Assembly (NCBI GenBank): GCA_009693335.1
Contig: SHXK01000002.1
Coordinates: 339 to 64,338, forward strand
Reading direction: 5' to 3'
Source of the DNA: Betaproteobacteria bacterium
GTDB taxonomy: Bacteria; Pseudomonadota; Gammaproteobacteria; Burkholderiales; SG8-39
Length of the DNA stretch: 64,000 nucleotides
In this document: positions 1-64,000 of the stretch, piece after piece
Layout of the letters: every line of letters begins with the position of its first letter
How positions within the stretch are numbered: position 1 is the first letter of the stretch
The notes under the pieces: model-generated
Database searches by the model: none
Told to the model about the DNA's origin: nothing
What the model saw: only the letters and a program-made list of their open reading frames with translations
Made by a program: the position numbers and the translations under genes

Positions 1-2
1 AT

Positions 3-323
3 GTTATTGAGCGGCTGCGCGCGGCGCGCGAGCAAGCGCTCGCCAGGCGCAAGCCAGAGCGCGAGCCGGCGCTTGCCTGGGCCCGCGGTACAGCCGTCGC
101 CGTGATCGGCGGCTTCGGCGGCTTCAGCGGTTTTTCGGTCCGGCTACTGCTGCCGACGGCACTGCTGGTCGCCGGTTTGATCGCGATCTACAGCGGGCAG
201 CAGGAGCAACGCGCGGCCGACGTCGAGGAGCTCGACGCGCAGTTGCTGACTGACGATCTGCCGATCGACGCCTACCTGGATCGAGGTTTCGAGACGTGGC
301 TCAAGAAAATCTCCGCCAACTGA
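3..323 (+). CDS. DUF3619-like membrane protein, 5' end outside the window
   Basis: The frame is open from the window edge (VIERLRAAREQALARRKPE...) and continues into the listed ORF 102..323. It has one hydrophobic helix and sits directly upstream of a DUF3106-like gene, the usual beta-proteobacterial order downstream of an ECF sigma factor. Confidence 0.55.
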   Translation, partial: VIERLRAAREQALARRKPEREPALAWARGTAVAVIGGFGGFSGFSVRLLLPTALLVAGLIAIYSGQQEQRAADVEELDAQLLTDDLPIDAYLDRGFETWLKKISAN

Positions 324-814
324 CGCGCAAGGTCGCGGCGGCGCTGCTGCTTTGTGCGCTGGCGGCGACTTCCGTGTTCGCAGCGCCCAAGGACAGGGGT
401 CCGCAGTGGGCCTCGCTCACGGCCGACCAGCAACAGGTGCTAGCGCCGCTCGCCGGCGAATGGAACAAGCTCAGCCTGCGGCACAAGGCGAAGTGGCTCG
501 GCATCGCCAAGCGCTATCCAGCGATGAAGAACGAAGAACAGAAGCGTGCGCAGAGCCGCATGCAGCACTGGGCCAAGCTCACCCCTGAGCAACGCTGGCA
601 GGCGCGCGAGCAGTACCGCAGCATCGGCAAGCTCGCGCCCGATCGGCGGGAGGAATTGCGCAGGTACTGGGCCGAATATCAGGCGCTGCCGCCGCACGAA
701 AAGCGCATGTTCGACGTGCCGCCCAGCTATCTGCCTCCGGCCGAGCGCAGACAGCGCGCCACGTCTGCCAAGAAAAAACCAGTCCCCGCCTACGTCCTTC
801 CTGCGTCGCTGTGA
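296..814 (+). CDS. DUF3106-like periplasmic protein
   Basis: GTG start overlaps the upstream gene. Signal peptide AALLLCALAATSVFAAP, then repeated W/R/Q-rich helices (KWLGIAKRYP, QHWAKLTPEQRWQAREQY, RRYWAEYQALPP). Confidence 0.6.
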   Translation: MAQENLRQLTRKVAAALLLCALAATSVFAAPKDRGPQWASLTADQQQVLAPLAGEWNKLSLRHKAKWLGIAKRYPAMKNEEQKRAQSRMQHWAKLTPEQRWQAREQYRSIGKLAPDRREELRRYWAEYQALPPHEKRMFDVPPSYLPPAERRQRATSAKKKPVPAYVLPASL

Positions 815-1266
815 GCGGCGCTCCAGCAGCGCACGCCGTTCCGGTACCGGCTGACGCTGCCCCTGGCTTTTGCCGGCGCTTGGCCAGCATGCTGTACGAG
901 GCCATCCTCTTGTTCTCGATCGCCTTCCTCGCCACTTGGGTGTTCCAGTTCGCCGTCGGAACGCTACGCATTGAAGGCTGGCGCATGCACCTACTGCAGA
1001 TTTTCCTGCTGGCGGTGTTCGCGGTTTATTTCCTCTGGTGCTGGCTGCGCGGCGGGCAGACGCTCGCCATGAAGACCTGGCGTATCCGGCTGGTCGCCAA
1101 GGACGGGCATGGGCGCCTGCCACCGAAAACCGCCCTGCTGCGCTTCATCTACGCCCTGCTGCTGGTGCCCACGCTGATCGGTGTCTGCTGGGCCTGGGTC
1201 GACCGCGACGGCCAGTTCCTGCATGATCGTCTCGCCGGCAGCCTGCTGATTCCGGTTGCCTGCTAA
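811..1266 (+). CDS. RDD family membrane protein
   Basis: GTGA start/stop overlap with the upstream gene. RDD-type layout: GFCRRLASMLYEAILL, TM helices, GQTLAMKTWRIRLV, FLHDRLAG. Confidence 0.75.
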   Translation: MSGAPAAHAVPVPADAAPGFCRRLASMLYEAILLFSIAFLATWVFQFAVGTLRIEGWRMHLLQIFLLAVFAVYFLWCWLRGGQTLAMKTWRIRLVAKDGHGRLPPKTALLRFIYALLLVPTLIGVCWAWVDRDGQFLHDRLAGSLLIPVAC

Positions 1267-2375
1267 CCCCGCAGCCGCACCCAGATCGGGCGCAAGCGCT
1301 CGATCCACAGCATCATCAGGATGGCGGCACTCAGAAACAGCAGGCTCGGCACTGCCGCCGCAGCCACCGGCGGCCACTGCTGCAGTAGCCCGATGTGCGA
1401 GAACAGGCTGTTCAACATGTGGAAGAAAATCCCCAGCATGATGCCGAGGAAAACCTTGATGCCGACCATCCCCGAGCGCGCGTGCATGTAGGCGAAAGGC
1501 AGCGCCAGCGCCATCATCACCAGCGTCGCGAGCGGGTAGAAAAGCTTCTTCCACAAAGCGATTTCGTAGCGCTCGGTCTTCTGCCGGTTGCTGGCCAAGT
1601 GTTGCAGGTACTTGTACAGTTTCCAGGCCGACATGCGTTCGGGCACCACGATCAGCACGTTCAGAAGGTCCGGGCTCATCGCCGAGCGCCAATCGACCTC
1701 GGGAGAGCGGGCAGTGGTCGGCCCGGCGGCGCCGAACATGGTCTGGGAGACGTTCAACAGACGCCATCTGCCGGCGCCTGCATACTCGCCACGCGCCGCC
1801 TCGGTCACTTGGCGCAAGTGGTAGGCCGTATCGAATTCGTAAATCCGTACGCCGCCAAGCACATTCGCCTCGCGCACCTCGCGCACGTTGATGAACGAGC
1901 GCTCATCCTTGAACCAGAGCCCGGAGGAAAGTCCGCTCCCAATCAGTGACAGTATCGCCTGCATCCGCACCTTCTGCGCCGCCTCAGCGGTGAAGGGCGA
2001 GATCCACTCACCGATGGCGAAAGTAGCGGCCACGAAGGCGAGCCCGACCTTCGCCAATATCGCGCCCGCGCGCAACGGCGACAAGCCTGCCGCGCGCATG
2101 ACGGTGTACTCGGAGTTGCTCGACAAGTGCGCCAGCACGTACAGAGTGCCGATCAGCACCGCCACCGGGAACAGTTCGTAGGCGTGCGCCGGGATCCACA
2201 ACGCGACCACGGTGAAGATCTGGCGCAACTGATAATCGCCATTGCCGAGGTCGCGCAATTCCGAGATCAAGTCGAAAAAGGCAAACAGTGCGAGAAAGCC
2301 GAGCAGCACGAAACCTACCGCGCCGTAGATCTGGCGCGCGAGGTAGCGCTCGAGGGTCGGGATGCGGCTGGTCAT
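1263..2375 (-). CDS. lptG: LPS export ABC permease LptG
   Basis: The listed ORF 1263..2669 was trimmed to the ATG at 2375 (MTSRIPTLERYLARQIYGAV...), which overlaps the lptF stop as ATGA. YjgP/YjgQ permease pattern, paired with lptF. Confidence 0.9.
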   Translation of the reverse strand: MTSRIPTLERYLARQIYGAVGFVLLGFLALFAFFDLISELRDLGNGDYQLRQIFTVVALWIPAHAYELFPVAVLIGTLYVLAHLSSNSEYTVMRAAGLSPLRAGAILAKVGLAFVAATFAIGEWISPFTAEAAQKVRMQAILSLIGSGLSSGLWFKDERSFINVREVREANVLGGVRIYEFDTAYHLRQVTEAARGEYAGAGRWRLLNVSQTMFGAAGPTTARSPEVDWRSAMSPDLLNVLIVVPERMSAWKLYKYLQHLASNRQKTERYEIALWKKLFYPLATLVMMALALPFAYMHARSGMVGIKVFLGIMLGIFFHMLNSLFSHIGLLQQWPPVAAAAVPSLLFLSAAILMMLWIERLRPIWVRLRG

Positions 2376-3466
2376 GAGTGCGTACCGCGCGAGCGTCGCC
2401 AGGGAATCCGGATCAGCGACATGCGCTGCGCGAACAGCACCAGCAACACCAGCAGCATTGCGGCATGCACCAGCCAGCAAGCGGTGGAGAACGCCAGCTT
2501 GCCCTGCGCAACCCAAGCCTGACTTATCGAGAGCAGGTTTGAATACACAACGTAGGTCAGCAGCGCGAACAACAGGTTCACCGAACGCCCGGCGCGCGGA
2601 TTGACGAAGCTCAGCGGGATCGCCAGCAGCGCCAGAATCAGCGCCGAGACCGGCATGCCGACGCGCCACAGCAGCTCACCCAAGTTACTACGGGTCGGGT
2701 TCTCGACCAAGCCCAGCGTGGAGGTGCTCTTGTGCGTAGCCACCGGTTCGTCGCCCTCCTTGGTCTGGATGCGCGTGGCGTAGCGCTCGAACTCCATGAG
2801 GCGGAAATCCGCCTCTCCGGGCGTGCTTTCGTAGCGCCGGCCGGAGAGCAGCACCATGAAGCGATCGGCGTTGGGTGCATACTCGACGAAACCGCGCTCG
2901 CTGACCATCACGCCGGTGCGGCGGTGCTGAGTCGAATTTACGAACACGTTCTGCACCGAGTTCTTGTCGCCGGTGATGGATTCGACGAAGAACACGCGCA
3001 TGCCGCCGCGCGACTCGCCAAAAACACCTGGCTCGACGCGCGAGATGTCATCGCGTGCATCGACGCGACCGCGATAATGCTCGCTCTTTTGCGCAGCCCA
3101 AGGCGAGATGAAGAAGGACAAGGCCGCGATGACCAGCACCAGCGGCGCGGCGAAAATCAGCACCGGTCGGATCCAGGCAGCGAGCGACAAACCGGAGTTG
3201 AACCAGATCACCATCTCCGAATCCCGCCAGCCACGACTGAGCGCGAGCAGCACGGTGATGAACAAGGTGAGGGACAACAGCACCGGCAGTTGATTGAGCG
3301 CCGAGAAGCCCAGAAAAGCCAGCACCGCGTCCGATGGAATATTGCCGCCGGCGGCCTGGCCGAGTAGCCGGATCAGGCGCGTCGTCAGCGCGATCAGGAA
3401 CAGTGAAAGGAACACTGCGACGGCCAGATTGGCGAACTCCCGCAGCAGCGTACGAAGGAAGATCAT
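2372..3466 (-). CDS. lptF: LPS export ABC permease LptF
   Basis: The listed ORF was trimmed to the ATG at 3466 (MIFLRTLLREFANLAVAVF...). YjgP/YjgQ family, divergent from pepA as in most proteobacteria. Confidence 0.9.
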   Translation of the reverse strand: MIFLRTLLREFANLAVAVFLSLFLIALTTRLIRLLGQAAGGNIPSDAVLAFLGFSALNQLPVLLSLTLFITVLLALSRGWRDSEMVIWFNSGLSLAAWIRPVLIFAAPLVLVIAALSFFISPWAAQKSEHYRGRVDARDDISRVEPGVFGESRGGMRVFFVESITGDKNSVQNVFVNSTQHRRTGVMVSERGFVEYAPNADRFMVLLSGRRYESTPGEADFRLMEFERYATRIQTKEGDEPVATHKSTSTLGLVENPTRSNLGELLWRVGMPVSALILALLAIPLSFVNPRAGRSVNLLFALLTYVVYSNLLSISQAWVAQGKLAFSTACWLVHAAMLLVLLVLFAQRMSLIRIPWRRSRGTHS

Positions 3467-3500
3467 GCGATACTTGCAGTGAAAACAATAGGAGAATTTA

Positions 3501-5057
3501 GTGGAATTTAGCATACGCGCATTAGCGCCCGAGAAAGCGAAAACCGGCTGCCTGGTACTGGCGGTATTTGCGGCACCTTCCGGCGCGCAGCCGGCACTAG
3601 GCGCGCCCGTGCTCATGCGCACCACGCAACTCGCGGACCAAGCAGCCGCGGGCGCATTGCGTCGCGTGCTTGCCCAGGGCGATCTCGCCCGCAAGGCCGG
3701 CGCCACTTTGCTGCTGCAGAAAATTCCGGGGCTTGCCGCCGAGCGTGTGCTGCTGGTCAGCTTGGGCGAACACGACGATTTCAACGTCACGGCCTTTCGT
3801 GAAGCCGTACGCGGCGCCGCCACAGCCTTGAAGAGCCTCGGCGCCAGGGATGCCGTGCTTCCAGTAGCAGATTTCGCCGTCAGCAGTCGAGGCCTGCCCT
3901 GGACCGTGCGTCATGCAATCCTCGGCATACGCGAGGTGTTTTACCGTTTCGACCAGTTGCAAACCCAGAAAAAACCCGCCGCCCCCGTGCTTGCTGCGCT
4001 GACCCTGGCGATCACTGGCGCTCCGGTAACGCTGCGGCTCCAAGCCGAGAAAAAGGTGCTGCGCGAAGGGCAGTTGGCGCTCAGGGAGGCGGTAGCGACG
4101 GCCGACGGCGTCGATCTGGCGCGTACGCTCGGTAACCTGCCGCCCAACCTGTGCACCCCGTCCTACCTCGCCGACCAGGCGAAGAAGCTCGCCAAGCAAT
4201 TCAAGCTTGGCATCGAAGTTCTTGAGCGGCGCGACATGGAGAAGCTCGGCATGGGGGCGCTGCTGGCCGTGACGCGCGGTTCGCACCAACCGCCCAAGCT
4301 GATCGTGCTGCACTACAGCGGCGCCGGAGAAAAGAAAAAACCCCTGGTATTGGTCGGCAAAGGCATTACTTTCGATACTGGCGGCATATCGCTCAAGCCC
4401 GGCGGCGAGATGGATGAAATGAAGTTCGACATGTCGGGGGCTGGCAGCGTCCTGGGCGTGATCCACGCCTTGGCCGGCATGCGCGCGCCGGTGAACGTCA
4501 TCGGCGTGATTCCAGCCTGCGAGAACATGCCTGGCGGCGCGGCCACCCGGCCCGGCGACGTGGTCACGACCCTATCCGGGCAGACGGTCGAAATCCTCAA
4601 TACCGACGCGGAAGGCCGCCTGATCCTGTGCGACGCCCTCACCTACGCCGAGCGCTTCAATCCACAGGCCATGGTGGACATCGCCACGCTGACCGGCGCT
4701 TGCGTGATCGCCCTGGGCCACGTGGCAACCGGCCTCTTTGCCAACGACCAGAAGCTCGCCGACGAAATCCTCGCCGCCGGCGATGACGCTTGGGACCGCG
4801 TTTGGCAAATGCCGTTGTGGGAGGACTACCAGGAGCAACTGCGCTCCAATTTTGCCGACATGGCAAACATCGGCGGCCGACCGGCCGGCAGCGTCACTGC
4901 GGCCTGCTACCTGGCGCGCTTCACGCGCAAGCAGAAGTGGGCTCATCTGGACATTGCGGGCACCGCCTGGCGCAGCGGCAAGGACAAGGGTTCAACCGGG
5001 CGGCCGGTGCCGCTGCTGGTCCGCTTGGCGCTACGCAGGGCGGGTTCCAGGGCTTGA
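3501..5057 (+). CDS. pepA: Leucyl aminopeptidase (M17)
   Basis: M17 signature NTDAEGRLILCDAL plus VGKGITFDTGGISLKP. Conserved lptF / pepA-holC synteny. Confidence 0.95.
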   Translation: MEFSIRALAPEKAKTGCLVLAVFAAPSGAQPALGAPVLMRTTQLADQAAAGALRRVLAQGDLARKAGATLLLQKIPGLAAERVLLVSLGEHDDFNVTAFREAVRGAATALKSLGARDAVLPVADFAVSSRGLPWTVRHAILGIREVFYRFDQLQTQKKPAAPVLAALTLAITGAPVTLRLQAEKKVLREGQLALREAVATADGVDLARTLGNLPPNLCTPSYLADQAKKLAKQFKLGIEVLERRDMEKLGMGALLAVTRGSHQPPKLIVLHYSGAGEKKKPLVLVGKGITFDTGGISLKPGGEMDEMKFDMSGAGSVLGVIHALAGMRAPVNVIGVIPACENMPGGAATRPGDVVTTLSGQTVEILNTDAEGRLILCDALTYAERFNPQAMVDIATLTGACVIALGHVATGLFANDQKLADEILAAGDDAWDRVWQMPLWEDYQEQLRSNFADMANIGGRPAGSVTAACYLARFTRKQKWAHLDIAGTAWRSGKDKGSTGRPVPLLVRLALRRAGSRA

Positions 5058-5497
5058 CCTCGATCGACTTCTATTTCAACGCGGGCGACCGGTTGGCTAT
5101 CGCCTGTCGGCTCGCGGGCAAGGCGCTGCGGCAGAAAAAGCGCGTGCTGATCTACGCAGCGCAAATGGAAGTGGCGCAGAAGATTGACCGCCTGCTGTGG
5201 GCCTCGCAGGCGGTTTCTTTCATTCCGCACTGCTACACGCATGACCCCTTGGCCGCCGCTACGCCTATCCTGATCGCTGTCGGCGACACGCCGATGGCGT
5301 CACCGAACGCCGCCTGCGAGGTGCTGCTCAACCTCGCCACCGTATGCCCACCTTTCTTCGAGCGCCATGAGCGCCTGCTGGAAGTCGTGACGCAAGATGA
5401 CGAGGACAAGCTCGCCGGCCGGGCACGCTATGCGTTCTACCGCGACCGAGGTTACGCGATCCGTAATCACGACCTCTCAGGTCAGGAGCACGGATGA
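5054..5497 (+). CDS. holC: DNA polymerase III chi subunit
   Basis: The in-frame TTG at 5054 overlaps the pepA TGA (TTGA). The N-terminus LTSIDFYFN...KRVLIYA...ALW-type pattern is HolC-like. The longer listed ORF 4790..5497 would overlap pepA. Confidence 0.8.
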   Translation: MTSIDFYFNAGDRLAIACRLAGKALRQKKRVLIYAAQMEVAQKIDRLLWASQAVSFIPHCYTHDPLAAATPILIAVGDTPMASPNAACEVLLNLATVCPPFFERHERLLEVVTQDDEDKLAGRARYAFYRDRGYAIRNHDLSGQEHG

Positions 5498-5850
5498 CTC
5501 AAAAGCCGAGTCAAGGCCGGGACCCCAACCGGCTGTTCGAGCGCGTCGACGCGCTGATGAAGCGACAGCAGGAAAGCTGGCAGCGGACAGCCGAAGAGGT
5601 GCCGTTGCTGACCGAGATCGTCGAGTCCGACCCCGGGGAAGCGTCGCCGGAAGTGCTGGCGAGAGAAAAAACATTTGCGGCGGACATCGAACGGGTACTG
5701 GTGTTGCGCCTCCTTGCCGAGATGAACCAGCAGGTTGCCACCCTGCGCGCCGAACTGGAAAGGACATTGCGCCGCTCGGTGCGCATAGCGGTCGAGCACG
5801 CGTTCGCGGCACCCAAGGCAACCGCAGACAAACCCGTCGTCGGGGAGTAA
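5494..5850 (+). CDS. Hypothetical small protein between holC and valS
   Basis: ATGA overlap with the holC stop and coding-like codon usage. No recognisable motif. Confidence 0.5.
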   Translation: MTQKPSQGRDPNRLFERVDALMKRQQESWQRTAEEVPLLTEIVESDPGEASPEVLAREKTFAADIERVLVLRLLAEMNQQVATLRAELERTLRRSVRIAVEHAFAAPKATADKPVVGE

Positions 5851-5880
5851 CAGGGGAACCTCCGTTCCCCTGTTCCTGGC

Positions 5881-8682
5881 ATGGCGCTCGATAAAAGCTT
5901 CGATCCACACGCGGTAGAGAGCCGCTGGTACGCGCGCTGGGAAGCCTCGGGCTGGTTCGCGGCCGCGGGGGAAAACGCAACGCCGGAGTCGCCGGCAGCG
6001 CCCGCCTACTGTATTCAGCTCCCGCCACCCAACGTCACCGGTACGCTGCACATGGGGCACGCGTTCCAGCAAACGCTCATGGATGCTCTGATCCGCTACC
6101 ACCGGATGCGCGGCGACAACACCAACTGGGTGGCCGGCACTGATCACGCCGGCATCGCCACCCAGATCGTGGTCGAGCGTCAGTTGCAGGAAGAAGGCAA
6201 AACGCGCCACCACCTTGGTCGCGAGGGCTTCGTCAAGCGCGCCTGGGAATGGAAGCAGGAATCGGGCGCCACCATCACGCGCCAGATGCGTCGCCTCGGC
6301 GCATCGTGCAACTGGACCTACGCCGACACGGAAGGCCAGAAAGCCGGCTACTTCACGATGGACGCGAATATGTCGCGCGCCGTAGTCGAGGTGTTTGTCC
6401 GCTTGCACGAGGAAGGCCTGATCTACCGCGGCCAGCGCCTGGTCAACTGGGACCCGCAGCTCGGCACCGCGGTCTCCGATCTTGAAGTCGATAGCGAAGA
6501 AGAGGACGGCAAGATCTGGGAGATTCGCTACCCCCTGGAGGATGGCGACGGCACAACAGCAGCTTCGGTGGTGGTGGCAACCACACGCCCCGAAACGATG
6601 CTTGGCGACGTGGCTATTGCAGTCCATCCCAAGGATGACCGGTATCGAGACCTGGTCGGCAAGCAGGTGCGCTTGCCGCTCACCGAACGGAAAATTCCCA
6701 TCATCGCGGATGACTACGTCGATCCAGCCTTTGGCACTGGCTGCGTCAAGATCACCCCGGCGCACGACTTCAACGACTATGCCATCGGTCAGCGCCATCA
6801 GCTGCCGCTGATCCAGATCCTGACGCTCGAGGCGAAGATCAAGGGCACGGCCTATGCGGGACTCGATCGCTTCGAGGCGCGCAAGAAGGTTCTAGAGGAC
6901 CTGAAAGCGCAGAATTTCTTGGTTGCGGAGAAGCCCTACAAGCTGCGTGTGCCGCGTTCGGGCCGCACCGGCGTGATCGTCGAGCCGATGCTCACCGACC
7001 AGTGGTTCGTGAAGATGGAAGGCTTTGCGAAATCCAGCCTGCAGGCGGTGGCCCAGGGCGACGTGAAATTCTTTCCGCCGCATTGGACCTCGACCTACAA
7101 CCATTGGCTGGAGAACATCCAGGACTGGTGTATTTCGCGGCAGCTCTGGTGGGGTCACCAGATTCCCGCTTGGTATGACGAGCAGGGGCAGGTCTATGTA
7201 GGGAGAACCGAAGCGGAGGTTCTTGAGAAATACAAAATAAAAACAAAACTGACCAGAGATCCGGATGTCCTCGACACCTGGTTCTCGTCGCAGCTGGTGC
7301 CGTTCTCTTCGCTCGGCTGGCCGGAGAAAACCAAGGACCTCGAAACCTTTCTGCCCTCCTCGGTGCTGGTGACCGGCTTTGACATCATTTTCTTCTGGGT
7401 CGCCCGCATGATCATGGCGAGTCTGCACTTCACCGGCAAAGTGCCGTTCCGCCACGTCTACATCAACGCCATCGTGCGCGACGCCGAAGGCCAGAAAATG
7501 TCGAAGTCGAAGGGCAATACCCTGGACCCGCTCGACCTGATCGATGGCATCAAGCTGGAAGACCTGGTCGCCAAATCGACCCTCGGCCTGCTGCGTCCCG
7601 AGCACAAGGCGAAAATTGACAAGTACCTGCGCGCCCACTACCCGAACGGCATCCCGTCCTTCGGCGCCGATGCGCTGCGCTTCACCTTTGCCTCGCTGGC
7701 GAATTTCTCGCGCACCCTGAATTTCGACCTCGGCCGCTGTGAGGGCTACCGCAATTTCTGCAACAAACTCTGGAACGCGACCCGCTTCGTGTTGCTGAAC
7801 ACCGAGGGCCAGGACTGCGGCGCCGACGAGTCCCAACCGGTGGCGTTCTCGACCTGGGACCAGTGGATTATCAGCACCCTGCAGCGCACCGAGGCAGAGG
7901 TCGAAACAGGTTTCAGCAACTACCGCTTCGACAACGTCGCCACCGCGATCTACCGCTTCGTGTGGGACGAGTACTGCGATTGGTATGTTGAAATCGCCAA
8001 GCAACAGCTCGCCCGCGGCAACGAGGCCCAGCAGCGCGGCACGCGCCGCACGCTGCTGCGGGTGCTGGAGACGGTGCTGCGCCTTGCGCACCCGGTAATT
8101 CCCTTCATCACCGAGGAACTCTGGCAGGACGTCGCGCCGCTCGCCGGCAAGAAGGGCGACACCATCATGCTCGCGCCCTATCCAAAGAGTCAGCCGGAAA
8201 AAATCGACGCAGCGGCCGAAGCGGAAGTGGCGCTCGCCAAGCAGGTGGTCAACGCGGGCCGCAACCTGCGCAGCGAAATGAAAATTCCGCCTCAACAACG
8301 CATTATTTTGTATATTTCCGGCGAGTTATCTTCAGCGATCAGCAGCGCCTTGACCGCTCTTCTGCGCGTTTCGGAATTACGCAATCAGGAACTTCCCAAC
8401 TCCGATTCGCCGGTCGCCGTGGTCGGTCCGTATCGCCTGATGCCACACCTCGAGGTCGACCCGCTGGTGGAAAGGGGGCGCCTGCAGAAAGAAATCGCGC
8501 GTCTCGAAGGGGAGATCGCCAAAACGCACGCCAAGCTCGGCAACGCGTCGTTCGTCGAGCGCGCACCAGCCAAGGTGGTGGATCAGGAGCGCGCGCGGCT
8601 AGCCGGGTTTGCAGCGACTGTCAGCCAGTTGCGACAGCAACTCGACCGGCTCTCGGGCGGCGGTCTTACTTCTTCTTCATGA
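5881..8682 (+). CDS. valS: Valine--tRNA ligase
   Basis: Class I HIGH motif ([13 protein letters not shown]), KMSKS motif (QKMSKSKGN) and a C-terminal coiled coil. Confidence 0.97.
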
Positions 8683-8893
8683 AAAACGTGAACTCGCCGT
8701 TCGCCTCGGACTGGGCGACCAGGGCATGGCCGGTCTGCTTGGCAAAGGTTTCGAAATCCCTCACCGAGCCGGGGTCGGTGGCAACGATCTTCAGCACCTG
8801 CCCGGAGTGCACGTCGGAGAGGGCCTTCTTGGCGCGCAGTATGGGCAGAGGGCAGTTCAAACCCCGCGTGTCGATTTCCTTGTCGTGCTGCAT
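8666..8893 (-). CDS. TusA-like sulfurtransferase / sulfur carrier
   Basis: 75 aa with the CPxP motif ([15 protein letters not shown]). The 3' end overlaps the valS 3' end by 17 nt. Confidence 0.8.
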
Positions 8894-8924
8894 GGCATTC
8901 CTAATCTATCACGCGCCCGGACCA

Positions 8925-10394
8925 TCAGCGTTTGCGGGCGTCCTGTAAATCGCGCGCGTGCTCGGCACGCAACTCCTTAAGGCGCGCGTCCACCACCGAC
9001 TGGTCGTAGAAATTGCCGTCGCTCGAGGACTGCGCGAACTGCAGTTGCTCGATTGCCGCCGTCAAGCTGCCCTGCAGGAAGTAGAACTCCGCCTGCGCCT
9101 GGTGCTGCAGTAGGCGCTTGCCCTGGCCAGCGTAGGCCTTGGCCCGAGCTTGGTGCAGTTTCGGATCGCGCGGATAGAGGCGCTGTGGCTCGGCAAGCGT
9201 CGCCAGCACGGCGTCGTAACGGCCTTGATCCTGCAGGGTCCCGAGGATGGCGTAGAGGATAGGCCGGCGGTGTGGATAGCGCGCCAGCGCCGCTTGCAGG
9301 ACGGTGAGCGCGCCCGCCTGGTCGCCTAGCGCCAGCCGTACGCGCGCCGCCAGCGTCTCCACCATCGGGCTGGCGACTCCGCCCGCCCGCAGGCGGATGA
9401 TTTCCGCTTCCGCGCGCTTGGGCTCCTTGGCGCGCAGCAGCGCCAGCGCCAGCCCGTAGCGCGCCCCCGGCTCGTTGGCGTAGCGGCGGTCGTTCACCGC
9501 ATCGCTAAACGTTTGCACCGCTTCACGCACATCGGCCGCCTCGGCGCGCAGCTTGGCGCGCACCAAGTGGTATTCCAGCGGATCGGCGCGCTGCCGGTAA
9601 GGCAGGTTTTCAGCGCGGTTCTGCGCATCGGTGATCCGTTCGGTGGTCACCGGGTGGGTGCGCAGGTATCCGGGAATGTTGCCGCTATCCATGAGACGCG
9701 TGTGGCGCTGCAGCTTCTCAAAGAACGTGCCCATAGCGCGCGCATCGAAACCCGATCCCGCCAGGGCCTGGAAGCCGATGCGGTCGGCTTCACGTTCGAA
9801 GTCGCGGCTAAAGCCAAGCTGCGTCTGGACCGCGCCTCCCTGGGCCGCGGCCGCGGCGCCGCTGGCCAGGTCAGGCCGCGAACGCGCCAGCAAGATCGAA
9901 GCAACCATCGCGATCATCATCGGCAGCTGCATCTGCTTCTGGATGCCGATCTGGCGCGCGATGTGACGCTGCGTCACGTGCGCCATTTCATGGGCGATCA
10001 CCGAGGCGATCTCGGATTCATTGTCGGCGCTGCTGATCAGCCCGGTATGCACGCCGATGAAGCCACCGGGCAGCGCGAAGGCATTGATCGATGCATCGCG
10101 GAGGGCGAAAAATTCGAAATCCTGGCGCAAGCCTGTGCCGCCCCCTCCCAAGCGCGCGCCCAGAGCGTTCAGGTATTCAGCAACCTCGGGATCGTCCAGG
10201 TAGGACGGTTCGCGCAACTTGATGTCGCGCACGATCGATTCACCGATTTTGCGCTCGGTCGCGAGCGATAGTTCCGAGCCGCTGGAGTCGCCAAGATCGG
10301 GCAACTGCACAGGCAGCTGCACCGAAAAACTCTGCGCGAATGTCCGCGGCAGAAAGGCCAGAGACACCACCAGGAGCCAGACGAGGAAACGCAT
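8925..10394 (-). CDS. M48 family metalloprotease with C-terminal TPR repeats (BepA/YfgC-like)
   Basis: The listed ORF was trimmed to the ATG at 10394 (MRFLVWLLVVSLAFLPRTFAQ signal peptide). HEXXH motif (AHEMAHVTQRH) and a TPR-like C-terminal half. Confidence 0.85.
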   Translation of the reverse strand: MRFLVWLLVVSLAFLPRTFAQSFSVQLPVQLPDLGDSSGSELSLATERKIGESIVRDIKLREPSYLDDPEVAEYLNALGARLGGGGTGLRQDFEFFALRDASINAFALPGGFIGVHTGLISSADNESEIASVIAHEMAHVTQRHIARQIGIQKQMQLPMMIAMVASILLARSRPDLASGAAAAAQGGAVQTQLGFSRDFEREADRIGFQALAGSGFDARAMGTFFEKLQRHTRLMDSGNIPGYLRTHPVTTERITDAQNRAENLPYRQRADPLEYHLVRAKLRAEAADVREAVQTFSDAVNDRRYANEPGARYGLALALLRAKEPKRAEAEIIRLRAGGVASPMVETLAARVRLALGDQAGALTVLQAALARYPHRRPILYAILGTLQDQGRYDAVLATLAEPQRLYPRDPKLHQARAKAYAGQGKRLLQHQAQAEFYFLQGSLTAAIEQLQFAQSSSDGNFYDQSVVDARLKELRAEHARDLQDARKR

Positions 10395-10458
10395 CCGTTT
10401 ATGATACCGTTCCGATGGTCGAGTTCCCCGCAAGAACATGTGCTTACAGGAGGACGTT

Positions 10459-10968
10459 TTGGGACGCAAGCTCTCCTCGCAACTCACCCACTTTGACCAG
10501 CAAGGCAGCGCCCACATGGTTGACGTGGGCGCCAAGGGTGAAACGCACCGCATCGCGGTAGCTTCCGGGCGCATCGCCATGCGCCCGGCCACCTACCACA
10601 TGGTGATCGAAGGCGGCGCGACTAAGGGCGATGTACTCGGCGTGGCGCGGATCGCAGCCATCCAGGCAGCCAAGCGCACCTCGGAACTGGTGCCGCTGGC
10701 GCACCCGATCGCGATCACCCGCGTGGCGGTCGAGTTCAAGTTCGACGCGCTACGCTGCGAAATCCGCCTGTACGCCACAGTGGAATGCCGCGGCCGCACC
10801 GGCGTCGAGATGGAAGCCCTGAGCGCCGCCGCAGTGGGGCTGCTCACCATCTACGACATGGTGAAAGCCGTGGATCGCGGCATGGTCATCGGTGACCTGC
10901 AACTCGAGGAAAAACGTGGCGGAAAATCGGGTCATTACCGCCGCCGCATGGCTAAACCAGCTCCATGA
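10459..10968 (+). CDS. moaC: Cyclic pyranopterin monophosphate synthase MoaC
   Basis: [18 protein letters not shown]...PLAHPI...[17 protein letters not shown]. The TTG at 10459 lies 5 nt after AGGAGG; the alternative ATG at 10438 has no SD. Confidence 0.88.
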
Positions 10969-12319
10969 AACTCAATTCCGGCAGGATCCTCGCCGCGCTG
11001 GTGCTGGTCGCCGTGGCGGCCGGCGCCTGGGCTTGGTACGCCTCGCGCCAAGCGGCGGGCGAGACCAAATACCGCACCGGAAAAGTGGAGCGTGGCCCGC
11101 TGCAGGCGGTGGTGGTGGCGAGCGGCACCTTGAATGCGGTAACCACCGTGCAGGTCGGCTCCCAAGTCTCTGGCCAGATCCTGGAAATCTTTGCTGATTT
11201 CAACACCCAGGTGAAGAAGGATCAGATCATCGCGCGCATCGATCCGCAGAGCTTCGAGCTGCGGGTCAACCAGACGGGCGCCGATGTCGACGCCGCAAAG
11301 AGCGCGGTGGCAGTGGCCACCTCCGCGCTCGCCGCGCAGAGAGCGGAAACCGGTCGCGTGAAGGTGAACCTGGCCGACGCCGAAAGGGATTTCAACCGAA
11401 AGAAATTGCTGGTGGAGAAGAATTTCATCTCGCCCGCCGAGCTGGACAGAGCGAGGACCCTGTTCGATTCGACCCGCGAGCAGTTGAAATCAGTCGAAGC
11501 GCAGATCGAGGTTAACGCTTCGCAGATCGCCAGTGCGCAGGCCACAGTAAAACAGCGCGAAGCGCTGCTCAAGCAGGCGCAGGTGGACCTGGAGCGGACC
11601 ATCATCCGGGCGCCGGTGAACGGCACCGTGATCCTGAAGAACATCGATGCCGGGCAAACGGTCGCCGCCAGCCTGCAGGCGCCGGTGCTGTTCACCATCG
11701 CACAGGATCTGCGCGACATGCAGGTCGAGGCGGCGATCGACGAAGCCGATGTCGGCCGGTTGCGGGTCAGCCAGCAGGCGAACTTCACGGTGGATGCTTT
11801 TCCGCGGCGCGGTTTTGCAGGCGAAATCAGGCAGATCCGAAAATCGCCGGTCAATGTGCAGAATGTCATCAGCTATACAGTGGTGATCTCCGCCGCGAAC
11901 CCGGACCAGTCGCTGCTGCCGGGCATGACCGCGAACGTCCGAGTAGTGGTGGACAGCCGTGACGCCGTACTCAAGGTGGCGAACGCCGCACTGCGCTTCC
12001 GGCCGGCTGGTACGGGAGGTACGGGCAGTACTGGCAGTACTGTTGCAGCAGGCGCTGGCGAGGCAAAGGCCCACTCCAACGGACAGCCAGCGCAGAAGAC
12101 TGGCGGCCGTGCTGGCGCAGCGCACGTCGGCCGGGTCTGGATCCGCGGCCCCGACGGACAGCCCCAGGCGCTCGAGGTGCGAACCGGCCTGACCGATGGC
12201 GCCAGCACCGAGATCGCCGCAGGTCCGCTCAAGGAAAGCGACGAGGTGATCCTCGGTATCGGCGAGACCCAGGCCCCGTCCAAAAAGGCCGCTGGTCCGT
12301 CAGGGCCGCGCATGTTCTG

Positions 12320-12320
<1 letters not shown>
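10965..12320 (+). CDS. Efflux periplasmic adaptor (HlyD/MacA family)
   Basis: ATGA overlap with the moaC stop. N-terminal TM anchor, coiled-coil hairpin, beta-barrel region and a Gly/Thr/Ser-rich linker before the C-terminal domain. Confidence 0.85.
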
Positions 12321-13077
<757 letters not shown>

Positions 13078-13081
<4 letters not shown>

Positions 13082-14310
13082 ACCTCCTCGGCCTGCTGCG
13101 GGTCGCGATGCGCGCGCTGGCGGTGAACAAGCTGCGCAGCCTGCTCACCATGCTCGGCATCATCATCGGTGTCGCCGCCGTGATCGTGATGATCGCCGTC
13201 GGCGCAGGCGCGCAAAAGCGCGTCGAGGAACAAATCCGCTCCCTGGGTTCCAACCTTTTGCTGATCCTATCGGGCACCACCACCTCGGGCGGGGTACGGA
13301 TGGGCTTTGGCTCCAGCCAGACGATCTCCGAGGACGACGCCGCCGCCATCTGGCGCGAAATTCCGGAAACCATGGCGGCGCCCGCCTTGCGCGGCACCTC
13401 GCAGCTCATCTGGGGCAATACCAACTGGTCGACGGTGATCTTCGGCGTGACGCCGGAATACATCGACGTGCGCCAGTGGGAACTCGCTGCCGGCCGCATC
13501 TTCGACGCCGCCGACGTGGCGGGCGCCACCAAGGTGTGTCTGGTCGGCCAGACGGTGGCGCGGCAGCTATTCGGCGGCGCCGATCCGCTGGGACAGGTGA
13601 TCCGCGTGCGGCGCGTGCCCTTCACCGTGATCGGCGTGCTTGAATCCAAGGGCCAGAGCATGATGGGCAGCGACCAGGACGACCTGGTCCTGATGCCGAT
13701 CAGCACCGCGCGCAACCGCGTGCTGGGCACGGGCAACCTGGCAAAGCAGCGCAGCGTCGGCACCATCTGGGTCAAAGTGGCCGAAGGCACCAACATGAAA
13801 GCTGCCGAGGAGCAGGTGCGCGCACTGCTGCGCCAGCGGCACCGGCTGCAGCCCGGGCAGGACGACGACTTCTCGTTGCGTAACCTGGAGGAAGTCGCGG
13901 CCACGCAAGAAGCCTCCAGCCGCGTGCTGGCGCTGCTGCTGGCGGCAGTGGCCTCGGTGTCGCTGGTGGTGGGCGGCATCGGCATCATGAATATCATGCT
14001 GGTCTCGGTCACCGAGCGCACGCGGGAGATCGGCCTGCGCATGGCGGTTGGCGCGCGCACGCGCGACATCCTCGGTCAGTTCCTGGTCGAAGCCGTGACG
14101 CTGTCGCTGATCGGCGGCTTGGCAGGGATCGCCATCGGCATCGCCACCGCGGTCGGCATCGCGGAAATCGCGGGTTGGCGGATCGTGCTGTCGCCCGAGT
14201 CGGTGCTGCTGGCGGTCGCCTTCGCTTTCGCGATCGGCGTGTTTTTCGGCTTTTACCCGGCACGCAAGGCCGCGCGCCTCAACCCGGTCGAGGCCCTGCG
14301 CTTCGAGTGA
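13078..14310 (+). CDS. ABC transporter permease (MacB/FtsX type)
   Basis: N-terminal TM helix, large periplasmic domain and C-terminal FtsX-like helices (SLVVGGIGIMNIMLVSVTERTREIGLRMAVGAR). Confidence 0.9.
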
Positions 14311-14471
14311 GGCCCGCGTACGCACATCAAAAAGATACTTGAACAAAGATCTGGATATTGCTGCCCCAGTTTGTAGCAGCCTTCCAGATACTCCTTAGAG
14401 ATGATGTCCGTTTGCAGCAGGCGATCCCACTGGAATTGCCTCCCCTCCAAGTTTATGCGCCCCCCAGGCGC

Positions 14472-14508
14472 ACAAAAAAAAATCCCACGCCGCTGTTCGC
14501 GGCGCGGG
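14472..14508 (-). terminator. Rho-independent terminator of the pilin gene
   Basis: Read on the minus strand, a 10-bp GC-rich stem (CCCGCGCCGC / GCGGCGTGGG, one mismatch; plus coordinates 14484..14508) with a 5-nt loop is followed by a run of 9 T (plus A-run 14474..14482). Confidence 0.7.
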
Positions 14509-14527
14509 AGCGTCTGGACTTATATCG

Positions 14528-14944
14528 TTAGCTGCAGGCCTTCGGCTTGATTTCGGTGGCCAGGTTCGAGACGCAGGTCCATGCGCCAGTGGTCGAATCG
14601 AAGGTCAGCGTCACAGTTTTGCTAACGACCTTGGTACTGACACCGGAGGCCGCGTAGGTAGCGAGCAGGGCGCAACTCGGAGTCGTAAAAGTGGCCCCAA
14701 TGCTGGCGACGTACTTCCCCGATGACACTGCGCCTATCGGGATCGCGCAGCCGGCGCTGGGGTCCTGAGCCATCGCTTCCGCGACCGGGGTTTTAAGGCC
14801 GTCGAGTAGCGAAAACGCTTCGGTCGCCTGCGCCTTGGCGATGTAGTCCTGATAGGCCGGAATCGCTACCGCCGCCAGAATGCCGATGATCGCAACCACG
14901 ATCATCAGTTCGATCAAGGTAAAGCCCTTCTGTAGCTGTTTCAT
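14528..14944 (-). CDS. pilA: Type IVa major pilin
   Basis: The listed ORF was trimmed to the ATG at 14944, preceded by AGGAG. Prepilin leader MKQLQKG|[27 protein letters not shown], with two Cys pairs in the C-terminal half. Confidence 0.9.
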
Positions 14945-15446
14945 GGAATTAACTCCTTTTAAGGCTGGTTGGACAGATGGCACAAGTAAGCTTGCATACT
15001 TGGCCCACAGCGCTACGCGCAAGTGTCGGGCCTACTCCGAAAGTAATTTTTTTATTACATCTTTTCAATTAGTTATGGTTCAGACCCGGAGGAACGATGA
15101 AATATTCCCTCATGCCGCCCGGGGTCAGAGTGCCGAAAAATGTCAGTGGGTTACCAGGATGGGCACTGCTACCAGCCTTCAGGGCGTATAACCCGGAATC
15201 TTCGATTCATCGACTTCGTCGATCTGTTCCTTGTCGAGATACTGCTCGGCGTAGCGCCGGTAGACTTTCTTGCGTACAAAAATGTCCCTCCGAATTCCTG
15301 CATCCGTCAGGCATGTCGTGCGGCGCAAAAATTCTACGCCAGCCCCATGCCCGTCAGGCGAGATTCAAAGACCTGCCCTGAACCTAGGTCTCCCTCAAGA
15401 AAAACAACCCTCTACCCCGCATTTTTGCAGCTAAATGTCAGCCAGG

Positions 15447-16379
15447 TCAAGCGCCAAGAATCTGCCCGGGCTGGACGCTGCCCACGGCCAGCAGGTCGCC
15501 GGCAGCGACCTTTTTGCCGTCGCCCAGCTTGGCGCGCAGCACCTCGATGCGGCCGCCTTGGGCGCTCACCTGGAAGCTGGTCGGGCCGATTGCGACGATT
15601 TCGCCGATTTTTCCCTTGACCGCGCCGAAGCTACGCACCGGCACCTTTTTGCAATCAAAGATCTGCAGTTTGATACCGTTCAGGGTCGTCCAGGCCCCGG
15701 GGGCCGGATTGCAGCTGCGGATCAGGTTGTAGACCGCATCGATGTGGTTGGCCCAATGGATGCGTGCCTCGCTCTCGCGGAACCAGCCTTCGTAGGTCGC
15801 CTGCGACTCGTCCTGCACCAGCTCCCGGTGACTGCCGGCGACCACCAGGTCGGCGGCCTCCAGCATCGCCTGCACCCCCATCGGGAACAGGCGGTCGAAA
15901 TACACCGTGCCGAGCGTGTCGTCCGGACTAATGCGGGTCTCTTTTTGCAGGATCACGGGACCCTCGTCCAGGCCATCGGTCGGGCGAAAGATGGTCAGGC
16001 CGGTGGTGGTTTCGCCACGTGAAATCGGCCAGTTGATCGAACTCGGGCCGCGGTACTTCGGCAGCAGCGACGGGTGGTACTGGATGGTGCCGTGCTTGGG
16101 GATGGTCACGAAGTCCTGCGGCGCGAACTGCAGCACGAAAGCCATGATGCCGATCTGCACCTCCAGCCCTTTGAGCGCCGCTTTGGCGTCATCGTTCTTC
16201 AGCGACGGAAACTGGAATACCTGGATGCCTTTTTCTCCGGCGGCGGTCTTCAGCACATCAGGCTTGGCGCCCGGTTTTTCCGGCGCGCAGAACACGCCGG
16301 CCACCTCGTCGCCACGCGCCACAAACGCTTCCAGCACGGCCTTGCCAAAATCCTGCTGACCAACGATGGCGATTTTCAT
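15447..16379 (-). CDS. Formyltransferase-fold protein (Formyl_trans_N + Formyl_trans_C), closest by eye to the N-terminal hydrolase domain of 10-formyl-THF dehydrogenase
   Basis: 310 aa: MKIAIVGQQDFGKAV..., TIQYHPSLLPKYRGPSSINW (His without the N-x-H Asn of Fmt/PurN), TDGLDEGPV (Asp), ATYEG, PGAWT. The ATG shares one nt with the frc TGA. Confidence 0.85.
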   Translation of the reverse strand: MKIAIVGQQDFGKAVLEAFVARGDEVAGVFCAPEKPGAKPDVLKTAAGEKGIQVFQFPSLKNDDAKAALKGLEVQIGIMAFVLQFAPQDFVTIPKHGTIQYHPSLLPKYRGPSSINWPISRGETTTGLTIFRPTDGLDEGPVILQKETRISPDDTLGTVYFDRLFPMGVQAMLEAADLVVAGSHRELVQDESQATYEGWFRESEARIHWANHIDAVYNLIRSCNPAPGAWTTLNGIKLQIFDCKKVPVRSFGAVKGKIGEIVAIGPTSFQVSAQGGRIEVLRAKLGDGKKVAAGDLLAVGSVQPGQILGA

Positions 16380-17650
16380 CAGACCGCCCTTTTCGGCGGC
16401 AGCGAGAAAGCGCCCGCATTCTTCAGCGAGCCGATCTTGGCGTCGTCGTAAGCGAGCACTTCTTTAAGGATCTCGTCGGTGTGCTCGCCCAGCGTCGGCG
16501 AGCGCTCGATCTTCGCCGGCGAGGCCGACAGCTTGATCGGCATGCCGACATTCCACCACTTGCCGCGCTGCGGGTGATCGAGCTCGACCCACATCTCGCG
16601 GCCGCGCACATGCTCGTCGTTGGCGAGATCTTCGGTGCTCATGATCGGCCCGCAGGGCACGTCAAGCGGATTGAGGATCGCCATCAGTTCGCGCTTGGTG
16701 TATTTCTCGGCGAACTTGTTGATCAGCGTCCACATCAGTTGCTGGTTCTTGCGCCGCTCCGCGATGCCGGCAAGTTGCGGGTTGCTGGCCATGTCGGGCA
16801 TGCCGACATCCGGACCGATGCGCGTGGCCAGATCCTCCCACACCGCCTCCTGCACCACCACATAGAGCCAGTCGTTCGGACCGTGCGGTTTGCAGTGGAT
16901 GGCGTTGCCCAACTGGCCGCCACCGGAATCGTTACCCGCACGCGGCACATCGCCCATGTTCTGATAGGTTGGCACTGAGTACTCCGACATTGCCTGTCGC
17001 GTGAGGCGCTGGTGGTCGCGGAATTTAACGCGACACAGATTCATCACCCCGTCCATCATCGCCACTTCCACGTACTGCCCCTGACCCGTCTTGTCCGCCT
17101 GCCGGAGCGCCGCGAGCAGGCCGATCGCCAAGTGCAGGCCAGTACCCGAATCGCCGATCTGTGCACCAGTGACGAAGGGCGGGCCCTCCGGCACCCCGGT
17201 GGTGCTCATCGCGCCGCCCATCGCCTGCGCGACATTTTCGTAGGCCTTGAACTCGGCGTAGGGCCCGCTGGAGCCGAAGCCCTTGATCGAACCCATCACG
17301 ATCTTCGGGTTGAGTTCGTGGATCTTCTCCCAGGTGAAGCCAAAGCGGTCGAGCACGCCGGGGCCGAAGTTCTCCATGATCATGTCGCATTTCTTCAGCA
17401 GGTCGACAAACACCTGCTTGCCCTCGTCGCTTTTCATGTTGACGGTGATCGAGCGCTTGTTGCAGTTGAGCATGGTGAAGTACAGGCTGTCGGCCTTGGG
17501 TATATCGCGCAGTTGCCCGCGTGTCGCGTCGCCTGCCGGGTTCTCGAACTTGATCACGTCAGCCCCCATCCAGGCGAGCAGTTGCGAGCAGGTCGGCCCC
17601 GCTTGCACGTGGGTCATGTCGAGAATGCGGACTCCCTTAAGTGCTTCCAT
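16379..17650 (-). CDS. frc: Formyl-CoA:oxalate CoA-transferase
   Basis: Family III CoA-transferase with a Frc/YfdW-like N-terminus (GVRILDMTHVQAGPTCSQLLAWMGADVIKFE). Sits immediately downstream of oxc. Confidence 0.92.
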   Translation of the reverse strand: MEALKGVRILDMTHVQAGPTCSQLLAWMGADVIKFENPAGDATRGQLRDIPKADSLYFTMLNCNKRSITVNMKSDEGKQVFVDLLKKCDMIMENFGPGVLDRFGFTWEKIHELNPKIVMGSIKGFGSSGPYAEFKAYENVAQAMGGAMSTTGVPEGPPFVTGAQIGDSGTGLHLAIGLLAALRQADKTGQGQYVEVAMMDGVMNLCRVKFRDHQRLTRQAMSEYSVPTYQNMGDVPRAGNDSGGGQLGNAIHCKPHGPNDWLYVVVQEAVWEDLATRIGPDVGMPDMASNPQLAGIAERRKNQQLMWTLINKFAEKYTKRELMAILNPLDVPCGPIMSTEDLANDEHVRGREMWVELDHPQRGKWWNVGMPIKLSASPAKIERSPTLGEHTDEILKEVLAYDDAKIGSLKNAGAFSLPPKRAV

Positions 17651-17666
17651 TCAGATCTCCAAAAAG

Positions 17667-19421
17667 CTATTTCTTTTTTGCGGTCGGATTCAGGCTCGTG
17701 ATGCGGCCGCTTTCGGTGCCGGCGGTTTCGTCGATGACAGCATTGATGAGGGTGGGCTTGCCCGAACGGATGGCTGCTTCCATGGCCTGGCGCAACTCGG
17801 CCGGCTTGGTGACGTGTACCCCAATGCCACCGAAAGCCTCCATCAGCTTGTCATAGCGCGCCCCCTTGACGAATACGGTGGGCGCCACATCGGGGCCGCC
17901 GGTCGGATTGACATCCGTCCCCCCGTAGACGCCGTTATTGTTGAAGATCACCACGCAGACCGGCAGGTTGTAGCGGCAAATAGTCTCCACTTCCATGCCG
18001 GAGAAGCCAAAAGCGCTGTCGCCCTCGATCGCGATCACCGGCTGGCCGCTGACCACCGCGGCGGCGACGGCGAAGCCCATGCCAATGCCCATGATGCCCC
18101 AGGTACCCACGTCCAGGCGCTTGCGCGGTCGGTACATGTCGACGATGCTGCGGGTGAAGTCGAGTGCGTTAGCGCCTTCGTTGACCAGAATGGCCTCCGG
18201 GTTGGCCTTGATGATGTCACGCACTACGTTCAGCGCGCTGTGAAAATTCATCGGCGCCGGATCACGTGCCAAGGTCTCGGCCATCTTGGCGAGGTTCTTC
18301 CCCTTGCGCTCGGCAATGGCCGAGAGCCACTCGGCCGGCGGCTTGGCCCAGTGGGTGCCCGCGGCCTTGATGGCGGTCAGCAGCGCCGAGACGCAGGAAC
18401 CGATGTCGCCCACCAGCGGGGCTTCGATACGGACGTTGCTGTCCATTTCCTGCGGCGAAATATCGATCTGGATGAACTTTTGTGCGCCCCAGGCCTTAGC
18501 GTCCTTGCCGCCCCAGGTCTTGCCCTTGCCTTGGGAGAGCAGCCAGTTCAGACGCGCGCCGACCAGCATCACCACGTCAGCCTCGGGCAGCACGAAAGAA
18601 CGGGCGGCAGCAGCAGACTGCTCGTGCGTGTCGGGCAGCAGGCCCTTGGCCATGGACATGGGCAGGTAGGGGATGCCGGTGCGCTCGATGAGGGCGCGGA
18701 TGTCCGCGTCGGCCTGTGCGTAAGCGGCGCCCTTGCCCAGCAAGATCAGCGGACGCTTGGCGCTTTTCAGGAGTTCGAGGGCGCGTTGCACCGCGTCCTC
18801 CGCCGGAATCTGGCGCGGCGCCGGATCGACCACCTTGATCAGCGATTTTCTGCCGGCTTCCGCGTCCATGGACTGGGCAAAGAGCTTCGCCGGCAGGTCG
18901 AGATAGACGCCGCCCGGGCGGCCGGAGACGGCGGCGCGGATCGCGCGCGCCACGCCCACCCCGATGTCCTCGGCGTGCAGCACGCGGAAAGCGGCCTTGG
19001 CGAGCGGCTTGGCGATGGCCAACTGGTCCATCTCCTCGTAGTCTCCCTGCTGCAGGTCGACGATCTCGCGCTCGCTGGAGCCGCTGATGAGGATCATCGG
19101 GAAGCAATTGGTGGTGGCGTTGGCGAGAGCCGTCAAGCCGTTGAGGAAGCCGGGGGCGGACACCGTCAGACAGATGCCCGGCTTTTGCGTCATGAAACCG
19201 GCGATGGCGGCGGCGTTGCCGGCGTTTTGCTCGTGGCGGAACGAAATCACGCGCAAGCCTGCGGCCTGGGCCTTGCGGGTGAGGTCAGTGATCGGAATGC
19301 CGGGCAGACCGAAAATAGTGTCGATGCCGTTCAATTTAAGGGCATCGATGACCAGGTGAAAACCGTCGGTCACTGGTGATGGTGCATCGGTTACTACGAC
19401 TTGAGGTTCGACAGCGCCCAT
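17667..19421 (-). CDS. oxc: Oxalyl-CoA decarboxylase (ThDP-dependent)
   Basis: The listed ORF was trimmed to the ATG at 19421. ThDP motif [31 protein letters not shown]; Oxc-like N-terminus [23 protein letters not shown]. Confidence 0.92.
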
Positions 19422-19476
19422 AAAGACCCCTCTCGGAAAAGTCAAAAATGATAGTTTTTCACTCCTGCCGCCGACC

Positions 19477-19490
19477 TTGACTGCGGTCAA
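19477..19490. promoter_or_regulatory. FNR/CRP-type palindromic box TTGACTGCGGTCAA between oxc and the Crp/Fnr gene
   Basis: Perfect TTGAC-N4-GTCAA. The box centre is 62.5 nt from the oxc ATG. Exactly 23 nt further on the minus strand is the -10-like TATCAT (19448..19453). The box ends 29 nt before the regulator ATG. Confidence 0.55.
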
Positions 19491-19518
19491 GCTTTTTCAG
19501 TCTAATGAGCAGTTCCCC

Positions 19519-20130
19519 ATGACCGCCATCGCCAACCACCCGCAACGCAACACCCTGCGCCTGCAATTGCGCGAGAACCTGCTCCTCTGGGCCATGCGCC
19601 CGGAGCAGTGGGAGGCGCTGGAACCCCTGCTGGTGATAGGCGACTACCGCAAAGGCGACCGTCTGGCGCGACAGGGGGATGAGGAAATGGTCCAGTTCTT
19701 CATCCTCGAGGGCATGGTCAAGCGCGTGGTGTCAAACCCCGAGGGCCACGAAATGATCCTGCGCTTCGCCGCCGAAACCGAGATGGACACCTCGTTCGCA
19801 GCCTGGCGCCTGCGCACCCCCATCCCTTATTCTATCGTCGCGGTAACCAAGGCGCGCACTGCCGAGCTACCGATGCCGCGGTGGGTCGAGTTTCTCGAGC
19901 GGCAGCCTGAGGTGAAGTTGAAGTTCGAGTACCAGGTCATGAAGCTGATGTCGGAGGTGATGGCGCACACCATCACCCTGCACCTGCTGGACGCCCCCGG
20001 ACGGCTGTCGCGGTTTCACCGCAAGCATCCTGAGCTCGCCGGCAAGATCCCGAAGAAGGAACTGGCCGCCTACCTCAACCTGACTCCCGAAACCCTCTCC
20101 CGCCTCAAGCAGAAGCTCGGCCGTCAATGA
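19519..20130 (+). CDS. Crp/Fnr family transcriptional regulator (no cysteines)
   Basis: cNMP-binding-like beta-roll (GDRLARQGDEEMVQFFILEGMV) and C-terminal HTH KKELAAYLNLTPETLSRLKQKL with an FNR-type E--SR recognition helix. The ATG at 19519 is preferred over the TTG at 19477, which lies inside the box. Confidence 0.85.
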   Translation: MTAIANHPQRNTLRLQLRENLLLWAMRPEQWEALEPLLVIGDYRKGDRLARQGDEEMVQFFILEGMVKRVVSNPEGHEMILRFAAETEMDTSFAAWRLRTPIPYSIVAVTKARTAELPMPRWVEFLERQPEVKLKFEYQVMKLMSEVMAHTITLHLLDAPGRLSRFHRKHPELAGKIPKKELAAYLNLTPETLSRLKQKLGRQ

Positions 20131-20177
20131 AAAGGGCCGGGTTAGCGCAGGGGCCTAAGCGCCAGCGCGAGCCGCTT

Positions 20178-21689
20178 TCAGATCCCCCGGCGCAGCTTCG
20201 ACCAGAGCATTGACATCAGCGGCCAGAAGAGCAGAAACAGCGCCAGCCCGGTCAGCGAGCCCACCAGCGCATTGGAGAAGAACACCGACATGTCGCCCTG
20301 CGCCACCAACATCGCCTGCCTGAACGAGGATTCGGCCCGATCCCCCAGCACGATCGCCAGCACTAGTGGTGCCAGCGGGTACTGCAGCTTCTTGAAGACG
20401 TAACCCATGACGCCAAACACCAGCATCATCCAGACATCGAAGATCGAGTTGTGCACGGTGTAGGCGCCGATGGCGCAGATCACCATGATGATAGGCGCGA
20501 TCACCGAGAACGGCACTCGCAGGATGGCGGCGAACAGCGGCACGCAGGTAAGCACCACGATCAGTCCCACGATATTGCCGAGGTACATGCTGGCGATCAG
20601 GCCCCACACGAAATCCTTCTGCTCAACGAACAGCAGCGGGCCGGGCTGCAAGCCCCAGATGAGCAAGCCGCCCAGCAGCACCGCCGCAGTCGGCGACCCA
20701 GGCACACCTAGCGTGAGCATCGGCAGCAGCGCAGCGGTGCCCGCCGCGTGCGCCGCTGTTTCGGGCGCCACCACACCCTCGACTATGCCAGTGCCGAACT
20801 TGTCGCCGTCCTTCGAGAAGCGGCGCGCCACGCCGTAACTCATGAAGGAAGCCGGGGTGGCGCCGCCCGGCACGATGCCCATAAAGCAGCCGACCGCCGA
20901 GGAACGAATGGACGTCAACCAGTACTTCGGCAATTCCTTCCAGGTCTCGAGTACGACTTTTATGTTCATCTTCGCCTGCGCGCCCTTGAAAGCGAGGCCC
21001 TCCTCCAGCGTGAGCAATATTTCGCCGATGCCGAACAGGCCAATGACCGCGATCAGGAAATCGAATCCGGTCAGCAGGTGCGTCGAGCCGAAGGTCAGGC
21101 GCAACGTACCGGTCACCGGGTCGGTGCCGACTGCGGCGAGTGCGAAACCGAGCATCATCGTGGCCAGCGTCTTGAACGGCGGCTCCTTCGACATGCCGAC
21201 GAAGGCGCAGAAAGTGAGCAGGTAGACCGCGAAAAACTCCGGCGGCCCGAATTCGAGGGCGAATCCCGCCACGATCGGCGACAGGAAGGTGATCACGATC
21301 ACCGCCACCAGCGCGCCGACAAACGACGAAGTGAAGGCTGCTGTCAGCGCCGCCCCAGCGCGCCCTTTCTGCGCCAGCGGATAGCCGTCGAAGGTGGTCG
21401 CCACCGACCAGGGTTCGCCGGGAATATTAAAGAGGATGCTGGTGATCGCCCCACCGAAGAGCGCGCCCCAATAGATGCAGGAGAGCAGGATGATCGCCGA
21501 GGTGGTGCCGCCAGGCGCCTGCGACATGCTGAAGGTGAGCGGCAGCAGAATCGCCACGCCGTTGGCCCCGCCCAGTCCGGGCAGCACGCCGATGATCACG
21601 CCGAGCACGATGCCGGTGAACATCAGCGCGATGTTCTTCAGCGTCAGCACGACAACGAAGCCCTGCAGCAGCGACTGGATTTCGTCCAT
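20178..21689 (-). CDS. tctA: Tripartite tricarboxylate transporter large permease TctA
   Basis: 503-aa polytopic membrane protein with the TctA pattern (GVLPGLGGANGVAILLPLTF, GIVPGGATPASFMSY). Confidence 0.9.
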   Translation of the reverse strand: MDEIQSLLQGFVVVLTLKNIALMFTGIVLGVIIGVLPGLGGANGVAILLPLTFSMSQAPGGTTSAIILLSCIYWGALFGGAITSILFNIPGEPWSVATTFDGYPLAQKGRAGAALTAAFTSSFVGALVAVIVITFLSPIVAGFALEFGPPEFFAVYLLTFCAFVGMSKEPPFKTLATMMLGFALAAVGTDPVTGTLRLTFGSTHLLTGFDFLIAVIGLFGIGEILLTLEEGLAFKGAQAKMNIKVVLETWKELPKYWLTSIRSSAVGCFMGIVPGGATPASFMSYGVARRFSKDGDKFGTGIVEGVVAPETAAHAAGTAALLPMLTLGVPGSPTAAVLLGGLLIWGLQPGPLLFVEQKDFVWGLIASMYLGNIVGLIVVLTCVPLFAAILRVPFSVIAPIIMVICAIGAYTVHNSIFDVWMMLVFGVMGYVFKKLQYPLAPLVLAIVLGDRAESSFRQAMLVAQGDMSVFFSNALVGSLTGLALFLLFWPLMSMLWSKLRRGI

Positions 21690-21706
21690 GCGTCAGTTCA
21701 GCCCCG

Positions 21707-22213
21707 TCAGTTGAGCCCCAACAGGGCCTCGAGCGGACCCTTGGGCAAGGGAATCCTGAACCAGAACTCGAAAATCAGGAAAAACACCAGGCTGTTGCCG
21801 ATCGACACCGCAGCCACCTTCCACCACGTGTACTTGCCGAGCCAGCGCATGAATAAGGCGACGAACAGTGCCGAGGCCACGTAAATGCCGATCCAGCCGA
21901 TCAGCCCGACATACACGGCGGTCGGCACCAGCACCGACAACACCAACTTCAACTGCTCGACCTCGACGAAACTGCGATTCTTTTCCTTAGTCTCGGCGAG
22001 CCCCGCCATCAGGTTGATCAACGCGGAAACGCAGATGATGACGCCGATGTAGAAGGGGAAATACCCTGTCTGGGGGCCATCCTCACGCCAGCCAAAACCG
22101 AGCCGCGCGCTGTCGAAGATAACGATAGCGCCGAGCGCAAAAAAAACGGCTGCCACCACCGTTTCGGCGACCCGGTAACGAAATGCCGGCTTTCCCCCGC
22201 TGCCTTCAGTCAT
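21707..22213 (-). CDS. tctB: Tripartite tricarboxylate transporter small subunit TctB
   Basis: The listed ORF was trimmed to the ATG at 22213. Four hydrophobic helices, located between tctC and tctA. Confidence 0.75.
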   Translation of the reverse strand: MTEGSGGKPAFRYRVAETVVAAVFFALGAIVIFDSARLGFGWREDGPQTGYFPFYIGVIICVSALINLMAGLAETKEKNRSFVEVEQLKLVLSVLVPTAVYVGLIGWIGIYVASALFVALFMRWLGKYTWWKVAAVSIGNSLVFFLIFEFWFRIPLPKGPLEALLGLN

Positions 22214-22232
22214 GCCCGCCCCTAATAGCAAA

Positions 22233-22254
22233 AGCGGGGGCCACGACCCCCGCT
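22233..22254 (-). terminator. Intercistronic hairpin (attenuator) between tctC and tctB
   Basis: 8-bp GC stem AGCGGGGG/CCCCCGCT with a 6-nt loop, followed on the minus strand by TTTGCTATT. This is typical of a partial terminator after a binding-protein gene. Confidence 0.4.
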
Positions 22255-22272
22255 CGTCTCGGTGCACTCAGA

Positions 22273-23286
22273 CTACTGTCCGGCGATAAACCTCGCGGCC
22301 TTCATCAACTGAATATGTCGCGCCTCTTCGCGCGCAACCCAGTCCGCGTATTCCTTGCCCTCGAGCGAAGTCTGATTGAACGCCCCGCGCTCCATCAGGT
22401 CCTTCCACTCCGGCGTGGCTTGGACTTTCCTGAACAATTCAACGTAGTACTGCACTTGGGCCGGCGTCACGCCACCCGGCATGAAAATGCCGCGCAGCAT
22501 CAGGTAGTCCACATCCAGCCCGCTTTCCTTGCAGGTCGGAATGTCGGACCAGGACATGGTGTCAGTGACCTTGGTCTTGTAAGGCATGCGCTTGGGGTCG
22601 AACACGCACAAGGGCTTCAGCTTGCCGCCGCGCCAGTGCGCCACCGCCTCAATCGGGTTGTTCACCGTGGAATCCGCGTGGTTGCCCACCAGCTGGACCG
22701 CCACGTCCCCGCCGCCCTTGAACGGAACGTAGATGAACTTGGTGCCGGTCAACTGCTCGATCGCGGCGGTGATGATCTGGTCTTCCTGTTTCGCGCCGGT
22801 GCCCGCCATCTTGAACTTGTTCGGGCCCGCCGCCTTGGCTGCTGCGATGTATTCCTTGGCCGACTTGTAAGGCTTGGACACGTTGGTCCAGAGGACGAAC
22901 TGGTCGAGCGCCAGCATCTTGACGGGGGTCAGGTCACGCCAGTTAAACGGCACCCCGGTAGCAAGTGGCGTGGTGAACAGATTCGACAGTGTAATGATGA
23001 TCTTGTGCGGGTCGCCCTGCGCGCCCTTGACGTCAAGAAAGCCCTCGGCGCCCGCGCCGCCCGCCTTGTTGACCACCACCATCGCCTGCTTCATCAGCTT
23101 GTGCTTGGCGATGATGCCCTGCGCAGCGCGCGCCATCTGGTCCGCGCCGCCGCCGGTGCCGGCGGGAATGATGAATTCGACCGTCTTGGTGGGCTCCCAA
23201 GCCTGGGCAAGAACCGCTTGCGGCAGCGCCGCCATAGCCGTCATGGCCACCATCGATCCTGCAACACGTTCGAACAGATTTCGCAT
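22273..23286 (-). CDS. tctC: Tripartite tricarboxylate transporter substrate-binding protein TctC (Bug family)
   Basis: The listed ORF was trimmed to the ATG at 23286 with a GGAGG SD. Signal peptide, then the Bug motif VEFIIPAGTGGGADQMAR. Confidence 0.9.
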   Translation of the reverse strand: MRNLFERVAGSMVAMTAMAALPQAVLAQAWEPTKTVEFIIPAGTGGGADQMARAAQGIIAKHKLMKQAMVVVNKAGGAGAEGFLDVKGAQGDPHKIIITLSNLFTTPLATGVPFNWRDLTPVKMLALDQFVLWTNVSKPYKSAKEYIAAAKAAGPNKFKMAGTGAKQEDQIITAAIEQLTGTKFIYVPFKGGGDVAVQLVGNHADSTVNNPIEAVAHWRGGKLKPLCVFDPKRMPYKTKVTDTMSWSDIPTCKESGLDVDYLMLRGIFMPGGVTPAQVQYYVELFRKVQATPEWKDLMERGAFNQTSLEGKEYADWVAREEARHIQLMKAARFIAGQ

Positions 23287-23341
23287 AATCGCTCCTCCTA
23301 TCGGGAACTGGGATTCTGATCGCCGCGTGGCGTGTTCGCCC

Positions 23342-23355
23342 TTGATGACGGTCAA
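23342..23355. promoter_or_regulatory. FNR/CRP-type box TTGATGACGGTCAA upstream of tctC
   Basis: Near-palindrome overlapping the terC stop codon. The centre is 62.5 nt from the tctC ATG, and 23 nt downstream on the minus strand is the -10-like CAGAAT (23313..23318). Confidence 0.5.
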
Positions 23356-24107
23356 GAATTCCCTGCTTGTTCGACCGGCCCCCCTTTTACGGCGGCTGCC
23401 TGCCGTTTCGCAAGCCACAGCCCCCAAGCGACCACGATCACCGCGCCAGCCACCCCAGCCACCAGCTCCAGGTTCAAGCCGCCCAGCTTGGGCTTGCCAC
23501 CATCGATCTGGATCCCCGAGAGGCCATTCATCCATGCCAGCGCCACCGGGTCCGTGACCAGCATCTCGCCGGCGACCAAGCCGATCAGCGCCGCTCCAAT
23601 GGTGATGATCGCCGGGTAGCGATCCATCAGGGTCACCAGCAGCGTGGCGCCGAACACCACCAGCGGGATCGAGATCGCCAAGCCCAGAATCAGCAGCGTC
23701 ATGCTGCCGCCCGCCGCCGCGGCCACGGCAATCACGTTGTCCAGGCTCATCACCAGGTCGGCGATCAAGATAGTCTTGATTGCCGCCGTCAGGTTGTCGC
23801 TGGCGTTGACATCGTCACCCTGGTGCGCGGGCACCAGCAGCTTGATGCCGATCCAGAACAGCAGCAGGCTGCCGACGATTTTCAGCCAGGGCAGGGTCAG
23901 CAGAGCGACGGCGAATACCGTAAGGATGATGCGCAGCACCACCGCCGCGCCGGCGCCCCACAAGATCGCCTGCTTCTGCTGCTTGGGCGGCAAGGAACGG
24001 GCCGCCAGTGCGATCACCACCGCGTTATCGCCTGACAGAACGATGTTGACCCCGATGATTTTCAGCAGGCCGATCCAGAATACCTGCGTGGCGAGTTCTT
24101 CAAGCAT
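23352..24107 (-). CDS. TerC family integral membrane protein
   Basis: TerC signature LSGDNAVVIALAA and a second SLDNVIAVAAAA repeat. Starts 8 nt after the fhs stop. Confidence 0.85.
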   Translation of the reverse strand: MLEELATQVFWIGLLKIIGVNIVLSGDNAVVIALAARSLPPKQQKQAILWGAGAAVVLRIILTVFAVALLTLPWLKIVGSLLLFWIGIKLLVPAHQGDDVNASDNLTAAIKTILIADLVMSLDNVIAVAAAAGGSMTLLILGLAISIPLVVFGATLLVTLMDRYPAIITIGAALIGLVAGEMLVTDPVALAWMNGLSGIQIDGGKPKLGGLNLELVAGVAGAVIVVAWGLWLAKRQAAAVKGGPVEQAGNS

Positions 24108-24115
24108 GGGCTATT

Positions 24116-25786
24116 TTAAAACAGTCCGACCACTTTGCCATCCACCAGGTCGATTTTTTCCGCCGAGGGCACCTTCGGCAAGCCGGGCATGGTCATGATG
24201 TCGCCGCAGATCATGACCACGAACTCGGCGCCCGCCGCCAGGCGCACCTCGCGCACGTTGAGCACGTGATCGGTGGGCGCGCCGCGCGTCGCCGCGTTGG
24301 TGGCGAAGGAAGACTGGGTCTTCGCCACGCACACCGGGTAGTGGCCATAGCCTTCGTCTTGCAAGCGTTTGATCTGGGCGCGCACCTTCGCATCCGCGGT
24401 CACATCTGCCGCCCGGTACACCTTCTTGGCGATCTTGTTGATCTTGTCCCAGAGGGTGTCGGCATCCTCATATACGAAGCGCGGGGTCGAGGGCTGGTCG
24501 CACAGGCCGACCACGATCCTCGCCAGTTCGGCGGCGCCCTTGCCGCCGTCGCCCCAGTGCGTCGCCAGCACCACCGGGACGCCCAGCTTTTTCATTCTCG
24601 CGTTCAACATCTCAAGTTCCGCCGGCGTGTCGAGGTTGAAGCGGTTGATCGACACCACACAGGGGATGGCGTACACCTGGGAAACATTCTCGACGTGGCG
24701 CTCCAGATTCACCAGGCCCTTTTCCAGCGCGGCCAGGTTTTCCTTGTTGACTTCCTTCACGTCCACACCGCCGTGGTATTTCAGCGCCCGCACAGTGGCC
24801 ACGATCACCGCGGCATTCGGCCGCAAGCCAGTCTTGCGGCATTTAATATCGAGGAACTTCTCACCGCCCAAGTCGGCGCCAAAACCGGCTTCGGTGACCA
24901 CGTAGTCGGCGAGCTTCAACGCACTCTGGGTGGCGATCACCGAATTGCAGCCATGCGCGATGTTGGCGAACGGACCGCCATGGATGAAAGCCGGATTGCC
25001 TTCCAGCGTTTGCACCAAGTTGGGGGCCAGCGCGTCCTTGAGCAACACGGTCATCGCGCCGTGCGCCTTGAGGTCACGCGCATGCACCGGCTTGTTGTCG
25101 CGCGTATAGGCAACCACGATGCTACCGAGGCGTTTTTTCAGATCATCGAGCGAAGTCGAGAGACAGAAAATCGCCATCACCTCCGAGGCCACCACGATGT
25201 CGAAGCCGTCCTGCCGCGGGTAACCGTTGGCGGTACCCCCCAGCGCGACCACGATCTCGCGCAAAGCCCGGTCATTCATGTCGACCACGCGCTTCCACTG
25301 GATGCGGCGCACGTCGATGCCCAGTTCGTTGCCCTGGGTGATGTGGTTGTCGAGCAGCGCCGCGAGCAGATTGTTGGCCAGCGCGATAGCGGAGAAATCC
25401 CCCGTGAAGTGCAGGTTGATGTCCTCCATCGGCACCACCTGCGCATAACCGCCCCCCGCCGCGCCGCCCTTCATGCCGAATACCGGCCCCAGGGAAGGTT
25501 CGCGCAAACAGATCATCGCTTTCTTGCCGATGTGGTTGAGCGCGTCGCCCAGACCGACCGTGGTGGTGGTCTTGCCCTCGCCGGCCGGCGTCGGCGACAT
25601 CGCCGTGACCAGGATCAGCTTGCCGTCCTTTTTTGACTTGAGGGTATCGAGATACGGCAGCGACACCTTCGCCTTGTAGTGCCCGTAGGGCTCGAGGTGA
25701 TCTTCGGCGATGCCGAGCTTGTCCTGCGCCACTTTGGCTATGCGCTGCATTTTCGCTGCTTGCGCGATCTCGATATCGGACGACAT
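24116..25786 (-). CDS. fhs: Formate--tetrahydrofolate ligase
   Basis: 556 aa with the P-loop [15 protein letters not shown]; FTHFS pattern throughout. Confidence 0.96.
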
Positions 25787-25813
25787 GGATCTTCTGCTCC
25801 TGTTGGTTTCTTC

Positions 25814-28624
25814 TTAGGGGTAGATCTCGGCCAGCGAACGGCCCTTGCCGTAACCCGGATTGCCTGGCCGTGCACCGCCCTTGCTGACCTTCACGGCGCA
25901 ATATTTGAACTCGGGGATCTTGCCGAAGGGATCGAGCTTCGGGTTGGTGAGCATGTTGGCCGCCGCTTCGTAGAACGCGAACGGGATGAACACCGCACCG
26001 CGCGGCGTTCCTTCGTCGGCTCTTGCATACAAAGAAATCTGGCCCCTGCGCGAAGTCACTGTGAGGATATCGCCCGGTCTGGCGTCCAGCGCGGCGATAT
26101 CCAGCGGATGCATCGAGCACACCGGTTCAGGTTCGAGGGCGTCCAGCACTCCCGCCCGTCGCGTCATGGCGCCGGTATGCCAGTGTTCCAGCTGCCGCCC
26201 CGTGATCAGGACCACGGGGTAGGCCTCATCCGGCCGCTCGTCGGCCCGAATCAGGTCCGCTGGCACGAACTTGGCGCGACCAGTGGCGGTCGGAAACACC
26301 TCGGTGAACACCACCGTGGTCCCCGGATCGCCCTCGTTCTCGCAGGGGTAGACCACGCAGGAATCGCGCTCCAGGCGCTCCCAGGTGATGCCGGCGATCG
26401 AATTCATGCCTTTGCGCATTTCATTCCAGACTTGTTCCGGTTTGTCATAGGACCAGTTCAAACCCAGTCGTTGCGCGAGTTGATTGATGATCCAGAGATC
26501 CGCCTTGGCCTCACCGGGGGGCTCAATCGCCTTGCGGCCTAGCTGCACCATGCGGTCGGTATTGGTGACGGTGCCGTCTTTTTCCGGCCAGGCCGTGGCC
26601 GGCAGCACCACGTCGGCGAGATAGCAGGTCTCGGTGAGGAAAATGTCCTGCACCACCAAATGCTGGAGCTTGGCCATCGCGGCGCGTGCATGGTCCGCGT
26701 CCGGATCGGACATGGCCGGGTTCTCGCCCATCACGTACATGCCGCGGATGCGACCGGCGTCGGCTTCCTGCATGATCTCGACCACCGTGAGGCCGGGCTT
26801 GTTTTCCAGCGTGGTTCCCCACAGTGCCTCGAAGCGCTGCTGGGCCTCGGGACTGTCCACCCGCTGGTAATCCGGAAACATCATCGGGATCAGGCCCGAG
26901 TCCGAGGCCCCTTGCACGTTGTTCTGGCCACGCAGCGGATGCAGACCGGTGCCCACGCGCCCCACCTGCCCGGTCATCAAGGAGAGCGCAATCAGGCAGC
27001 GCGCATTGTCGGTGCCGTGCACGTGCTGGGAGATCCCCATGCCCCAGAGAATCATCGAGCCCTTCGAGGTAGCGAACAGGCGCGCCACCTCGCGAATGGT
27101 CTGCGCCGGAATGCCGCAGATCGGCGCCATTTTCTCGGGCGAGAAACTCTTGGCGTTTTCTTTCAGGGCCTCAAAGCCGCTGGTTCTATCGGCAACAAAC
27201 TTCTTATCCACCAGATCTTCGTCGATAATGGCGTGGATCATCGCGTTCAGCAGCGCCACATCGGTGTCGGCGTTGAACTGCAGGAAGTAGGCCGCGTGGC
27301 GCGCGAGCTCGGTGCGGCGCGGGTCGGCGATGATCAGCTTCACGCCGTTCTTCGCCGCGTTCTTCATCCAGGTGGCGGCCACCGGATGGTTGACGGTGGG
27401 GTTGGCGCCGATGATGAACACCACCTCAGCGTTCATCACGTCGCTCACCTGGTTGGAAACCGCGCCCGAGCCCACGCCTTCGAGCAGCGCGGCGACTGAG
27501 GATGCGTGGCACAGGCGCGTGCAGTGATCGACGTTGTTCTGGCCGAATCCCGTGCGCACCAGCTTCTGGAACAAGTACGCTTCTTCGTTCGAGCCTTTGG
27601 CGGAACCGAAACCGGCCAGCGCAAAGCGGTCCTGATCCTTGATTTTTCTCAAGCCTGCAGCGGCGAAATCCAGGGCTTCTTCCCAACTGGCTTCGCGGAA
27701 CGCCTCTTTCCAGTTCGCCGGATCGACGGTGAAATCCGCCGATTTCTTCATGCCTGCTTTTCTGATCAACGGCTTGGTCAGGCGTTGCGGGTGCTGCACG
27801 TAGTCGAAACCGTAGCGCCCCTTGACGCACAGGCGTCCGTGGTTGGACGGGCCGTCGCGGCCGCTGACGAACTTGATGACGTTGCTGCTCTTTTGCACGT
27901 GGTAAGTAAGCTGACAGCCAACGCCGCAAAACGGGCACACCGAGTCCACTTTCTTGTCCACTACTTCCAGGCCCGCCTCGCGCGCGGGCATCAGCGCGCC
28001 GGTGGGACAGGCCTGCACGCACTCGCCACAGGCAACGCAAGTGGAGGCGCCCATCGGGTCGTCCTGGTCAAAGACGATCTTGGCGTGCTCGCCACGGAAC
28101 GCAAAACCAATGACATCGTTCACCTGCTCCTCACGGCAGGCGCGCAGGCAGCGTGTGCACTGGATGCAGGCGTCCAGATTCACCGCGATCGCCGGATGGG
28201 AAATGTCGGCTTTCGGCTGTTGCCTCGCTGCGAATCTCGGTTTGCCAACCCCAAGCTTGCGTGCCCATACGTCAACCTTGTTGTTGAGCGTGTGCTGCGT
28301 CTGCGGCATGTCGGAGAGCAGCAGCTCGAGCACCATTTTCTGCGAGGCCAGCGCGCGCGGACTGTCGGTGCTGACCTCCATGCCTTGCGTCGGATAACGG
28401 CAGCAGGAAGGTGCCAGCACGCGCTCGCCCTTGACCTCGACCACGCAGGCGCGGCAGTTGCCATCGGGGCGCAGCGTGCGCGAGTAGCACAGATGCGGGA
28501 TGGAAATCCCGTTGCGGCGCGCCGTCTCGATGAGGAGCTCATCGGGCCGACCGATTACCGTTCGGCCGTTCAACTTGAACTCGATCGGCAGCGTCGCCAA
28601 CTGCTGGTTGCTGATGCGGTCCAT
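25814..28624 (-). CDS. fdhA: NAD-dependent formate dehydrogenase alpha subunit (Mo/W-bisPGD, Fdh1A/FdsA type)
   Basis: N-terminal NuoG-like 2Fe-2S (CYSRTLRPDGNCRACVVEV), 4Fe-4S motifs (CIQCTRCLRACRE, CVACGECVQACPTGAL, CPFCGVGCQL) and a molybdopterin oxidoreductase core with an active-site Cys (HCTRLCHASS). No in-frame TGA. Confidence 0.95.
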   Translation of the reverse strand: MDRISNQQLATLPIEFKLNGRTVIGRPDELLIETARRNGISIPHLCYSRTLRPDGNCRACVVEVKGERVLAPSCCRYPTQGMEVSTDSPRALASQKMVLELLLSDMPQTQHTLNNKVDVWARKLGVGKPRFAARQQPKADISHPAIAVNLDACIQCTRCLRACREEQVNDVIGFAFRGEHAKIVFDQDDPMGASTCVACGECVQACPTGALMPAREAGLEVVDKKVDSVCPFCGVGCQLTYHVQKSSNVIKFVSGRDGPSNHGRLCVKGRYGFDYVQHPQRLTKPLIRKAGMKKSADFTVDPANWKEAFREASWEEALDFAAAGLRKIKDQDRFALAGFGSAKGSNEEAYLFQKLVRTGFGQNNVDHCTRLCHASSVAALLEGVGSGAVSNQVSDVMNAEVVFIIGANPTVNHPVAATWMKNAAKNGVKLIIADPRRTELARHAAYFLQFNADTDVALLNAMIHAIIDEDLVDKKFVADRTSGFEALKENAKSFSPEKMAPICGIPAQTIREVARLFATSKGSMILWGMGISQHVHGTDNARCLIALSLMTGQVGRVGTGLHPLRGQNNVQGASDSGLIPMMFPDYQRVDSPEAQQRFEALWGTTLENKPGLTVVEIMQEADAGRIRGMYVMGENPAMSDPDADHARAAMAKLQHLVVQDIFLTETCYLADVVLPATAWPEKDGTVTNTDRMVQLGRKAIEPPGEAKADLWIINQLAQRLGLNWSYDKPEQVWNEMRKGMNSIAGITWERLERDSCVVYPCENEGDPGTTVVFTEVFPTATGRAKFVPADLIRADERPDEAYPVVLITGRQLEHWHTGAMTRRAGVLDALEPEPVCSMHPLDIAALDARPGDILTVTSRRGQISLYARADEGTPRGAVFIPFAFYEAAANMLTNPKLDPFGKIPEFKYCAVKVSKGGARPGNPGYGKGRSLAEIYP

Positions 28625-28633
28625 CGCTTCCCT

Positions 28634-30304
28634 TTATCCCACTTCCTGTGGGAAGTATTTCATGACGCTCAACGCCGGGTTGGGCGCCGCCTGCCCCAGA
28701 CCGCAAATTGAAGCGTCCATCATGGCCTGTGAGAGCTCATTGAGCAACGGCTGGTTCCATTGCTTGGCTTGCATGAGTCCCAGCGCCTTGGCGGTGCCCA
28801 CCCGGCAGGGGGTGCATTGACCGCAGGACTCCTCCTTGAAGAACTTCATCAGGTTCTTGGCGGCATTGGACGCTTGATCTCTGTCGGAAAGAATCACCAC
28901 TGCCGCAGAACCGATAAAGCAGCCATGCGCCTGCAAAGTGTCGAAGTCGAGCGGAATATCGCCAAGTTTTTCCGGCAAGATGCCTCCGGAGGCACCGCCC
29001 GGCAGGTAGGCATAAAACTGGTGCCCGTCAAGCATGCCCCCGCAGTATTCCTGTATCAATTCCTTGACGGTGATTCCCGCGGGCGCGATGTGGACGCCGG
29101 GTTTCTGTACGCGGCCCGAGACCGAGAAGGAGCGCAGGCCCTTGCGGCCGTTCCTGCCCTGCGAGGCGAACCAGGCGCCGCCCTGCTCCACGATCTCGCG
29201 CACCCAGTACACCGTTTCCAGGTTGTGCTCTAGCGTCGGATAACCGAACAGGCCCACCTGCGCGACATACGGCGGCCGCAGACGCGGCATGCCGCGCTTG
29301 CCTTCGATGGATTCGATCATCGCCGATTCTTCGCCGCAGATGTACGCCCCGGCGCCGCGGCGTAGATGAATCGGCGGCAACGGAATTTTTGCTTGCCTCT
29401 TCAGCGTCGCGAGCTCTTTTTCAAGAATCGCCCGGCAACCGGCATACTCGTCGCGCAGATAAATGTAAATTTCGCCGACGCCTGCACACCACGCCGCGAC
29501 CAGCATGCCTTCCAGAAAGCGGTGCGGATCGCGCTCCAGAAAGTAGCGATCCTTGAAAGTGCCGGGCTCGCCTTCGTCAATGTTGACCGCCATCAGGCGC
29601 GGCGCCGGCTCCGCGGCGACGATCCGCCACTTGCGGCCGGTCGGGAACCCCGCACCGCCCAGGCCGCGCAACGCCGAGTCCTCCATGATCTTGGTGATTT
29701 CCTCGCGCGAGTGCTTGCCCGAGAGGCAGTCGGCGATCAGCCGGTAGCCGCCTGCTTTCTTGTAGGCCTTGAAGTCGAGGTAAGTGGTTACTGGGCAACG
29801 GGTTTGTTTCGCGGCAATTGCTTTTTCGACTGAAGAAACGGAAGCCTGCAGAACCGGATGCTGCCCAACCACAGCCACCGGTGCGGATTCGCAGCGCCCC
29901 ACGCAAGGTGCGGGTATCACGCGCACGTCTTTGCCTAAAGAAAGATTCTTGAGTAGCTGTTGCGCGCCCGCCAATTCACAAGAAAGCGAATCGCAGACCC
30001 GCACCGTCAGCGCCGGGGGGGGCGTCTCACCTTCCTTGACCACGTCGAAGTGATGATAGAAAGTCGCGACTTCGTAGACTTCGGTCTGCGACAAACGCAT
30101 TTCCTCGGCCAGCGCCGCCAGGTGCGCCGACGACAGGTGGCCGTAGCGGTCCTGTATCTTGTGCAGCTGCTCGATCAGCAGGTCGCGTCGACGCGGGTCT
30201 ACGCCGCTCGCGCGGCGTCCGTCCTCCAGCAGCGCGCGCACCTCGTCGCGGGCCTGCGGCTCGACGCCGCGGCCCTTGAGCCCGAATTTTCCTTTCTTTT
30301 TCAC
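28634..30304 (-). CDS. fdhB: NAD-dependent formate dehydrogenase beta subunit (fused NuoE-like + NuoF-like, Fdh1B type)
   Basis: N-terminal NuoE-like thioredoxin-fold 2Fe-2S region. NuoF-like GLGGAGFPTGRKW (FMN/NAD) and ESCGQCTPCRVG (4Fe-4S). The only available start is the GTG at 30304. Confidence 0.88.
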   Translation of the reverse strand: MKKKGKFGLKGRGVEPQARDEVRALLEDGRRASGVDPRRRDLLIEQLHKIQDRYGHLSSAHLAALAEEMRLSQTEVYEVATFYHHFDVVKEGETPPPALTVRVCDSLSCELAGAQQLLKNLSLGKDVRVIPAPCVGRCESAPVAVVGQHPVLQASVSSVEKAIAAKQTRCPVTTYLDFKAYKKAGGYRLIADCLSGKHSREEITKIMEDSALRGLGGAGFPTGRKWRIVAAEPAPRLMAVNIDEGEPGTFKDRYFLERDPHRFLEGMLVAAWCAGVGEIYIYLRDEYAGCRAILEKELATLKRQAKIPLPPIHLRRGAGAYICGEESAMIESIEGKRGMPRLRPPYVAQVGLFGYPTLEHNLETVYWVREIVEQGGAWFASQGRNGRKGLRSFSVSGRVQKPGVHIAPAGITVKELIQEYCGGMLDGHQFYAYLPGGASGGILPEKLGDIPLDFDTLQAHGCFIGSAAVVILSDRDQASNAAKNLMKFFKEESCGQCTPCRVGTAKALGLMQAKQWNQPLLNELSQAMMDASICGLGQAAPNPALSVMKYFPQEVG

Positions 30305-30339
30305 ACTCCGATTATCGGCTAGCAGCAGCGCGAAAATTC

Positions 30340-30353
30340 TTGACTGCGGTCAA
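30340..30353. promoter_or_regulatory. FNR/CRP-type box TTGACTGCGGTCAA upstream of fdhB
   Basis: The 14-mer is identical to the oxc box. Exactly 23 nt downstream on the minus strand is GATAAT (30311..30316), which ends 6 nt before the fdhB GTG. Confidence 0.55.
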
Positions 30354-30398
30354 TACCGGTCAATACCGGCCAATGCCAGTCAATATCCGTCAATATCC
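30349..30398. repeat. Five tandem 10-bp units carrying a GTCAAT half-site
   Basis: GTCAATACCG GTCAATACCG GCCAATGCCA GTCAATATCC GTCAATATCC. The first unit is the right arm of the palindromic box, and the last units overlap the stop of the P450 gene. Confidence 0.8.
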
Positions 30399-31658
30399 CA
30401 CCCGCAGCGGCAGCGACTTCATGCCGCGGAACACCATGGAATTAAGCCACTCGAGGCGCGCCTCGGCTACCGAGAGCTCGATGCGTGGCCAGTGCTTCAG
30501 CACCGCAGGCAACGCCACCTGGCCTTCCATGCGCGCGAGCGGAAAACCAAGGCAGATATGCAGGCCGAAGCCGAAACTCAGGTGCGCGGGTCCGCCGCGC
30601 GCCAGCTGCAGCCGGTCAGGCTGCGCATAGACCTCGGGGTCGCGGTTGGCGGCGTTGAGCATCAGGAACACCCGCTCGCCGGGCTGCAAACGCTTGCCAC
30701 ACATTTCCTGCTCGACCTTGACGATGCGCACCTGCGCGCCGCTCGGCCCGTCGTAGCGCAACAGCTCTTCGATGGCGCGCGGCGCAAGGCTCGCATCCTG
30801 GCGCAGGGCCTGCAACTCTCCGGGAAAACGCAACAACGACAGCATGCCGTTGGCGATGTGGTTGGTGGTGGTCTCGTGGCCGGCGAACAGCAGCAGGATG
30901 CAGGTTGCGATCAGCTCGTCTTCTGTAAGCCGGTCGCCGTTGTCTTCGAGATGAACCAGTTGCGACAACAGGTCTGACCTTGGCGTTTTCTTTCTGTCCT
31001 GGATGAGTTCGCGAAAAAAATCTGCCATCTCGTGCGTCGCGGCCTCGGCGATAACGTACTTCTCGGGCGACATGCGCGAGCTGCCAATGAACAGCGCCAT
31101 GTCGTCCGACATGCGCTTGACCTTCGCCAACGCCTCGCGTGGCACGCCCAGCATCGACATGATCACGAGCGCGGGCAAGAGGCCCGCGAAATCGGCGATG
31201 AAGTCGATCTCGCCGGTGTCGCCGATGCGCTCGCGTATGTTTCCGAACAGCCACTCGACCAGCTCTTCGGCGGTCGAGCGCATGGCATTCATCGACTGGA
31301 GATGGAATACCTTGCTCGTCAGGCGGCGCAGCCGCGTATGTTCCGGCGGGTCGCGGAAAACCATCCAGGTCGACAAGTAACGAATGATGTCGCCGATGCG
31401 CGCCGCTTCCGCGCTCGGCAAGGTGGCAAAGAACGGCCGCATCCGGTCCGACGAAACTCCGGGCTCGAGCAGCACCTGGCGCACATCATCGTAACGCGTC
31501 AGCACCCAGGCCTTGAGGCGCGGGCTCCAGTGCACCGGGTCCTCTTGCCGCAAGCGGTGGTAAAGCGGGAACGGGTCGGCGAGGAATTCCGGTGCCTCGG
31601 GACGAAACTCGATGTTGCTCTTGACCTCCACAACCTGCGGACCAATACGGGGACTCAT
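30390..31658 (-). CDS. Cytochrome P450
   Basis: Heme-thiolate loop FGFGLHICLGFPLA, the I-helix LLFAGHETTTN and the ExxR motif (ELLRYD). Confidence 0.92.
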   Translation of the reverse strand: MSPRIGPQVVEVKSNIEFRPEAPEFLADPFPLYHRLRQEDPVHWSPRLKAWVLTRYDDVRQVLLEPGVSSDRMRPFFATLPSAEAARIGDIIRYLSTWMVFRDPPEHTRLRRLTSKVFHLQSMNAMRSTAEELVEWLFGNIRERIGDTGEIDFIADFAGLLPALVIMSMLGVPREALAKVKRMSDDMALFIGSSRMSPEKYVIAEAATHEMADFFRELIQDRKKTPRSDLLSQLVHLEDNGDRLTEDELIATCILLLFAGHETTTNHIANGMLSLLRFPGELQALRQDASLAPRAIEELLRYDGPSGAQVRIVKVEQEMCGKRLQPGERVFLMLNAANRDPEVYAQPDRLQLARGGPAHLSFGFGLHICLGFPLARMEGQVALPAVLKHWPRIELSVAEARLEWLNSMVFRGMKSLPLRVGY

Positions 31659-32623
31659 TCTCCCTTGATGCTCGCGTCCTTGACCAGCTTGGACCAGCGC
31701 GCCAGGTCCTCCCGTATCAGGGTGGCGAATTCCCCTGGGGTGCTCCCGCGCACGTCGAACAACTGCGCCTCGAGCCTCCCGCGCACCTCCTCGGTCTTCA
31801 GCGCTGCCTCCAGCACCGCGTTGAGACGCTGCACAATCGCCGGTGGCGTACCCGCGGGGGCGAGCAGGCCGAACCAGATGTCGGCGTTGTAGCCTTCGAA
31901 GCCGGCCGATTCAGAGATCACCGGCGTGGCGCTGTCCACTTTGGAACGGGTCGGCGAGGCGAGCGCCAGCACCCGCAGCCGCCCGCCCTTCGCCTGCGCG
32001 CTGGTGTTGGTGATGGTGTTGAACAGCACCGGCACCTGCCCTGAGACGCCATCGACGATCGCCGGCGCGCAGCCACGGTAGGGCACGTGCAGGATCTCCA
32101 CCTTGGCCACGTGTTTGAACAACTCTCCGGCGAGATGCATCGCCGAGCCGTTGCCGCAAGAGGAATAGCTCAGCTTACCCGGCTGCGCGCGCGCCATGGC
32201 CACCAGCTCGGCCACGCTCTTTGCCGCAAACGACGGGTGCACGGCGAGCGCCACCGCGGTCGAACCCACGGTGCCGATGGGGGCGAAATCCTTCACCGCG
32301 TCGTAGGGTGTCTTGCCCAACGAAGGCGCGGTGACCACGGTGTTGTTCGCCACCAGGATGGTATAGCCATCGGCAGCCGCTTTGGCCCCCAGATCGATGC
32401 CGATGACACCGCCGGCGCCGGTCTTGTGCTCGAGTACGATCTGCTGCCCGAGCAACTCCATCATTCTGGGCTGCAGGATGCGCGACACCAGATCGGTGCC
32501 GCCGCCGGGTGGGAACGGCGAAATGAAGCGGATCGGCCTGGACGGATAGGCTTGCGCTGCGGCACTCGCGCTGACAAACATCAGTGCGGCGCATAAAACG
32601 CCGGAAAAAAACCTTCGCATCAT
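31655..32623 (-). CDS. Bug family (TctC-like) periplasmic substrate-binding protein
   Basis: Signal peptide then YPSRPIRFISPFPPGGGTDLVSR. The stop overlaps the P450 start (ATGA). Confidence 0.88.
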   Translation of the reverse strand: MMRRFFSGVLCAALMFVSASAAAQAYPSRPIRFISPFPPGGGTDLVSRILQPRMMELLGQQIVLEHKTGAGGVIGIDLGAKAAADGYTILVANNTVVTAPSLGKTPYDAVKDFAPIGTVGSTAVALAVHPSFAAKSVAELVAMARAQPGKLSYSSCGNGSAMHLAGELFKHVAKVEILHVPYRGCAPAIVDGVSGQVPVLFNTITNTSAQAKGGRLRVLALASPTRSKVDSATPVISESAGFEGYNADIWFGLLAPAGTPPAIVQRLNAVLEAALKTEEVRGRLEAQLFDVRGSTPGEFATLIREDLARWSKLVKDASIKGE

Positions 32624-32671
32624 GAATTAATCCTCCCAAGAGCAAGTTTAGACCACAATAGGATTTCGTCC

Positions 32672-32707
32672 AACGCACGAGTGCACGAGAGCGTTCCTGC
32701 CAACGCA
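32672..32707. repeat. Copy A of a short repeated palindromic motif (AACGCAC-GA-GTGC...GTTCCTGC-CAACGCA)
   Basis: Matches 56950..56978 except for an 8-nt tandem duplication (ACGAGTGC/ACGAGAGC) and two substitutions. Lies in a divergent intergenic region. Confidence 0.6.
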
Positions 32708-32721
32708 ATAGGGGATTCAAG

Positions 32722-33300
32722 ATGACTTCACCTGTCGATCCGAACGACGTCCTCATGACCGGGGAGAATTCATTCATTCGTTTCAGCCCCGACGGCGGCA
32801 AGACGCAGACCGACCGCGTCAGCCACTGGCGTGTACTGTGGTGCCCGGTGGGTGCGGGTCACGCCCTCTTCATGCAAAGCACCCTGTCTGACGGCGCGGT
32901 GCGCATCTGGTCCGACAACGTCCCGGTGGTGCGCTGGCTGCAGCAGGAGATCGAATCGCTTCTGTTCCCGCCCTTCGCGGATGCAAAAACGCTGGTGGAG
33001 CCCGCGGCATTCATCCGTTCGGGTGGCATCGACACCCGAGCTGCTGAGCTGGTCACTGCGAAGGACGCCGAGGTCCTGCTGTCCTGGGAGGACTTCATTG
33101 CCCCTTTCGTGCTCAACATGCCGCCCGGTTCGGCCGGCCGCCCGATCGGCGTGTTCAGCACTTTCTTCCCGGCGCGCGCAGCGCGCATCACCTTGAACGG
33201 TCGCGTCGCCACCGGTACGCCCTGGATGGAAAAGCGCGGCGCGCGCGATTCGACCAGCGCCTGTCTGGCGTGGTCGGAGACCTGGGTCAAACCCCGCTAA
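32722..33300 (+). CDS. Hypothetical protein (192 aa)
   Basis: Coding-like codon usage. No TM helix, signal peptide or recognisable motif. Confidence 0.5.
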   Translation: MTSPVDPNDVLMTGENSFIRFSPDGGKTQTDRVSHWRVLWCPVGAGHALFMQSTLSDGAVRIWSDNVPVVRWLQQEIESLLFPPFADAKTLVEPAAFIRSGGIDTRAAELVTAKDAEVLLSWEDFIAPFVLNMPPGSAGRPIGVFSTFFPARAARITLNGRVATGTPWMEKRGARDSTSACLAWSETWVKPR

Positions 33301-33316
33301 GTTTCGCAGCCAACGC

Positions 33317-34216
33317 TCAGTAGTCGGCGGCGAGCGCGCTCGCCGGCTCCGCAGCGCCGAACGCGTCGCTGCGGTCCGAGGTGGTCGCCCGCTGCAGGTC
33401 GCGCGGCCAGCGCGTGTCCTCGTATTCCGTGCCCCGATGCATGGTGCAGCGGTTGTCCCACATGACCAGGTCGCCCACGCGCCAGCGATGCGTGTACAGG
33501 AACTGGCGCTGCGTGGCGTGTGCGATCAACTCCTTGACCAGGGTCTGCGCCTCTTCATCGGTCAGTCCGCGGATGCGGCCAATGTGTGAGGCGATGTAGA
33601 GCGTTTCGCGGTCGGACTCGGCAAGGCGCCGCAGCAGCGGACGGTGAACCGGCGCGAAGGCTACTTTCTCCTCCGGCGTGAAGGTGGTAAAGCCCAGCTT
33701 GCGACGCGAATAGATCAGCGAGTGCTCCGCGATCAATCCCCACAGGCGCGCTTTCAGCGCCGCGGGCAGAGCCTCGCAGGCCGCACGCAGATCGGCGAAT
33801 TCGGTATGCCCGCCAATCGGCGCCACCGAGCGCGCATACAGGAGCGATGCGTAACCGCTCGGCGCCTTGAACGAGCTGTCGGTGTGCCACAGACGGTTGC
33901 CCATCTGGAACAGGCGTATGCGCGTGTCCTTTTTCCACAGCTTGCCTTCGGCATCCATGTTGGCGATCTCCTCCCGCACGCGCAGTTTTTCGTTGCGCAG
34001 GGCGCGCTGCACCGTCACTTCCAGCGGCCCGAAGTGCGCGGCGAACGCCAGGTGCTGCTCCGTAGTGAGGGTTTGCGCCGGGAACGCCAGCACCGCATAA
34101 GTGGTGAAGGCTTCGCGCACCGCCTGCAGCGTGCCCGCATCCAGCGGCCGGCTTAGATCGATGTCACCCACCTCTGCGGCGAAGCTCGGCGTAAAGGGAA
34201 AGATCGAGATTGGCAT
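33317..34216 (-). CDS. TauD/TfdA family Fe(II)/2-oxoglutarate dioxygenase
   Basis: The listed ORF was trimmed to the ATG at 34216. H-x-D facial triad WHTDSSF, a distal His (IAHAT...) and the C-terminal RxxTMHR pattern (WDNRCTMHRG). Confidence 0.85.
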   Translation of the reverse strand: MPISIFPFTPSFAAEVGDIDLSRPLDAGTLQAVREAFTTYAVLAFPAQTLTTEQHLAFAAHFGPLEVTVQRALRNEKLRVREEIANMDAEGKLWKKDTRIRLFQMGNRLWHTDSSFKAPSGYASLLYARSVAPIGGHTEFADLRAACEALPAALKARLWGLIAEHSLIYSRRKLGFTTFTPEEKVAFAPVHRPLLRRLAESDRETLYIASHIGRIRGLTDEEAQTLVKELIAHATQRQFLYTHRWRVGDLVMWDNRCTMHRGTEYEDTRWPRDLQRATTSDRSDAFGAAEPASALAADY

Positions 34217-34314
34217 GGCTGGCGGGCGGGTTGCGGTGCGCAAGGTAGACTTGGCGCGATGATAACCCGCACCTGGCGTCGTGTGCCGCACGCTTCGCTT
34301 TCCCTGTAGGGCGC

Positions 34315-35226
34315 GTGAATACCTTCGCCGCTTCGCCGATTCCTGCCCAGCATAGGCACGGCATCGCCGTGCTGGTGCTGTGCACCTTCCTTTGGAGCAC
34401 AGCGGGCCTGGTCACGCGCGCTTCCTCTGTCACCAACGGCTGGGAGGCGGCATTCTGGCGCTCGTTGTTCCTCTGCGCGGTAATTACAGCGCTGATGCTC
34501 GCGCAGCACCGCGGCGGCGCCGCGCGCAGGCTGGTGACCATGGGATGGCCGGGATTTGTCTCCAGCCTAGCCTGGGCGACGATGCTTACCTGCTTCATGC
34601 TCGCGCTTAGCCTCATTACCGTCGCGAACGCGCTGCTCATGATGGGAGTGCTGCCGTTCTGCGCGGCGATCGCGGGCCGGCTGTTCCTGCGCGAAAGCGT
34701 CCCGACGCACACCTGGATTGCAATTGGCGGCGCGGCGGCCGGCATCGGCGTGATGTTTCACGACGCGCTGCGTTCCGGTAACTTCGCCGGCAGCCTGATT
34801 GCCCTCGCGGTGCCCGTCGCGGCCGCAGTCAACACCGTGGCGGTCAAGCTGGGGCGCGGCAGGGTGGACCTGGTGCCCGCGCTGCTGCTTGGTGGAGCGA
34901 TTTCGGTCCTGATCGCCTGGCCCATGGTCGGGCCGTTCAGCGCTGCGCCGCAGGACCTGGCGCTTTATGGCGCACTCGCGGTTTTCCAGCTGGCGCTGCC
35001 GTGCATTCTCCTGGTACGGGTGGTGCTGCCACGCCTGAGCGCAGTCGAGGTCGGGCTTCTGTCGTTGCTGGAAGTAGTTCTCGGACCGCTTTGGGTCTGG
35101 CTTGCGCTGGGCGAGAAACCCGCAAGCGCGGTCGTCACAGGAGGACTGGTGGTGCTTGCGGCAGTGGCGGTGAACGAGGGCATCTCCCTCGCGATAGAGC
35201 GGCGTCAGGCGGCGCCAGGGAGCTAG
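34315..35226 (+). CDS. DMT superfamily (EamA-type) transporter
   Basis: About 10 hydrophobic helices forming two EamA-like halves. GTG start. Confidence 0.8.
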   Translation: MNTFAASPIPAQHRHGIAVLVLCTFLWSTAGLVTRASSVTNGWEAAFWRSLFLCAVITALMLAQHRGGAARRLVTMGWPGFVSSLAWATMLTCFMLALSLITVANALLMMGVLPFCAAIAGRLFLRESVPTHTWIAIGGAAAGIGVMFHDALRSGNFAGSLIALAVPVAAAVNTVAVKLGRGRVDLVPALLLGGAISVLIAWPMVGPFSAAPQDLALYGALAVFQLALPCILLVRVVLPRLSAVEVGLLSLLEVVLGPLWVWLALGEKPASAVVTGGLVVLAAVAVNEGISLAIERRQAAPGS

Positions 35227-36668
35227 GGCAGAAGAACGATCGAACCGCTAGTACGCCGCGCCTCGAGGTCGCGGTGCGCCTCGGCGGCGGCCGCCAGCGG
35301 ATAGCGATGGTGCAACTCCACGCGTATCGTCTGCTCCCGCAACGCCTTGAAGACATGGCCGGCGATTTCCTGCAGCACGGCGCGCTCCGCGGTGTAGTGG
35401 AACAGCACCGGCCGCGACAGCGTGCCCGATTTCGAACTCAGATCGGGCTGCGCGTGGTGCGGCCCGCTCGCCTGGCCGTAGCAGACCCAGTGGCCGGTGA
35501 AGGCGAGCGCCTCCAGGTTCTCGGCCGCCGCCTCGCGCCCGAGACCGTCGTAGATCACCTCCGCCCCTCGGCCGTTGGTCAGGTTCTTCACCTCGCGCGC
35601 GAAGCTGTAGTTGCCGGTAACGATGGGGAAGTCGCAACCGTTGGCGCGCGCGCGACGTGCCTTGTCCTCGCTGGAAACGGTGCCGATCACTTTCGCACCC
35701 AGCCCCTTCGCCCACTGGCACAGCAGCAGGCCGACGCCGCCCGCTGCGGCGTGCACGAGCACGTTCTGCCCCGGACGCAGCCGGTGCGTGCGGTGCAGGA
35801 GGTACTCTGCGGTCATCCCCTTTAGCATCACCGCCGCCGCCATCTCGTCGCTCACCTCGTCCGGGAGCACCACTACCTGATCCGCGGGCATCGTGCGCAC
35901 GGTCGCATAAGCGCCAGGCAGTGAGCAGGCATAGGCAACACGGTCGCCCGGTAACAGGTGGGCGACACCCGTGCCAACGTCCTGCACGACTCCCGCCGCC
36001 TCCATGCCAATCGCCGCCGGCGGCTCGATCATGCGGTAAAGCCCCTTCCTTATATAGACGTCGATGTAATTCACCCCGATTGCCGTCTGCCGAATGCGCA
36101 CTTCGTTGTGCCCGGGCGCGCTTGCTGTAATGGGTTCGAAGCTGAGCACCTCAGGCCCGCCGAACGCTTTCACTACGATTGCCTGCGCCTGGAGGGCGTC
36201 GGCTGTGGCAGCCGGGCGCGAAACGTTGCCACCGCGACGCAGGAAAGCCCTCAGTCCTTCGAATCCGCTCTCGTAGACGCCCTTCCCCACCAGCTCCTCG
36301 AATTCCTTCTCACGCCCGCGCGGCACCTCGAAGGTGGACTGCCAGTGCCAGAACGTGCGCTCGCCGTCGGTAACCGGCTTCAGCTGCACCGTCGCCACAT
36401 AGCGCTGCATCGGCAGCGTGGCGTCGAGAATGCAATAGGTCGAAACATGGTCGCGGTCGGAGAGCGCCAGCAACTGCTCGCGGAGGTGGTTGCCGTCCTT
36501 GAGGAAGAAGTTGCGCACGCAGCCGACCTGATCGGCGGGCTCGCCATTTTCGATCTTCGATTCGCCGACCGCTGGATGCCAGGCCGAGTGGCTGTTGAAG
36601 TTGCGCAGCACCTCCCACACGCGCGCGATCGGCGCATCAATGACCGCGGAGCGCGTGACCCGAATCAT
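35223..36668 (-). CDS. SRPBCC domain fused to NADPH:quinone oxidoreductase (MDR/Qor family)
   Basis: Residues 1 to about 150 are paralogous to the neighbouring SRPBCC protein. The rest is Qor-like (VKAFGGPEVL, GVNYIDVY, nucleotide loop HAAAGGVGLLLCQWAK). Confidence 0.85.
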   Translation of the reverse strand: MIRVTRSAVIDAPIARVWEVLRNFNSHSAWHPAVGESKIENGEPADQVGCVRNFFLKDGNHLREQLLALSDRDHVSTYCILDATLPMQRYVATVQLKPVTDGERTFWHWQSTFEVPRGREKEFEELVGKGVYESGFEGLRAFLRRGGNVSRPAATADALQAQAIVVKAFGGPEVLSFEPITASAPGHNEVRIRQTAIGVNYIDVYIRKGLYRMIEPPAAIGMEAAGVVQDVGTGVAHLLPGDRVAYACSLPGAYATVRTMPADQVVVLPDEVSDEMAAAVMLKGMTAEYLLHRTHRLRPGQNVLVHAAAGGVGLLLCQWAKGLGAKVIGTVSSEDKARRARANGCDFPIVTGNYSFAREVKNLTNGRGAEVIYDGLGREAAAENLEALAFTGHWVCYGQASGPHHAQPDLSSKSGTLSRPVLFHYTAERAVLQEIAGHVFKALREQTIRVELHHRYPLAAAAEAHRDLEARRTSGSIVLLP

Positions 36669-36727
36669 GAAAAAAGTGAAAAAAGGAAAAAAAGAGGACG
36701 CACCACGTTTATCCGCTCCGCAAAATC

Positions 36728-36780
36728 AGGGACAGACCACGATTTCCGCCGCAGCGCGCTGGAAATCGTGGTCTGTCCCT
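36728..36780 (-). terminator. Perfect 20-bp inverted repeat (long hairpin) at the 3' end of the SRPBCC gene
   Basis: AGGGACAGACCACGATTTCC, a 13-nt loop, then GGAAATCGTGGTCTGTCCCT. On the minus strand it is followed by GATTTTGCGG, and it overlaps the stop codon at 36779..36781. Confidence 0.55.
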
Positions 36781-37216
36781 AATTCCTGAGCAGGGATTTG
36801 AGGGAGTTGAAGGCGGCCTGGAACACGCCCTGCCCGATCTTCTGCGCGAGCTCCTTTTCCCTCTCCGGCGCGCAGTCGAACTCGGCTGACCACTCGGCGA
36901 AGGTGTGGTTGCCGTCGGTCACCGGCGTGAGCTTGAGCGTGGCGACGTAGTTCGCCACGCTCATCGGGCTCTCCAGGATCGAATAGCTGCACTGATAGTC
37001 GTAGTCTGACAACGTCAGCAGCTGCTCGCGGATCACCCCGCCATCCTTGAGCCGGAAGTTACGCACGCAGCCAATCTTGTCGGCGGCAAGTTCGCCCTCG
37101 ATGCGTGACTCGGCGACGAAGGGCGTCCACTTCGGCAGGCCGTTGAAATCGCGCAACTGCGCCCACACCGCGTCGGCGGGCGCTTCGATCACGCTCGAGG
37201 TGTAGACCTTGATCAT
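36779..37216 (-). CDS. SRPBCC family protein (polyketide cyclase/dehydrase-like ligand-binding fold)
   Basis: 145 aa, roughly half identical by eye to the N-terminal domain of 35223..36668 (VGCVRNF-LKDG--REQLL-LSD, YVAT--L-PVTDG). Confidence 0.8.
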   Translation of the reverse strand: MIKVYTSSVIEAPADAVWAQLRDFNGLPKWTPFVAESRIEGELAADKIGCVRNFRLKDGGVIREQLLTLSDYDYQCSYSILESPMSVANYVATLKLTPVTDGNHTFAEWSAEFDCAPEREKELAQKIGQGVFQAAFNSLKSLLRN

Positions 37217-37220
37217 CGCG

Positions 37221-38936
37221 TTATTGGCTCCGTGACGGCTTGTCTTCGCTCAGCGCGGGCACAGCCTGTCCCTTTTCCAGCATGCTGCGCGCGACTTTGC
37301 CGATGTCGCCGCCGTCGACGCCGATCTCGCGTAGCAGCTGATCCACCAGTGGCGCTTGCGCGCGGAACCGCAGCGCCGAGTTGACCACGCTGTCGGCGAG
37401 CGAGACATCGCCATTGCCACCGCCATGGCCAATACCGCCAGAATTTCCCCCGCCCCCCAAGCCATCAACTTGCAGGATGCGGATCCCTTCGATGCGCTCC
37501 ATGGGCTTGACTGACTCGCGGATGATTCCTTCCATCTTGTCGATCAGCCGTATGCGCATCGCCGACATCCTCGCTTCGGGCGTGAGGACGTTCTGCGCCT
37601 GGTTCATCAGCCGCTGGCCCTCGGCTTCCACCTCGTGCCGGATCTTCGCGGCGATGGCGCTGATTTTCTCGGCATCTGCCTGTGCCTCGGCATTAGCCCG
37701 CACCGCCGCGCCGCGGTCGCTCGCCGCTACCTTCTCAGCTCCGGCCGCCACGGTGATGCGCAGCGCATCGCGCTCGGCCTCCTGCGCCGCGGCGATGAGT
37801 TCGATCTTCTTGCGCCGCTCAGCTATCTCGGTTTCGCGCGCGGTAAACACCCGCTCTTCCTCTGTCGTTGCCTTGGCGCGGGCCTGGTCGGCGGCGGCCT
37901 GCGCCTCGGACTGGGACTTGGACTGCTGGGCGACTGCGATGGCGCGCTGCTGCTCGGCGAGCTCGATCGACTTGCGGCGCTCGATCTCCATGGCCTGCAC
38001 GTCACGTTCCTTGGCAATACGCTCCTCCTCGACCGCGCGCTCGGCAACGATGCGCGCCCGGTCGACCGCCTCCCGCGCCGAGATCTGCGCACGCTCGGTT
38101 TCCTGCTCCTTGTGGGCGCGATCGCGCGCCACGTCTGATTTCTGCGCCGCGCGCTGCGTTTCGACTGCGCGCTCCTGGTCCAGACGCGCGGTTTCCAGTT
38201 CCCGGTCGATGTCCAGGGCTTGACGCTCAGTCTCAAGATTCTTGTTGCGGATCTGGATCATGGTGTCCTGCTCGATGTCGTTCCTCGTCTTCTTGCGCCG
38301 TTCGATCTGCTCGGTGAGCCTGGTGAGGCCTTCGGCGTCGAATGCGTTGGAGGGATTGAAGAACTCCATCGCGGTTTGGTCAAACTGGGTCAGCGACACA
38401 GTCTCCAGTTCGAGGCCGTTCTGCAGCAGGTCGGCCGCGACCACGGCGCGCACACGCTTCACGTATTCGCCGCGCTTCTCGTGCATTTGCTCCATGGTCA
38501 TTTCTGCGGCCACCGTGCGCAGCGCATCCACGAATTTTCCTTCGACCAACTCTTTCAGGGTTTCTGGCTGCAGGGTGCGCTGGCCGAGCGTCTGCGCCGC
38601 CGAGGCGATCGCATCGGGGCTCGCCTGCACGCGCACGTAGAATTCGCCGGTCACATCCACCCGCATGCGGTCGTGGGTGATGATCGCCTTGTCCCGGCCG
38701 CGCGAGACTTCCAGCCGCAGCGTGTTCATGTTCACCGGCACCACCTCGTGCACGATCGGCAGGACGAAGGCACCGCCGTTCATCACCACCTTTTGGCCAC
38801 CGAGGCCGGTGCGCACAAAGGCCCGCTCCTTCGAGGACCGCAGGTACAGCCAGTTGAGCAGCCAGACCACGATGGCGATAACAATAGCGACCGCGATCAG
38901 GCCGAGAATGAATTGTCCGAATTGCGATCCGCTCAT
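37221..38936 (-). CDS. Flotillin family (SPFH/band 7, YqiK-like) protein
   Basis: N-terminal TM helix, SPFH core ([20 protein letters not shown]...) and a long Ala/Glu/Arg-rich coiled coil. ATGA overlap with the upstream gene. Confidence 0.88.
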
Positions 38937-39775
38937 GACGCACTCCTTGCTTTGATGCTTCTGAACTTTCTGGTGGTTTCGGTGATGGCCCGTTCCGTTG
39001 GCAAGCGCTCCATGCTGGAGGCACCGTAGAAGCCGTTGCAGGCCGGGCAGTTCCTGAGAATGAAGCTGGCGTCCTTGGGCTCAGCGATCGGCCCGCCGTG
39101 GCACAAAACGATCACCTCGGGGCTGACCGCGCGCGCCGCCGCTGCCCAGCGCTCGATCAGCGGCACGCAATCCTTCAGCTTGCGCGCGGTCCCGGCACCG
39201 ATTGCGCCGCCCGTAGTGAGGCCAAGGTGGCAGACGATGATGTCAGCGCCCGCTTTCGCCATGTCGCGCGCATTGTCCTCTGAGAACACGTAGGGCGTCG
39301 TCAGCAGAGCCAATTCACGAGCTGTCTTGATGACTTCCACTTCCAGCGCATAACCCATGCCGGTCTCCTCGAGCTGAGCGCGGATCGTGCCGTCGAACAA
39401 CCCCACCGTGGGAAAGTTCTGGATGCCAGAAAAACCAAGCTCGCAAAGGGTCTTTAAGAAGTGTTCTTTTATTAGAAATGGATCAGTGCCATTGACGCCC
39501 GCCAGCACGGGCGTCCGCTGCACCACCGGCAGCACTTCGCGCGCCATGTCCAGCACGATGTCGTTGGCGTTGCCGTAGGCCATCAAGCCCGCTAGCGATC
39601 CGCGGCCCGCCATGCGGTAGCGGCCCGAGTTGTAGATTACGATCAAGTCGATGCCGCCCGCCTCCTCGCATTTCGCGGACAGTCCGGTGCCGGCGCCGCC
39701 GCCAATGATGGGTTCGCGGCGCTTCACCTTAGCGCGCAGTTTCTTCAAGATCTCGTCGCGCGGGATGCGGGCCAT
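38933..39775 (-). CDS. Phosphoenolpyruvate hydrolase-like TIM-barrel protein (partner of UPF0261/Tm-1-like proteins)
   Basis: [57 protein letters not shown] is the typical N-terminus of this family. Confidence 0.8.
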
Positions 39776-41946
39776 GCGCCCTGTCCTTCCTTTTTCTCGA
39801 TCTCCCGGAAATTCGCCGCCAGTGCGGCCGCGAATGCGGGGTCGTTGATGTGGTGAGGCAAGCGAAGCAGTTTTCTGCTTGCGCTGGCAATGAAATCCTT
39901 GGCAATCGAATCGAACAGCGCCTTGTCCGCCGCCGGGTCCCAGAACGGGCCATTAGGCTGGTCCAGACCCGAGACGCCGCCCTCGGGGATCAGGAACCTG
40001 ACCGGGCCTTCCATGCGATTGAGTTTGGCGGCGATGAAACCACCGATCTTGGTGTTCTCATCCGGTGTGGTGCGCATCAGCGTTACATTGGCGTTGTGGT
40101 GGTGCAAGCGCCGGCCGCGGAACGGTGCCGGCACCGTGTCCATGGCCCAGAAATTCACCATGTCGAGCGCGCCACAGGAGCCGACGTAAGGTACGCGCGC
40201 GCGCGCGATGGTGTCCATGCGCTGCGGGCCCGCGCTCAGCACTCCACCCACCACCTCATCGGCGATCTCGGTGGTGGTGACATCAATCACTGCCGACAGC
40301 AGTCTCGATTCCACCAGTTTTTCCATCGACTGGCCCCCGGTGCCGGTGGCATGGAACACGATGCAGTCATGGTCCGCCTCCAGCAGCGGCGTCAGGGCCT
40401 GCACGCAGAGCGTGGTCAGACCGAACATGGTTATGCCGATGGCCGGTTTTGTATCGACCGCAACCTTGTCTTTAGCCGAATACGCGATCATGCCGGCGAG
40501 CGCATGCGCGGCGTTTGCCAGCACTTTCTCGGATATGCGATTGATGCCCGCAACGTCGGTGACTGAATACATCATGCAGATGTCGGCGGGCCCAACGTAG
40601 GGCTTGACATCGCCGGAGGCCACCGTCGAGACCATCACCTTGGGCACGCCGACGGCCAAGCGCCGCATCGCTTGGGTAGCGAGCGCGGTATTGCCCGAGC
40701 CGCCGGCCGAAATCAAACCGCCTAGGTCGCGCCTGCGGGCGATGAAATGCTCGAAAGCCAGCGCCATCTCAGTGACCGCGCTACCGCGCTCACCAGTGAA
40801 CACCGCCCGTTCGCCCTGCGGATGGCAGCGCGCCACTTCGCGCGGATGCACCATCGCGGCGGAGGGCTTGCCCGAGGTGGAGATATCCACGGTCACCACG
40901 CGCAGGCCGAGCTTCTCAATGCAAGTGCGCAGATAGCCCAGTTCCCGGCCCTTGGTGTCGAAGGTGCCCGCGACATAGGCGGCGCGCCCGGCGCTCGCGG
41001 CCACTGGAAACTCGACGACTTTGGGTTCGTTTGCTTTTGCTTTCTGTGCCTCTTTTCCAGCGGACTCCTCAAGCGGACGATCGACATCCACCGATCCCCA
41101 GCGGGTGTAGCCGCGCACCGCGCGCGGCTCAGGCGCCGGCTCCGGGACTTGGGCGCCTGCGGCCCTTTTTACCGTGTATACCCTGACCTCTCCCGCCACC
41201 TGGGACTGGGCCTCCGGAGCGGCTTCTTCTTCCTCTGCGGCTCTCACCCCCAGTAGCCGCTGCTGCAAGCTACGGTCCCCGGCAAGTTGGCTCACCGGCA
41301 TCGAGCGCGCGATGCGCCCGTTCACCATTACATCCACGGTATCCGCCACCGCAATGGCGACGCCCAGATTCTGCTCAATCAGCAGCACCGAAATCTCGCC
41401 ATCGGCCACCAGCGACTTGAGCATCGCCTCAACTTGCTGCACGATCACCGGCGCTAGACCCTCGGTGGGCTCATCCATCACCAACAGCTTTGGCTTAAGC
41501 AGGAGCGCGCGCGCGATGGCGAGCATCTGCTGCTCACCGCCCGAGAGCTGCGCGCCGCCATTGGCTTTTCTTTCGGCGAGCCTCGGGAATGTCGCGTAGA
41601 TGCGCGCTACGGTCCATGGTCCATTGCTGTTCTTCCCTCTTGAGGACAGCAAAAGATGCTCGTGAACCGTGAGCGACGACCAGACGCGCCGGCCTTGCGG
41701 CACGTAGGCCACCCCCAGGTCGGTGATACGGTGGGGTGCGAGGCCCAAGATCTCCTTGCCGAACAAGCGCACGCTGCCGGTCGCACGGATCAGGCCGGTC
41801 AGCGCGTTACAAAGCGTGGTCTTGCCCATGCCATTGCGGCCTACAACAGCGCGCACGCCCTGGTCCAGGGCCAGAGAAACTTCCTGCAGCGCGTGAGCGC
41901 GGCCGTAGTGGACGTCCAGTTTTTCGATCACCAGAACAGGACTCAT
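39745..41946 (-). CDS. Fusion protein: LivF-type ABC ATPase (N-terminal) + Tm-1-like/UPF0261 ATP-binding domain (C-terminal)
   Basis: Residues 1 to about 235 carry Walker [10 protein letters not shown], signature [15 protein letters not shown] and Walker [11 protein letters not shown]. An acidic/Pro-rich linker of about 85 aa follows. From about residue 320: [14 protein letters not shown]...[10 protein letters not shown]...MVSTVASGD (UPF0261 pattern). Confidence 0.85.
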
Positions 41947-42722
41947 GCGTGCCCCGCCTGGCCCATGTAAATTTCCTGCACCTCAGCATCGTTCTCGATC
42001 TCGGCTGGCGTACCTTCCTTCAGCATCCGGCCGTTGTGCATCACCGTGACGCGGCTCACCACCCGCAACGCGATTTCAAGATCGTGTTCAATGAGGATGA
42101 AGCTCATGTGCGCGGGCAGCGCGGTCAACAGCGCCACCAACTCGCGGCGCTCGGCGAGCGACAGCCCGGCGGCCGGCTCGTCGAACAGGATCAGGCGCGG
42201 CGCGCCGGCCAGCGCCATGCCGATCTCCAGTTGGCGCTGTTGGCCGTGCGACAGCGAGGCGACGGACTCATCGCCCACGTGCGTCAAGCGCACGCGCTCA
42301 AGAATGTCTTCGGTACTCTGGCTTTTCCCGGACCTGCGGAAACTGAAACGACCGCGGGAAACGCCCCTCACGGCAAGAAACAGGTTGTCCCGCACCGTGA
42401 GATCGCGGAACAGTAACGAAGACTGATAGGTGCGCCGCATGCCCGCCCGGATGCGCTCGTAGGGCGGGTGTGCGGTCACGTCGTCGCCGAAAAAGCGCAC
42501 GCGGCCGGCGCTGGCCGCGTAGTCGCCCATGATCACATTGAACAACGTAGTTTTGCCCGCACCGTTGGCGCCGATCACCGCCCTGCGCTCACCCGCGGCG
42601 ACCGAGAATGAGAAGTTCTCGACCGCCCTGAGTGCGCCAAAGCTGCGTGACACGCCCTCCAACCGGAGTGCGTCCCCGGTCGAGAGCAGTTCGCGCGGCT
42701 GCAGTTCGGCGATCGATGCCAT
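41943..42722 (-). CDS. ABC transporter ATP-binding protein (LivG type)
   Basis: [38 protein letters not shown] overlap with the downstream fusion gene. Confidence 0.9.
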
Positions 42723-42743
42723 GGTGCGTTTGTCGCCCCTAGC

Positions 42744-43988
42744 CTAGGGGCAACTCGGCTCGTCGCGCGAACCCATCTTGAAGTCTTCCTTCTTGATGCC
42801 CAGTGTCTGATCGATGCCATCAACTTTGCGCAGGACTTTGTTGAACAAATTACCCTTGGCATCTTTCACCACTTCCGTGACGAAGGTGGAGCCGATCGCC
42901 TGGCGGTTCGAGTCCAAGCGAACTTCTCCCACCGGGGTCTTCAGGACCATTTTCTGCAGCGCCTCGCGGTACTTCGCCTGGCCGCCGGAAAGATCGCCCT
43001 TGACCGCGTCCAGCCCATCCAGCGCCGCTTTCATGTTGATGTAGTACACGAGGGCAAACAGCGACGGGCTCGGATAGCCGCCGGCCGACACCGGGTAGTT
43101 CTTCTGGTAGTCGGCGACGAAGGCCTTGAACTCGGGCGCGTCGTAGGCGTCGGCAATTGGCGAGCCGGCAATGGTGCCGACCAGCGAGTCCCGGCGCTTG
43201 CCCTTGTAGTTGAGGATGTCCTGGCTGACCGTGATCGATCCGCCGACCATCGGCTTGTTACCGCCGGAGGCCTCGTACTGGTTGAGGAAGTTCACGGCAT
43301 CGGCACCGCCCAGTACCACCACCAATGCGTCCACGTCATTGGGGATGCGCGCGATCACCGACGAGTAGTCCTTGCCGCCCAGTGGCACCCAGGCCTTGAC
43401 CGGCACCTTGCCGCCCAAACGGCAGTACTCGGACATAAAGCCCTGCACCTGCGAGTACGGGAAAGCATAATCCTCGGCGATCACCATCACCCGCTTGTAG
43501 CCCTTGTCGAGCGCCGCCTTGCCCAGGCCCACCATCCACTGCGCGCCTTCCGTGTTGAAGCGGAAGAAGTTCTGCGAGGGATTGACCAGCGTAGCCGCTT
43601 GCGCACCTGAAGAGCCATTGATGAAGGTGATGTTGGGCTGGGTCTTGGAGTAGTCCTTGACCGCGATGCCCTCGCCACCCGAGAGCGGGCCGACCATGAT
43701 GTCGACCTTATCCTGCTCGACCAGTTTTCGCGTTGCGTTCACCGCGACGTCGGGCTTGGCGTCAGACGAGGCCTTGATGAGCTCGATCTTCTTGCCACCG
43801 GCCATGCCGTTGCGCTGCTTCAATGCCAGTTCGGCGCCGCGCATACCGTCCGCGCCGCCGGCAGCGAACGGGCCTTCTAGGGTGGCCAGCAGCCCGATTT
43901 TCACGGTCTGCTGCGAATACACCGCTCCGGAGAACGCGGCCAGAACGGCCGCGCCCACCAGCGTGTGGACAAACGCTCTTTTCTTCAT
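42744..43988 (-). CDS. ABC transporter periplasmic substrate-binding protein (LivK/amide-urea cluster)
   Basis: Signal peptide then VKIGLLATLEGPFAAGGADGMRGAELAL. Type I periplasmic binding fold pattern. Confidence 0.9.
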   Translation of the reverse strand: MKKRAFVHTLVGAAVLAAFSGAVYSQQTVKIGLLATLEGPFAAGGADGMRGAELALKQRNGMAGGKKIELIKASSDAKPDVAVNATRKLVEQDKVDIMVGPLSGGEGIAVKDYSKTQPNITFINGSSGAQAATLVNPSQNFFRFNTEGAQWMVGLGKAALDKGYKRVMVIAEDYAFPYSQVQGFMSEYCRLGGKVPVKAWVPLGGKDYSSVIARIPNDVDALVVVLGGADAVNFLNQYEASGGNKPMVGGSITVSQDILNYKGKRRDSLVGTIAGSPIADAYDAPEFKAFVADYQKNYPVSAGGYPSPSLFALVYYINMKAALDGLDAVKGDLSGGQAKYREALQKMVLKTPVGEVRLDSNRQAIGSTFVTEVVKDAKGNLFNKVLRKVDGIDQTLGIKKEDFKMGSRDEPSCP

Positions 43989-45085
43989 CTGCTATCTCCT
44001 CTAGGGGTTAAGGACTTCGATCTACTCGCAAAACGCAACTTCAAGGCCGCCCACAAGCCAAGCAGGCCGTCCGGCGAAAACAACACGATGGCAAGGAACA
44101 CGCCGCCAATCACGAGGTTGAAACGCTCGCGGTCGATCAGGTCGATGGCGAAGGTCTGCAGCAGCACGAACACGACGGCGCCAATGAAAGGGCCGACCGG
44201 ATGGCGCAGGCCGCCGAGTACCGCGATGATGAGGATATTGATCAGCCAGCTGGTGCCGGCCGAGTTGGGCGTGATCAGGCCGTTGTACCAGACCAGCAGC
44301 ACGCCGCCAACCGCAGCCAGGATGCCAGCTACCGCATAGGCCGCGATGCGGTGCGCGGTGACATGGAAGCCGAGCGCATTCATGCGGCGCGGATTGTCGC
44401 GGATGCCCTGCAAGGCGACCCCGAATGGCGCGCGCAGCAGGTACTTGATAAAGAAATAGCCCGCCAGCGACCAGAACAGCACCAAGTGGTAGAACGGCAA
44501 GGGGTCGCGCCAGTTGATGCCCAATAGTTTCGGCGGATGGACCTGCTGGAAACCCTGGAATCCATTGAATATGGAGTAGTTCTGCAAGCACAGATAGTAG
44601 AACGCGACCCCAACCGCCAGCGTGATCATGATGGTATAGATGCCTTCGGTGCGCACCGATAGCCAGCCGATAAAGGCGCCGGCAAGGGTCGCGATGGCAA
44701 TCGCCAGCGGCACCACCACCCACCAAGGCCAACCGAGGCTGATTTCCGGGGTGCCGCTGGTGCCGAGGATACCGACCATATAACCCGCCACACCGGCCAC
44801 TGTCATCTGCGCCAACGAAATCATGCCGCCGTAGCCGCCAAGAAAGGTAAGCGACAAGGCAATCAGACCGAGCGTCAACGATTGCGCGCCGACCTGGAAG
44901 GTAAGGAACGGCGTCGCAATCCACGGAAAGACCAGTAACGCGGCGAGAACCAAGACGTGGCGCACGCGAATGGGATTTTGAAATGAATGTGCTGTTACTT
45001 GAGGTCTTGGCGCCGCCACGGATTTGCCCATGGCAAGACGGCCAGAACCCGCATTCATGGCATTGCGCCACTCGGCTGCGCTCAT
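43985..45085 (-). CDS. Branched-chain-type ABC permease (LivM-like)
   Basis: Polytopic membrane protein. ATGA overlaps at both ends. Confidence 0.82.
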   Translation of the reverse strand: MSAAEWRNAMNAGSGRLAMGKSVAAPRPQVTAHSFQNPIRVRHVLVLAALLVFPWIATPFLTFQVGAQSLTLGLIALSLTFLGGYGGMISLAQMTVAGVAGYMVGILGTSGTPEISLGWPWWVVVPLAIAIATLAGAFIGWLSVRTEGIYTIMITLAVGVAFYYLCLQNYSIFNGFQGFQQVHPPKLLGINWRDPLPFYHLVLFWSLAGYFFIKYLLRAPFGVALQGIRDNPRRMNALGFHVTAHRIAAYAVAGILAAVGGVLLVWYNGLITPNSAGTSWLINILIIAVLGGLRHPVGPFIGAVVFVLLQTFAIDLIDRERFNLVIGGVFLAIVLFSPDGLLGLWAALKLRFASRSKSLTPRGDSR

Positions 45086-46029
45086 GCCGCCTGCCCCAGG
45101 ATGCCGCGCGGGCGGAAAGCCAGCACCAGCACCAGGATCACGAAAGTGAACACCACACTGTAGGTCGGCGCGTAGGCGAGGCCGTAAGTTTCGGCGACCC
45201 CGAGGATGATCGCGCCGACCCCCGCTCCGACCACGCTACCCATGCCGCCCACGATCACCACGATGAGGGAGGCGAGCAACAGGCGCACATCCTCGCCCGG
45301 CACCATCGAGAGCTCGACCGCGCCGATGACGCCGCCGAAGCCGGCCAGGCCGGCGCCAATGGCGAAGGTGGCGGCGAACACTAGGTTCACATTGACCCCG
45401 GTGGCCGCAAGCATGGCGCGGTCATCCACGCCGGCGCGGATCATCATGCCGACGCGGGTGCGGTTCAGGAACAGCCACAGCAGCACACCGATGATGAGAC
45501 CCAGCGGCAGCAACGCCATGCGGTACTTTGAATAAGCCGTGATCAGAGGAATATCGCGCAGGGGTCCGACCAGCCATTCCGGCGCGCTCATCTGGTGCAC
45601 CTGCGCGCCGATTCCCCACATTAGCAGGTCGGCGATGACGATCGACAGACCGATGGTCACCATAGTCTGGCGCAGGTCCTCGCCCTGCATGCTGCGGAAG
45701 ATCGCTACCTGCATCAACAAGCCCACCAGCGCCGCGACCAGGAACCCAGCGATGAGCGCCAGCAGGAAGAAACCGGTCATTTCGGCGACAAAGTAACCGA
45801 CGTAGCCGCCCAGCAGATAGAGCGAGCCATGCGCGAGGTTGACGTTGCGCATCAGGCCGAACACCAGCGTGAAGCCGCTGGCGACGATGAAATACAGCGA
45901 CGCCAGCGTGAGGCCGTTGAGCATCGTGATGAAGAACAGCTTGGTGTTGTCCCAGATCGCCCAGACGGCAAAGACCGCTAGCGGCACCACCAGCACCAGG
46001 CTCCAGAACCATTTCCAAAAACGGCTCAT
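45082..46029 (-). CDS. Branched-chain-type ABC permease (LivH-like)
   Basis: LNGLTLASLYFIVASGFTLVFGLMRNVNLAHGS is a typical LivH N-terminal pattern. Confidence 0.9.
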   Translation of the reverse strand: MSRFWKWFWSLVLVVPLAVFAVWAIWDNTKLFFITMLNGLTLASLYFIVASGFTLVFGLMRNVNLAHGSLYLLGGYVGYFVAEMTGFFLLALIAGFLVAALVGLLMQVAIFRSMQGEDLRQTMVTIGLSIVIADLLMWGIGAQVHQMSAPEWLVGPLRDIPLITAYSKYRMALLPLGLIIGVLLWLFLNRTRVGMMIRAGVDDRAMLAATGVNVNLVFAATFAIGAGLAGFGGVIGAVELSMVPGEDVRLLLASLIVVIVGGMGSVVGAGVGAIILGVAETYGLAYAPTYSVVFTFVILVLVLAFRPRGILGQAA

Positions 46030-46048
46030 GCCGTTCCTTTACGTTTGC

Positions 46049-47338
46049 TCACGCGGCGCTCTGGCTCCAACGGGTACGGGCGGAATGGATTTCAGGCGCC
46101 TTGTGGAACTGGCCGTCTTTCATGATCGCGAGCAGCTTGGCCGGCTGTTGCAGGATCGCAATATTCGACAGCGGGTCGCCGTCCACCAGCAGCAGGTCGG
46201 CAAGCCAGCCTTCCCTGATCTCGCCCAGCTCCTTGCCTTTCATCATCATCTGCCCACCCCAGCGCGTGCAGGAGACGAGGACCTCCATCGGCGTCATGCC
46301 CAGGTACTTGACGAAATACTCCAGATCCTTGGCGTTCTCGCCGTGCGGCGCCCAGGCGAAACCGTAGTCGCCGCCGGGCAGCACCCGGATACCACGCTTG
46401 AGCATCGCTTTCATGCTGTTCACCGCGGCCTCGAGCTCCAACTCGTAGCCCATCTTCTTGGCGATCTGGTTGGTGATGCCGACGACCTCGCCCTCGTGCA
46501 GCAGCCGGATGATCACCGACAGGGCGGGAGCGACGAAAATCCGGTCCTTCTGCGCTTCCAGCAGATCGAGCGCCTCTTCGTCGGCGAAGCTGGCGTGGTA
46601 GATGATCTCGAAGCCGTGCCGCATGGCCTGCTTGATTGACTCCGAGGAACGCGCGTGGCAGGACAGGCGCTTGCCGCGCACCTTGGTTTCCCGGGCCGCG
46701 ATCGCCACTTCCTCGTCACTCATCCAGGTGGTCTTGGCGTCGGCGCCCGGGACCAGGTTGTCACCCGAAAGGTTGAGCTTGATCGAGTCGACGCCGTACT
46801 TGAGGAACATGCGTACTGCCTTGCGCATCTCCTCTGGCCCGTCCACCACGCAACCGAACGACATCTCCGGGTACGGCAGGTGCGGCAGCATGTCGTCACC
46901 GAGCGACCCGGTGACGGTGATCTCCTGGCTCGCGGCCAGATAGCGCGGCCCGGGAATCTGCCCGGAGTTGATGGCATCGCGGATCACGCAATCGAGGCGC
47001 GGCTTGGGCGTCGCCGCGCCTACGCAGGAGGTCCAGCCGCAGTCGAGGTATTGCTTCGCCACCTGCGCCGCCCAGAGCGTGTGCTCTTCGTGCGGCATTT
47101 TCTGGATCGCGTCGAGTGTGGTGGAGTTGGTCCAGGCGAGATGGGTGTGCGCCTCAGTCATGCCCGGCATCAGCGTGGCGCCGGCGGCGTCGATCGCCGT
47201 CACCCCGGCGACCGGCAAGCTGCGCGCACCGCGGCCGATGCGCGAGATGCGATTGCCCTGAATCAAGACTTCACCCGCGTAAGGCTGCGCGCCCGTACCG
47301 TCGATGATGCGGACATTAGTGAACAGGGTATTCGCCAT
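46049..47338 (-). CDS. Metal-dependent amidohydrolase family protein
   Basis: The listed ORF was trimmed to the ATG at 47338. N-terminus FTNVRIIDGTG...LMPGMTEAHTHL (HxH metal motif). Confidence 0.85.
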   Translation of the reverse strand: MANTLFTNVRIIDGTGAQPYAGEVLIQGNRISRIGRGARSLPVAGVTAIDAAGATLMPGMTEAHTHLAWTNSTTLDAIQKMPHEEHTLWAAQVAKQYLDCGWTSCVGAATPKPRLDCVIRDAINSGQIPGPRYLAASQEITVTGSLGDDMLPHLPYPEMSFGCVVDGPEEMRKAVRMFLKYGVDSIKLNLSGDNLVPGADAKTTWMSDEEVAIAARETKVRGKRLSCHARSSESIKQAMRHGFEIIYHASFADEEALDLLEAQKDRIFVAPALSVIIRLLHEGEVVGITNQIAKKMGYELELEAAVNSMKAMLKRGIRVLPGGDYGFAWAPHGENAKDLEYFVKYLGMTPMEVLVSCTRWGGQMMMKGKELGEIREGWLADLLLVDGDPLSNIAILQQPAKLLAIMKDGQFHKAPEIHSARTRWSQSAA

Positions 47339-47348
47339 GAGTTTCCCC

Positions 47349-48137
47349 TTATAAAAAGCGTTGAGAATAAAAACGACCCAGCAACTCGCTGCACTCTTGC
47401 GGCTTCTCGTAGACGGTCCAATGCCCGCAACGACCAAGCACCTCGATCTGTGCGCCCGGGATCTTCTCGCCGATAGCGCGCACTGCCTGCGGTGGCGACA
47501 CGGAATCTTCATCGCCGGTGACCAGCAGCACCGGGCAGGCAATCTTCGACAAATCGGCGGACTGCGCCTCCGACAGCGCCTCGCAACTGCGCGCATAGCC
47601 CTCCGGGCACTGCCGCATGAGCGATTCACGCACCGCCGCCACCGTCACCGGACGCCTGGTACGCGTCTCGCTCGAAGTCGCCGCTTGCACGATCGCATCG
47701 GCGATCTGCTGCATGCCGGGTTCGCCGTCGCTGCGCGCTTTCGCACCGCGCGCCCGGATCGACCCGCGACTCGCATCCGTCGGCGCGCTGAGCGGACCAA
47801 ACAAAGCCAGGCTGCGCACCAACCGGGGCTCGAGCGCAGCAAGTTGCAAGGCGATGATCGTGCCCATCGAGTGCGCAACCACGTGGGCGCGTTCGACGCC
47901 GGCTGCGCCACAGACACGCATCAGCGCGCGCACGAAACGGTCCATGGATAGCGCACCCTCGACCCGGTGCGAGCGGCCCGATCCCGGCAGATCCGGACGC
48001 ACGGTGCGAAAACGAGCTAACGCCGGCAGCACCGGCGTCCAGAAGTTGGAGGTGCCGCCCAAGCCGTGGATCATGAGCACGGCATCGCCGGCCCCGTCGA
48101 TCTCGACGGCCACGCGCTCGACAAACAGGGTGCTCAC
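47349..48137 (-). CDS. Alpha/beta hydrolase (enol-lactonase-like)
   Basis: HGLGG oxyanion region and nucleophile elbow VVAHSMGT, with a C-terminal His (CGHW). GTG start. Confidence 0.85.
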   Translation of the reverse strand: MSTLFVERVAVEIDGAGDAVLMIHGLGGTSNFWTPVLPALARFRTVRPDLPGSGRSHRVEGALSMDRFVRALMRVCGAAGVERAHVVAHSMGTIIALQLAALEPRLVRSLALFGPLSAPTDASRGSIRARGAKARSDGEPGMQQIADAIVQAATSSETRTRRPVTVAAVRESLMRQCPEGYARSCEALSEAQSADLSKIACPVLLVTGDEDSVSPPQAVRAIGEKIPGAQIEVLGRCGHWTVYEKPQECSELLGRFYSQRFL

Positions 48138-48188
48138 GCCATACCCCCCCGAGGTTGCTGCGGTGCGGATGAACTGCCACTAACCAAA

Positions 48189-48212
48189 AAAATGAGACGC
48201 ACGTCTCATTTT
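48189..48212. promoter_or_regulatory. Candidate TetR operator: 11-bp inverted repeat AAAATGAGACG-CA-CGTCTCATTTT
   Basis: Perfect palindrome in the 119-bp divergent region between the hydrolase/ABC operon (start 48137) and the TetR gene (start 48257). Confidence 0.5.
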
Positions 48213-48256
48213 GCTGTGCCAGACTACGAGGCTTTCCAGCCCCCTGTCAACCTGCA

Positions 48257-48892
48257 ATGCAAAACAGCGCCACTTCCGTCTACGCCCTGCCCGATCTGGG
48301 TCAGGGACACCGCGGGCGCGTGTTCCGACGCCTCCTGGATGAGGTTGTGGCCCTAGTGCGACGGGGACGCATCCCCTCGGTGGCCGAAGTGGCTCTCGCC
48401 GCCAAGGTTTCCCGCGCCACCGCCTATCGTTACTTTCCCAGCCGCTCCAAGCTGGTGAGCGCCGTCATCGCCGAGGTGCTCGCGCCGGTGCGCCGCGCGG
48501 TGCCGCAGCAGGGCGAGCCGAAGCAGCGGCTGCGCGAGCTGCTTAAACGCACCTATTCCCGCTTCAGCGAATACGAGCCCCACATGCGGGCGGCGCTGCA
48601 GCTTGCCCTGGAGCACACGTCGCTGGAGGCCGCCGGCCTGCTGGAAGAGGAGCCCTTCCGCCGCGGTCAGCGCCAGGAGATCCTGAAAGTCACCCTCGCG
48701 CCGCTACGGGCTAAGCTCCCACCCAGAACATGGAACCGGCTGCTGAAGGCACTTGCGGTGGTGTATGGAATCGAGTCCATGATTGTTCTCAAGGATATCT
48801 GCGGCGCGAGCGACCGCGAGACCGAGGCGGTGGTGGGCTGGATGATGGACGCGCTGGTGGACGCGGCGCTACGGGATAAAATCAAGAAGTGA
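48257..48892 (+). CDS. TetR/AcrR family transcriptional regulator
   Basis: N-terminal HTH SVAEVALAAKVSRATAYRYFPSRSKL. Confidence 0.85.
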   Translation: MQNSATSVYALPDLGQGHRGRVFRRLLDEVVALVRRGRIPSVAEVALAAKVSRATAYRYFPSRSKLVSAVIAEVLAPVRRAVPQQGEPKQRLRELLKRTYSRFSEYEPHMRAALQLALEHTSLEAAGLLEEEPFRRGQRQEILKVTLAPLRAKLPPRTWNRLLKALAVVYGIESMIVLKDICGASDRETEAVVGWMMDALVDAALRDKIKK

Positions 48893-49887
48893 AATTCAAG
48901 TCAGGGGGCAGGGTGAAACTTTCCAGGATCTTTGCAGCGGCATTGGCCTCAGTGGCTGTACTTGTGGGCGCGCAGGCGCAGGCGCAGCCCTATCCCAGCA
49001 AACCGATCACCATGATCGTGCCGTTTGCGCCGGGCGGCATCGCCGACATCACCGGGCGGCCGCTCGCTGCGGCGATGGCCCGCCTTCTCGGCCAGAATAT
49101 CGTGGTGGACAACAAGCCGGGCGCGGGCGGCGCGGTCGGCCATGCGCTCGCCGCCAAAGCCAAGCCAGACGGCTACACCATCATGACGGCGCTTTCCTCG
49201 ATCACCGTGATTCCCGAGGCTGACAAGGTGAACGGTCGGCCCGCGTCCTACCAGATGTCGGATTTCACGCCGATCGCGCTGATCTCCGCGGACCCGACAG
49301 TGCTGCTGGTGCCCTACGACAGCCCGTGGAAGACGCTGCGGGACCTGGTCGAGGACGCCAAAGCCCGCCCCGGCAAAATCAGCTACGGCACCTCGGGCCT
49401 GTATGGCACCACGCACACCTGCCTAGAGATGTTCGCGCAGGCCGCCGGCATCAAGATGCTGCACGTGCCTTACAGCGGCGGTGGGCCCTCGATGACGGCG
49501 CTGCTTGCGAACCAGATCAACGTCACCGCGCAATCGCCCGGTGTCGCCAATCCGCATGTGAAATCGGGCAGGGTCCGCGCCCTCGCCTCGTGGGGCGCAC
49601 AGCGCCTGCCCTCGATTGCCGAGGTCCCGACGATGCGGGAATCCGGTTACGACGCGGAGTTCTACATCTGGGCGGCGCTCTTCACGCCGGCAGGCATCCC
49701 GGCCGAGGTGCGCGAGCGGCTTACCGTTGCCGTGCGCCAAGCCGTGCAATCGCAGGATTTCCAGAAGGCCATGACTGGCATGAACACGCCGATCAATTTC
49801 AAGGAAGGCAAGGATTTCGAATCCTTCCTGCAAAGCGACGGCACTCGCCTCGCCGAGGTAGTACGAAAAATGGGAAAAACGGAATGA
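48889..49887 (+). CDS. Bug family (TctC-like) periplasmic substrate-binding protein
   Basis: Signal peptide then YPSKPITMIVPFAPGGIADITGR. The GTG at 48889 overlaps the tetR stop; an alternative GTG lies at 48913. Confidence 0.88.
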   Translation: MKFKSGGRVKLSRIFAAALASVAVLVGAQAQAQPYPSKPITMIVPFAPGGIADITGRPLAAAMARLLGQNIVVDNKPGAGGAVGHALAAKAKPDGYTIMTALSSITVIPEADKVNGRPASYQMSDFTPIALISADPTVLLVPYDSPWKTLRDLVEDAKARPGKISYGTSGLYGTTHTCLEMFAQAAGIKMLHVPYSGGGPSMTALLANQINVTAQSPGVANPHVKSGRVRALASWGAQRLPSIAEVPTMRESGYDAEFYIWAALFTPAGIPAEVRERLTVAVRQAVQSQDFQKAMTGMNTPINFKEGKDFESFLQSDGTRLAEVVRKMGKTE

Positions 49888-50807
49888 AGATCACCAGGTT
49901 CATGGCGCAGGGCAGCGCCCGCATCGGCGCCCTCGAAGGCGACGAGGTCGTTGAGTTTCCGGGCTTCGCCAGCGCGCAAGAGTTGATCGCCGGCGGCGCA
50001 GCGGCGATGACCACCGCCCGTCAGGCGATTGCCTCCGGCAAGGGGCGCCGGCTGCTCGCGGACGTGAAGCTGCTCGCCCCGGTCGTGCCTTCAACCATCC
50101 TGTGCAGCGGCTCGAACTACACCGATCACAACAAGGAGAAAGCCAACACGCCGATCTCGGGCAAGGAGCCGGAGTTCTTCGTCAAGACCGCCGACTGCGT
50201 GATCGGGCCGGACGATGCGATCGCGCACGACGAGCGCCTCGCCAGAAAGCTCGACTGCGAGACCGAGCTCGCGATAGTAATCGGCAGCGCGGGACGTTTC
50301 ATTCCGCAGGAACGCGCGCTCGAGCACGTATTTGGCTACACCATCGTCAACGACGTGACCGCACGCGACCGGCAAGTGCGGCAAACCCCACAGGGGTTGA
50401 CGTGGTACGAACTGGGTCGCGGCAAGGCTTTCGACTGCTCCGCGCCGCTCGGGCCCTGCATCACCACCGCAGACGAGATTCCGGACCCGCAGGCGCTGCG
50501 CCTGCGCACGCGTATCAACGGCGAGTTGCGCCAGTCGTCCTCGACCGCGAACATGATCTGGAACTGCGCCCAGCTGGTGCACTTCTTCTCGACCAATTTC
50601 ACGCTCAAACCGGGCATGGTGATCATCACCGGCACGCCGGGCGGCACCGCCTGGTCGGTGGATCCGGAACTTGGCGGCAAGTGGATCGGCGGCGACGGCG
50701 GCGAGAAGCTGGTGCCAGCGAAGGGCTACCTCAAGCCCGGCGACGTGATTGAGTGCGAGCTGGAGCGCATCGGCGTGCTGAGAAATACCGTGCGCGCAGC
50801 GGCATAG
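49884..50807 (+). CDS. Fumarylacetoacetate hydrolase (FAH) family protein
   Basis: The listed ORF was trimmed to the ATG at 49884 (ATGA overlap). Motifs ETELAIVIG, GYTIVNDVTARD, PGMVIITGTPGG. Confidence 0.9.
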   Translation: MKITRFMAQGSARIGALEGDEVVEFPGFASAQELIAGGAAAMTTARQAIASGKGRRLLADVKLLAPVVPSTILCSGSNYTDHNKEKANTPISGKEPEFFVKTADCVIGPDDAIAHDERLARKLDCETELAIVIGSAGRFIPQERALEHVFGYTIVNDVTARDRQVRQTPQGLTWYELGRGKAFDCSAPLGPCITTADEIPDPQALRLRTRINGELRQSSSTANMIWNCAQLVHFFSTNFTLKPGMVIITGTPGGTAWSVDPELGGKWIGGDGGEKLVPAKGYLKPGDVIECELERIGVLRNTVRAAA

Positions 50808-50816
50808 GCACCGCCC

Positions 50817-51803
50817 ATGAAATTCAAACCCCTCGGGCGCAGCGGCGTGCAAGTCTCCGCACTGTGCTTTGGCACCATGTCCTTCGGCGGCGATGCCGAC
50901 GAAGCCAGCTCCGCTGCCATGTACCAGGCCTGCCGCGAAGCGGGCATCAACTTCTTCGATTGCGCTGACCAGTACAACAAAGGCCGGGCCGAGGAGATCC
51001 TCGGCCGACTGATGCAGGGGCACCGCGACGACCTGGTCATCACCACCAAGTGCTTCAACCCGACCGGCGAGGACGTGAATGCGCGCGGCACCTCGCGCCG
51101 GCACCTGATCCGCGCGGTGGAGGCGAGCCTGAAACGCCTGCGGACCGACCGCGTCGAGGTGCTGTTCCTGCACCACTACGACCAGCGCACCCCGCTCGAT
51201 GAATCCATGCGCGCGCTGGAAGACCTGGTGCGCTCCGGCAAAGCGCTGTATCCCGCGCTCAGCAACTACTCGGCGTGGCAAACACAAAGGGCGGTGGACC
51301 TCCAGGAGCGCAACAATTGGGCGCGTCTGCAACTGATCCAGCCGATGTACAGCCTGGTCAAGCGCCAGGCCGAAGTAGAGCTGCTGCCGATGGCCGAAGC
51401 CAACGGCATCGGCGTGATCCCCTACAGCCCCGCGGCCGCCGGCGTCCTGTCGGGAAAGTATGCCGGCGATGCCGGCGGGCAGAATGCGGGCCGCCTGAAG
51501 ACCAACAAGATGTACGCCGCCCGCTACGGCGAGCCCTGGGTGTTCGAGGTGGCCGAGAAATTCGTCGCCTTCTGCAAGCACAGGGGCCTGCATCCGGTGA
51601 GCACCGCGGTGGCCTGGGTCGGCGCCCACCCCGCCATCACCGCGCCCATCATCGGCGCACGCAATCTCGAGCAACTGCGGGACTCGCTCGACTCGGAGCG
51701 CATCGAAATGACCCCGGCGCTGCGCGCCGAAATCAGCGCGCTCTCGCGGGCGCCCGCGCCGGCCACCGACCGGTTCGAGGAAATAAAACCAGTGCAGGCC
51801 TAG
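50817..51803 (+). CDS. Aldo/keto reductase
   Basis: GINFFDCADQYNKGRAEEILG, LFLHHYD and IPYSPAAAGVLSGKY patterns. Confidence 0.92.
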   Translation: MKFKPLGRSGVQVSALCFGTMSFGGDADEASSAAMYQACREAGINFFDCADQYNKGRAEEILGRLMQGHRDDLVITTKCFNPTGEDVNARGTSRRHLIRAVEASLKRLRTDRVEVLFLHHYDQRTPLDESMRALEDLVRSGKALYPALSNYSAWQTQRAVDLQERNNWARLQLIQPMYSLVKRQAEVELLPMAEANGIGVIPYSPAAAGVLSGKYAGDAGGQNAGRLKTNKMYAARYGEPWVFEVAEKFVAFCKHRGLHPVSTAVAWVGAHPAITAPIIGARNLEQLRDSLDSERIEMTPALRAEISALSRAPAPATDRFEEIKPVQA

Positions 51804-51871
51804 CGACCATGTGCCACGCCCTGCGCTACCTCGGCCAGCCTGCGGGCGGCCGAGAACCACCTGGACTGAAG

Positions 51872-52363
51872 ATGAACATCAAAATAATCCTGTTCGCGTT
51901 AGCGTTTACGCCCATCGCGGCATACGCGCAGCAGGGCCTGTTCCAAACCAAGTCGATGACGCCGGACACCGCGTTGAGCGCCGCCCGCGCCGCCCTCGAG
52001 CATTGCCGCCAAGCCGGCTATCAGGTCGCGGTAGCCGTCGTCGATCGCTCCGGGGTTACGCAGGTTTTGCTGCGCGACCGCTTTGCCGGCGCGCACACCC
52101 TCGAGGTCGCGATCAACAAGGCGTGGACCGCCGCCAGCTTCAAGGTGGCGACTGCCGTGCTCGCCACTGAGACGCAGGCCGGTAAGCCGATGAGCGGCCT
52201 GCGCAGCCATCCGCGCCTGCTGGCCGTCGCCGGCGGACAACCGATCGAAGCCAGTGGTGCCCTACTCGGTGCGATCGGGGTCTCGGGCGCGCCCGGCGGC
52301 GAAGCCGACGACGCCTGCGCTGCCGCCGGTATCAAAGCGATCGCCGAAGCGATCGAGTTCTAA
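51872..52363 (+). CDS. GlcG/HbpS-like (DUF336) heme-binding protein with signal peptide
   Basis: The listed ORF was trimmed to the ATG at 51872. Motif GAIGVSGAPGGEADDACA. Confidence 0.8.
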   Translation: MNIKIILFALAFTPIAAYAQQGLFQTKSMTPDTALSAARAALEHCRQAGYQVAVAVVDRSGVTQVLLRDRFAGAHTLEVAINKAWTAASFKVATAVLATETQAGKPMSGLRSHPRLLAVAGGQPIEASGALLGAIGVSGAPGGEADDACAAAGIKAIAEAIEF

Positions 52364-52440
52364 GATAGCGTCCGGCATCAGGCCGCGCAGTCACTCCGTC
52401 ACGCCGCTTACACCCCACCCAAGGTACACTCCGCCGCACC

Positions 52441-54114
52441 ATGGCTCACGACCTGCTCATCAAGAACGGCCTGCTCATCGACGGCAGCGGAGCGCCGGCG
52501 CGCCATGCCGATGTGGCGATCGCAGATGGCAAGATCGTCCAGATAGGAAAAATCACCGATACGGCGAAAAAAGTCATCGACGCCACCGATCTGGCCGTAG
52601 CGCCCGGCTTCATCGACCCGCACACCCACTACGACGCGCAGATCTGCTGGGACGGCGCCCTGACGCCTTCCTCCTGGCACGGCGTGACCTCGGTGGTGAT
52701 GGGCAACTGCGGCGTCGGCATCGCGCCCTGCCGGCCAGAAACTCGCGAGATCGCGATGCGCGATCTGGTCAACGTGGAGGCCATCCCTTTCGAAGTGCTC
52801 GAGCAGGGCATCACCTGGGACTGGGAGAGCTTCCCGCAGTTCATGGATGCCGCCGCCGCCCGCAAGCCTTCGCTCAACCTCGGATTCCTCGCACCGCTGA
52901 CGCCGTTCCGCCACTACGTGATGGGTGAGGCTTCGATGGAGCGAGCGGCCTCGGTGCTTGAAACAAATGAAATAAAAAAATTATTGGGGGAAGCAATGGA
53001 TGCCGGCGCCTTCGGCTTCTCCAGCACCTTGCTCAACCAGCACATGGGCTTCGGCGGCCGCCCGCTCGCCTGCCGCAACGCCAGCCGCGAGGAACTGAAG
53101 GCCTACTGCAACGCGCTGAAAGAGCGCGGCAAGGGCGCGATCGAAATCGCCATGACCAAGCAGATCGGCGTGATGGACGACCCGGAGCTGGAGCTGCTCG
53201 ACTTCATGCTCACCGAAAGCGGGCGGCCGATCACCTTCATCGCGATGTTTGACCGCGACGACATTTCGGAAGCGGTGCGCACTTCCCTGCGTAAGGCCGC
53301 GCCGATGATCGCGCGCGGCGCACGGCCGCAGACTTCGCCGCTGCCGCTGACGCGCGAGATCAACATGCGCAACCCGTTCTCGTTCGCCGCTTTCCCCTCG
53401 TGGCAGCGCGTATTCGAAGACAAATCGAAGGCCGCGCAGGCTGCCGTCTATCGGGATGTTGCTTTTAGAAATCAATTCAGGGAAGAATTGAAGCGCCCCG
53501 CCGCTTTCGGCAACTGGGAACGCATCACGGTGCACGAAGTGAAGTCCGCAGCGTTGAAGAACCTGGAAGGGCAGACGGTGGCCGAGGTCGCAGCGGCGCA
53601 GGGCAAGGACGGCGTCGACGCTTTCCTCGATCTCACCTTGGCGGATGATTTGGACAACGAGTTCACCATGGTCTCGTTCAATAACCGCATCGACCGGATG
53701 GCCGAGATTCTCAATAATCCGGCCATGCTGCTCGGCCTGGGCGACGGCGGCGCGCACCTCGACATGCTGTGCGATTCGGGCTACCCCAGCTACGTGCTCG
53801 GCACCTGGGTGCGCGAGCGTAAGGTGCTGACGCTGGAACACGCGGTGCAGCGCATGACCTCGGACCCCGCGGATTTTTTCGGCATCAAGGACCGCGGGCG
53901 GCTGGCCCCTGGTCTGGCCGCGGACCTGGCGATCTTTGATCCCGCCACGGTCGGTTCGATGGGGCGCCCGGAACGACGCTACGACCTTCCCGGCGGCGCC
54001 AAGCGCATGGTGATGCGCTCGCAGGGCATCGAATACACGCTCGTGAACGGCGCCCTGACCTGGGAAAAGGGCGCCTTGACCGGCGCCGCAGCGGGAGAAG
54101 TATTGCGTTCCTGA
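52441..54114 (+). CDS. N-acyl-D-amino-acid deacylase (D-aminoacylase) family amidohydrolase
   Basis: DLLIKNGLLIDGSG...APGFIDPHTHYD and the C-terminal GRLAPGLAADLAIFD pattern. Confidence 0.88.
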   Translation: MAHDLLIKNGLLIDGSGAPARHADVAIADGKIVQIGKITDTAKKVIDATDLAVAPGFIDPHTHYDAQICWDGALTPSSWHGVTSVVMGNCGVGIAPCRPETREIAMRDLVNVEAIPFEVLEQGITWDWESFPQFMDAAAARKPSLNLGFLAPLTPFRHYVMGEASMERAASVLETNEIKKLLGEAMDAGAFGFSSTLLNQHMGFGGRPLACRNASREELKAYCNALKERGKGAIEIAMTKQIGVMDDPELELLDFMLTESGRPITFIAMFDRDDISEAVRTSLRKAAPMIARGARPQTSPLPLTREINMRNPFSFAAFPSWQRVFEDKSKAAQAAVYRDVAFRNQFREELKRPAAFGNWERITVHEVKSAALKNLEGQTVAEVAAAQGKDGVDAFLDLTLADDLDNEFTMVSFNNRIDRMAEILNNPAMLLGLGDGGAHLDMLCDSGYPSYVLGTWVRERKVLTLEHAVQRMTSDPADFFGIKDRGRLAPGLAADLAIFDPATVGSMGRPERRYDLPGGAKRMVMRSQGIEYTLVNGALTWEKGALTGAAAGEVLRS

Positions 54115-54125
54115 ACGGAACCACG

Positions 54126-56951
54126 ATGTCATCGGGCACGGAAATCAACGTCGAGAGACTGCTCAAGGTAGTCACCGAGGTTGCGCGCGAAGCACGGCCG
54201 CATGTCGAACCGCGGGTCGCCCTCGACGGTTCATTGGAAAAAGAACTCGGCCTCGATAGCCTGGCGCGCGTCGAGCTGGTGCTGCGCCTGGAGAAGGAAT
54301 TCGGCGTCGCCCTGCCCGAGCAGGCGCTGGCGACCAGCGAGACCCCGCGCGATCTGTTGCGCTTCCTGCTCGCCAGCGCCGGCCACGCGCCGCAGGCCGT
54401 GGACAGCCGCGCCAGCAGTGTCAGCAGCCTGGTACATAGCGAGGGCATGCGCGCACCCTCCGCGGCGCAGGCGTCCACGCTCATCGAGGCGCTGCAGTAC
54501 CACCTCGAGCGGCAACCGGACAGGTTGACTGTTTTTCTCTATGAAAATGAAACCGAAACACCCCTCAGCTATCGCGCGCTTTACGAGGGTGCGCTCGGCT
54601 ACGCGGCGCGGCTCGCTGAGCGCGGTCTGCAGCCCGGGCAGATGGTGGCGATCATGCTGCCAACCTGCAAGGAGTACCTGTATTCCTTCTACGGCGTGCT
54701 GCTGGCGGGCGGCGTACCGGTGCCGCTGTATCCACCGGCGCGGCTGACCACCATCGAAGACCACATGAAGCGCCACGTCGGCATCTTGAAGAGCGCCGGC
54801 GCCTCCATCATGATCACCATCCCGCAAGCCAAGCCGCTCGCCTATCTGCTGCGCGCGCAGGTGGAATCGTTACGTTTGATTCTGGTGCCTGATGAATTAA
54901 ATTCTTCTTCGGGGAAAAATTTCAAACCCTTCCACGGCAAGCCCGGCGACACGGGCTTTCTGCAGTACACCTCGGGCAGCACCGGCAATCCCAAGGGCGT
55001 AGTGCTGTCGCACGCCAACCTGATGGCCAACGTGCGCGCCATGGGCGCGGCAGTGAACGCCAATCCCGCGGACGTGTTCGTGAGCTGGTTGCCGCTGTAC
55101 CACGACCTGGGGTTGATCGGCGCCAACTTTGCATCGCTGGTGCTCGGTTTTCCAACCGTGCTGATGTCCCCGCTGGCCTTTCTATCGCGGCCCTCGAGCT
55201 GGCTGCGCGCCATCCACCGTCACCGCGGCACCATCTCCGGCGGCCCGAATTTCGCCTTCGAGCTGTGCCTGCGCCGCATCCCGGACGAAGACCTGCAAGG
55301 GGTCGATCTGTCCTCCTGGCGCTTCGCTTTCAACGCCGCCGAGCCGGTGAACCCGGACACCATCGTCGAGTTCGAAAAGCGCTTCGGCAAGTACGGGCTG
55401 CGCAAGAATTGCCTGTCGCCGTCCTACGGCCTGGCCGAATCCTCGGTAGGCGTGGCGATCACGGTGCCGGGCACGCCTTGGCGCGCTGACCGCCTCGAGC
55501 GCGAGCGCTTCACGCGCACGGGCGAGGCCATTGAAGCGAAGCCTGACGAGGTTTCGCCTCTCGTCGTCATTGGCTGCGGCACGCCCATCCCCGGTCACGA
55601 CATCCGCGTAGTGGATGCCGTGGGTCTGGAGCTGCCCGACCGTCAAGAAGGATTGCTGCAGTTCCGGGGACCGTCGTCCACCTCGGGCTACTACCGCAAT
55701 CCGGCAGCGACGAAAACCTTGTTCGACGACGAATGGGTCAACACCGGCGACCGCGCCTACCTCTCCGAAGGCACGTTGTTCATCACCGGCCGCGAGAAAG
55801 ACATCATCATCCGCGGCGGTCGCAACATCAGCCCTTACGAACTGGAGCAGGCGGTGGGCGGCCTGGCAGGGATCCGGCGCGGCTGCGTCGCGGTGTTCGG
55901 CAGCAAGGACGCGGCTACCGGCACCGAGCGCGTGGTGGTGCTGGCCGAGATGCGCGACCGCGACGCTACACGCCACGAGGACCTGAAGCGCATGATCAAC
56001 GACCTCGCGGTGGGTCTGATCGGCGCACCGGCAGACGACATCGTGCTGGCGCCGCCCAGCACCGTACCCAAGACCTCCAGCGGCAAGATCCGCCGCGTCG
56101 CGGCGCGCGAATTCTACGAACGCGGTCCCTCCGCGGTGATGGGTCAGGCGGTGTGGTTGCAGTTCGTGCGACTGATGCTTGCCGGCGCCGCCCCGCAACT
56201 GCGCCGCGGCCTGCGCACACTGGGTGGCGCCTTGTTCGCGCTGCGCGCTTATCTTGTTTTTATCGCCCTAGTGCCTTTTGCTCTTCTGGGCTCCATGTTC
56301 TTACCCGTAAAAATCTGCTGGAAGGTGGGGCGAACGGTATCGAAATGGTTCCTGATGCTTGCCGGGATTCCCGTGGCGGTCCGCGGCCAGGAAAACCTCA
56401 ACCGCGAAACACCCATCGTGCTGGCGGCGAATCACACCAGCTATCTGGATGCGCTGGTCCTGCTGGCCATACTCGACTACCGCGGCTATGCCTTCGTCGC
56501 CAAACGCGAGTTCCTGGACAATTTCCTCATGCGCGCGCTGCTCTCTGGCTTCGGCACCCAGTTCATCGAACGCTTCGATGTCGCGAAAAGCGCCGAGCAC
56601 GCGAACCAACTCGCCGAAGCGGCGCAGCGCGGGGTTTCACTGATCGTCTTCCCGGAAGGCACTCTCACGCGCCACACGGGACTCAGGGACTTCCGCACCG
56701 GCGCTTTCCAGGTCGCGGCGCAAACTGGCATCCCGGTGGCGCCGGTAGCGCTGCGCGGCATCCGCTCGGTGTTGCGCGATGGCACCTGGTACCTGCGCCG
56801 CGCGGCGGTGTCGGTGACCATCGGCGCGCCGCTCGCGCCCGAAGGCAGCGACTGGGCCGCCGCAGTAAAGTTGCGCGACGCGGTGCGCACCGAAATCCTC
56901 AGACACTGCGGCGAGCCCGACCTTGCCGCGGGCAGCAGCCGGGCGGACTAA
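54126..56951 (+). CDS. Tri-domain protein: acyl carrier domain + fatty-acyl-AMP ligase (FAAL-like) + TM segment + PlsC/LPLAT acyltransferase
   Basis: ACP motif LGLDSLARVE (Ser45, nt 54258..54260). Adenylation motifs YTSGSTGNPKGV, GEL-type core, PKTSSGKIRR. Hydrophobic helices near residues 690-760. Acyltransferase blocks ANHTSYLD and VFPEGT. Confidence 0.85.
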   Translation: MSSGTEINVERLLKVVTEVAREARPHVEPRVALDGSLEKELGLDSLARVELVLRLEKEFGVALPEQALATSETPRDLLRFLLASAGHAPQAVDSRASSVSSLVHSEGMRAPSAAQASTLIEALQYHLERQPDRLTVFLYENETETPLSYRALYEGALGYAARLAERGLQPGQMVAIMLPTCKEYLYSFYGVLLAGGVPVPLYPPARLTTIEDHMKRHVGILKSAGASIMITIPQAKPLAYLLRAQVESLRLILVPDELNSSSGKNFKPFHGKPGDTGFLQYTSGSTGNPKGVVLSHANLMANVRAMGAAVNANPADVFVSWLPLYHDLGLIGANFASLVLGFPTVLMSPLAFLSRPSSWLRAIHRHRGTISGGPNFAFELCLRRIPDEDLQGVDLSSWRFAFNAAEPVNPDTIVEFEKRFGKYGLRKNCLSPSYGLAESSVGVAITVPGTPWRADRLERERFTRTGEAIEAKPDEVSPLVVIGCGTPIPGHDIRVVDAVGLELPDRQEGLLQFRGPSSTSGYYRNPAATKTLFDDEWVNTGDRAYLSEGTLFITGREKDIIIRGGRNISPYELEQAVGGLAGIRRGCVAVFGSKDAATGTERVVVLAEMRDRDATRHEDLKRMINDLAVGLIGAPADDIVLAPPSTVPKTSSGKIRRVAAREFYERGPSAVMGQAVWLQFVRLMLAGAAPQLRRGLRTLGGALFALRAYLVFIALVPFALLGSMFLPVKICWKVGRTVSKWFLMLAGIPVAVRGQENLNRETPIVLAANHTSYLDALVLLAILDYRGYAFVAKREFLDNFLMRALLSGFGTQFIERFDVAKSAEHANQLAEAAQRGVSLIVFPEGTLTRHTGLRDFRTGAFQVAAQTGIPVAPVALRGIRSVLRDGTWYLRRAAVSVTIGAPLAPEGSDWAAAVKLRDAVRTEILRHCGEPDLAAGSSRAD

Positions 56952-56978
56952 CGCACGAGTGCGTTCCTGCTAACGCAC
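56950..56978. repeat. Copy B of the repeated palindromic motif AACGCAC-GA-GTGCGTT-CCTGCT-AACGCAC
   Basis: 16-bp perfect palindrome plus a third half-site. It spans the 18-nt gap between convergent genes and overlaps both stop codons. Confidence 0.6.
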
Positions 56979-58280
56979 GATGGGCCGCAGGTCGCGCACA
57001 CGCACCGCCTTGCCTTGGGAGCGGGGAATTTCGCCCGGTTTCTTCACCACCACCTCGGTGCTGATGCCGATCATCGACTTGATCTGGTGCCGCACCGCAC
57101 CGCCGATGCGTGCATAGGCCTCGGGGTCCGGTGCGACGTCCTGCGCCGCCTCGATCTCCACAGTGACCTGGTCGAGGCTGCCTTTCCTGTCGATGACCAG
57201 CTGGTAGTGCGGCGCGATTTCCGGCAGACCCACCAGCACCGCCTCGATCTGCGAGGGATAAACATTGACGCCGCGGATGATCAGCATGTCGTCGTTGCGC
57301 CCAATAATGCGTTTGATGCGCAGGTGGCTGCGGCCGCACTCGCAGCGCTGGGTGCTGATGCGAGTGATGTCGCGCGTGCGGTAGCGCAACATCGGCAGCG
57401 CCTCCTTGGTGAGCGTAGTGATCACCAATTCGCCCTGCGTACCCTCGGCAACCGGCTTGCCGCTGTCCGGGTCGATGACCTCGAAGATGAAGTGGTCCTC
57501 CCAGCCGTGCAATCCCGCCTGCGCCTCCTCGCATTCGCAAGCCACCCCAGGGCCGAGAATTTCGGAGAGGCCGTAGAGATCGACCGCTTTCAAGCCGAGG
57601 CGGATCTGGATTTCCTTGCGCATCGCCTCGCTCCAGGGCTCGGCGCCAAAGAGACCGATTTTGAGCCTTGAGCGGCGCAGGTCGACACCTTCTTTCTCGG
57701 CCACCTCGGCGATCACCAACGCGTACGAGGGTGTGGCGCACAGCACGCGCGCGCCGAAATCCTTGATCAGCATGATCTGGCGCTCGGTAGCGCCACCCGA
57801 CATGGGCACCACCGTGGCGCCCAGCCGTTCGGCGCCGTAGTGCGCACCCAGGCCACCGGTAAAGAGGCCGTAGCCGTAGGCGTTGTGCACCACGTCGCCG
57901 GGCCGGGCCCCGGCGCAGGCCATCGAGCGCGCCATCAGGTCCGCCCAGGTGGCAAGGTCTTTGCGCGTATAGCCGACCACGGTCGGCTTGCCGGTGGTAC
58001 CGCTGGAAGCGTGCAGGCGAGCGAGTTGCGCACGTGGCCGTGCAAACAAGCCGAACGGGTAGTGGTCGCGCAGATCGCCTTTCACGCTGAAGGGCAGGCG
58101 TGTCAGGTCTTCGAGTGATTTGAGGTCGCCAGGCTCGACGCCGATCTTGCGCAGGCGCTTGCGGTGCAGCGGCACGTTCTGGTAGGCGTTCTTCACCGTC
58201 TGGCGCAGGCGCTTTAACTGCAGCGCGGCGAGTTGCGCGCGCGGCATCGTTTCGGCTGCGGGATCGAAGCGATAGCGCAT
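56970..58280 (-). CDS. Phenylacetate--CoA ligase family protein (PaaK-like adenylating enzyme)
   Basis: LPFSVKGDLRDHYPFGLFA, SSGTTGKPTVVGYT, and TRDI...CECGR in the C-terminal domain. Confidence 0.88.
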   Translation of the reverse strand: MRYRFDPAAETMPRAQLAALQLKRLRQTVKNAYQNVPLHRKRLRKIGVEPGDLKSLEDLTRLPFSVKGDLRDHYPFGLFARPRAQLARLHASSGTTGKPTVVGYTRKDLATWADLMARSMACAGARPGDVVHNAYGYGLFTGGLGAHYGAERLGATVVPMSGGATERQIMLIKDFGARVLCATPSYALVIAEVAEKEGVDLRRSRLKIGLFGAEPWSEAMRKEIQIRLGLKAVDLYGLSEILGPGVACECEEAQAGLHGWEDHFIFEVIDPDSGKPVAEGTQGELVITTLTKEALPMLRYRTRDITRISTQRCECGRSHLRIKRIIGRNDDMLIIRGVNVYPSQIEAVLVGLPEIAPHYQLVIDRKGSLDQVTVEIEAAQDVAPDPEAYARIGGAVRHQIKSMIGISTEVVVKKPGEIPRSQGKAVRVRDLRPIVR

Positions 58281-58307
58281 CTATGGACCTCCTAGGGCAC
58301 CTCTATC

Positions 58308-58697
58308 TCAGGCGATGCGGCCGAGCAGGATGAGCGCGGCGGCGGCCATAACGACCCAGGTGAGGGAGGTTCCGACAGCACGTGCTTTAAAAGCGCTTGC
58401 ATACAGTCCGACGGCATGCAGGATGCGGGCCACCAGCAGCGCGATGCCGATGGCGTAGACCAGCCAGGGTCCGGCGCCGGTCCACTCGATGAGCGCCATC
58501 AGGGCCAGCGCCATCGGCACGTACTCGACGAAATTCCCCTGCACGCGGATGGCACGGCCCAGTTCTTCGTCACCGCCGTCAAACAGATTAATTTTCTTGC
58601 GCGCCCTCAACAGCGTGACTTGTATGCTGATACCGACGAGCATCAGCGCCAAAAGTCCGGCGAACACGGCTGTGATCGAAATCGGAATTGCGTTCAT
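58308..58697 (-). CDS. MAPEG family membrane protein (YecN-like)
   Basis: 129 aa with hydrophobic helices and the RAIRVQGNFVEYVP motif. Confidence 0.8.
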   Translation of the reverse strand: MNAIPISITAVFAGLLALMLVGISIQVTLLRARKKINLFDGGDEELGRAIRVQGNFVEYVPMALALMALIEWTGAGPWLVYAIGIALLVARILHAVGLYASAFKARAVGTSLTWVVMAAAALILLGRIA

Positions 58698-58731
58698 GGC
58701 CCCTCCCTTTGAAGATGGAATACCACTTTCT

Positions 58732-60006
58732 CTATAATTTCTCGCGCAAACTGGCGAGCGCAGGACGCAGATACTCCAGGAACAATGCCGGATTCTCGGC
58801 CATCGGAAAATGGCCGATGCCAGGCATCACCTCGAATTGCGCGCCCGGAATTTTGGCCGCCGTGGCGCGCGAAATTTCTGGCGTACAGGAATAGTCGTAC
58901 TCACCGGTGAGCATGATCACCGGGCATTGCTTGGTGTCGATGCGTCCGACGCGCTCGCGCGCGTCCCACTCGCGACCGTAGAAGCGGATGTCGCCCCAGA
59001 ATACGCCGTAGCCGCCCTGCGAGTATTCCCACCACACTTCACGCGCCCGCTCAGGGGGACTTTGCGGCGCGATCAGGCCATGTACCCATTCGGGCACGAA
59101 AGTGGCATCGTTGACCTGCGGATGGCGCGTCCAGGGGACTGTGCGCCCGACGATGCGCTCGCTCGCCTCACAGGCGATCACGCCGCCCAGGCGCTCGCCC
59201 CAGCGCAGCGCCATCTCGAGGCAGATCTGGCCCGCCATCGAGGAGCCCAGCAGCACCGGGCGCTGCAGGCCGAGCGCCGCGATCACCGCTTCAATCGCCG
59301 CGACGTAGCGCTCGGTGGTCAGCTCCCAATCGCCGATCGCTGCGCCCTCTGGCGGCAGGCTCTTGCCGTGCCAAGGCAGGTCGAAAGCCAACATGCGCCA
59401 CTCGGCGCCCAGCCCCGCGTCGTTCAGCAGCTTGTAGAACTGACGCGCATCCGAGCCCGCGGTGTGCAGGCACAGCAGGTCGTGGCCCGCACCGGCTTCC
59501 TCGTAGTAAATGCGGTTCGGGCGGCCCTCCAGCTCGACCCACACGTAGCCGCCACGAATGGGTTCTCTGGTCCCTGCTTTTACAGGGGCATTTTTCCTGG
59601 CAGGAGAAGCGGAAACACCGTTGGCGAGATCCCTGCCGATCTCGAGCACGCGCCGCACCAAGTGCATGTTCTGCGCCAGGGCCAACTCGCTGCCCGAGAC
59701 CTTGAACTCGGGCACCCGCATCTTCATTGCGTAGATACCGTGGTAGGGCGCGGGCGGCGGGGAGGAAAAGAACTTCTCCCAGACTGCCGTGGGGGCTTCG
59801 AGTGCGAATGACTGTTTTCCGGACCTGGTTTCAGAGACGACCAACGGAGAACTGAAAGAAAATTCCGCTGCGTGCTCCCCCGCCACCAGGAGGAAGCAGC
59901 AATCCGCGTTCGTCGAAAACGCCGCCAGCTCGGCGTCAGCGCGTGCGGCCGCCTGCAACGCGGCCAGGAACTCCGCCCAGCGCGCCTGCAGGAAATCCAC
60001 CCTCAC
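58732..60006 (-). CDS. Alpha/beta hydrolase with an N-terminal extension of about 150 aa
   Basis: The listed ORF 58732..60213 was trimmed to the GTG at 60006, which overlaps the sucD TGA (GTGA); an alternative GTG lies at 60000. Hydrolase core: LCLHTAGSD, nucleophile elbow [12 protein letters not shown] near the C-terminus. Confidence 0.72.
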
Positions 60007-60883
60007 CGCAGGACAGACTTGAGGAGCTTCCCCATCTCCGCGGGATTCCTGGTCACCTTGATGCCGCAGGACTCCATCACCGCCAGCTTCTCTTGCGCCG
60101 TGCCCTTGCCTCCGGAAATGATCGCGCCGGCATGGCCCATGCGCTTGCCCGGCGGCGCGGTGACGCCGGCAATGAAGCCGACCACCGGTTTTTTCATGTG
60201 CTCCTTGACCCACTGCGCTGCGGTCTCTTCGTCTGAGCCGCCAATCTCGCCGATCATGATCACCGCGTCGGTGTCCGCATCGTCGTTGAACATTTGCAGT
60301 ACGTCGATATGCTTCAGGCCGTTGACTGGATCGCCGCCGATGCCCACCGCGGTGGACTGGCCGATGCCCAGCTCAGTGAGCTGACCCACGGCTTCGTAGG
60401 TGAGCGTTCCCGAGCGCGAAACCACGCCGACACGGCCCTTCAGGTGAATGTGGCCCGGCATGATGCCGATTTTGAGTTCATCGGGGGTGATCACCCCCGG
60501 GCAGTTGGGCCCGAGCAGCAAGGTCCTGCACTTTTCTTTCTGCATGCGCTCGCGCAGGTGGACCATGTCGCGCACCGGGATGCCTTCGGTGATGCAGATC
60601 ACGAGGTCGAGGTCGGCCGCCACCGCTTCCCAGATCGCCGACGCGGCGAAAGGCGGAGGAACATAGATCACCGAGACATTCACGCCGGTTTGTTTTTTTG
60701 CTTCGGCCACATTCTCAAATATCGGAATACCCTCGAAGCTCTCGCCCGCTTTCTTGGGATTCACGCCGGCGACATAGCAGTTCTTGCCATTCGCGTAGGC
60801 GCGGCTGGTCTGGGTGTGGAACTGGCCGGTCTTGCCGGTGATCCCCTGCGTGAGCACCCTCGAATTCCGGTTGATGAGGATGC

Positions 60884-60887
<4 letters not shown>
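60003..60887 (-). CDS. sucD: Succinate--CoA ligase (ADP-forming) alpha subunit-like
   Basis: [31 protein letters not shown], and [11 protein letters not shown] (phosphohistidine loop). The segment [18 protein letters not shown] is atypical. Confidence 0.88.
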
Positions 60888-62065
<1,178 letters not shown>

Positions 62066-62128
62066 GCGGCCGTGTGCTCTCTGAGGGGGTGGGATATTAG
62101 CATCGGCATGCTTGCTAGAATCATTGAC

Positions 62129-63637
<1,509 letters not shown>

Positions 63638-63666
63638 CGGCGCGGGCCTGGAATCCCTGGTCCTGA

Positions 63667-63690
63667 CCCCCGCCGCGCCTCATGCGGGGG
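63667..63690. terminator. Weak hairpin between the convergent glpK and EAL genes
   Basis: 7-bp stem CCCCCGC/GCGGGGG with a 10-nt loop. There is no U-tract on either strand, and it overlaps the EAL gene stop. Confidence 0.25.
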
Positions 63691-64000
63691 ACACAGGCAT
63701 CGGGTCGGCAGGAACCATGCCCTGCAACAGGCGCAGGAACTGGTCTGCCGGCAGTGGCTTGCTGAACAGATAGCCCTGCATCTGGTTGCAGCCATGCAAG
63801 CGCAGAAAACGCAACTGCTCCTCGGTTTCCACCCCCTCGGCGATCGCCCCCAGCCTCAGGCTGTGCGCCATGGCGATGATCGCCTGGGTGATTTCGGTAT
63901 GGTTGCTGTCGCCGGGAAGATCCTGGATAAATGAACGGTCGATCTTCACACTATTCAGCGGAAAGCGCTTCAGGTAACTGAGCGACGAATAGCCGGTGCC
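63680..64000 (-). CDS. EAL-domain protein (c-di-GMP phosphodiesterase), C-terminal part; 5' end outside the window
   Basis: The frame is open to the window edge. GTGYSSLSYLKRFPLNSVKIDRSFIQD and AEGVETEEQLRFL are EAL signature blocks. Confidence 0.85.
   Translation of the reverse strand, partial: GTGYSSLSYLKRFPLNSVKIDRSFIQDLPGDSNHTEITQAIIAMAHSLRLGAIAEGVETEEQLRFLRLHGCNQMQGYLFSKPLPADQFLRLLQGMVPADPMPVSPA

Follow-up and report, generated by a model that had tools for sequence, protein, structure and literature searches.

Formyl-CoA and 10-formyl-tetrahydrofolate (10-formyl-THF) are the cell's two activated forms of formate, and to our knowledge no free-standing enzyme interconverts them. A formyltransferase gene at the end of an oxc–frc operon, here called X, raises the question of whether the formyl-CoA pool of oxalate metabolism and the folate C1 pool are joined by such an enzyme. 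The gene lies in a stretch of betaproteobacterial DNA of 64,000 nucleotides, which is referred to as the window. The original prediction was that X may carry oxalate-derived C1 from formyl-CoA into the folate pool, sparing the ATP spent by Fhs.

The protein encoded by X is identical to GenBank MSQ87739.1. As predicted, it is a 310-aa protein composed of the Pfam domains Formyl_trans_N (6.3e-28) and Formyl_trans_C (1.8e-14), and no other domain was identified. At the junction GGTCTGATGAAAATC, the frc stop codon TGA (16381–16379) and the X start codon ATG (16379–16377) have base 16379 in common; the expected shared nucleotide is thus present, and the overlap supports translational coupling of X to frc. 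All sequence blocks that had been quoted for the protein (MKIAIVGQQDFG, IQYHPSLLPKYRG, DGLDEGP, ATYEG, and PGAWT) are found in the translation. Thousands of homologues exist, and the gene is therefore considered real; its database name is methionyl-tRNA formyltransferase. A simple scan revealed no convincing intrinsic terminator 3′ of X.

Table 1. Positions of X and the neighboring genes in the window.
Feature	Position	Strand	Evidence and remarks
X, candidate formyl-CoA:THF formyltransferase	15447..16379	(-)	310 aa, ATG start; formyltransferase like the ALDH1L1 N-domain
frc, formyl-CoA:oxalate CoA-transferase	16379..17650	(-)	TIGR03253, 551 bits (cut-off 504)
oxc, oxalyl-CoA decarboxylase	17667..19490	(-)	TIGR03254, 989 bits (cut-off 739)
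Crp/Fnr-like regulator	19477..20130	(+)	cNMP_binding 2.7e-9, HTH_Crp_2; divergent from oxc-frc-X
tctA (20178-21689), tctB (21707-22267), tctC (22273-~23300)	20178..23535	(-)	Pfam TctA/TctB/TctC
terC-family membrane protein	23352..24107	(-)	Pfam TerC 2.8e-46; between fhs and tctC
fhs, formate-tetrahydrofolate ligase	24116..25786	(-)	PF01268 7.5e-264; NF010030, 898 bits vs 652
Formate dehydrogenase-like (NAD-linked) alpha subunit	25814-28624	(-)	Pfam domains of the pair given in the text
Nuo51/2Fe-2S beta-gamma fusion, formate dehydrogenase-like	28634-30304	(-)	As for the alpha subunit

The gene cluster around X is summarized in Table 1. The scores of frc and oxc above their cut-offs mark both as bona fide. 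The oxc ORF as listed begins at TTG and matches TIGR03254 from residue 40, and its real start is likely the ATG near 19421. A Crp/Fnr-like gene of the same kind occupies the same position in a related locus (L085). The tctA, tctB, and tctC genes encode a tripartite carboxylate transporter, which is presumed to be the oxalate uptake system; these genes adjoin oxc in 41 of 43 betaproteobacterial (Beta) loci and are kept also in alphaproteobacterial loci. The terC-family gene is likewise kept across the Beta loci. The fhs gene, whose product forms or consumes the 10-formyl-THF on which X would act, had been placed 5 kb from X but is located about 8 kb upstream. It is followed in Table 1 by a formate dehydrogenase-like pair (25814..30304) with the Pfam domains Molybdopterin, Fer2_4, Complex1_51K, and 2Fe-2S_thioredx, and the same pair adjoins the X clusters of loci L082, L099, and L175. 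The genes that recur downstream of X in the Beta clade have no obvious tie to the metabolism of oxalate or C1 units, indicating that X is the last gene of the module. The readable ones among them resemble signaling and secretion proteins when judged by eye rather than by Pfam scan.

Comparison with known proteins placed X closest to the N-terminal domain of ALDH1L1. The best match among PDB sequences by phmmer was 1s3i, the ALDH1L1 N-domain (191.7 bits, 1.4e-55), compared with 128.6 bits (2.3e-36) for the best Fmt, 4iqf, and about 105 bits for ArnA, so that the resemblance first noticed by eye holds in the search. BLASTP identities were 42% to ALDH1L1 residues 1–246 and 29% to E. coli Fmt. On the Fmt model TIGR00460, X scored 152.3 bits, under the cut-off of 201.5, and the homologue from locus L116 scored 156.8 bits. 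The cut-offs of the other curated models were also unmet (PurU, 25.8 vs 286; PurN, 45.4 vs 150; ArnA, 115.8 vs 777).

The catalytic residues were assigned by alignment. Across 25 members of the clade, H102, S104, and D138 do not vary, and this triad aligns with H106/S108/D142 of FDH. A catalytic His without the Asn of the N-x-H motif had been expected, and Gln (Q100) indeed stands at the Asn position, which corresponds to I104 of ALDH1L1. X has the motif YHPSLLP, and its segment PEKPGAK--P is 5–6 residues shorter than the corresponding segment of E. coli Fmt, PDRPAGRGKKLMP. A housekeeping Fmt was considered as a candidate identity and rejected on the cut-off, the motif, the loop, and the gene context. 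When linked and unlinked relatives were aligned with ALDH1L1, Fmt, and ArnA, neither a motif for CoA binding nor a residue particular to the clade emerged, and the X C-domain has no distinctive net charge. The AF2 model of X (pLDDT 87.8) matched FDH-Nt, Fmt, and ArnA-N about equally (TM 0.86 for FDH-like and 0.90 for Fmt-like structures), and the fold search therefore does not discriminate function. Among the longer family representatives, the only fusions were ALDH1L1-type aldehyde dehydrogenase, one GNAT, and tandem duplications; fusions of X to frc, to fhs, or to a carrier domain were not among them.

In the NJ tree, the sequences from oxc-frc-X-fhs loci formed one clade with 98% bootstrap support, apart from Fmt and ArnA. 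Both trees placed X apart from the Fmt/ArnA group, and PurU, PurN, and ArnA-N all fell outside the X clade. Cut-offs, PDB matches, and trees thus agree with the proposal that X is neither Fmt, PurN, PurU, nor ArnA. Deep nodes of the NJ trees are poorly resolved, and the Beta clade is placed beside the frc-X-fhs clade with 17% support only. The nearest bacterial neighbors of ALDH1L1 in the tree were P0172 and P0182, neither of which is frc-linked.

The genomic association of X with frc was conserved well beyond the window. The frc gene adjoins X in all 71 Beta loci, in which the X proteins are 73–89% identical, and in 47 of 57 diverse metagenome loci, as well as in loci L081, L082, and L099; the association with frc/oxc is therefore clearly kept in other genomes. 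The fhs gene is directly downstream of X, in the order oxc-frc-X-fhs, in 42 of 62 diverse metagenome loci and lies within 10 kb upstream in 27 of 33 Beta loci. On well over a hundred bacterial contigs, X comes right after frc and often right before fhs. Genes for frc-linked X proteins with 42–54% identity to the window protein were also found in Xanthobacteraceae and Rhodobacterales. A search of a plasmid collection yielded no close relative of X, and the locus found was that of plasmid pLA6_002 from a cultured roseobacter (strain La 6), where an frc-linked X of 42% identity stands in the order oxc-frc-X-fhs. The linkage outlasts rearrangement, as in the order X-tctCBA-crp-oxc-frc of L085, and is also kept where another TPP enzyme stands in place of Oxc. 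These results demonstrate that the X-frc link is strong and phylogenetically wide. Linkage to frc or fhs was absent in 7 of 80 metagenome loci and in the relatives P0129, P0134, P0140, and P0172 (37–45% identity), which indicates that the wider family has other roles. We propose the frc/fhs-linked ALDH1L1-N-like formyltransferases as a subfamily, to which X of the window belongs by its linkage.

Judged from its family and gene context, X is probably a reversible formyl-CoA:tetrahydrofolate formyltransferase, with net flux somewhat more likely toward formyl-CoA than away from it. The predicted reaction is formyl-CoA + tetrahydrofolate <-> 10-formyl-tetrahydrofolate + CoA-SH, in which the second substrate would be the thiol of free coenzyme A. 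The His102/Ser104/Asp138 triad would do the chemistry, as in the transfer by the ALDH1L1 N-domain to the 4′-phosphopantetheine thiol. The analysis shows the family, the catalytic residues, the fold, and the conserved gene linkage of X; the role of CoA as acceptor or donor, the reversibility, and the direction are what we infer here. Through such an enzyme, the formyl-CoA of the Frc/Oxc oxalate cycle would be linked to the C1 pool of folate served by Fhs. The recurrence of the order frc-X-fhs is explained most economically by a link between formyl-CoA and 10-formyl-THF, and the tight X-fhs pairing suggests that X and fhs work in series rather than as alternatives. It counts against this reading that Frc/Oxc systems such as those of E. 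coli and Oxalobacter are not known to need X.

The X reaction is expected to be close to equilibrium, and mass action would therefore set its net direction; by stoichiometric reasoning, we mildly favor net formation of formyl-CoA. The free-energy change of Fhs in reverse is only +5 kJ/mol, and 10-formyl-THF therefore carries group-transfer energy at the level of ATP (PMC8085960). X alone with housekeeping 10-formyl-THF, or Fhs and X together (formate + ATP + CoA -> formyl-CoA + ADP + Pi), could start the Frc/Oxc cycle. X could also replace the thioester that is lost to withdrawal of oxalyl-CoA for assimilation or to spontaneous hydrolysis of formyl-CoA, which has a half-life of 1.9 h vs 92 h for acetyl-CoA (PMC3720670). 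A broader proposal, which we put forward only tentatively, is that Fhs and X form an ADP-forming route from formate to formyl-CoA via 10-formyl-THF, by which aerobic oxalotrophs may ignite or top up the Frc/Oxc cycle and pay for the net withdrawal of oxalyl-CoA toward glyoxylate. In this proposal, no free-standing metabolic 10-formyl-THF:CoA formyltransferase would have preceded X in being recognized, and the animal ALDH1L1 N-domain could plausibly derive from the bacterial family of X.

The same activity could serve the opposite net flux, formyl-CoA + THF -> 10-formyl-THF + CoA, with oxalate C1 entering the folate pool or the serine cycle in parallel to Fhs. It is consistent with this direction that the pLA6_002 module is situated inside a serine-cycle/C1-folate island (glyA2, folD_2, hprA, a class-V aminotransferase, ppc, and sucCD-like genes) and that, by our own estimate anchored on published values (PMC8085960), the thioester holds slightly more energy than 10-formyl-THF, which mildly favors this direction at equal concentrations. 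No serine-cycle genes, however, were found near the cluster in the Beta-clade loci, and the X-fhs adjacency in the metagenome loci fits serial better than parallel operation. The ATP saving over Fhs that had been predicted for this direction also fails on stoichiometry (a flux-balance inference): because Frc takes the CoA for each further oxalate from formyl-CoA, any formyl-CoA drained to folate would be lost as a donor, and another oxalate-activating step would cost at least 1 ATP, leaving no gain over Fhs. We consider this flux unlikely on these grounds. The direction argument presumes that there is no other oxalate-activating enzyme; locus L085 has a second family-III CoA-transferase.

Somewhat less likely still is that X acts as a plain, PurU-like 10-formyl-THF hydrolase that frees formate and THF, for example to counter a 10-formyl-THF folate trap under oxalate-derived formate. 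X keeps the catalytic His and Asp, its nearest characterized relative is named a hydrolase domain and hydrolyzes 10-formyl-THF in vitro, and formate overflow in other systems is reported to leave folate trapped as 10-formyl-THF (PMC10132981). That hydrolysis, however, needs millimolar thiol in vitro, and the natural acceptor of ALDH1L1 is the pantetheine thiol. X reached only 26 bits on the PurU models, far from their cut-off, and a hydrolase working beside Fhs would create an ATP-wasting futile cycle within one operon and leave unexplained why the most constant neighbor of X is frc and not fhs. It is very improbable that X is an N-formyltransferase for another acceptor (a second Met-tRNA formyltransferase, or an enzyme for an amino sugar or amine metabolite) whose place in the operon reflects regulation or history. 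The fold is common to Fmt, ArnA, and sugar N-formyltransferases, databases call X an Fmt, and the unlinked relatives have varied neighbors; yet X falls short of the Fmt equivalog cut-off, has neither the loop-1 insertion nor the N-x-H-G motif of Fmt, and branches apart from the Fmt/ArnA group, and no amine-handling or sugar-nucleotide genes recur beside it. In strain La 6, X is annotated as fmt_2, which implies a separate fmt.

A full-text literature search yielded no description of the X gene or of a free formyl-CoA:THF transferase, with HypX as the only enzyme that came up, and no such enzyme is listed in recent oxalate-pathway reviews. If true, the proposed formyl-CoA:THF formyltransferase would supply a missing accessory step of oxalotrophy, namely the start of the autocatalytic Frc/Oxc cycle and its survival despite the lability of formyl-CoA. 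It would also correct a systematic database error in thousands of sequences called methionyl-tRNA formyltransferase. Formyl-CoA is the entry metabolite of engineered chain-extension pathways based on 2-hydroxyacyl-CoA lyase (HACL) or Oxc-type enzymes, which now use AMP-forming ligases or formate kinase with phosphotransacetylase; Fhs and X would offer synthetic C1 biology an ATP-to-ADP route from formate to formyl-CoA. It would further suggest that the animal ALDH1L1 N-domain had its thiol-directed chemistry before it was fused to a carrier domain. As a small protein of soluble appearance that occurs in cultured strains, X lends itself to a direct test of the hypothesis; orthologues are WP_233152038.1 of Marinibacterium profundimaris and QEW23307.1 of strain La 6.

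Among the known systems, the ALDH1L1/FDH N-domain (PDB 1s3i, 2bw0, and 4qpd) is the most similar to X, with which it shares the two-subdomain fold of about 310 residues (TM 0.86), 42% identity over 247 residues, the His-Ser-Asp triad, the HPSLLP motif, the ATYEG and PGAW blocks, and the lack of the N-x-H Asn. A pantetheine thiol receives the formyl group from this domain, whose "hydrolase" activity requires 2-mercaptoethanol at millimolar concentrations in the assay (PMC2788200; PMC6802093). Unlike ALDH1L1, X is bacterial and free-standing, without a fused ACP-like or aldehyde dehydrogenase domain; no PP-binding (carrier) or Aldedh gene was found adjacent to X in the window or the related loci. 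The thiol proposed for X is that of free CoA, and X belongs to an oxalate/formate operon.

Although no characterized formyl-CoA:THF formyltransferase was known to the original prediction, the N-domain of HypX (HoxX; PDB 6j0p) is reported to transfer formyl from N10-formyl-THF to CoA, resulting in enzyme-bound formyl-CoA (PMC6802093; PMC12134894). HypX belongs to the same superfamily, and its chemistry is that proposed for X, but X is only a distant relative (E value, 2.6e-7; TM 0.65; 17–18% identity). HypX is the aerobic CO-ligand synthase of [NiFe]-hydrogenase and has no link to oxalate metabolism. In contrast to what is proposed for X, HypX binds its CoA tightly as a prosthetic group; the formyl-CoA stays on the enzyme and is decarbonylated there by a fused enoyl-CoA-hydratase (ECH)-like domain, which X does not have. 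The HypX triad is His74/Asp80/Asp109, with Asp80 replacing the Ser that X keeps.

Fmt resembles X in its N + C domain architecture, fold (TM about 0.9), 10-formyl-THF-binding SLLP motif, and catalytic His and Asp. X differs from Fmt in its low identity (29%), in Q100 in place of the catalytic Asn, in HP instead of HG, in the absence of the 5–6-residue loop-1 insertion (PAGRGKK) for tRNA acceptor-stem recognition, and in not being located beside def.

A possible counterpart in physiological role is YfdE (ACOCT, acetyl-CoA:oxalate CoA-transferase) of E. coli, likewise an accessory enzyme of Frc/Oxc metabolism with its gene in the shared operon. YfdE has been proposed to prime the Frc/Oxc cycle with acyl-CoA when formyl-CoA is lacking, and a priming enzyme is thus a recognized need (PMC3720670). 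X would have a similar accessory priming role. YfdE has an unrelated fold (family III CoA-transferase) and forms oxalyl-CoA directly from acetyl-CoA without folate, and it is therefore a functional analogue only.

The gene of interest, which encodes a stand-alone formyltransferase and is referred to here as X, was present with the length and start codon originally predicted (see the table). On the minus strand the junction with frc, the formyl-CoA:oxalate CoA-transferase gene, reads GGTCTGATGAAAATC, and base 16379 is common to the TGA stop of frc and the ATG of X, in agreement with the one-nucleotide overlap described earlier. According to Pfam analysis, X contains Formyl_trans_N (6.3e-28) and Formyl_trans_C (1.8e-14). 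An identical GenBank protein from a Betaproteobacteria MAG (MSQ87739.1) is named methionyl-tRNA formyltransferase. Of the two genes upstream of X, one passed the NCBIfam equivalog cut-off for formyl-CoA transferase and the other that for oxalyl-CoA decarboxylase (oxc). The same strand carries, farther upstream, tctA, tctB, tctC, terC, the formate-tetrahydrofolate ligase gene fhs and two genes for an NAD-type formate dehydrogenase. The distance between fhs and X is about 8 kb, whereas 5 kb was first reported. A Crp-like regulator is placed as in the window in the related locus L085, and alphaproteobacterial clusters carry a GntR/FCD regulator there instead. The TerC gene is kept in most betaproteobacterial loci and is unexpected in an oxalate/formate cluster. 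The tctC ORF that it overlaps is over-long, with the true start probably near 23300.

Coordinates of features in the window and in related loci (L numbers)
Feature	Location	Strand	Remark
X	window 15447..16379	-	310 aa, ATG start
Crp/Fnr-like regulator	window 19477-20130	+	cNMP_binding + HTH_Crp_2; divergent, between tctA and oxc
tctC ORF	window 22273-23535		overlaps TerC ORF
TerC-family membrane protein	window 23352-24107	-	between fhs and tctC
ABC-ATPase fused to UPF0261	window 38933-41946	-	beside PEP_hydrolase-like gene
PP-binding + AMP-binding + acyltransferase fusion	window 54126-56951	+	941 aa
sucCD-like pair	window 60003-62263	-	succinyl-CoA or malate thiokinase type
Variant TPP enzyme	L116:4916-6655	+	directly upstream of frc-X
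AceK	L116:1495-3273	-	near variant TPP-frc-X
AceK	L165:5699-7477	+	directly 3' of X
X, then acyl-CoA dehydrogenase and ECH_2 (hydroxyisobutyryl-CoA hydrolase-like)	L138:8603-10815; L141:2284-4121		nested in frc-linked clade

X fell below all four curated family cut-offs, scoring 152 bits with the Fmt model (cut-off, 201.5), 116 with ArnA (777), 45 with PurN (150) and 26 with PurU (286). Among sequences of solved structures, its six top matches were the N-terminal hydrolase domain (FDH-Nt) of 10-formyl-THF dehydrogenase (FDH, ALDH1L1), led by 1s3i (1.4e-55, 192 bits); the best Fmt scored 129 bits, ArnA about 105 and HypX 33. BLASTP identity was 42% with residues 1-246 of vertebrate ALDH1L1 and 29% with Fmt of E. 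coli. In the multiple alignment, H102, S104 and D138 of X correspond to the FDH triad H106/S108/D142, which is unchanged across 25 clade members. At the position where Fmt, ArnA, PurN and PurU have the Asn of the N-x-H motif, X has Gln and ALDH1L1 has Ile, and X lacks the loop-1 insertion of Fmt. These results bear out the by-eye assignment to the ALDH1L1 N-domain; every motif quoted earlier is present in the translation. The AlphaFold2 model was confident (pLDDT 87.8) but resembled FDH-Nt, Fmt and ArnA-N to about the same degree (TM 0.81-0.91), and the fold therefore confirms the superfamily, not the subfamily. Neighbor-joining (NJ) trees placed X outside the Fmt/ArnA group, with poorly supported deep nodes. 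Where sources name such sequences, the name is "methionyl-tRNA formyltransferase" despite scores below the Fmt equivalog cut-off; this label is a systematic misannotation across a large family.

Conservation of the neighborhood was analyzed in 80 Burkholderiales/Betaproteobacteria loci (one genome per species; 73-89% identity). frc adjoined X in 71/71 loci with at least 900 nt upstream, and oxc (54/55), tctA (41/43) and fhs within 10 kb (27/33) were also frequent. Among more distant representatives, X of P0124 (54% identity) is flanked by the frc 3' end and fhs, P0308 of the Xanthobacteraceae/Pseudolabrys family (50-53%) has the order tctCBA-gntR-oxc-frc-X-fhs-lysR-fdh, and P0138 (51%) has gntR-frc-X beside fdh. 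The order X-tctCBA-crp-oxc-frc in P0121 (64%) indicates that the X-frc linkage survives rearrangement. Relatives of 45% identity or less, outside the linked clades, had unrelated neighbors (P0129, P0134, P0140 and P0172). P0134 (loci L087-L089) groups with the window clade without frc linkage; it has lost the catalytic Asp (GLDEGP to RPYEGP), carries IHA in place of YHP, and probably represents a paralogue that has degenerated or been repurposed.

In the cultured Paracoccaceae strain La 6, plasmid pLA6_002 carries oxc-frc-fmt_2-fhs_2, with fmt_2 42% identical to X. This oxalate module, with tct, sits in L092 (CP031587.1 50000-99000), a plasmid island of a cultured marine roseobacter, surrounded by serine-cycle and folate genes. 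The island includes ppc, two sucCD-like pairs, an NAD-type formate dehydrogenase, glyA2, a class-V aminotransferase, hprA, folD_2 and folA, as well as a gene annotated as ketopantoate reductase; this last may encode an oxalyl-CoA reductase, a function suggested for PanE2 of Methylobacterium. Marinibacterium profundimaris has X proteins near-identical to that of La 6. A metagenome scan seeded with La 6 fmt_2 yielded 80 diverse loci (47-81% identity to the seed), in which frc adjoined X in 47/57 with upstream room and fhs lay directly 3' of X in 42/62 with downstream room; seven loci had neither. A lack of conserved linkage to frc/oxc in other genomes would have refuted the original prediction by its own terms, and X withstood this test. 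The constant partners of X are a formyl-CoA-using enzyme and a 10-formyl-THF-making enzyme. In the NJ tree, the oxc-frc-X-fhs sequences formed one clade (98% bootstrap), joined weakly (17%) with the betaproteobacterial clade of the window. In L138 and L141 the neighbors of X are again CoA-ester enzymes, yet unrelated to oxalate.

In 14 of the 80 metagenome loci (L109, L111, L113, L116-L119, L123, L127, L145, L150, L155, L165 and L168), the TPP enzyme directly before frc-X was not a canonical Oxc, with 25-27% identity to the Oxc of the window. At L116, the sole variant locus scanned, its best NCBIfam hits were PRK05858 "acetolactate synthase" at 450 bits (cut-off, 587) and an actinobacterial 2-hydroxyacyl-CoA lyase at 363 bits (cut-off, 600), and frc was bona fide (703 bits). 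The variant could represent either another kind of lyase that yields formyl-CoA or a divergent form of oxalyl-CoA decarboxylase. AceK, the isocitrate dehydrogenase kinase/phosphatase that switches the glyoxylate shunt, adjoins such clusters in L116 and L165.

The formyl donor of the superfamily is 10-formyl-THF, X keeps the catalytic triad, and the linkage of its gene to frc and fhs is tight. In the closest characterized homologue, the formyl group is accepted by the thiol of 4'-phosphopantetheine; the in vitro "hydrolase" activity of that protein required millimolar 2-mercaptoethanol (PMC2788200; PMC6802093). A formyl-CoA/10-formyl-THF link via X is the best hypothesis, and we consider formyl-CoA:THF transferase activity slightly more probable than its absence. 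A plain 10-formyl-THF hydrolase could relieve folate trapping during a formate flood; encoded beside Fhs, however, it would create a futile cycle and leave the primacy of frc as neighbor unexplained, and we regard it as improbable. A second Fmt or other N-formyltransferase is disfavored, since cut-offs, motifs, trees and context all speak against it, and the Prokka name fmt_2 in La 6 implies a separate fmt.

X would catalyze formyl-CoA + THF <-> 10-formyl-THF + CoA, with free CoA. A thioester and 10-formyl-THF are similar in energy, and the reaction is therefore expected to lie near equilibrium, by our estimate perhaps a few kJ/mol toward 10-formyl-THF. Fhs in reverse costs only +5 kJ/mol (PMC8085960), which places 10-formyl-THF at about the ATP level.

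Direction was considered by flux balance, where a is Oxc; f, Frc; r, oxalyl-CoA reduction to glyoxylate; h, spontaneous formyl-CoA hydrolysis; x, X toward folate; and o, any other oxalate-activating reaction. From f + o = a + r and a = f + x + h, it follows that o = r + x + h; each formyl-CoA diverted to folate thus needs a new activation, costing at least 1 ATP equivalent, which argues against any ATP saving, relative to Fhs, from the proposed entry of oxalate C1 into folate. With no other activating enzyme, x = -(r + h), and X must run toward formyl-CoA, supplied at start-up with housekeeping 10-formyl-THF and later by Fhs. The half-life of formyl-CoA is 1.9 h, compared to 92 h for acetyl-CoA, and the need for a priming enzyme is recognized, a role proposed for YfdE, the E. 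coli acetyl-CoA:oxalate CoA-transferase (PMC3720670). The formyl-CoA-forming direction matches this need, the short half-life and the serial order frc-X-fhs, and is modestly favored as the net direction. L085 has a second CoA-transferase, which could be the other oxalate activator.

In a full-text literature search, neither the X gene nor any free formyl-CoA:THF formyltransferase was found described, and the oxalotrophy reviews of 2024 and 2026 do not mention such an enzyme. What would be new in X is its subfamily, substrate pairing and pathway role. Overall, the family assignment and frc coupling of the original prediction held, while ATP saving and the lack of precedent did not: the N-domain of HypX, the CO-ligand synthase of [NiFe]-hydrogenase, transfers formyl from N10-formyl-THF to CoA, giving formyl-CoA (PMC12134894). 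The fold of X is ordinary, and its chemistry is precedented in HypX and ALDH1L1.

Follow-up and report, generated by a model that had tools for sequence, protein, structure and literature searches.

A cysteine-free CRP/FNR-superfamily protein as candidate local regulator of oxalate and formate operons in uncultured Burkholderiales

In this study, we analyze a gene cluster for oxalate and formate catabolism together with a small regulatory protein encoded within it, which is probably a local dimeric activator of the CRP/FNR superfamily, acting on the oxalate, tct and formate operons through palindromic boxes in the class II manner. A 2024 review, which describes nothing beyond pH effects in a few models, calls oxc and frc regulation understudied (PMC13409138). 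Our literature search found no dedicated bacterial oxalate regulator and no oxalate-linked CRP/FNR regulator. Since the box stands at a fixed promoter distance in 80 related genomes, we propose the protein, as judged from sequence, as the first good candidate for a regulator dedicated to oxalate use in bacteria. Oxalate is a major soil carbon flux, and the arrangement described here (small soluble protein, 16-bp operator, three promoters) is conserved in hundreds of uncultured Burkholderiales species. If the proposal is right, it would provide a sensor/promoter pair for oxalate or formyl-CoA and a metatranscriptome marker of active oxalotrophy, and a TTT transporter, a TerC protein and an Fmt-like formyltransferase would be given functions through the regulon. 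The mechanism would be that of textbook class II CRP/FNR activation, therefore the advance concerns physiology and effector range, not principle.

The window, i.e. the whole stretch of DNA that was analyzed, comprises 64,000 nt of Betaproteobacteria bacterium (Burkholderiales; SG8-39), assembly GCA_009693335.1, contig SHXK01000002.1, positions 339 to 64,338.

Genes, boxes and promoter geometry

The following genes form the cluster:

15447..16379, minus strand, fmtL, Fmt-like formyltransferase with N- and C-terminal domains (Pfam PF00551, PF02911)
16379..17650, minus strand, frc, formyl-CoA transferase (NCBIfam TIGR03253, 551 bits)
17667..19421, minus strand, oxc, oxalyl-CoA decarboxylase (NCBIfam PRK09259, 1005 bits; TIGR03254, 989 bits)
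19519..20130, plus strand, regulator of the CRP/FNR superfamily, 203 aa (Pfam, AlphaFold2, Foldseek)
20178-21689, minus strand, tctA (translation and synteny)
21707-22267, minus strand, tctB (translation and synteny)
22273-23286, minus strand, tctC (Pfam TctC)
23352-24107, minus strand, terC (Pfam/NCBIfam)
24116-25786, minus strand, fhs (translation and synteny)
25814-28624, minus strand, fdhA, Fdh alpha subunit (TIGR01591, 749 bits)
28634-30304, minus strand, fdhB, NuoE and NuoF fusion (Pfam/NCBIfam)

Pfam and NCBIfam searches bore out the identities given in a preliminary description of this DNA for oxc, frc, the Fmt-like protein, TctC, TerC, FdhB and Fdh alpha; fhs, tctA and tctB were identified by translations and synteny alone. 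The oxc gene is the first of the oxc-frc-fmtL operon. The fmtL product scores below the NCBIfam fmt cut-off, has the hydrolase domain of 10-formyl-THF dehydrogenase as its closest PDB relative (E = 1e-55) and is linked by synteny to frc and oxc in every case. The fdhB-fdhA-fhs-terC genes (23352..30304, minus strand) make up an operon for formate oxidation and activation. The tctCBA genes encode a tripartite tricarboxylate-type transporter, which is predicted to serve the regulon for uptake, with oxalate as a possible substrate.

The window was scanned with the TTGAY-N4-GTCAA pattern, which gave five matches at three sites, two of them palindromic. The boxes and the -10 elements predicted next to them are:

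19477..19490, box 1, TTGACTGCGGTCAA, in the divergent oxc/regulator control region
19448..19453, minus strand, TATCAT, predicted oxc -10 at 23 nt from box 1
23342..23355, box 2, TTGATGACGGTCAA, upstream of tctC
23313..23318, minus strand, CAGAAT, predicted tctC -10 at 23 nt from box 2
30340..30353, box 3, TTGACTGCGGTCAA, upstream of fdhB
30311..30316, minus strand, GATAAT, predicted fdhB -10 at 23 nt from box 3

Box sequences and coordinates agree exactly with those reported earlier, and so does the 23-nt gap from the box to a minus-strand -10-like hexamer (3/3). Box 1 is part of a 16-bp palindrome, CTTGAC-N4-GTCAAG, and box 2 includes the stop codon of terC (23352-23354). Dinucleotide shuffles of the window contained 0.13 matches on average, and at least five matches were reached in 0/100 of them.

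Relatives of the regulator were collected by a scan at one genome per species, which found them in 478 species, and the best 80 loci were compared. All these loci come from MAGs of uncultured Burkholderiales (1.08 Mb in total, regulator 76-93% identical) and share the conserved gene order fmtL-frc-oxc <> regulator > <tctABC-(terC)-fhs-fdhAB. The TTGAY-N4-RTCAA pattern occurs in them 156 times, while 1.0 occurrence is expected from shuffles. Chance occurrence of the boxes is thus ruled out by the shuffles, both of the window and of the 80 loci.

A fixed box-promoter geometry had been claimed for the three window sites, and the relatives uphold it, with 22-23 nt between box and -10 at 72/73 oxc, 34/40 tctC and 30/30 fhs sites. 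At oxc, TATCAT or TACCAT stands 23 nt from the box in 62/73 and 22 nt in 10/73 cases; at tctC an nAnAAT hexamer stands at 23 nt in 29/40 and at 22 nt in 5/40 cases, and at all 30 fhs sites the distance is 23 nt. The spacer between box and -10 is GC-rich and devoid of conservation, also in the 73 oxc promoters. The oxc/regulator intergenic region (19380-19560) yielded no sigma-70 -35/-10 pair, and the target promoters have no recognizable -35 and no extended -10. Absence of the -35, with an activator site in its place, is what characterizes class II promoters.

From the conserved gap to a conserved -10, the box centre is predicted to lie at -41.5 or -42.5, with the oxc transcription start predicted near 19441-19442. 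Textbook -41.5 promoters have a gap of 22 nt to the -10, versus 23 nt for the boxes of the window, which is a point against the class II reading. Of the earlier proposal of a centre at -41.5, the gap thus stands, whereas the exact value (-41.5 to -42.5) depends on the start. It had also been pointed out that the box centre is 62.5 nt from the ATG of both oxc (19421) and tctC (23286). The distances are correct, but the equality is incidental, as leaders of very different length occur in relatives: the box is 51 to 279 nt from the start codon there, with box to -10 held at 22-23 nt, and 62.5 nt was rejected as a functional constant.

The predicted -10 of fdhB lies 6 nt ahead of the GTG start at 30304, therefore the fdhB mRNA is probably leaderless. 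The same layout is seen at the fdhB promoter of the related locus L011 (box, GATAAT, 6 nt, GTGAAAAA).

On the opposite strand, the regulator ATG (19519) lies, as noted before, 29 nt beyond the last base of box 1, and one further element is situated between them:

19501..19506, plus strand, putative -10 of the regulator promoter, TCTAAT (proposed from a conserved element)

TCTAAT is separated by 10 nt from box 1 and by 12 nt from the regulator ATG, hence the leader would be very short. In related loci the element (gtCTAAT / CTAAAAT / CTAGAAT) is conserved 5-14 nt past the box, which makes the previously suggested autoregulation of the regulator gene plausible. The A/T-rich stretch at 19501..19506 could instead serve the oxc promoter as an UP-like element.

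The regulator protein and known systems

The AlphaFold2 model of the regulator (pLDDT 93.7) consists of a beta-roll, a long C-helix and a three-helix DNA-binding domain, with strands across residues 39-118 and helices at 130-156, 159-169, 179-185 and 190-202. The N-terminal beta-roll, the dimerization helix and the C-terminal HTH place it in the CRP/FNR superfamily, and in Foldseek it resembles Mtb CRP, Clr, GlxR, CRP and FNR (TM 0.7-0.81). Pfam cNMP_binding (PF00027) matches it with 36.5 bits (cut-off 27.5), HTH_Crp_2 with 19.9 bits, below the cut-off of 27, and the NCBIfam CRP equivalog with 31 bits, the cut-off being 266. The protein terminates with ...NLTPETLSRLKQKLGRQ, eight residues past the recognition helix PETLSRL, and the wing strands are missing. 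The low HTH_Crp_2 score and the missing wing count against the activator model.

Both features stressed in the preliminary description, an FNR-like E--SR recognition helix and the lack of cysteines, were found as described. E191, S194 and R195 are located in PETLSRL, which is kept in 120/120 close homologs. The 203 aa contain 0 cysteines, as do 118/120 of the homologs; in each of the remaining two, a single non-conserved cysteine occurs. None of the four FNR-type [4Fe-4S] cysteine ligands is present, and an FNR-type Fe-S cluster is therefore impossible in the regulator. Cysteine absence is common in proteins binding FNR-type boxes, e.g. FixK, DNR and NnrR, so it is unsurprising by itself. The cAMP contacts of CRP are likewise gone: in a profile alignment G71, E72, R82, S83, T127 and S128 correspond to T91, S92, I102, P103, V147 and M148 of the regulator (0/6 kept). 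The effector domain has a conserved motif, D-T-S-Y-x-A-W...P-Y-S-I.

By sequence, the closest solved relative is PDB 3dn7 (E = 1e-12, residues 27-199), annotated as cyclic nucleotide binding regulatory protein. Like 3dn7 and other short CRP-like proteins (about 190-200 aa), the regulator ends just past a ...PE-LS... recognition helix; 3dn7 differs from it by an identity of only ~25-30% and by having no link to oxalate genes. Searched for the regulator in cultured organisms, a plasmid and chromid collection contained generic CRP-like proteins alone, all below 31% identity, with plasmid tblastn matches mostly of the short 3dn7 type from plasmids of Hymenobacter and other Bacteroidota. The sole name returned by cluster look-ups was 'CRP-like cAMP-binding protein'.

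E. coli FNR has the E--SR residues, class II geometry and the cluster ligands C20, C23, C29 and C122. With this protein and Pseudomonas ANR the regulator shares the CRP fold (TM 0.77-0.78 to Aliivibrio fischeri FNR), the E--SR helix and a predicted 14-bp TTGAN-N4-NTCAA site, and this site is predicted to lie about 41.5 bp upstream of the start in place of the -35. It is distinguished by the absence of the N-terminal cysteine cluster and of any cysteine, by being ~45 residues shorter and by the lack of a wing, and its predicted regulon is local (3-4 operons), unlike the global anaerobic regulon of FNR. The best FNR-type sequence match is marginal (9qlt, E = 0.007). The earlier term 'FNR-type regulator' is thus right as to the E--SR helix, but the protein is not FNR proper and falls into a branch of its own within the superfamily, which is short and wing-less.

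FixK2, DNR and NnrR have no Fe-S cysteine cluster, bind TTGA-type palindromes and activate in the class II manner. The regulator is similar in lacking Fe-S cysteines and in its predicted FNR-type box, and DNR (3dkw) matches it with E = 2.4e-6, more weakly than 3dn7. Those proteins differ by a full winged helix, by NO, heme or two-component input and by regulons for nitrogen/oxygen respiration, whereas the regulator is associated with the catabolism of oxalate and formate and has an effector-domain motif of its own; without the full winged-helix beta-hairpin, it is not of the FixK/DNR/NnrR type.

CprK of Desulfitobacterium is a substrate-binding CRP/FNR activator encoded beside catabolic genes, which uses a 14-bp N4 palindrome (TTAAT-N4-ATTAA) in class II position, responds to chlorinated phenols and is under cysteine-based redox control. 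The regulator is likewise encoded beside catabolic genes, and it would also bind a pathway substrate and activate several neighboring promoters, while box, effector and cysteine-based redox control set CprK apart; the profile search with the regulator gave no sequence match to it. E. coli CRP has the same overall fold (TM 0.71-0.75) and the cNMP_binding Pfam domain in common with the regulator. Besides the cAMP contacts, it differs in the recognition helix (RETVGR versus PETLSR) and in its sites, which have an N6 spacer and TGTGA half-sites, as compared with N4 and TTGAC.

Distribution of the boxes and alternative readings

Among the 80 loci, a box lies between oxc and the regulator gene in 80/80, upstream of tctC in 40 and upstream of fhs in 30. 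The equivalent of box 3 precedes fhs rather than fdhB in most relatives, the fdhB position being found in the window and L011. Where tctABC is missing, the box is upstream of terC, and in the locus L040 it precedes a CitMHS transporter gene that is inserted there; the box position follows operon boundaries. The aligned coding sequence contains 1 box in 659 kb. The compact local regulon suggested previously is supported by these data, with 155 boxes in 802 kb of the cluster and 1 in 276 kb of flanks (>50-fold difference in density).

The box type is generic and falls within the FNR/ANR/FixK/DNR consensus, for which reason the motif alone cannot identify regulon members beyond this lineage, and the sites could be occupied by a conventional FNR-like protein from the same bacteria. 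The boxes might then be FNR/ANR/FixK sites of a global oxygen/redox regulator encoded elsewhere, with the adjacent protein having another target or acting as a modulator, an explanation that we consider unlikely. It is favored by the membership of TTGAC-N4-GTCAA in the FNR/ANR box family, as exemplified by P. aeruginosa Anr at katAp2 (PMC4974557), and by a metagenome scan with CTTGACCNNNGTCAAGG, in which 8/120 sampled stretches belong to the oxalate cluster and most matches lie outside, some of them with a -10 at 22-23 nt. A global regulator is harder to reconcile with the concentration of boxes in the cluster, with the box in the regulator's own control region in 80/80 loci and with the E--SR motif of the regulator, which is expected for TTGA recognition. 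Furthermore, the oxc loci of three cultured Burkholderiaceae, Paraburkholderia atlantica, Cupriavidus campinensis and Caballeronia sp. (Oxc 75-78% identical), which constitute the cultured control set, contain no regulator homolog and no box within 7 kb on each side with 1 mismatch allowed. Box and regulator thus co-occur in 80/80 loci with the regulator, and the box is found in 0/3 oxc loci without it.

The last argument against a global regulator comes from a 52%-identical paralog in a non-oxalate locus (L083, L084), which also has the helix LNLTPETLSRL and carries the same box upstream: TTGACCGCCGTCAA, followed by 23 nt, TAGCGT, 6 nt and a GTG start. This is a single locus in two assemblies, and the paralog is a neighbor of P0132. 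A homology search with it revealed no clade of its own, therefore the case could not be multiplied. The own upstream regions of the distant family members P0124, P0132, P0134 and P0158 (34-47% identity), situated on short contigs without oxc, do not contain the box.

It is very unlikely that the regulator binds the boxes but represses the promoters until released by an inducer. A site over about -49 to -35 could indeed block RNA polymerase, and box 1 and the putative core promoter of the regulator gene itself overlap; however, with no -35 or extended -10 and with a GC-rich, unconserved -35 region, the target promoters should be weak without an activator, and the strict 22-23 nt phasing points to a need for activation from one face of the helix and not for simple occlusion. 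A structural role of the palindrome in RNA or DNA (small hairpin, terminator-like) instead of a protein site is scarcely credible: a consensus scan marks 19476-19491 plus a T-run as terminator-like, but the stem is only 6 pairs long with 3 G-C pairs, a second group of loci has GGGTCTAAAATC in place of the T-run, the arms are invariant with no compensatory changes and a variable N4 loop, the box precedes its genes at a position upstream of their predicted transcription starts, and Rfam has no match in the window, so that the unconserved T-run, the lack of covariation and the Rfam result put the terminator/hairpin reading aside.

Proposed activation and effector

In the activator model preferred by us, the FNR-like helix of the regulator (E191, S194, R195) would bind CTTGAC-N4-GTCAAG as a dimer, with oxc-frc-fmtL, tctCBA and fdhB-fdhA-fhs-terC each having one such site ~41.5-42.5 bp ahead of the predicted start. 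Given the conserved -10 without a -35, class II recruitment of RNA polymerase by the bound regulator is most likely. Since box 1 overlaps the putative core promoter of the divergent regulator gene, its occupancy should at the same time lower the regulator's own transcription.

The N-terminal beta-roll would bind a small-molecule effector, which is expected, from the residues described above, to be neither cAMP nor an Fe-S cluster. The regulon content points to oxalate or an intermediate (oxalyl-CoA, formyl-CoA or formate). Direct sensing of oxalate, oxalyl-CoA or formyl-CoA in a remodeled cNMP pocket, which would make the regulator the first ligand-responsive factor of oxalotrophy and a new effector class of CRP/FNR proteins, is a tentative idea, possible but not the expected outcome.

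Around box 3, a sigma-70-like match upstream of fdhB (30363-30336) takes a tandem-repeat copy as its -35; it was rejected, being a 9-of-12 match of chance frequency that is not conserved in L011. The repeat itself is:

30347..30395, tandem repeat array, 10-bp unit CGGTCAATAC, 4.9 copies

The array is not present in L011. In the window it begins within the upstream half-site of box 3 and extends into the P450 stop codon, with GTCAA recurring once per helical turn.

Predicted box-dependent promoters

The palindrome TTGAY-N4-GTCAA gave five matches at three sites in the window, while dinucleotide-preserving shuffles gave a mean of 0.13 and none of 100 reached five. The sequence TTGACTGCGGTCAA occurs at 19477-19490 (box 1, near oxc and the regulator gene) and 30340-30353 (box 3, before fdhB), and TTGATGACGGTCAA at 23342-23355 (box 2, before tctC). 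A minus-strand -10-like hexamer lies exactly 23 nt past each box, and in both sequence and spacing the preliminary description was exact. All cluster genes except the regulator are on the minus strand.

Features of the cluster in the window
15447-16379, minus, Fmt-like formyltransferase (gene fmtL)
16379-17650, minus, frc
17667-19421, minus, oxc
19453-19448, minus, -10-like hexamer TATCAT, 23 nt past box 1
19519-20130, plus, regulator, 203 aa, no cysteine, C-terminus ...NLTPETLSRLKQKLGRQ
20178-23286, minus, tctA, tctB, tctC
23318-23313, minus, -10-like hexamer CAGAAT, 23 nt past box 2
23352-24107, minus, terC
24116-25786, minus, fhs
25814-28624, minus, fdhA
28634-30304, minus, fdhB, NuoE/NuoF fusion
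30316-30311, minus, -10-like hexamer GATAAT, 23 nt past box 3

In promoter alignments of related loci anchored on the box, the latter extends to a 16-bp palindrome CTTGAC-N4-GTCAAG with one more conserved G, followed by a GC-rich spacer of fixed length and non-conserved sequence, and by a conserved -10 (TATCAT/TACCAT for oxc, nAnAAT for tctC, TATAGT/nACAAT for fhs). The best -10 match is located 23 nt past the box at 62 of 73 oxc sites (22 nt in 10 more), 29 of 40 tctC sites and all 30 fhs sites. No sigma-70 -35/-10 pair was found in the oxc-regulator intergenic region. Class II activator-dependent promoters, such as those of FNR and CRP, keep a fixed helical phase to the -10, lack a -35 and have the activator site centred at about -41.5 to -42.5. 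With the spacing kept in relatives, the -35 absent and the box centre predicted at -41.5 to -42.5 relative to the transcription start, the data agree with the class II geometry proposed earlier. The box-ATG distance of 62.5 nt, to which the same proposal drew attention as shared by oxc and tctC, is incidental, since it varies from 51 to 279 nt (box to start codon) across related loci.

In the window the fdhB -10 ends 6 nt ahead of the GTG at 30304, the one start codon available, and the transcript is probably leaderless; the arrangement is the same in the related locus L011, with the peptide GLKGR conserved downstream. The same 6-nt distance to a GTG start was noticed at three box-dependent promoters, namely window fdhB (30304-30316), L011 fdhB (~20160-20224) and a regulator paralog in locus L083 (2279-2330), pointing to leaderless mRNAs that begin with GUG.

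On the regulator side, related loci carry a conserved gtCTAAT/CTAAAAT/CTAGAAT element 5-14 nt beyond the box and, in most loci, 10-13 nt ahead of the ATG. Read as a -10, it would imply a very short or absent leader and place the box over the spacer/-35 region of the regulator promoter, so that box occupancy, or RNA polymerase at the oxc promoter, should lower regulator transcription. The same A/T-rich stretch could instead be an UP-like element for the oxc promoter. The regulator gene apparently lacks a Shine-Dalgarno sequence and has a leader no longer than about 6 nt.

The TGA stop of terC (23352-23354) is part of the tctC box (23342-23355), in its TTGAC half-site distal to the promoter; the tctC promoter therefore directly adjoins the fdhB-fdhA-fhs-terC unit at its end. 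A search for terminator-like elements between the two gave none in the window, and read-through into tctCBA is possible. The tctC 5' leader of about ten related loci (L026, L027, L030, L034, L035, L048, L049, L066, L074, L080; e.g. L026 13581-13739, minus strand) contains a small conserved hairpin, GCACCAC...GAA...GGTGCGC, with compensatory changes in three of eight predicted pairs; it has no Rfam match and is missing from the short tctC leader of the window.

A tandem array of 4.9 copies of the 10-bp unit CGGTCAATAC (30347-30395) begins within the upstream half-site of box 3 and extends into the stop codon of a P450 gene, with one GTCAA half-site per helical turn. Slippage expansion may account for the array, or it may supply extra half-sites; L011, the sole related locus sharing that fdhB promoter, does not have it. 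The same strand carries, immediately upstream of box 3, this cytochrome P450 gene (30390-31658) and a second gene for a TctC/Bug-family binding protein (31655-32623; identity from translation). A P450 homolog (77% identity) is also found near fdh genes in metagenome locus L185.

Conservation and content of the cluster

The regulator family is large and tightly conserved: more than 7,800 database proteins match, the best 120 of which are 85-92% identical and about 203 aa long, and relatives turned up in 478 species when one genome of each species was scanned. From these the best 80 loci were compared (1.08 Mb in total; regulator 76-93% identical), all from uncultured Burkholderiales/Betaproteobacteria MAGs, one SG8_39 MAG included. 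Mapping of the window proteins gave a near-invariant order of fmtL-frc-oxc, divergent regulator, convergent tctA-tctB-tctC, usually terC, then fhs, fdhA and fdhB.

These loci contain 156 TTGAY-N4-RTCAA boxes versus about one expected from shuffles. The box is present between oxc and the regulator in 80/80 loci, upstream of tctC in 40, upstream of fhs (between fhs and fdhA) in 30, and upstream of terC or of an inserted CitMHS transporter gene in a few; in the window and L011 it precedes fdhB in place of fhs. The aligned coding sequence (659 kb) contained a single box, as did the 276 kb outside the cluster. The box thus tracks operon boundaries within the cluster and is essentially missing elsewhere in these loci, in agreement with the local oxalate/formate regulon suggested in the preliminary description.

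In some relatives the interval between tctC and fhs contains an inserted CitMHS-family anion transporter gene followed by one for a universal stress protein. About 136 nt upstream of the transporter gene there is an additional box, which reads TTGATTTCGGTCAA in gene direction (L040 10583-12180; L042 about 9498); evidently the regulon can recruit a second transporter type.

The controlled genes form a coherent pathway, in which TctABC (tripartite tricarboxylate-type transporter) would take up the presumed substrate, Frc and Oxc would activate and decarboxylate oxalate, FdhAB would oxidise formate, and Fhs with the Fmt-like protein would bring formate into the C1 pool; the membrane protein TerC is also among them. 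Oxalate, oxalyl-CoA, formyl-CoA and formate are the logical effector candidates, none favoured over the others.

In some 65 related loci, as in the window (15447-16379), the gene for the Fmt-like formyltransferase has the same position, invariably linked to frc and oxc. The protein does not reach the NCBIfam cut-off for fmt. Among solved structures, hydrolase domains of 10-formyl-THF dehydrogenase come closest (E = 1e-55), with a weaker match to HypX in its formyl-THF:CoA transferase domain (PMC6802093). A possible role is transfer of the formyl group between formyl-CoA and tetrahydrofolate, in which case the ATP-dependent Fhs step would be bypassed.

The regulator and candidate proteins for the box

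In Pfam the regulator matches cNMP_binding above threshold and HTH_Crp_2 weakly. Its AlphaFold2 model (45-sequence alignment; pLDDT 93.7, pTM 0.87) comprises a beta-roll (39-118), a long C-helix (130-156) and a three-helix DNA-binding domain (159-202) in which no wing strands are modelled. Foldseek aligned it with Clr, Mtb CRP, GlxR, E. coli CRP and FNR at TM 0.7-0.81. The solved protein nearest to it in sequence is 3dn7 (E = 1e-12), a short and uncharacterised regulatory protein of the cyclic-nucleotide-binding type; CRP (about 1e-7) and DNR (2e-6) come next. The CRP cAMP contacts G71, E72, R82, S83, T127 and S128 correspond in the profile alignment to T91, S92, I102, P103, V147 and M148; with all six replaced, canonical cAMP binding is excluded on alignment grounds. 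A conserved D-T-S-Y-x-A-W...P-Y-S-I segment replaces CRP's phosphate-binding cassette, and being common to non-oxalate paralogs too, it is not diagnostic of an oxalate ligand.

The absence of cysteine, already pointed out for the window protein, extends to 118/120 close homologs, and PETLSRL is present in 120/120. FNR reads TTGA through its E--SR motif. Fold, PETLSRL and residue comparisons place the regulator in the CRP/FNR superfamily, with predicted FNR-like DNA specificity, and outside FNR, CRP, FixK and DNR as strictly defined. Clustering at 50% shows a compact family, with 46 representatives scoring below 1e-30 (fragments in many cases); beyond it there are a few full-length relatives of 34-47% identity, then generic CRP-like proteins of about 29%. 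Public annotation reads 'CRP-like cAMP-binding protein' or 'Crp/Fnr family transcriptional regulator'.

On computational evidence, we consider it probable that the adjacent regulator acts at the boxes as a local class II activator. The box type is generic, as P. aeruginosa Anr also uses TTGAC-N4-GTCAA (PMC4974557) and in an unbiased metagenome scan for CTTGACCNNNGTCAAGG only 8/120 stretches were in an oxalate cluster, which makes a global FNR-like protein a legitimate rival. This rival is nevertheless improbable, because across the 80 loci box density in the cluster exceeds that of the flanks more than 50-fold and the regulator's own control region contains a box in every case. Furthermore, in three cultured bacteria, Paraburkholderia atlantica, Cupriavidus campinensis and Caballeronia sp. 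(Oxc 75-78% identical), the oxc locus lacks the regulator homolog and the tct, fhs and fdh genes, and has no box within 7 kb on each side, one mismatch allowed. A paralog of 52% identity, its LNLTPETLSRL helix unchanged, is found in an unrelated locus beside RelE/antitoxin and DUF347 genes (L083, L084; one locus). Its gene has, in order, TTGACCGCCGTCAA, 23 nt, TAGCGT, 6 nt and then the GTG start, so that box and geometry are both reproduced outside the oxalate cluster. The predicted fit of the recognition helix to the half-site also favours the local regulator. Local repression by the adjacent regulator is less probable still, and a structural or terminator role of the palindrome is hardly credible.

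No dedicated oxalate regulator, whether of this family or another, emerged from literature searches, and a 2024 review calls oxc and frc regulation understudied (PMC13409138). What is new here is the regulator subfamily, its predicted physiological role and its presumed effector, not the mechanism, which as predicted is the canonical CRP/FNR class II arrangement.

Cupriavidus campinensis has a different palindrome, TGTGATATATCACA, upstream of oxc (L209 6773-6786), and Caballeronia sp. SBC1 (L210) a related one, TTGTATATCACAA, at the same position, which suggests that another regulator controls oxc in these lineages.

Follow-up and report, generated by a model that had tools for sequence, protein, structure and literature searches.

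A widespread fusion of a LivF-type ABC ATPase to a Tm-1/MarK-like UPF0261 domain in a flotillin-containing importer operon: a candidate transporter-tethered enzyme

An importer operon encoding a LivF-UPF0261 fusion

The window (i.e., the whole stretch of 64,000 nucleotides analyzed here) contains an operon of 11 genes that starts with an alpha/beta-hydrolase and ends with an SRPBCC-MDR oxidoreductase. The genes, a divergent regulator, and the parts of the fusion protein are as follows (coordinates in the window, strand, assignment, and evidence):

48257..48892, plus strand: divergent TetR-family regulator, 211-aa ORF (same gene in loci L059 and L001; weak TetR_N match)
47349..48137, minus strand: alpha/beta-hydrolase, PcaD- or meta-cleavage-product-hydrolase-like (PDB 2D0D and 1IUN, ~1e-24)
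46049..47338, minus strand: amidohydrolase of the Cc2672/ochratoxinase type, 429 aa (Pfam Amidohydro_1; PDB 3MTW, 1e-45, and 4C5Y, ochratoxinase)
45082..46029, minus strand: LivH-type permease (BPD_transp_2, Pfam 1.9e-35)
43985..45085, minus strand: LivM-type permease (BPD_transp_2, Pfam 1.5e-41)
42744..43988, minus strand: periplasmic binding protein with signal peptide (Peripla_BP_6, Pfam 5e-53)
41943..42722, minus strand: LivG/UrtD-type ABC ATPase, the partner nucleotide-binding domain (NBD) (Pfam ABC_tran and BCA_ABC_TP_C; NCBIfam best matches UrtD and LivG)
39745..41946, minus strand: fusion, a single 733-aa ORF (ABC ATPase domain, linker, and UPF0261 domain), made up of the next five features
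41248..41946, minus strand: LivF/UrtE-type ABC NBD, residues 1-233 (Pfam, NCBIfam, AlphaFold2, Foldseek)
40990..41247, minus strand: linker, predicted to be intrinsically disordered, residues 234-319 (AlphaFold2 pLDDT, homolog alignment)
41095..41124, minus strand: core linker motif, residues 275-284 (alignments of 124 and 62 fused homologs)
39790..40989, minus strand: UPF0261 (Tm-1/MarK-type) two-subdomain ATP-binding, kinase-like domain, residues 320-719 (Pfam, NCBIfam, PDB matches)
39745..39789, minus strand: disordered C-terminal tail, residues 720-733, and stop codon (pLDDT <50)
38933..39775, minus strand: PF09370 ('PEP_hydrolase') TIM-barrel gene (Pfam 1.7e-128, 427.9 bits, profile positions 1-267 of 267)
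37221..38936, minus strand: flotillin (SPFH and Flot, N-terminal membrane anchor; Flot 3e-37 at 416-540, Band_7 2.5e-17 at 40-188)
36779..37216, minus strand: SRPBCC (Polyketide_cyc2) hydrophobic-ligand-binding protein (Pfam 2.4e-26)
35223..36668, minus strand: SRPBCC fused to an NADPH:quinone-reductase-like MDR oxidoreductase (Pfam; NCBIfam NF008024, 296 bits versus a cut-off of 348)

The first-pass annotation of this DNA had described the fusion and the adjacent TIM-barrel gene, and had overlooked the 11-gene operon, the conserved motifs of the linker, and the strict co-occurrence with a flotillin. The TetR-family gene is the probable regulator of the operon. A longer amidohydrolase ORF, extending to 47629, is probably spurious; the 429-aa form is the one called in L059. 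NCBIfam PcaD-type matches of the alpha/beta-hydrolase were below the cut-off.

The fusion is a real and widespread arrangement

Pfam matches on the fusion comprised ABC_tran at residues 20-161 (8e-26), the UPF0261 N-domain at 323-490 (5e-60), and UPF0261_C at 500-716 (1e-87), while the AlphaFold2 (AF2) model delimited an NBD (1-233), a low-confidence linker (234-319), and a UPF0261 domain (320-719). The architecture first annotated, one 733-aa ORF made of NBD, linker, and UPF0261 domain, was therefore borne out by Pfam, NCBIfam, and AF2, and the domain limits originally given agree with the AF2 model to 1-2 residues.

The window derives from a metagenome-assembled genome, and related loci in two long-read assemblies (L027 and L030) have frame breaks, both of which would fit a frameshift or mis-assembly that joined two genes. 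However, five contigs from independent sources (NCBI, Logan, and ENA) encode exactly the same 733-aa protein, at least 124 fused homologs have a single uninterrupted reading frame despite a linker of variable length (77-125 aa), and this linker holds conserved in-frame motifs. An artefact thus has a practically negligible probability, and the ORF stands without a frameshift or stop between two genes. The search for this architecture across genomes also revealed that the fused state spans at least three phyla and several deep clades, confirming the LivF-UPF0261 fusion as a real, widespread arrangement. Literature searches on the fusion, on PF09370, and on flotillin with SRPBCC retrieved no description of the system, and we know of no kinase-type domain covalently fused to the ATPase of an ABC importer. 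The host of the fusion is a soil bacterium.

The NBD belongs to a complete HAAT importer

The motifs of the NBD (Walker A GRNGMGKTT at 36-44, Q84, LSGGE at 134-138, D158/E159, and Q192 at the switch position) are intact, and invariant or nearly so among the 124 fused homologs. The domain was modeled confidently by AF2, and its Foldseek match was 1JI0 (TM-score 0.92, normalised to the target; rmsd 1.9 A). The best NCBIfam matches were UrtE and LivF, both under the equivalog cut-offs (209.3 bits versus 285.8 and 161.6 versus 441, respectively), so the domain is LivF-type at the family level only and no substrate (i.e., branched-chain amino acids or urea) can be inferred from it. Fold and motifs, including the switch Gln, are shared with the LivF/UrtE subunits of HAAT importers (i.e., E. 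coli LivJ/K-HMGF, the Urt urea transporter, and 1JI0), and so is the set of partners: a LivG-type NBD with a BCA_ABC_TP_C tail, two BPD_transp_2 permeases, and a Peripla_BP_6 protein. Canonical LivF/UrtE proteins, however, stop right after the NBD, whereas the fusion has 500 extra residues. Since it is the sole LivF-type subunit of the operon's complete HAAT importer, the fusion must belong to the transporter. Its start is overlapped by the stop codon of the LivG gene (ATGA junction).

The best PDB match of the binding protein was 4ZPJ (1e-33), an unannotated entry, followed by 4EVQ, 8TG1, and 4EY3 (~1e-20), which outrank the entries named as urea-binding and most of those named as LIV-binding. 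Among these three are entries that we take to be aromatic-acid binders of R. palustris, a weak likeness that may serve as a clue to the substrate only. Another weak substrate hint is the carboxypeptidase/ochratoxinase type of the amidohydrolase.

The UPF0261 domain keeps catalytic-core residues of MarK

The UPF0261 homology that had been read from the C-terminal region was recovered with HMMs: NCBIfam NF002673 matched residues 322-720 with 596.7 bits (cut-off 520) and the two Pfam domains (PF06792 and PF23189) scored 202.8 and 293.3 bits (cut-offs of 27). Sequence matches in the PDB were nearer to tomato Tm-1 (3WRY, 6e-91, 308 bits), the closest solved relative (PDB 3WRV-3WRY), than to MarK (9MPY, 1e-58, 202 bits), and Foldseek returned 3WRX and 9MPY (3e-32 for MarK).

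MarK (Saro_1862) from Novosphingobium aromaticivorans is a UPF0261 protein of known structure (9MPY) that acts as an ATP-dependent phenol/aromatic kinase producing ADP; it is a stand-alone homodimer that works without a TIM partner and is genetically linked to acvCDEF carboxylase and phosphatase genes (PMC12624787, JBC 2025). The earlier statement that the bacterial function of UPF0261 is unknown consequently does not apply to the family overall, and stands for the TIM-paired Tm-1-type subfamily, which is uncharacterized. The two-subdomain fold is shared with MarK over the full UPF0261 domain, but MarK is soluble and has no transporter link, whereas in the window the domain forms part of an ABC ATPase subunit, and the operon has neither biotin carboxylase nor phosphatase genes like those linked to MarK. 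The ATP-site triad D330/T331/K332 corresponds to MarK D14/T15/K16 (K16 being the counterpart of Tm-1 K20) and is present in 124/124 fused homologs, and the pocket residues G509, H532, and H617 (MarK G195, H219, and H304) are kept in at least 123 of the 124. Four of the seven substrate contacts of MarK are changed (T196->L510, F283->M596, I285->N598, and H348->L661), which argues that the substrate is not acetovanillone. As judged from these alignments, the domain keeps the catalytic core of MarK without its specificity residues. HpeHI and AcvAB were also considered as UPF0261/TIM pairs and rejected, since the MarK paper describes them as a different, AMP-producing dikinase family (PMC12624787).

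Tm-1 and plant Tm-1-like proteins carry UPF0261 and the PF09370 TIM barrel in one polypeptide (PMC5028733), whereas the window has separate overlapping genes and the N-terminus of UPF0261 is attached to the ABC ATPase. Probable single-chain UPF0261+TIM proteins exist elsewhere (P0166 and P0201), as judged from length only. The known function of Tm-1 is binding to the viral replicase, not metabolism.

A TIM-barrel partner kept and lost with the catalytic residues

A TIM barrel, the usual partner of UPF0261, had been assigned to the next gene with an overlap of 31 nt, and the full-length PF09370 match verified this. The two genes are read in different frames, and the tail of the fusion overlaps the start and Shine-Dalgarno of the TIM gene (AAGGAAGGA upstream of the ATG at 39775). 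The description 'PEP-hydrolase-like' agrees with PF09370 and is to be taken as a label only; the other fold matches are generic. Specifically, the sole significant PDB relative was the uncharacterized 2P10 (3e-120), and a search for remote homologs by sequence, with E up to 10, found nothing past it. Foldseek with a moderate-quality model as query (pLDDT 76) placed after 2P10 PanB, methylisocitrate lyase, IGPS-derived designs, triosephosphate isomerase, and FMN enzymes, with TM-scores of 0.5-0.58. As these are only generic TIM barrels, a firm placing in the PEP-mutase/ICL superfamily was dropped. The analogy with a PPDK-like swivelling phosphotransfer was not used for the mechanism.

Every fused locus whose UPF0261 residues are intact has the TIM gene, and no locus with degenerate residues does. 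L060-L063 and L067 have lost both the gene and the catalytic residues, and the main clade, L064, and L066 have retained both, a pattern indicating that UPF0261 and TIM work as a single enzyme. L034 and L023 encode, upstream of the operon, a sigma-54 activator whose sensor domain is PF09370, implying that the TIM fold binds a pathway-related small molecule.

Conserved linker motifs and a fused-only flotillin

The linker, first described as acidic and Pro-rich, is only partly so and also contains the invariant residues R261, R275, T281, and W283 (in the alignments of both 124 and 62 homologs). The last three lie in the core motif (275-284), and TVKRA (257-261) and RVVEFPVA (309-316) are further conserved motifs. 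TRW is kept in fused relatives at 41-49% identity, including the clades with degenerate UPF0261, and the linker is absent from unfused LivF and UPF0261 proteins (L034 and L050). In the AF2 monomer model the linker had pLDDT <50 and no secondary structure, and neither linker docking nor inter-domain docking was seen. Crude, uncorrected pN/pS values (the L031 row, computed on a wrong overlapping ORF, being invalid) were 0.45-0.65 in the linker versus 0.2-0.3 in both domains; being below 1, they suggest that the linker is under purifying selection.

The flotillin gene overlaps the TIM gene by 4 nt and its protein has a hydrophobic N-terminus; the FloT equivalog cut-off was not reached (49 bits versus 700). 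An adjacent flotillin was found in 28/28 fused loci with enough downstream sequence versus 0/11 unfused loci. Divergent fused clades have it too. Common descent could explain part of this co-occurrence.

Fusions of adjacent genes are common in bacterial genomes. A loss of the livF stop codon might have provided nothing but co-expression and rough membrane proximity, with an enzyme that would work equally well when free. This would fit a linker that is predicted to be disordered, that evolves faster than the domains, and that is missing from unfused operons of the same gene order. On the other hand, the four invariant linker residues, the retention of TRW even in clades with a dead enzyme, the pN/pS below 1, and the occurrence of the fused state in at least three phyla with strict flotillin co-occurrence all argue against such a fusion without mechanistic coupling, which we consider unlikely.

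Unfused relatives and degenerate clades

Labrenzia sp. 011 and Propionicimonas have the same HAAT importer and the gene order livF-upf0261-TIM, with livF and upf0261 as separate genes and no tether; the link between transporter and enzyme is thus older than the fusion. Since the order is the same and the linker is missing there, reading through a short gap between the two genes of an older unfused operon is a plausible origin of the fusion; the neighbor-joining tree fits both one fusion followed by fission and several independent fusions. In an unfused sister clade, UPF0261-TIM-SRPBCC-SRPBCC and a homologous amidohydrolase (48% identity) lie beside an ABC importer of a different family, with MalK-type ATPases that carry OB_MalK and TOBE domains in L039. 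This suggests that the link is to the imported substrate and not to the mechanics of one transporter. SRPBCC proteins are always alongside UPF0261/TIM in fused and unfused sister clades, a further weak hint at the substrate. Some fused clades lack the DTK and His residues of the UPF0261 domain as well as the TIM gene, and have kept the fusion, the linker motif, the flotillin, and the SRPBCC genes; an alignment or frameshift artefact was rejected by full-length pairwise alignments. The retention of the fusion in these dead-enzyme clades points to an additional function of the fused domain that does not depend on catalysis.

C-terminal regulatory domains are common on the NBDs of ABC importers. 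MalK, MetN, ModC, CysA, and OpuAA likewise bear an extra C-terminal domain at the cytoplasmic face, but theirs are small (TOBE/OB, C2, or CBS), directly packed, and regulatory, whereas the fusion has a ~400-residue enzyme-type domain, a disordered tether of ~85 residues, and a partner protein of its own. UPF0261, with or without TIM, could still be a functional analog of the regulatory domains in MalK, MetN, ModC, and OpuAA, i.e., a sensor of a nucleotide or metabolite that gates the importer (e.g., by trans-inhibition or ATP-bridged NBD binding) instead of a cargo enzyme. Such a sensor would account for the clades that still have the fusion after losing the TIM gene and the DTK and His residues, and for PF09370 as the sensor of sigma-54 activators beside the operon. 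There is also a precedent in Tm-1, whose UPF0261 domain was solved with the viral helicase (PDB entries titled 'helicase complex') and whose binding to the viral replication complex is, according to the MarK paper, bridged by an ATP molecule (PMC12624787). However, the pocket residues shared with MarK are essentially invariant in the main clade, the module also occurs unfused, far from any NBD and beside a different importer family, the Labrenzia and Propionicimonas versions have no tether, and no Pfam match to TOBE, OB_MalK, MetN C2, or CBS regulatory folds was found in the fusion. A purely regulatory domain is therefore improbable.

A putative transporter-tethered enzyme

The reading that we favor, at roughly even odds (probability about 0.5), is that of a transporter-tethered, TIM-dependent, ATP-utilizing enzyme acting on an imported, probably hydrophobic or aromatic, amide-derived compound. 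The importer would consist of the binding protein, two permeases, LivG, and the 733-aa LivF-type subunit, whose disordered tether would hold UPF0261 at the cytoplasmic face of the transporter. UPF0261 and the translationally coupled TIM protein would form an ATP-using enzyme, most likely of kinase type, that acts on the imported compound or on a fragment freed by the amidohydrolase or the alpha/beta-hydrolase, trapping or activating it on entry. The substrate is probably a hydroxylated hydrophobic or aromatic moiety from an amide-linked compound. A hydrophobic product would then pass to the SRPBCC carriers and on to the quinone-reductase-like enzyme. The probable membrane scaffold of this assembly is the operon's flotillin, with the linker motifs TVKRA, RGYTRWG, and RVVEFPVA as probable docking sites. 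We observed the architecture, the intact motifs, their conservation, the layout of the operon, and the patterns of co-occurrence, and we infer the enzymatic activity, the type of substrate, and any direct contact with the TIM protein or the flotillin.

This explanation is supported by the translational coupling of the fusion on both sides, by its position as sole LivF-type subunit, and by ATP-site and pocket residues that match those of a demonstrated kinase, MarK (PMC12624787). The scaffold idea is supported by the precedent of FloA microdomains in S. aureus, where flotillin is functionally linked to the ABC importer ATPase FhuC and to IsdF (PMC10147376); there, flotillin is a general, unlinked scaffold, whereas in the window it is a dedicated gene inside the transporter operon that co-occurs strictly with the fused ATPase, its putative client.

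Several observations weigh against the enzyme reading. MarK is a homodimer that does without TIM, and a LivG/LivF heterodimer has only one UPF0261 per transporter. The fusion persists with a dead UPF0261 domain, four of the seven MarK substrate contacts differ, and no obvious consumer of a phosphorylated intermediate was found in the operon besides the uncharacterized TIM barrel. The first-pass annotation had proposed either metabolic channelling or gating of transport; both stay as readings, and they are not fully exclusive, as shown by the dead clades that keep the fusion. Its expectation that the fusion would give the UPF0261/TIM module a functional context holds, in the form of the importer operon.

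Uptake is coupled to phosphorylation or metabolic trapping in PTS group translocation, PnuC/NadR, and GlpF/GlpK. The tethered enzyme would follow the same logic, phosphorylation on arrival making uptake effectively irreversible. Those systems, however, use a kinase that either belongs to a phosphorelay or is a soluble protein of its own, whereas here a kinase-type domain is covalently attached to the ABC ATPase. We tentatively extend the tethered-enzyme reading, in a form that is rather doubtful, to a metabolon for import and modification that is scaffolded by flotillin. The fusion would be a dedicated client of the operon flotillin, and RGYTRWG and its neighbors would be short linear docking motifs that bring in the importer, TIM, and the SRPBCC carriers. 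A scaffold role would explain why the fusion, the linker motif, and the flotillin persist where the enzyme died.

Implications

The UPF0261/PF09370 pair has representatives in bacteria, archaea, fungi, and plants, and is the origin of the virus-resistance gene Tm-1. The linker motifs, the fused-only flotillin, the joint loss of catalytic residues and TIM gene, and the other importer family of the sister clade are new here. Fusion and operon tie the pair to a testable setting that comprises one importer, one binding protein open to ligand screening, an amidohydrolase, and SRPBCC carriers. Natural controls are provided by the unfused operon of a cultured isolate (Labrenzia sp. 011), the clades with a dead enzyme and no TIM, and the sister clade with another importer. 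Bacterial flotillins have few defined clients, and one that strictly co-occurs with a fused transporter subunit is a tractable model. If the metabolon exists, it would represent a hard-wired bacterial flotillin-client pair and an ABC-based analog of group translocation. An enzyme tethered to the ATPase of an ABC importer would, if true, be a new coupling of uptake to chemical modification.

Fusion gene and its distribution

The open reading frame at 39745..41946 of the minus strand encodes a 733-aa protein (P0001), exactly as the first-pass annotation had described, in which an importer-type nucleotide-binding domain (NBD), a linker and a UPF0261 domain follow one another. The UPF0261 homology proposed there for the C-terminal region was upheld by HMM searches with Pfam and with NF002673, the full-length UPF0261 model of NCBIfam (596.7 bits; cut-off 520). 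The nearest NCBIfam models of the N-terminal domain were UrtE and LivF, and since its scores lay under both equivalog cut-offs, the NBD is LivF-type at family level only. All of its motifs are intact and essentially invariant in an alignment of 124 fused homologs.

Pfam domains of the fusion protein
residues 20-161, ABC_tran
residues 323-490, UPF0261 N-domain (5e-60)
residues 500-716, UPF0261_C (1e-87)

The protein (window 39745-41946) bears the NCBI/nr name 'ABC transporter permease', which is a misannotation since it consists of an ATPase and a UPF0261 domain without any membrane domain. In automated pipelines, proteins of this type carry the label 'UPF0261 family / ABC-type branched-chain amino acid transport ATPase'.

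The MAG origin of the window gives some weight to the possibility, named in the first-pass annotation, that two genes were wrongly merged during assembly. However, the identical protein was called on five contigs (NCBI, Logan, ENA), and the reading frame is kept over a linker of 77-125 residues in the 124 aligned fused homologs. A protein search yielded at least 120 clusters with 70-84% identity, full coverage and the same domain set in all. Such conservation in independent assemblies makes a wrong merger extremely improbable, and the fusion is no artefact. An exhaustive representative search retrieved more full-length fused proteins with identities down to ~41%, and fused loci were found by a reference-genome scan in Burkholderiales, in Rhodospirillales, Dongiaceae and Stellaceae, in Methylomirabilota (Rokubacteria), and in one Acidobacteriota MAG. 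In two MAGs of the fused clade assembled from long reads (L027, 9997-13058; L030, 10743-13767), the gene is split into different frames, probably through indel errors, and such broken genes could pass for naturally unfused ones.

The cultured Labrenzia sp. 011 (L034) and a Propionicimonas MAG (L050) carry the same importer operon with a LivF stop directly after the NBD, followed 62 nt (L034) or 15 nt (L050) further on by a separate UPF0261 gene and then by the gene for a PF09370 TIM-barrel protein (TIM gene). The linker is absent from both. The fusion thus derives from a livF-upf0261-TIM operon that already existed. UPF0261 domains were also placed in a crude neighbour-joining tree, where the main fused clade was monophyletic with an unfused sister clade and the Labrenzia protein clustered with other fused representatives, which implies either fission events or more than one fusion.

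Operon and TIM-barrel partner

The fusion gene lies within a tightly packed operon of 11 genes, and an ATGA overlap joins the LivG stop to its start. A TetR gene is divergent from the operon. The same 11-gene order was found again in ~25 species-level genomes.

Genes of the operon, all on the minus strand
1, alpha/beta-hydrolase, PcaD- or MCP-hydrolase-like
2, Cc2672/ochratoxinase-type amidohydrolase
3, LivH-type permease
4, LivM-type permease
5, binding protein
6, LivG
7, fusion
8, TIM barrel
9, flotillin
10, SRPBCC
11, 35223-36668, SRPBCC (Polyketide_cyc2, N-terminal) fused to an NADPH:quinone-reductase-like MDR oxidoreductase

The amidohydrolase ORF as mechanically listed (46049-47629, minus strand, 526 aa) starts at a GTG at 47629 and overlaps the alpha/beta-hydrolase gene; translation almost certainly begins instead at the ATG of position 47338, giving the 429 aa that were also called in L059, a related locus, and in homologs. 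Several related loci (L010, L013, L014, L016-L018) have two tandem amidohydrolase copies. Most fused loci of the main clade keep the SRPBCC-MDR fusion. The genes flanking the operon (p450, TctC, thiolase, TauD and TRAP-transporter genes) vary between relatives (window 30390-31658 and 31655-32623, minus strand; L001; L059), so the 11-gene cluster behaves as a transferable cassette inserted in different neighbourhoods.

The next gene after the fusion (38933..39775, minus strand) is, as the sequence reading had proposed, the TIM gene, with a full-length PF09370 match (1.7e-128). Its ATG is preceded, within the final 31 nt of the fusion gene, by a Shine-Dalgarno-like AAGGAAGGA, and the only significant solved relative of its product is the uncharacterised Mll9387 (PDB 2P10). 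The position of this gene varies: it heads the cluster in a Stellaceae MAG (L014, 1886-2803), and in the divergent fused locus L064 (5963-6793) it is found upstream of the permeases on the other strand; flotillin then directly follows the fusion. Four low-confidence loops of the TIM model (residues 51-62, 124-127, 187-190 and 254-259) hold many invariant residues, including those of an Arg-rich loop (R52, R54, R58) and of Gly-rich loops, and two of them (124-127 and 187-190) come right after predicted beta-strands. They may be mobile and bind a ligand or phosphate.

The unfused Labrenzia locus (L034, 4313-6061) and a fused Rhodospirillales MAG (L023, 3955-5778) encode, immediately upstream of the transporter operon, a sigma-54-dependent activator (AAA+ and Fis-type HTH) that has a PF09370 TIM barrel as its N-terminal sensor; the equivalent place in the window is occupied by the TetR gene. 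This use as a sensor suggests that the ligand of the fold is a small molecule related to the pathway.

Linker and UPF0261 domain

The AlphaFold2 model of the fusion (mean pLDDT 76, pTM 0.54) predicted two confident domains, 1-233 and 320-719, separated by a linker (234-319) with pLDDT < 50 and without secondary structure. By Foldseek, an ABC ATPase of T. maritima (1JI0; target-normalised TM-score 0.92) matched the N-terminal half, and tomato Tm-1 (3WRX, 3WRY, 3WRW) and the stand-alone UPF0261 kinase MarK (9MPY) matched the C-terminal half; none of the matches was a solved structure covering both halves. Within the linker, a variable acidic stretch is followed by three motifs conserved in the homolog alignment.

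Conserved linker motifs
residues 257-261, TVKRA
residues 275-284, R.VRGYTRWG
residues 309-316, RVVEFPVA

R261, R275, T281 and W283 are invariant in the 62 sequences aligned. Crude pN/pS values were 0.45-0.65 in the linker versus 0.2-0.3 in the two domains; by this measure the linker evolves faster than both, yet is under purifying selection.

MarK uses ATP to phosphorylate phenolics, among them acetovanillone, and releases ADP, and its structure was solved in the same study; it is a homodimer that works without a TIM partner (Hall et al., J Biol Chem 2025, PMC12624787). The view of the first-pass annotation that the bacterial function of this module is unknown has thus been overtaken in part. 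The fusion domain belongs to the TIM-paired subfamily, since it is nearer to Tm-1 (308 bits), itself a UPF0261 and PF09370 protein, than to MarK (202 bits). MarK residues were transferred to the fusion through a HMMER alignment and their conservation was scored in the 124 fused homologs.

MarK residues, equivalents in the fusion and conservation
D14, T15, K16 (ATP site): D330, T331, K332; 124/124
G195: G509; 123/124
H219 (bonds the phenolic O): H532; 123/124
H304: H617; 123/124
T196, F283, I285, H348 (specificity contacts): L510, M596, N598, L661; not as in MarK

The domain resembles a functional, ATP-using domain of the kinase type whose substrate differs from that of MarK.

Co-occurrence and possible function

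A flotillin gene was adjacent in 28/28 fused loci whose downstream sequence reached 3.5 kb or more and in 0/11 truly unfused loci, and flotillin was also present in deeply divergent fused clades (L060, L062, L064, L066, L067). Some fused clades (L060, L062 and L067 among them) have an intact NBD and the linker TRW but have lost the key UPF0261 residues: DTK became DTR or DVN, FHATG became FAADG or FDP, and HHHN became AEYA or CRVD. The TIM gene is missing in exactly these loci, which retain flotillin and, where the contig is long enough, two SRPBCC genes and a CoxLMS-type molybdenum hydroxylase. Fused relatives with intact UPF0261 residues retain the TIM gene even if relocated (L014, L064, L066). 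From the way the TIM gene tracks the catalytic residues we conclude that UPF0261 works with TIM as a single enzyme, and from the retention of the fusion in clades with a dead domain that the fused domain has an additional, catalysis-independent role. In the degenerate clades, a free second SRPBCC gene followed by the hydroxylase gene stands instead of the SRPBCC-MDR fusion. Among them, L060 (12201-15629) and L062 (12213-14948) have flotillins greatly elongated through an expanded central coiled-coil region (911-1142 aa versus 571 aa); these had no Pfam hit in the precomputed annotation, and SPFH and Flot domains were found by direct scan.

In the unfused sister clade (e.g., L039), a UPF0261-TIM-SRPBCC-SRPBCC cluster is divergent from a homologous amidohydrolase (48% identity) and neighbours an ABC importer of another family (SBP_bac_1, BPD_transp_1 permeases and MalK-type ATPases). 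The module thus follows importers of more than one family and is tied to an imported substrate rather than to one transporter's mechanics.

Architecture, conservation and co-occurrence are observed; for activity, substrate class and physical contacts we infer, with a probability of about 0.5, that the importer-tethered UPF0261 domain and the TIM barrel form a flotillin-scaffolded, ATP-using enzyme that modifies the imported compound. The importer would take up a compound, possibly cleaved by the amidohydrolase or the alpha/beta-hydrolase, and UPF0261 with TIM would spend ATP at the transporter's cytoplasmic face to modify it or a fragment, most likely by phosphorylating a hydroxyl group. SRPBCC proteins would carry a hydrophobic product to the quinone-reductase-like enzyme, with flotillin as scaffold and the linker motifs as docking sites. 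That the substrate is hydrophobic or aromatic is hinted at, weakly and indirectly, by MarK chemistry, the constant SRPBCC partners, the ochratoxinase-like amidohydrolase and the PcaD-like hydrolase, and likewise by the second-tier PDB matches of the binding protein, which include entries that we take to be aromatic-acid binders. Against an enzyme stand the homodimeric, TIM-free MarK, compared with one UPF0261 domain per transporter, and the dead-domain clades that retain the fusion; no enzyme consuming a phosphorylated intermediate is evident in the window operon.

Those same clades would suit a UPF0261 domain that senses for or gates the importer, as would the PF09370 sensors and the binding of viral replicase by Tm-1 via an ATP bridge (PMC12624787), but we consider this unlikely, as the catalytic pocket is invariant in the main clade and the module also occurs unfused beside a different importer family. 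It is equally doubtful that the fusion is a mechanistically neutral, Rosetta-stone joining of two adjacent genes: unfused operons and the predicted disorder of the linker fit such a joining, whereas the invariant linker motifs and the strict flotillin association do not.

The HAAT importer, the UPF0261 kinase-type domain, the PF09370 barrel and the flotillin are each of a known kind. The NBD appendages known to us are small folds that serve regulation and pack against the NBD. An enzyme-type domain of ~400 residues that hangs on a disordered tether and has a partner protein of its own is a new arrangement. Our literature search found no description of the fusion or its linker motifs, of its association with flotillin, or of TIM being lost along with the catalytic residues. 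For the tie to flotillin, the nearest functional precedent is the S. aureus FhuC/IsdF importer, which depends on FloA (PMC10147376). The architecture is solid, conserved and undescribed, while the mechanism is one that we infer from it, and the fusion brings the old orphan UPF0261/TIM module within experimental reach.

Follow-up and report, generated by a model that had tools for sequence, protein, structure and literature searches.

An ORF of 941 aa (54126..56951, + strand), found in a 64,000-nucleotide stretch of contig SHXK01000002.1 of a Betaproteobacteria bacterium (the window), joins in one stop-free translation a carrier domain, a fatty acyl-AMP ligase (FAAL) domain, a membrane hairpin, and a PlsC-type acyltransferase (LPLAT) domain. 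On balance, and by a modest degree of confidence, its sequence and structure model point to a membrane-anchored, self-contained, CoA-independent acylation enzyme that would perform Aas-like chemistry in cis. The original prediction of such a self-contained machine fits the sequence tests, namely the invariant catalytic residues, the FAAL hallmarks, and the presence of two phosphopantetheinyl transferases; the acceptor is probably a lyso-glycerophospholipid.

The ATG at 54126 is the same start as that of the homologues' N-termini. Pfam placed three domains on the protein, each above its curated cut-off: PP-binding at residues 27-81 (E 4.8e-11), AMP-binding at 125-523 (E 3.2e-67), and Acyltransferase PF01553 at 750-876 (E 2.5e-29). 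No reductase (FAR/NAD-binding) domain was found by Pfam. The motifs LGLDS (41-45, with Ser45), NHTSYLD (769-775), and FPEGT (842-846) were confirmed at their positions, and the architecture first read from the sequence, with carrier, FAAL-like, hydrophobic, and PlsC-type parts, was borne out. The AlphaFold2 model of the whole protein has a mean pLDDT of 88.8 and a pTM of 0.80. A domain-architecture query of the databases, proposed together with the original prediction, returned the carrier-FAAL-LPLAT architecture in 120 of the 120 best homologues. Misassembly of separate genes, which had been named as a possible cause of the fusion, can be set aside because the same architecture is kept in hundreds of independent assemblies. 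A scan for promoters and terminators gave nothing that exceeds the shuffled background.

The carrier (PP-binding/ACP-like) domain covers residues 9-84 (54150..54377, +) and matches Pfam PF00550 with 43.2 bits against a cut-off of 20.8; NCBIfam ACP models reach about 35 bits. Its predicted phosphopantetheine-attachment residue, Ser45 (nt 54258-54260, +), is assigned from its place within LGLDS and from conservation, being invariant in all 72 family sequences, 69 of which also keep Asp44. AlphaFold2 models the domain as a helical bundle (residues 9-23, 45-59, 65-70, and 74-84). Given that the host genome encodes two phosphopantetheinyl transferases, one AcpS-like and one HetI/Sfp-like, a holo-form of the carrier is possible. 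The carrier is connected to the FAAL domain by a flexible linker of residues 85-112 (54378..54461, +), recognized by its low conservation and low pLDDT. With a mean column identity of 0.24, it is less conserved than any other segment; it ranges from 23 to 36 residues across the family, and its pLDDT falls below 50 at residues 93-98. These properties of the linker suggest that the carrier is mobile.

The FAAL domain occupies residues 113-668 (54462..56129, +) and was recognized through Pfam, NCBIfam, PDB, and Foldseek. It contains the A3 motif YTSGSTGNPKG (281-291) and the A10 motif KTSSGKIRR (649-657), which includes Lys654. The top PDB sequence matches are all FAALs (E 1e-77 to 1e-83), whereas acyl-CoA ligases match at 1e-33 or worse. 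The top Foldseek match of the model is the E. coli FAAL 3pbk (target-normalised TM-score 0.91, rmsd 2.9 Å, 557 columns), and the sequence aligns to the same protein without gaps across the FAAL-specific insertion (YGLAE to GTPIPG; about 443-484) and the FAAL-specific helix (PLAFLSRP, 349-356). The insertion was defined in a survey that also described W224, F279, and M231 of EcFAAL as the residues blocking the CoA pocket (PMC8460268). When mapped by sequence alignment, W224, F279, M231, and P226 of EcFAAL become W321, F376, L328, and P323 here. Among 72 family sequences, four of the five mapped CoA-exclusion residues are invariant and the fifth is Met or Leu; position 328 is Leu in the target and Met in 66 of the 72. 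W321, P323, F376, P349, F352, P356, and K654 are invariant in this set. On the strength of these residues, the canonical CoA pocket is predicted to be blocked and CoA to be rejected. The top NCBIfam model for the adenylation domain is likewise "fatty acyl-AMP ligase" PRK09192, but its 401.5 bits miss the cut-off of 600, and PRK05850 misses its own (317 bits versus 775). By its sequence features the adenylation domain is a FAAL, yet it lies outside the curated NCBIfam FAAL subfamilies.

Hydropathy and the model place a membrane-anchoring helical hairpin at residues 669-748 (hydrophobic core 696-732; 56130..56369, +). The hydrophobic segment had been described as two or three helices; the segment itself is confirmed, but the number needs correction. 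There is only one strongly hydrophobic stretch, residues 696-732, with a peak of 2.4 at residues 710-728 in a 19-residue Kyte-Doolittle window, and AlphaFold2 models a hairpin in which a long helix (676-725) is followed by a return helix (728-746). The two flanks of the stretch carry a net positive charge throughout the family (medians +3 and +4). Because of the single hydrophobic stretch, the positive flanks on both sides, and the modeled hairpin, we infer that the FAAL and acyltransferase domains probably lie on the same side of the membrane.

Residues 749-930 (56370..56915, +) form the PlsC-type (LPLAT/AGPAT) acyltransferase domain, which matches PF01553 with 102 bits against a cut-off of 23. 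AGPAT motifs I (NHTSYLD, 769-775, HX4D), II (FIER, 813-816), III (FPEGT, 842-846), and IV (IPVAPVAL, 869-876) are all present, and none of the 72 sequences departs from H770, D775, R816, or E844. TIGR00530, a generic 1-acylglycerol-3-phosphate acyltransferase domain, ranks first among the NCBIfam models (96.4 bits, cut-off 102.95), and the Aas-type model NF006386 comes next through its acyltransferase block; against the specific NCBIfam models for PlsC, Aas, OlsA, OlsF, and GlsA, the domain stays below every cut-off. Its only solved relative is Thermotoga maritima PlsC (5kym, E 3e-17). Among the 150 best representatives of the domain, the 10 mid-length or over-long ones scanned were all the same fusion, and so there is no characterized close relative to serve as a guide to the acceptor. 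Representatives of 600-720 aa had been considered as LplT-acyltransferase fusions, an idea rejected when they turned out to be 5'-truncated fragments of the same fusion. We also rejected a shared acyltransferase type with the LplT-acyltransferase fusion of congeners, as that domain is only 30% identical.

All 72 sequences, which come from many phyla and are only 42-53% identical, keep Ser45, Lys654, His770, Asp775, Arg816, and Glu844, which argues for selection on all three activities. Of 24 genomes of the genus, 21 encode the fusion. More widely, it is spread over many phyla, with at least 598 species genomes from Pseudomonadota, Desulfobacterota, Nitrospira, Acidobacteriota, Actinomycetota, and other groups. 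The novelty implied by the original prediction was therefore overstated: the family is very common, and the FAAL-LPLAT fusion is mentioned in passing in two FAAL surveys (PMC8460268, PMC12820801). Our literature search for a biochemically characterized member returned passing mentions only. The target is an ordinary member of a known, widespread, uncharacterized family, and its local context holds no functional clue.

The gene neighborhood had suggested a source for the acyl group, namely an N-acyl compound deacylated by an adjacent D-aminoacylase, so that the freed fatty acid would be re-used and the two genes would form a functional pair. A D-aminoacylase-like gene is indeed there: an amidohydrolase (Amidohydro_3 by Pfam; 52441..54114, +) lies 11 nt upstream of the fusion gene on the same strand. 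However, its match to the NCBIfam subfamily PRK09061 is weak (98 bits, cut-off 340), the adjacency is absent in eight of eight loci of the same genus or order, and no amidohydrolase occurs among 117 scanned immediate-neighbor ORFs, which are those that passed a length and composition filter from 80 loci across phyla. Nor is the pairing conserved in 18 further close loci: two congeners (L018 and L065) carry an orthologous amidohydrolase (89-90% identity), but a single TctC gene or a pair of them stands between it and the fusion. The juxtaposition in the window therefore looks like a local deletion. The D-aminoacylase neighbor appears to be there by chance and is not supported as a link; a functional pair is scarcely credible.

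A conserved operon partner was rejected as well. All-against-all clustering of the ORFs within 8 kb at the 80 loci gave no non-target cluster in more than 14 loci, and the 117 flanking ORFs contain 147 Pfam families, the commonest being ATG22/MFS (7) and FadD-like ligase (4). The lack of a conserved neighbor among so many families argues for self-sufficiency of the fusion. The only recurrent neighbor is an ATG22-like MFS transporter, found at 11 of the 80 loci in several phyla and orientations. This family has one copy in the host's 2 Mb genome, and no MFS gene stands beside the fusion in the window. Within the order, the transporter occurs in two of two genomes with the fusion versus 4 of 14 without it, a sample too small to read further.

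In the mechanism that we propose, a phosphopantetheinyl transferase would convert the N-terminal carrier to its holo form at Ser45. The FAAL domain would then adenylate a free long-chain fatty acid and, because its CoA pocket appears blocked, load it exclusively onto the phosphopantetheine arm of the in-cis carrier, which would swing on the linker of about 25 residues. The acyl-S-carrier would dock on the C-terminal PlsC-type domain, which the hydrophobic hairpin would hold to the inner membrane on its cytoplasmic side. There, the His770/Asp775 dyad would acylate a lyso-glycerophospholipid at its free hydroxyl. Lyso-PE and lyso-PG are the likeliest acceptors and lysophosphatidic acid is a possible one; Arg816 would bind the acceptor's phosphate. 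Overall, this would be the chemistry of E. coli Aas, that is, fatty-acid salvage and lysophospholipid repair, carried out with another adenylating family, in permuted order, and with a carrier in cis.

E. coli Aas is a bifunctional 2-acyl-GPE acyltransferase/acyl-ACP synthetase that works with the flippase LplT. The target shares with Aas (NF005959) a predicted site at the inner membrane, a domain for ATP-dependent adenylation of fatty acids, and a PlsC-type HX4D acyltransferase; an acyl-S-phosphopantetheine intermediate is predicted to join its two steps, and an MFS transporter gene adjoins the fusion in some genomes, recalling lplT-aas. The order differs, however, with carrier, ligase, and acyltransferase here versus acyltransferase and then synthetase in Aas, where an N-terminal LplT may come in addition. 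The target's carrier is part of the polypeptide, whereas Aas uses free ACP, although the target may additionally use free ACP. Moreover, the adenylating domain is a FAAL by its insertion, helix, and predicted blocked CoA pocket, not of the Aas type, and the recurrent MFS neighbor is ATG22-like, not LplT. On the Aas models, the best-scoring stretches lie within the adenylation block only (208 bits against the NF006386 cut-off of 1221, and 52.9 against the NF005959 cut-off of 886); taken by itself, the acyltransferase domain scores 74 and 33 bits on these models, respectively. NF006386 and NF005291 represent LplT-acyltransferase-synthetase triple fusions.

Known FAALs (E. coli 3pbk, Legionella 3kxw, Synechococcus olefin synthase 7r7e, and mycobacterial FadD32/FadD28) share about 30% identity with the target over the FAAL domain, target-normalised TM-scores of up to 0.91, and the insertion, helix, and bulky pocket residues. 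They feed polyketide, lipopeptide, or mycolate machinery, whereas the predicted recipient here is a glycerolipid-type acyltransferase; and where they have a fused carrier, it follows the FAAL, while in the target it precedes it. T. maritima PlsC (5kym) belongs to the same acyltransferase family, with motifs I-IV, and its two-helix motif is presumably comparable to the helix pair before the target's catalytic domain, for which a membrane location is predicted. In contrast to the target, PlsC stands alone, measures about 250 aa, and draws acyl-ACP or acyl-CoA from the cellular pool.

Several features hint at a lysophospholipid as the acceptor: the four AGPAT motifs, including the phosphate-binding arginine of motif II, the match to the NF006386 acyltransferase block, the ATG22-like MFS neighbor, and the host genome, in which no canonical Aas was found above cut-off. 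Against this reading, an LplT-acyltransferase fusion, which could already cover lysophospholipid repair, is also encoded in 14 of the 31 genus genomes, and the transporter hint is weakened by its absence from the window and from 69 of the 80 loci and by its belonging to an MFS family other than that of LplT. With the same activation and self-loading, the acceptor might instead be lysophosphatidic acid, making the protein a PlsC with its own acyl donor that would channel exogenous fatty acids straight into the de novo synthesis of phosphatidic acid, with neither FASII acyl-ACP nor acyl-CoA as an intermediate. TIGR00530 being the best C-terminal model and just short of its cut-off, a PlsC being the sole solved relative, and the invariant motif-II arginine all speak for this acceptor. 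We nonetheless consider it unlikely, as the E. coli PlsC equivalog NF011593, with a cut-off of 501, gives no more than 38.9 bits, contig C119 of the genome carries an ordinary PlsC-like gene in addition, and the AGPAT motifs are common to lysophospholipid-acting enzymes and hence do not discriminate.

Two further acceptors or pathways have much lower probability. Myxococcus xanthus ElbD, of ether lipid synthesis, also unites acyl-activating, ACP, and AGPAT-like domains in one polypeptide; its ACP and activating activities have been demonstrated in vitro, and ElbD-like proteins without the reductase domain are reported to occur outside myxobacteria (PMC9131029), which would accord with an enzyme of a specialized (ether or unusual) lipid pathway or a loading module serving other enzymes in trans. 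Yet ElbD has an N-terminal FAR-like reductase, runs in the order ligase-ACP-AGPAT, and is soluble when purified, whereas the target lacks a reductase by Pfam, begins with its carrier, and has a conserved hydrophobic hairpin. As no elb-like, PKS, or NRPS neighbors recur either, we regard such a role as very unlikely. O-acylation of a lyso-aminolipid (lyso-ornithine lipid, OlsA-like) or another non-phospholipid, with fatty acids supplied by the FAAL-carrier part, is if anything slightly less probable. The OlsA equivalogs do register on the C-terminal domain, but their 62 and 45 bits are far under the cut-off of 300. The substrate lyso-ornithine lipid is made by OlsB-type N-acyltransferases (PF13444), and these occur in 4 of 31 genus genomes, not including the host's, against 21 of 24 for the fusion; on this distribution we rejected an OlsA-like role. 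No aminolipid gene is found among the commonest neighbor families. A review notes that participation of FAAL/FACL in aminolipid synthesis is not yet established (PMC11631085), a point we counted in favor of this alternative.

Taking the preferred reading of an Aas-like enzyme acting on lysophospholipids one step further, the fusion and the ATG22-like MFS transporter may tentatively be viewed as a second, independently evolved lysophospholipid repair/fatty-acid salvage system, analogous to LplT/Aas, though we find this rather doubtful. If true, exogenous or released fatty acids would enter membrane lipids while bypassing both the CoA pool, and hence beta-oxidation, and the FASII ACP pool, and bacterial ATG22-like transporters would have their first assigned role, that of flippases for lysolipids or fatty acids. 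The family is easily tested, as it involves a single gene with clear catalytic residues and cultured carriers exist. If the proposed mechanism is right, it would constitute a very widespread one-protein route from free fatty acids to membrane lipids without CoA or housekeeping ACP, with bearing on lipid recycling in environmental bacteria, on the bypass of FASII by exogenous fatty acids, and on roles of FAALs beyond polyketide and lipopeptide pathways.

Window positions 54126-56951 on the forward strand hold one open reading frame of 941 codons, and a Pfam scan of the encoded protein returned three domains, each above the curated cut-off: PP-binding (residues 27-81), AMP-binding (residues 125-523) and Acyltransferase (PF01553, residues 750-876). 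This bears out the originally predicted fusion of a carrier, a fatty acyl-AMP ligase (FAAL) and a PlsC-type acyltransferase, and the motifs named for it are found at LGLDS (residues 41-45), NHTSYLD (769-775) and FPEGT (842-846). The start ATG at 54126, which lies 11 nt past the stop of a same-strand Amidohydro_3 gene, aligned with the N-termini of the homologues. An AlphaFold2 model of the fusion protein reached a mean pLDDT of 88.8 and a pTM of 0.80. At the other end of the gene, a short inverted repeat (AACGCAC-GA-GTGCGTT, window 56949-56975; partial repeat CTAACGCACGA) sits between the convergent stops of the fusion gene and a PaaK-like gene; a role as bidirectional terminator or as a binding site for a protein is possible, and the repeat went unflagged in a consensus terminator scan.

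The window comes from a 2.06-Mb metagenome-assembled genome that is 83% complete; its close relatives carry the label Burkholderiales or Betaproteobacteria. A misassembly of separate genes is not the explanation for the fusion, as a database query for the carrier-FAAL-acyltransferase architecture recovered it in all 120 of the best homologues (78-87% identity), in 21 of 24 genomes of the genus, where the apparent exceptions are genes split at contig ends, in two further families of the order (~50% identity) and in at least 598 species-representative genomes. These span Alpha-, Beta- and Gammaproteobacteria, Desulfobacterota, Nitrospira, Acidobacteriota, Entotheonella, Actinomycetota and Planctomycetia, and cultured carriers include Cupriavidus sp., Methylocystis (such as sp. 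JAN1), Halomonas (such as sp. A29), Mesorhizobium delmotii, Thiocystis, Imhoffiella, Malikia, Zobellella, Neptuniibacter and Marinobacterium. A small number of members deviate from this pattern (loci L074:7962-11072 and L076:8001-11630 and protein P0151): lengths of 1037-1066 aa occur, the L076 member is interrupted by five stop codons, and P0151 carries an N-terminal extension of ~75 residues ahead of the carrier domain.

The adenylation domain is a FAAL. Of the NCBIfam models, PRK09192 ("fatty acyl-AMP ligase") matched the fusion best, with 401 bits, below the subfamily cut-off of 600. In the PDB sequence search, the top matches were all FAALs (Synechococcus olefin synthase 7r7e, Legionella 3kxw and E. 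coli 3pbk; E 1e-77 to 1e-83), and acyl-CoA ligases appeared at 1e-33 or worse. Three features distinguish FAALs (PMC8460268): an insertion and a helix, both FAAL-specific, and bulky residues shutting the canonical CoA pocket, which in the E. coli enzyme are W224, F279 and M231, plus P226. The alignment to 3pbk ran without gaps across both the insertion and the helix (PLAFLSRP, residues 349-356) and placed these four residues at W321, F376, L328 and P323 of the fusion, allowing for a numbering offset of +1. Across a 72-sequence family alignment, W321, P323, F376, P349, F352 and P356 are invariant, and position 328 carries Met in 66 sequences and Leu in the other 6. Superposition of the model on the E. 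coli FAAL gave a target-normalised TM-score of 0.91 with an rmsd of 2.9 Å, and the model's first 31 structural matches in the PDB were FAALs, save for the adenylation domain of McyG.

The other parts of the protein are conserved to different degrees. Ser45 of the carrier is invariant in 72 of 72 sequences, within a nearly invariant G-x-D-S-L context. No other segment of the protein is as poorly conserved as the one joining carrier and FAAL (mean column identity 0.24), which varies in length from 23 to 36 residues, falls below a pLDDT of 50 at residues 93-98 and so looks like a flexible tether. All four AGPAT motifs are present in the C-terminal domain, with His770, Asp775, Arg816 and Glu844 invariant in the family alignment, and the domain matched T. 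maritima PlsC (5kym) at E 3e-17. Two or three hydrophobic helices had been predicted ahead of it; the hydrophobic element is there, refined by hydropathy to a single strongly hydrophobic stretch (residues 696-732), where the model has a long helix spanning 676-725 that turns at Pro726 and is followed by a return helix (728-746) running into the acyltransferase fold. Both flanks of the stretch are net positive family-wide (medians +3 and +4). We infer from the sequence and the model a re-entrant or monotopic hairpin that would leave all three domains (FAAL, carrier and acyltransferase) facing the cytoplasm, presumably resembling the N-terminal two-helix membrane motif of PlsC.

These domains suggest the following chain. 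The carrier would be converted to its holo form, which is feasible because the genome encodes two phosphopantetheinyl transferases, one AcpS-like and one HetI/Sfp-like (240 aa, L109:1393-2115, reverse strand, contig C101). The FAAL would adenylate a free fatty acid and, because its CoA pocket is blocked, the acyl group would pass to the cis carrier. The tethered carrier would then present it to the membrane-embedded acyltransferase, at the HX4D site, for transfer to a lyso-glycerophospholipid, whose phosphate would be held by Arg816. In generic form, from free fatty acid to own carrier to membrane lipid acceptor, we consider this chain likely; with a lysophospholipid as the acceptor, the odds are slightly better than even. 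The chemistry would be that of E. coli Aas, carried out with different parts. On contig C101, an AMP-binding gene (5517-6011) lies ~3.5 kb from the HetI/Sfp-like transferase gene, possibly marking a second carrier-dependent pathway in this small genome.

The sequence does not decide the acceptor. When scored in isolation against NCBIfam models, the C-terminal region of the fusion reached 96.4 bits with the generic AGPAT domain TIGR00530 (cut-off 102.95), 74 bits with the acyltransferase block of the Aas-type model NF006386 (1221), 62 and 45 bits with the OlsA models (300), 38.9 bits with E. coli PlsC (501) and 33 bits with E. coli Aas (886). When residues 670-941 were searched against 1.84 billion representatives, 335 matched at E 1e-30 or better. 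About one-third of the best 150 were full-length fusions of 917-995 aa, each of the 10 mid-length or over-long matches scanned among them was this fusion again in truncated or extended form, and no characterised close relative emerged from this set. An OlsA-like role, with lyso-ornithine lipid as the acceptor, is unlikely: of 31 genus genomes, 4 have the OlsB family (PF13444), which was not found in the window's own genome, against 21 of 24 for the fusion. As for lysophospholipids, no canonical Aas scored above the cut-off in the window's own genome (83% complete), which has one other PF01553 gene, PlsC-like. A fusion of ~630 aa joining an LplT-like MFS transporter to a PlsC-type acyltransferase, without an acyl-ACP synthetase domain, occurs in 14 of the 31 genus genomes (for example, the 628-aa protein of L113:3125-5011, reverse strand, contig C3 of genome G023, matching NF006386 positions 7-602 at E ~1e-142), so some members of the genus may already have lysophospholipid repair covered. 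We did not find this fusion in the window's own genome, at the same completeness, and its acyltransferase is only 30% identical to that of the target.

The neighbouring amidohydrolase (52441-54114, forward strand), read as a D-aminoacylase, had raised the possibility that the acyl group is derived from a deacylated N-acyl compound. It is weakly assigned (PRK09061, 98 bits; cut-off 340) and adjoins a homologue of the fusion in none of eight loci from the same genus or order. In two congeners (L018 and L065), an orthologous amidohydrolase (89-90% identity) lies nearby with one or two TctC genes intervening, so the juxtaposition in the window looks like the outcome of a local rearrangement. When ORFs within 8 kb were clustered at 80 loci across phyla, no widely shared neighbour appeared, and amidohydrolases were not among the frequent Pfam families of 117 scanned flanking ORFs (147 families). 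We therefore rejected a functional link between the two genes, as the pairing is not conserved. The same-strand run at 48257-54114 (TetR, a TctC-family binding protein, a fumarylacetoacetate-hydrolase-family enzyme, an aldo-keto reductase, a GlcG/HbpS-like protein and Amidohydro_3) is a variable catabolic island, parts of which (aldo-keto reductase, GlcG and amidohydrolase) are retained in congeners with additional TctC genes.

The sole recurrent neighbour is an ATG22-like (UMF1) MFS transporter, beside the fusion in 11 of the 80 loci (L104:6700-7992, L093:10830-12173, L057:11235-12524, L106:5917-7236, L047:6173-7444, L101:10891-12276 and others). Eight of these genes lie within ~430 nt of the fusion, six of them on the same strand and two with overlapping or abutting reading frames. 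The loci are spread over Beta-, Alpha- and Gammaproteobacteria, Syntrophus and Desulfobulbaceae, with the Zoogloea and Malikia types among them, and orientations differ. The 2-Mb genome under study has one copy of the family, on another contig than the window, and chance adjacency should therefore be well under 1%. In four loci the neighbour is a FadD-like long-chain ligase; neither gene adjoins the fusion in the window. We know of no function for bacterial ATG22-like transporters, and lysolipid or fatty-acid transport is a role worth testing.

The FAAL-acyltransferase arrangement has been named in passing by two FAAL surveys (PMC8460268 and PMC12820801), neither of which assigns it a function; the former gives "a fusion with lysophospholipid acyltransferases" as one of several unusual FAAL architectures. 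We found no tested member of the family in the literature. The nearest studied multidomain analogue is ElbD of Myxococcus, which, unlike the fusion protein, has a reductase domain, carries its carrier after the ligase and is soluble. The Aas-like core of the original prediction remains plausible on sequence grounds, all domains being present with invariant catalytic residues, and its D-aminoacylase extension falls away. The window's own locus adds little to what the family shows: the fusion gene belongs to a known, widespread and uncharacterised family.
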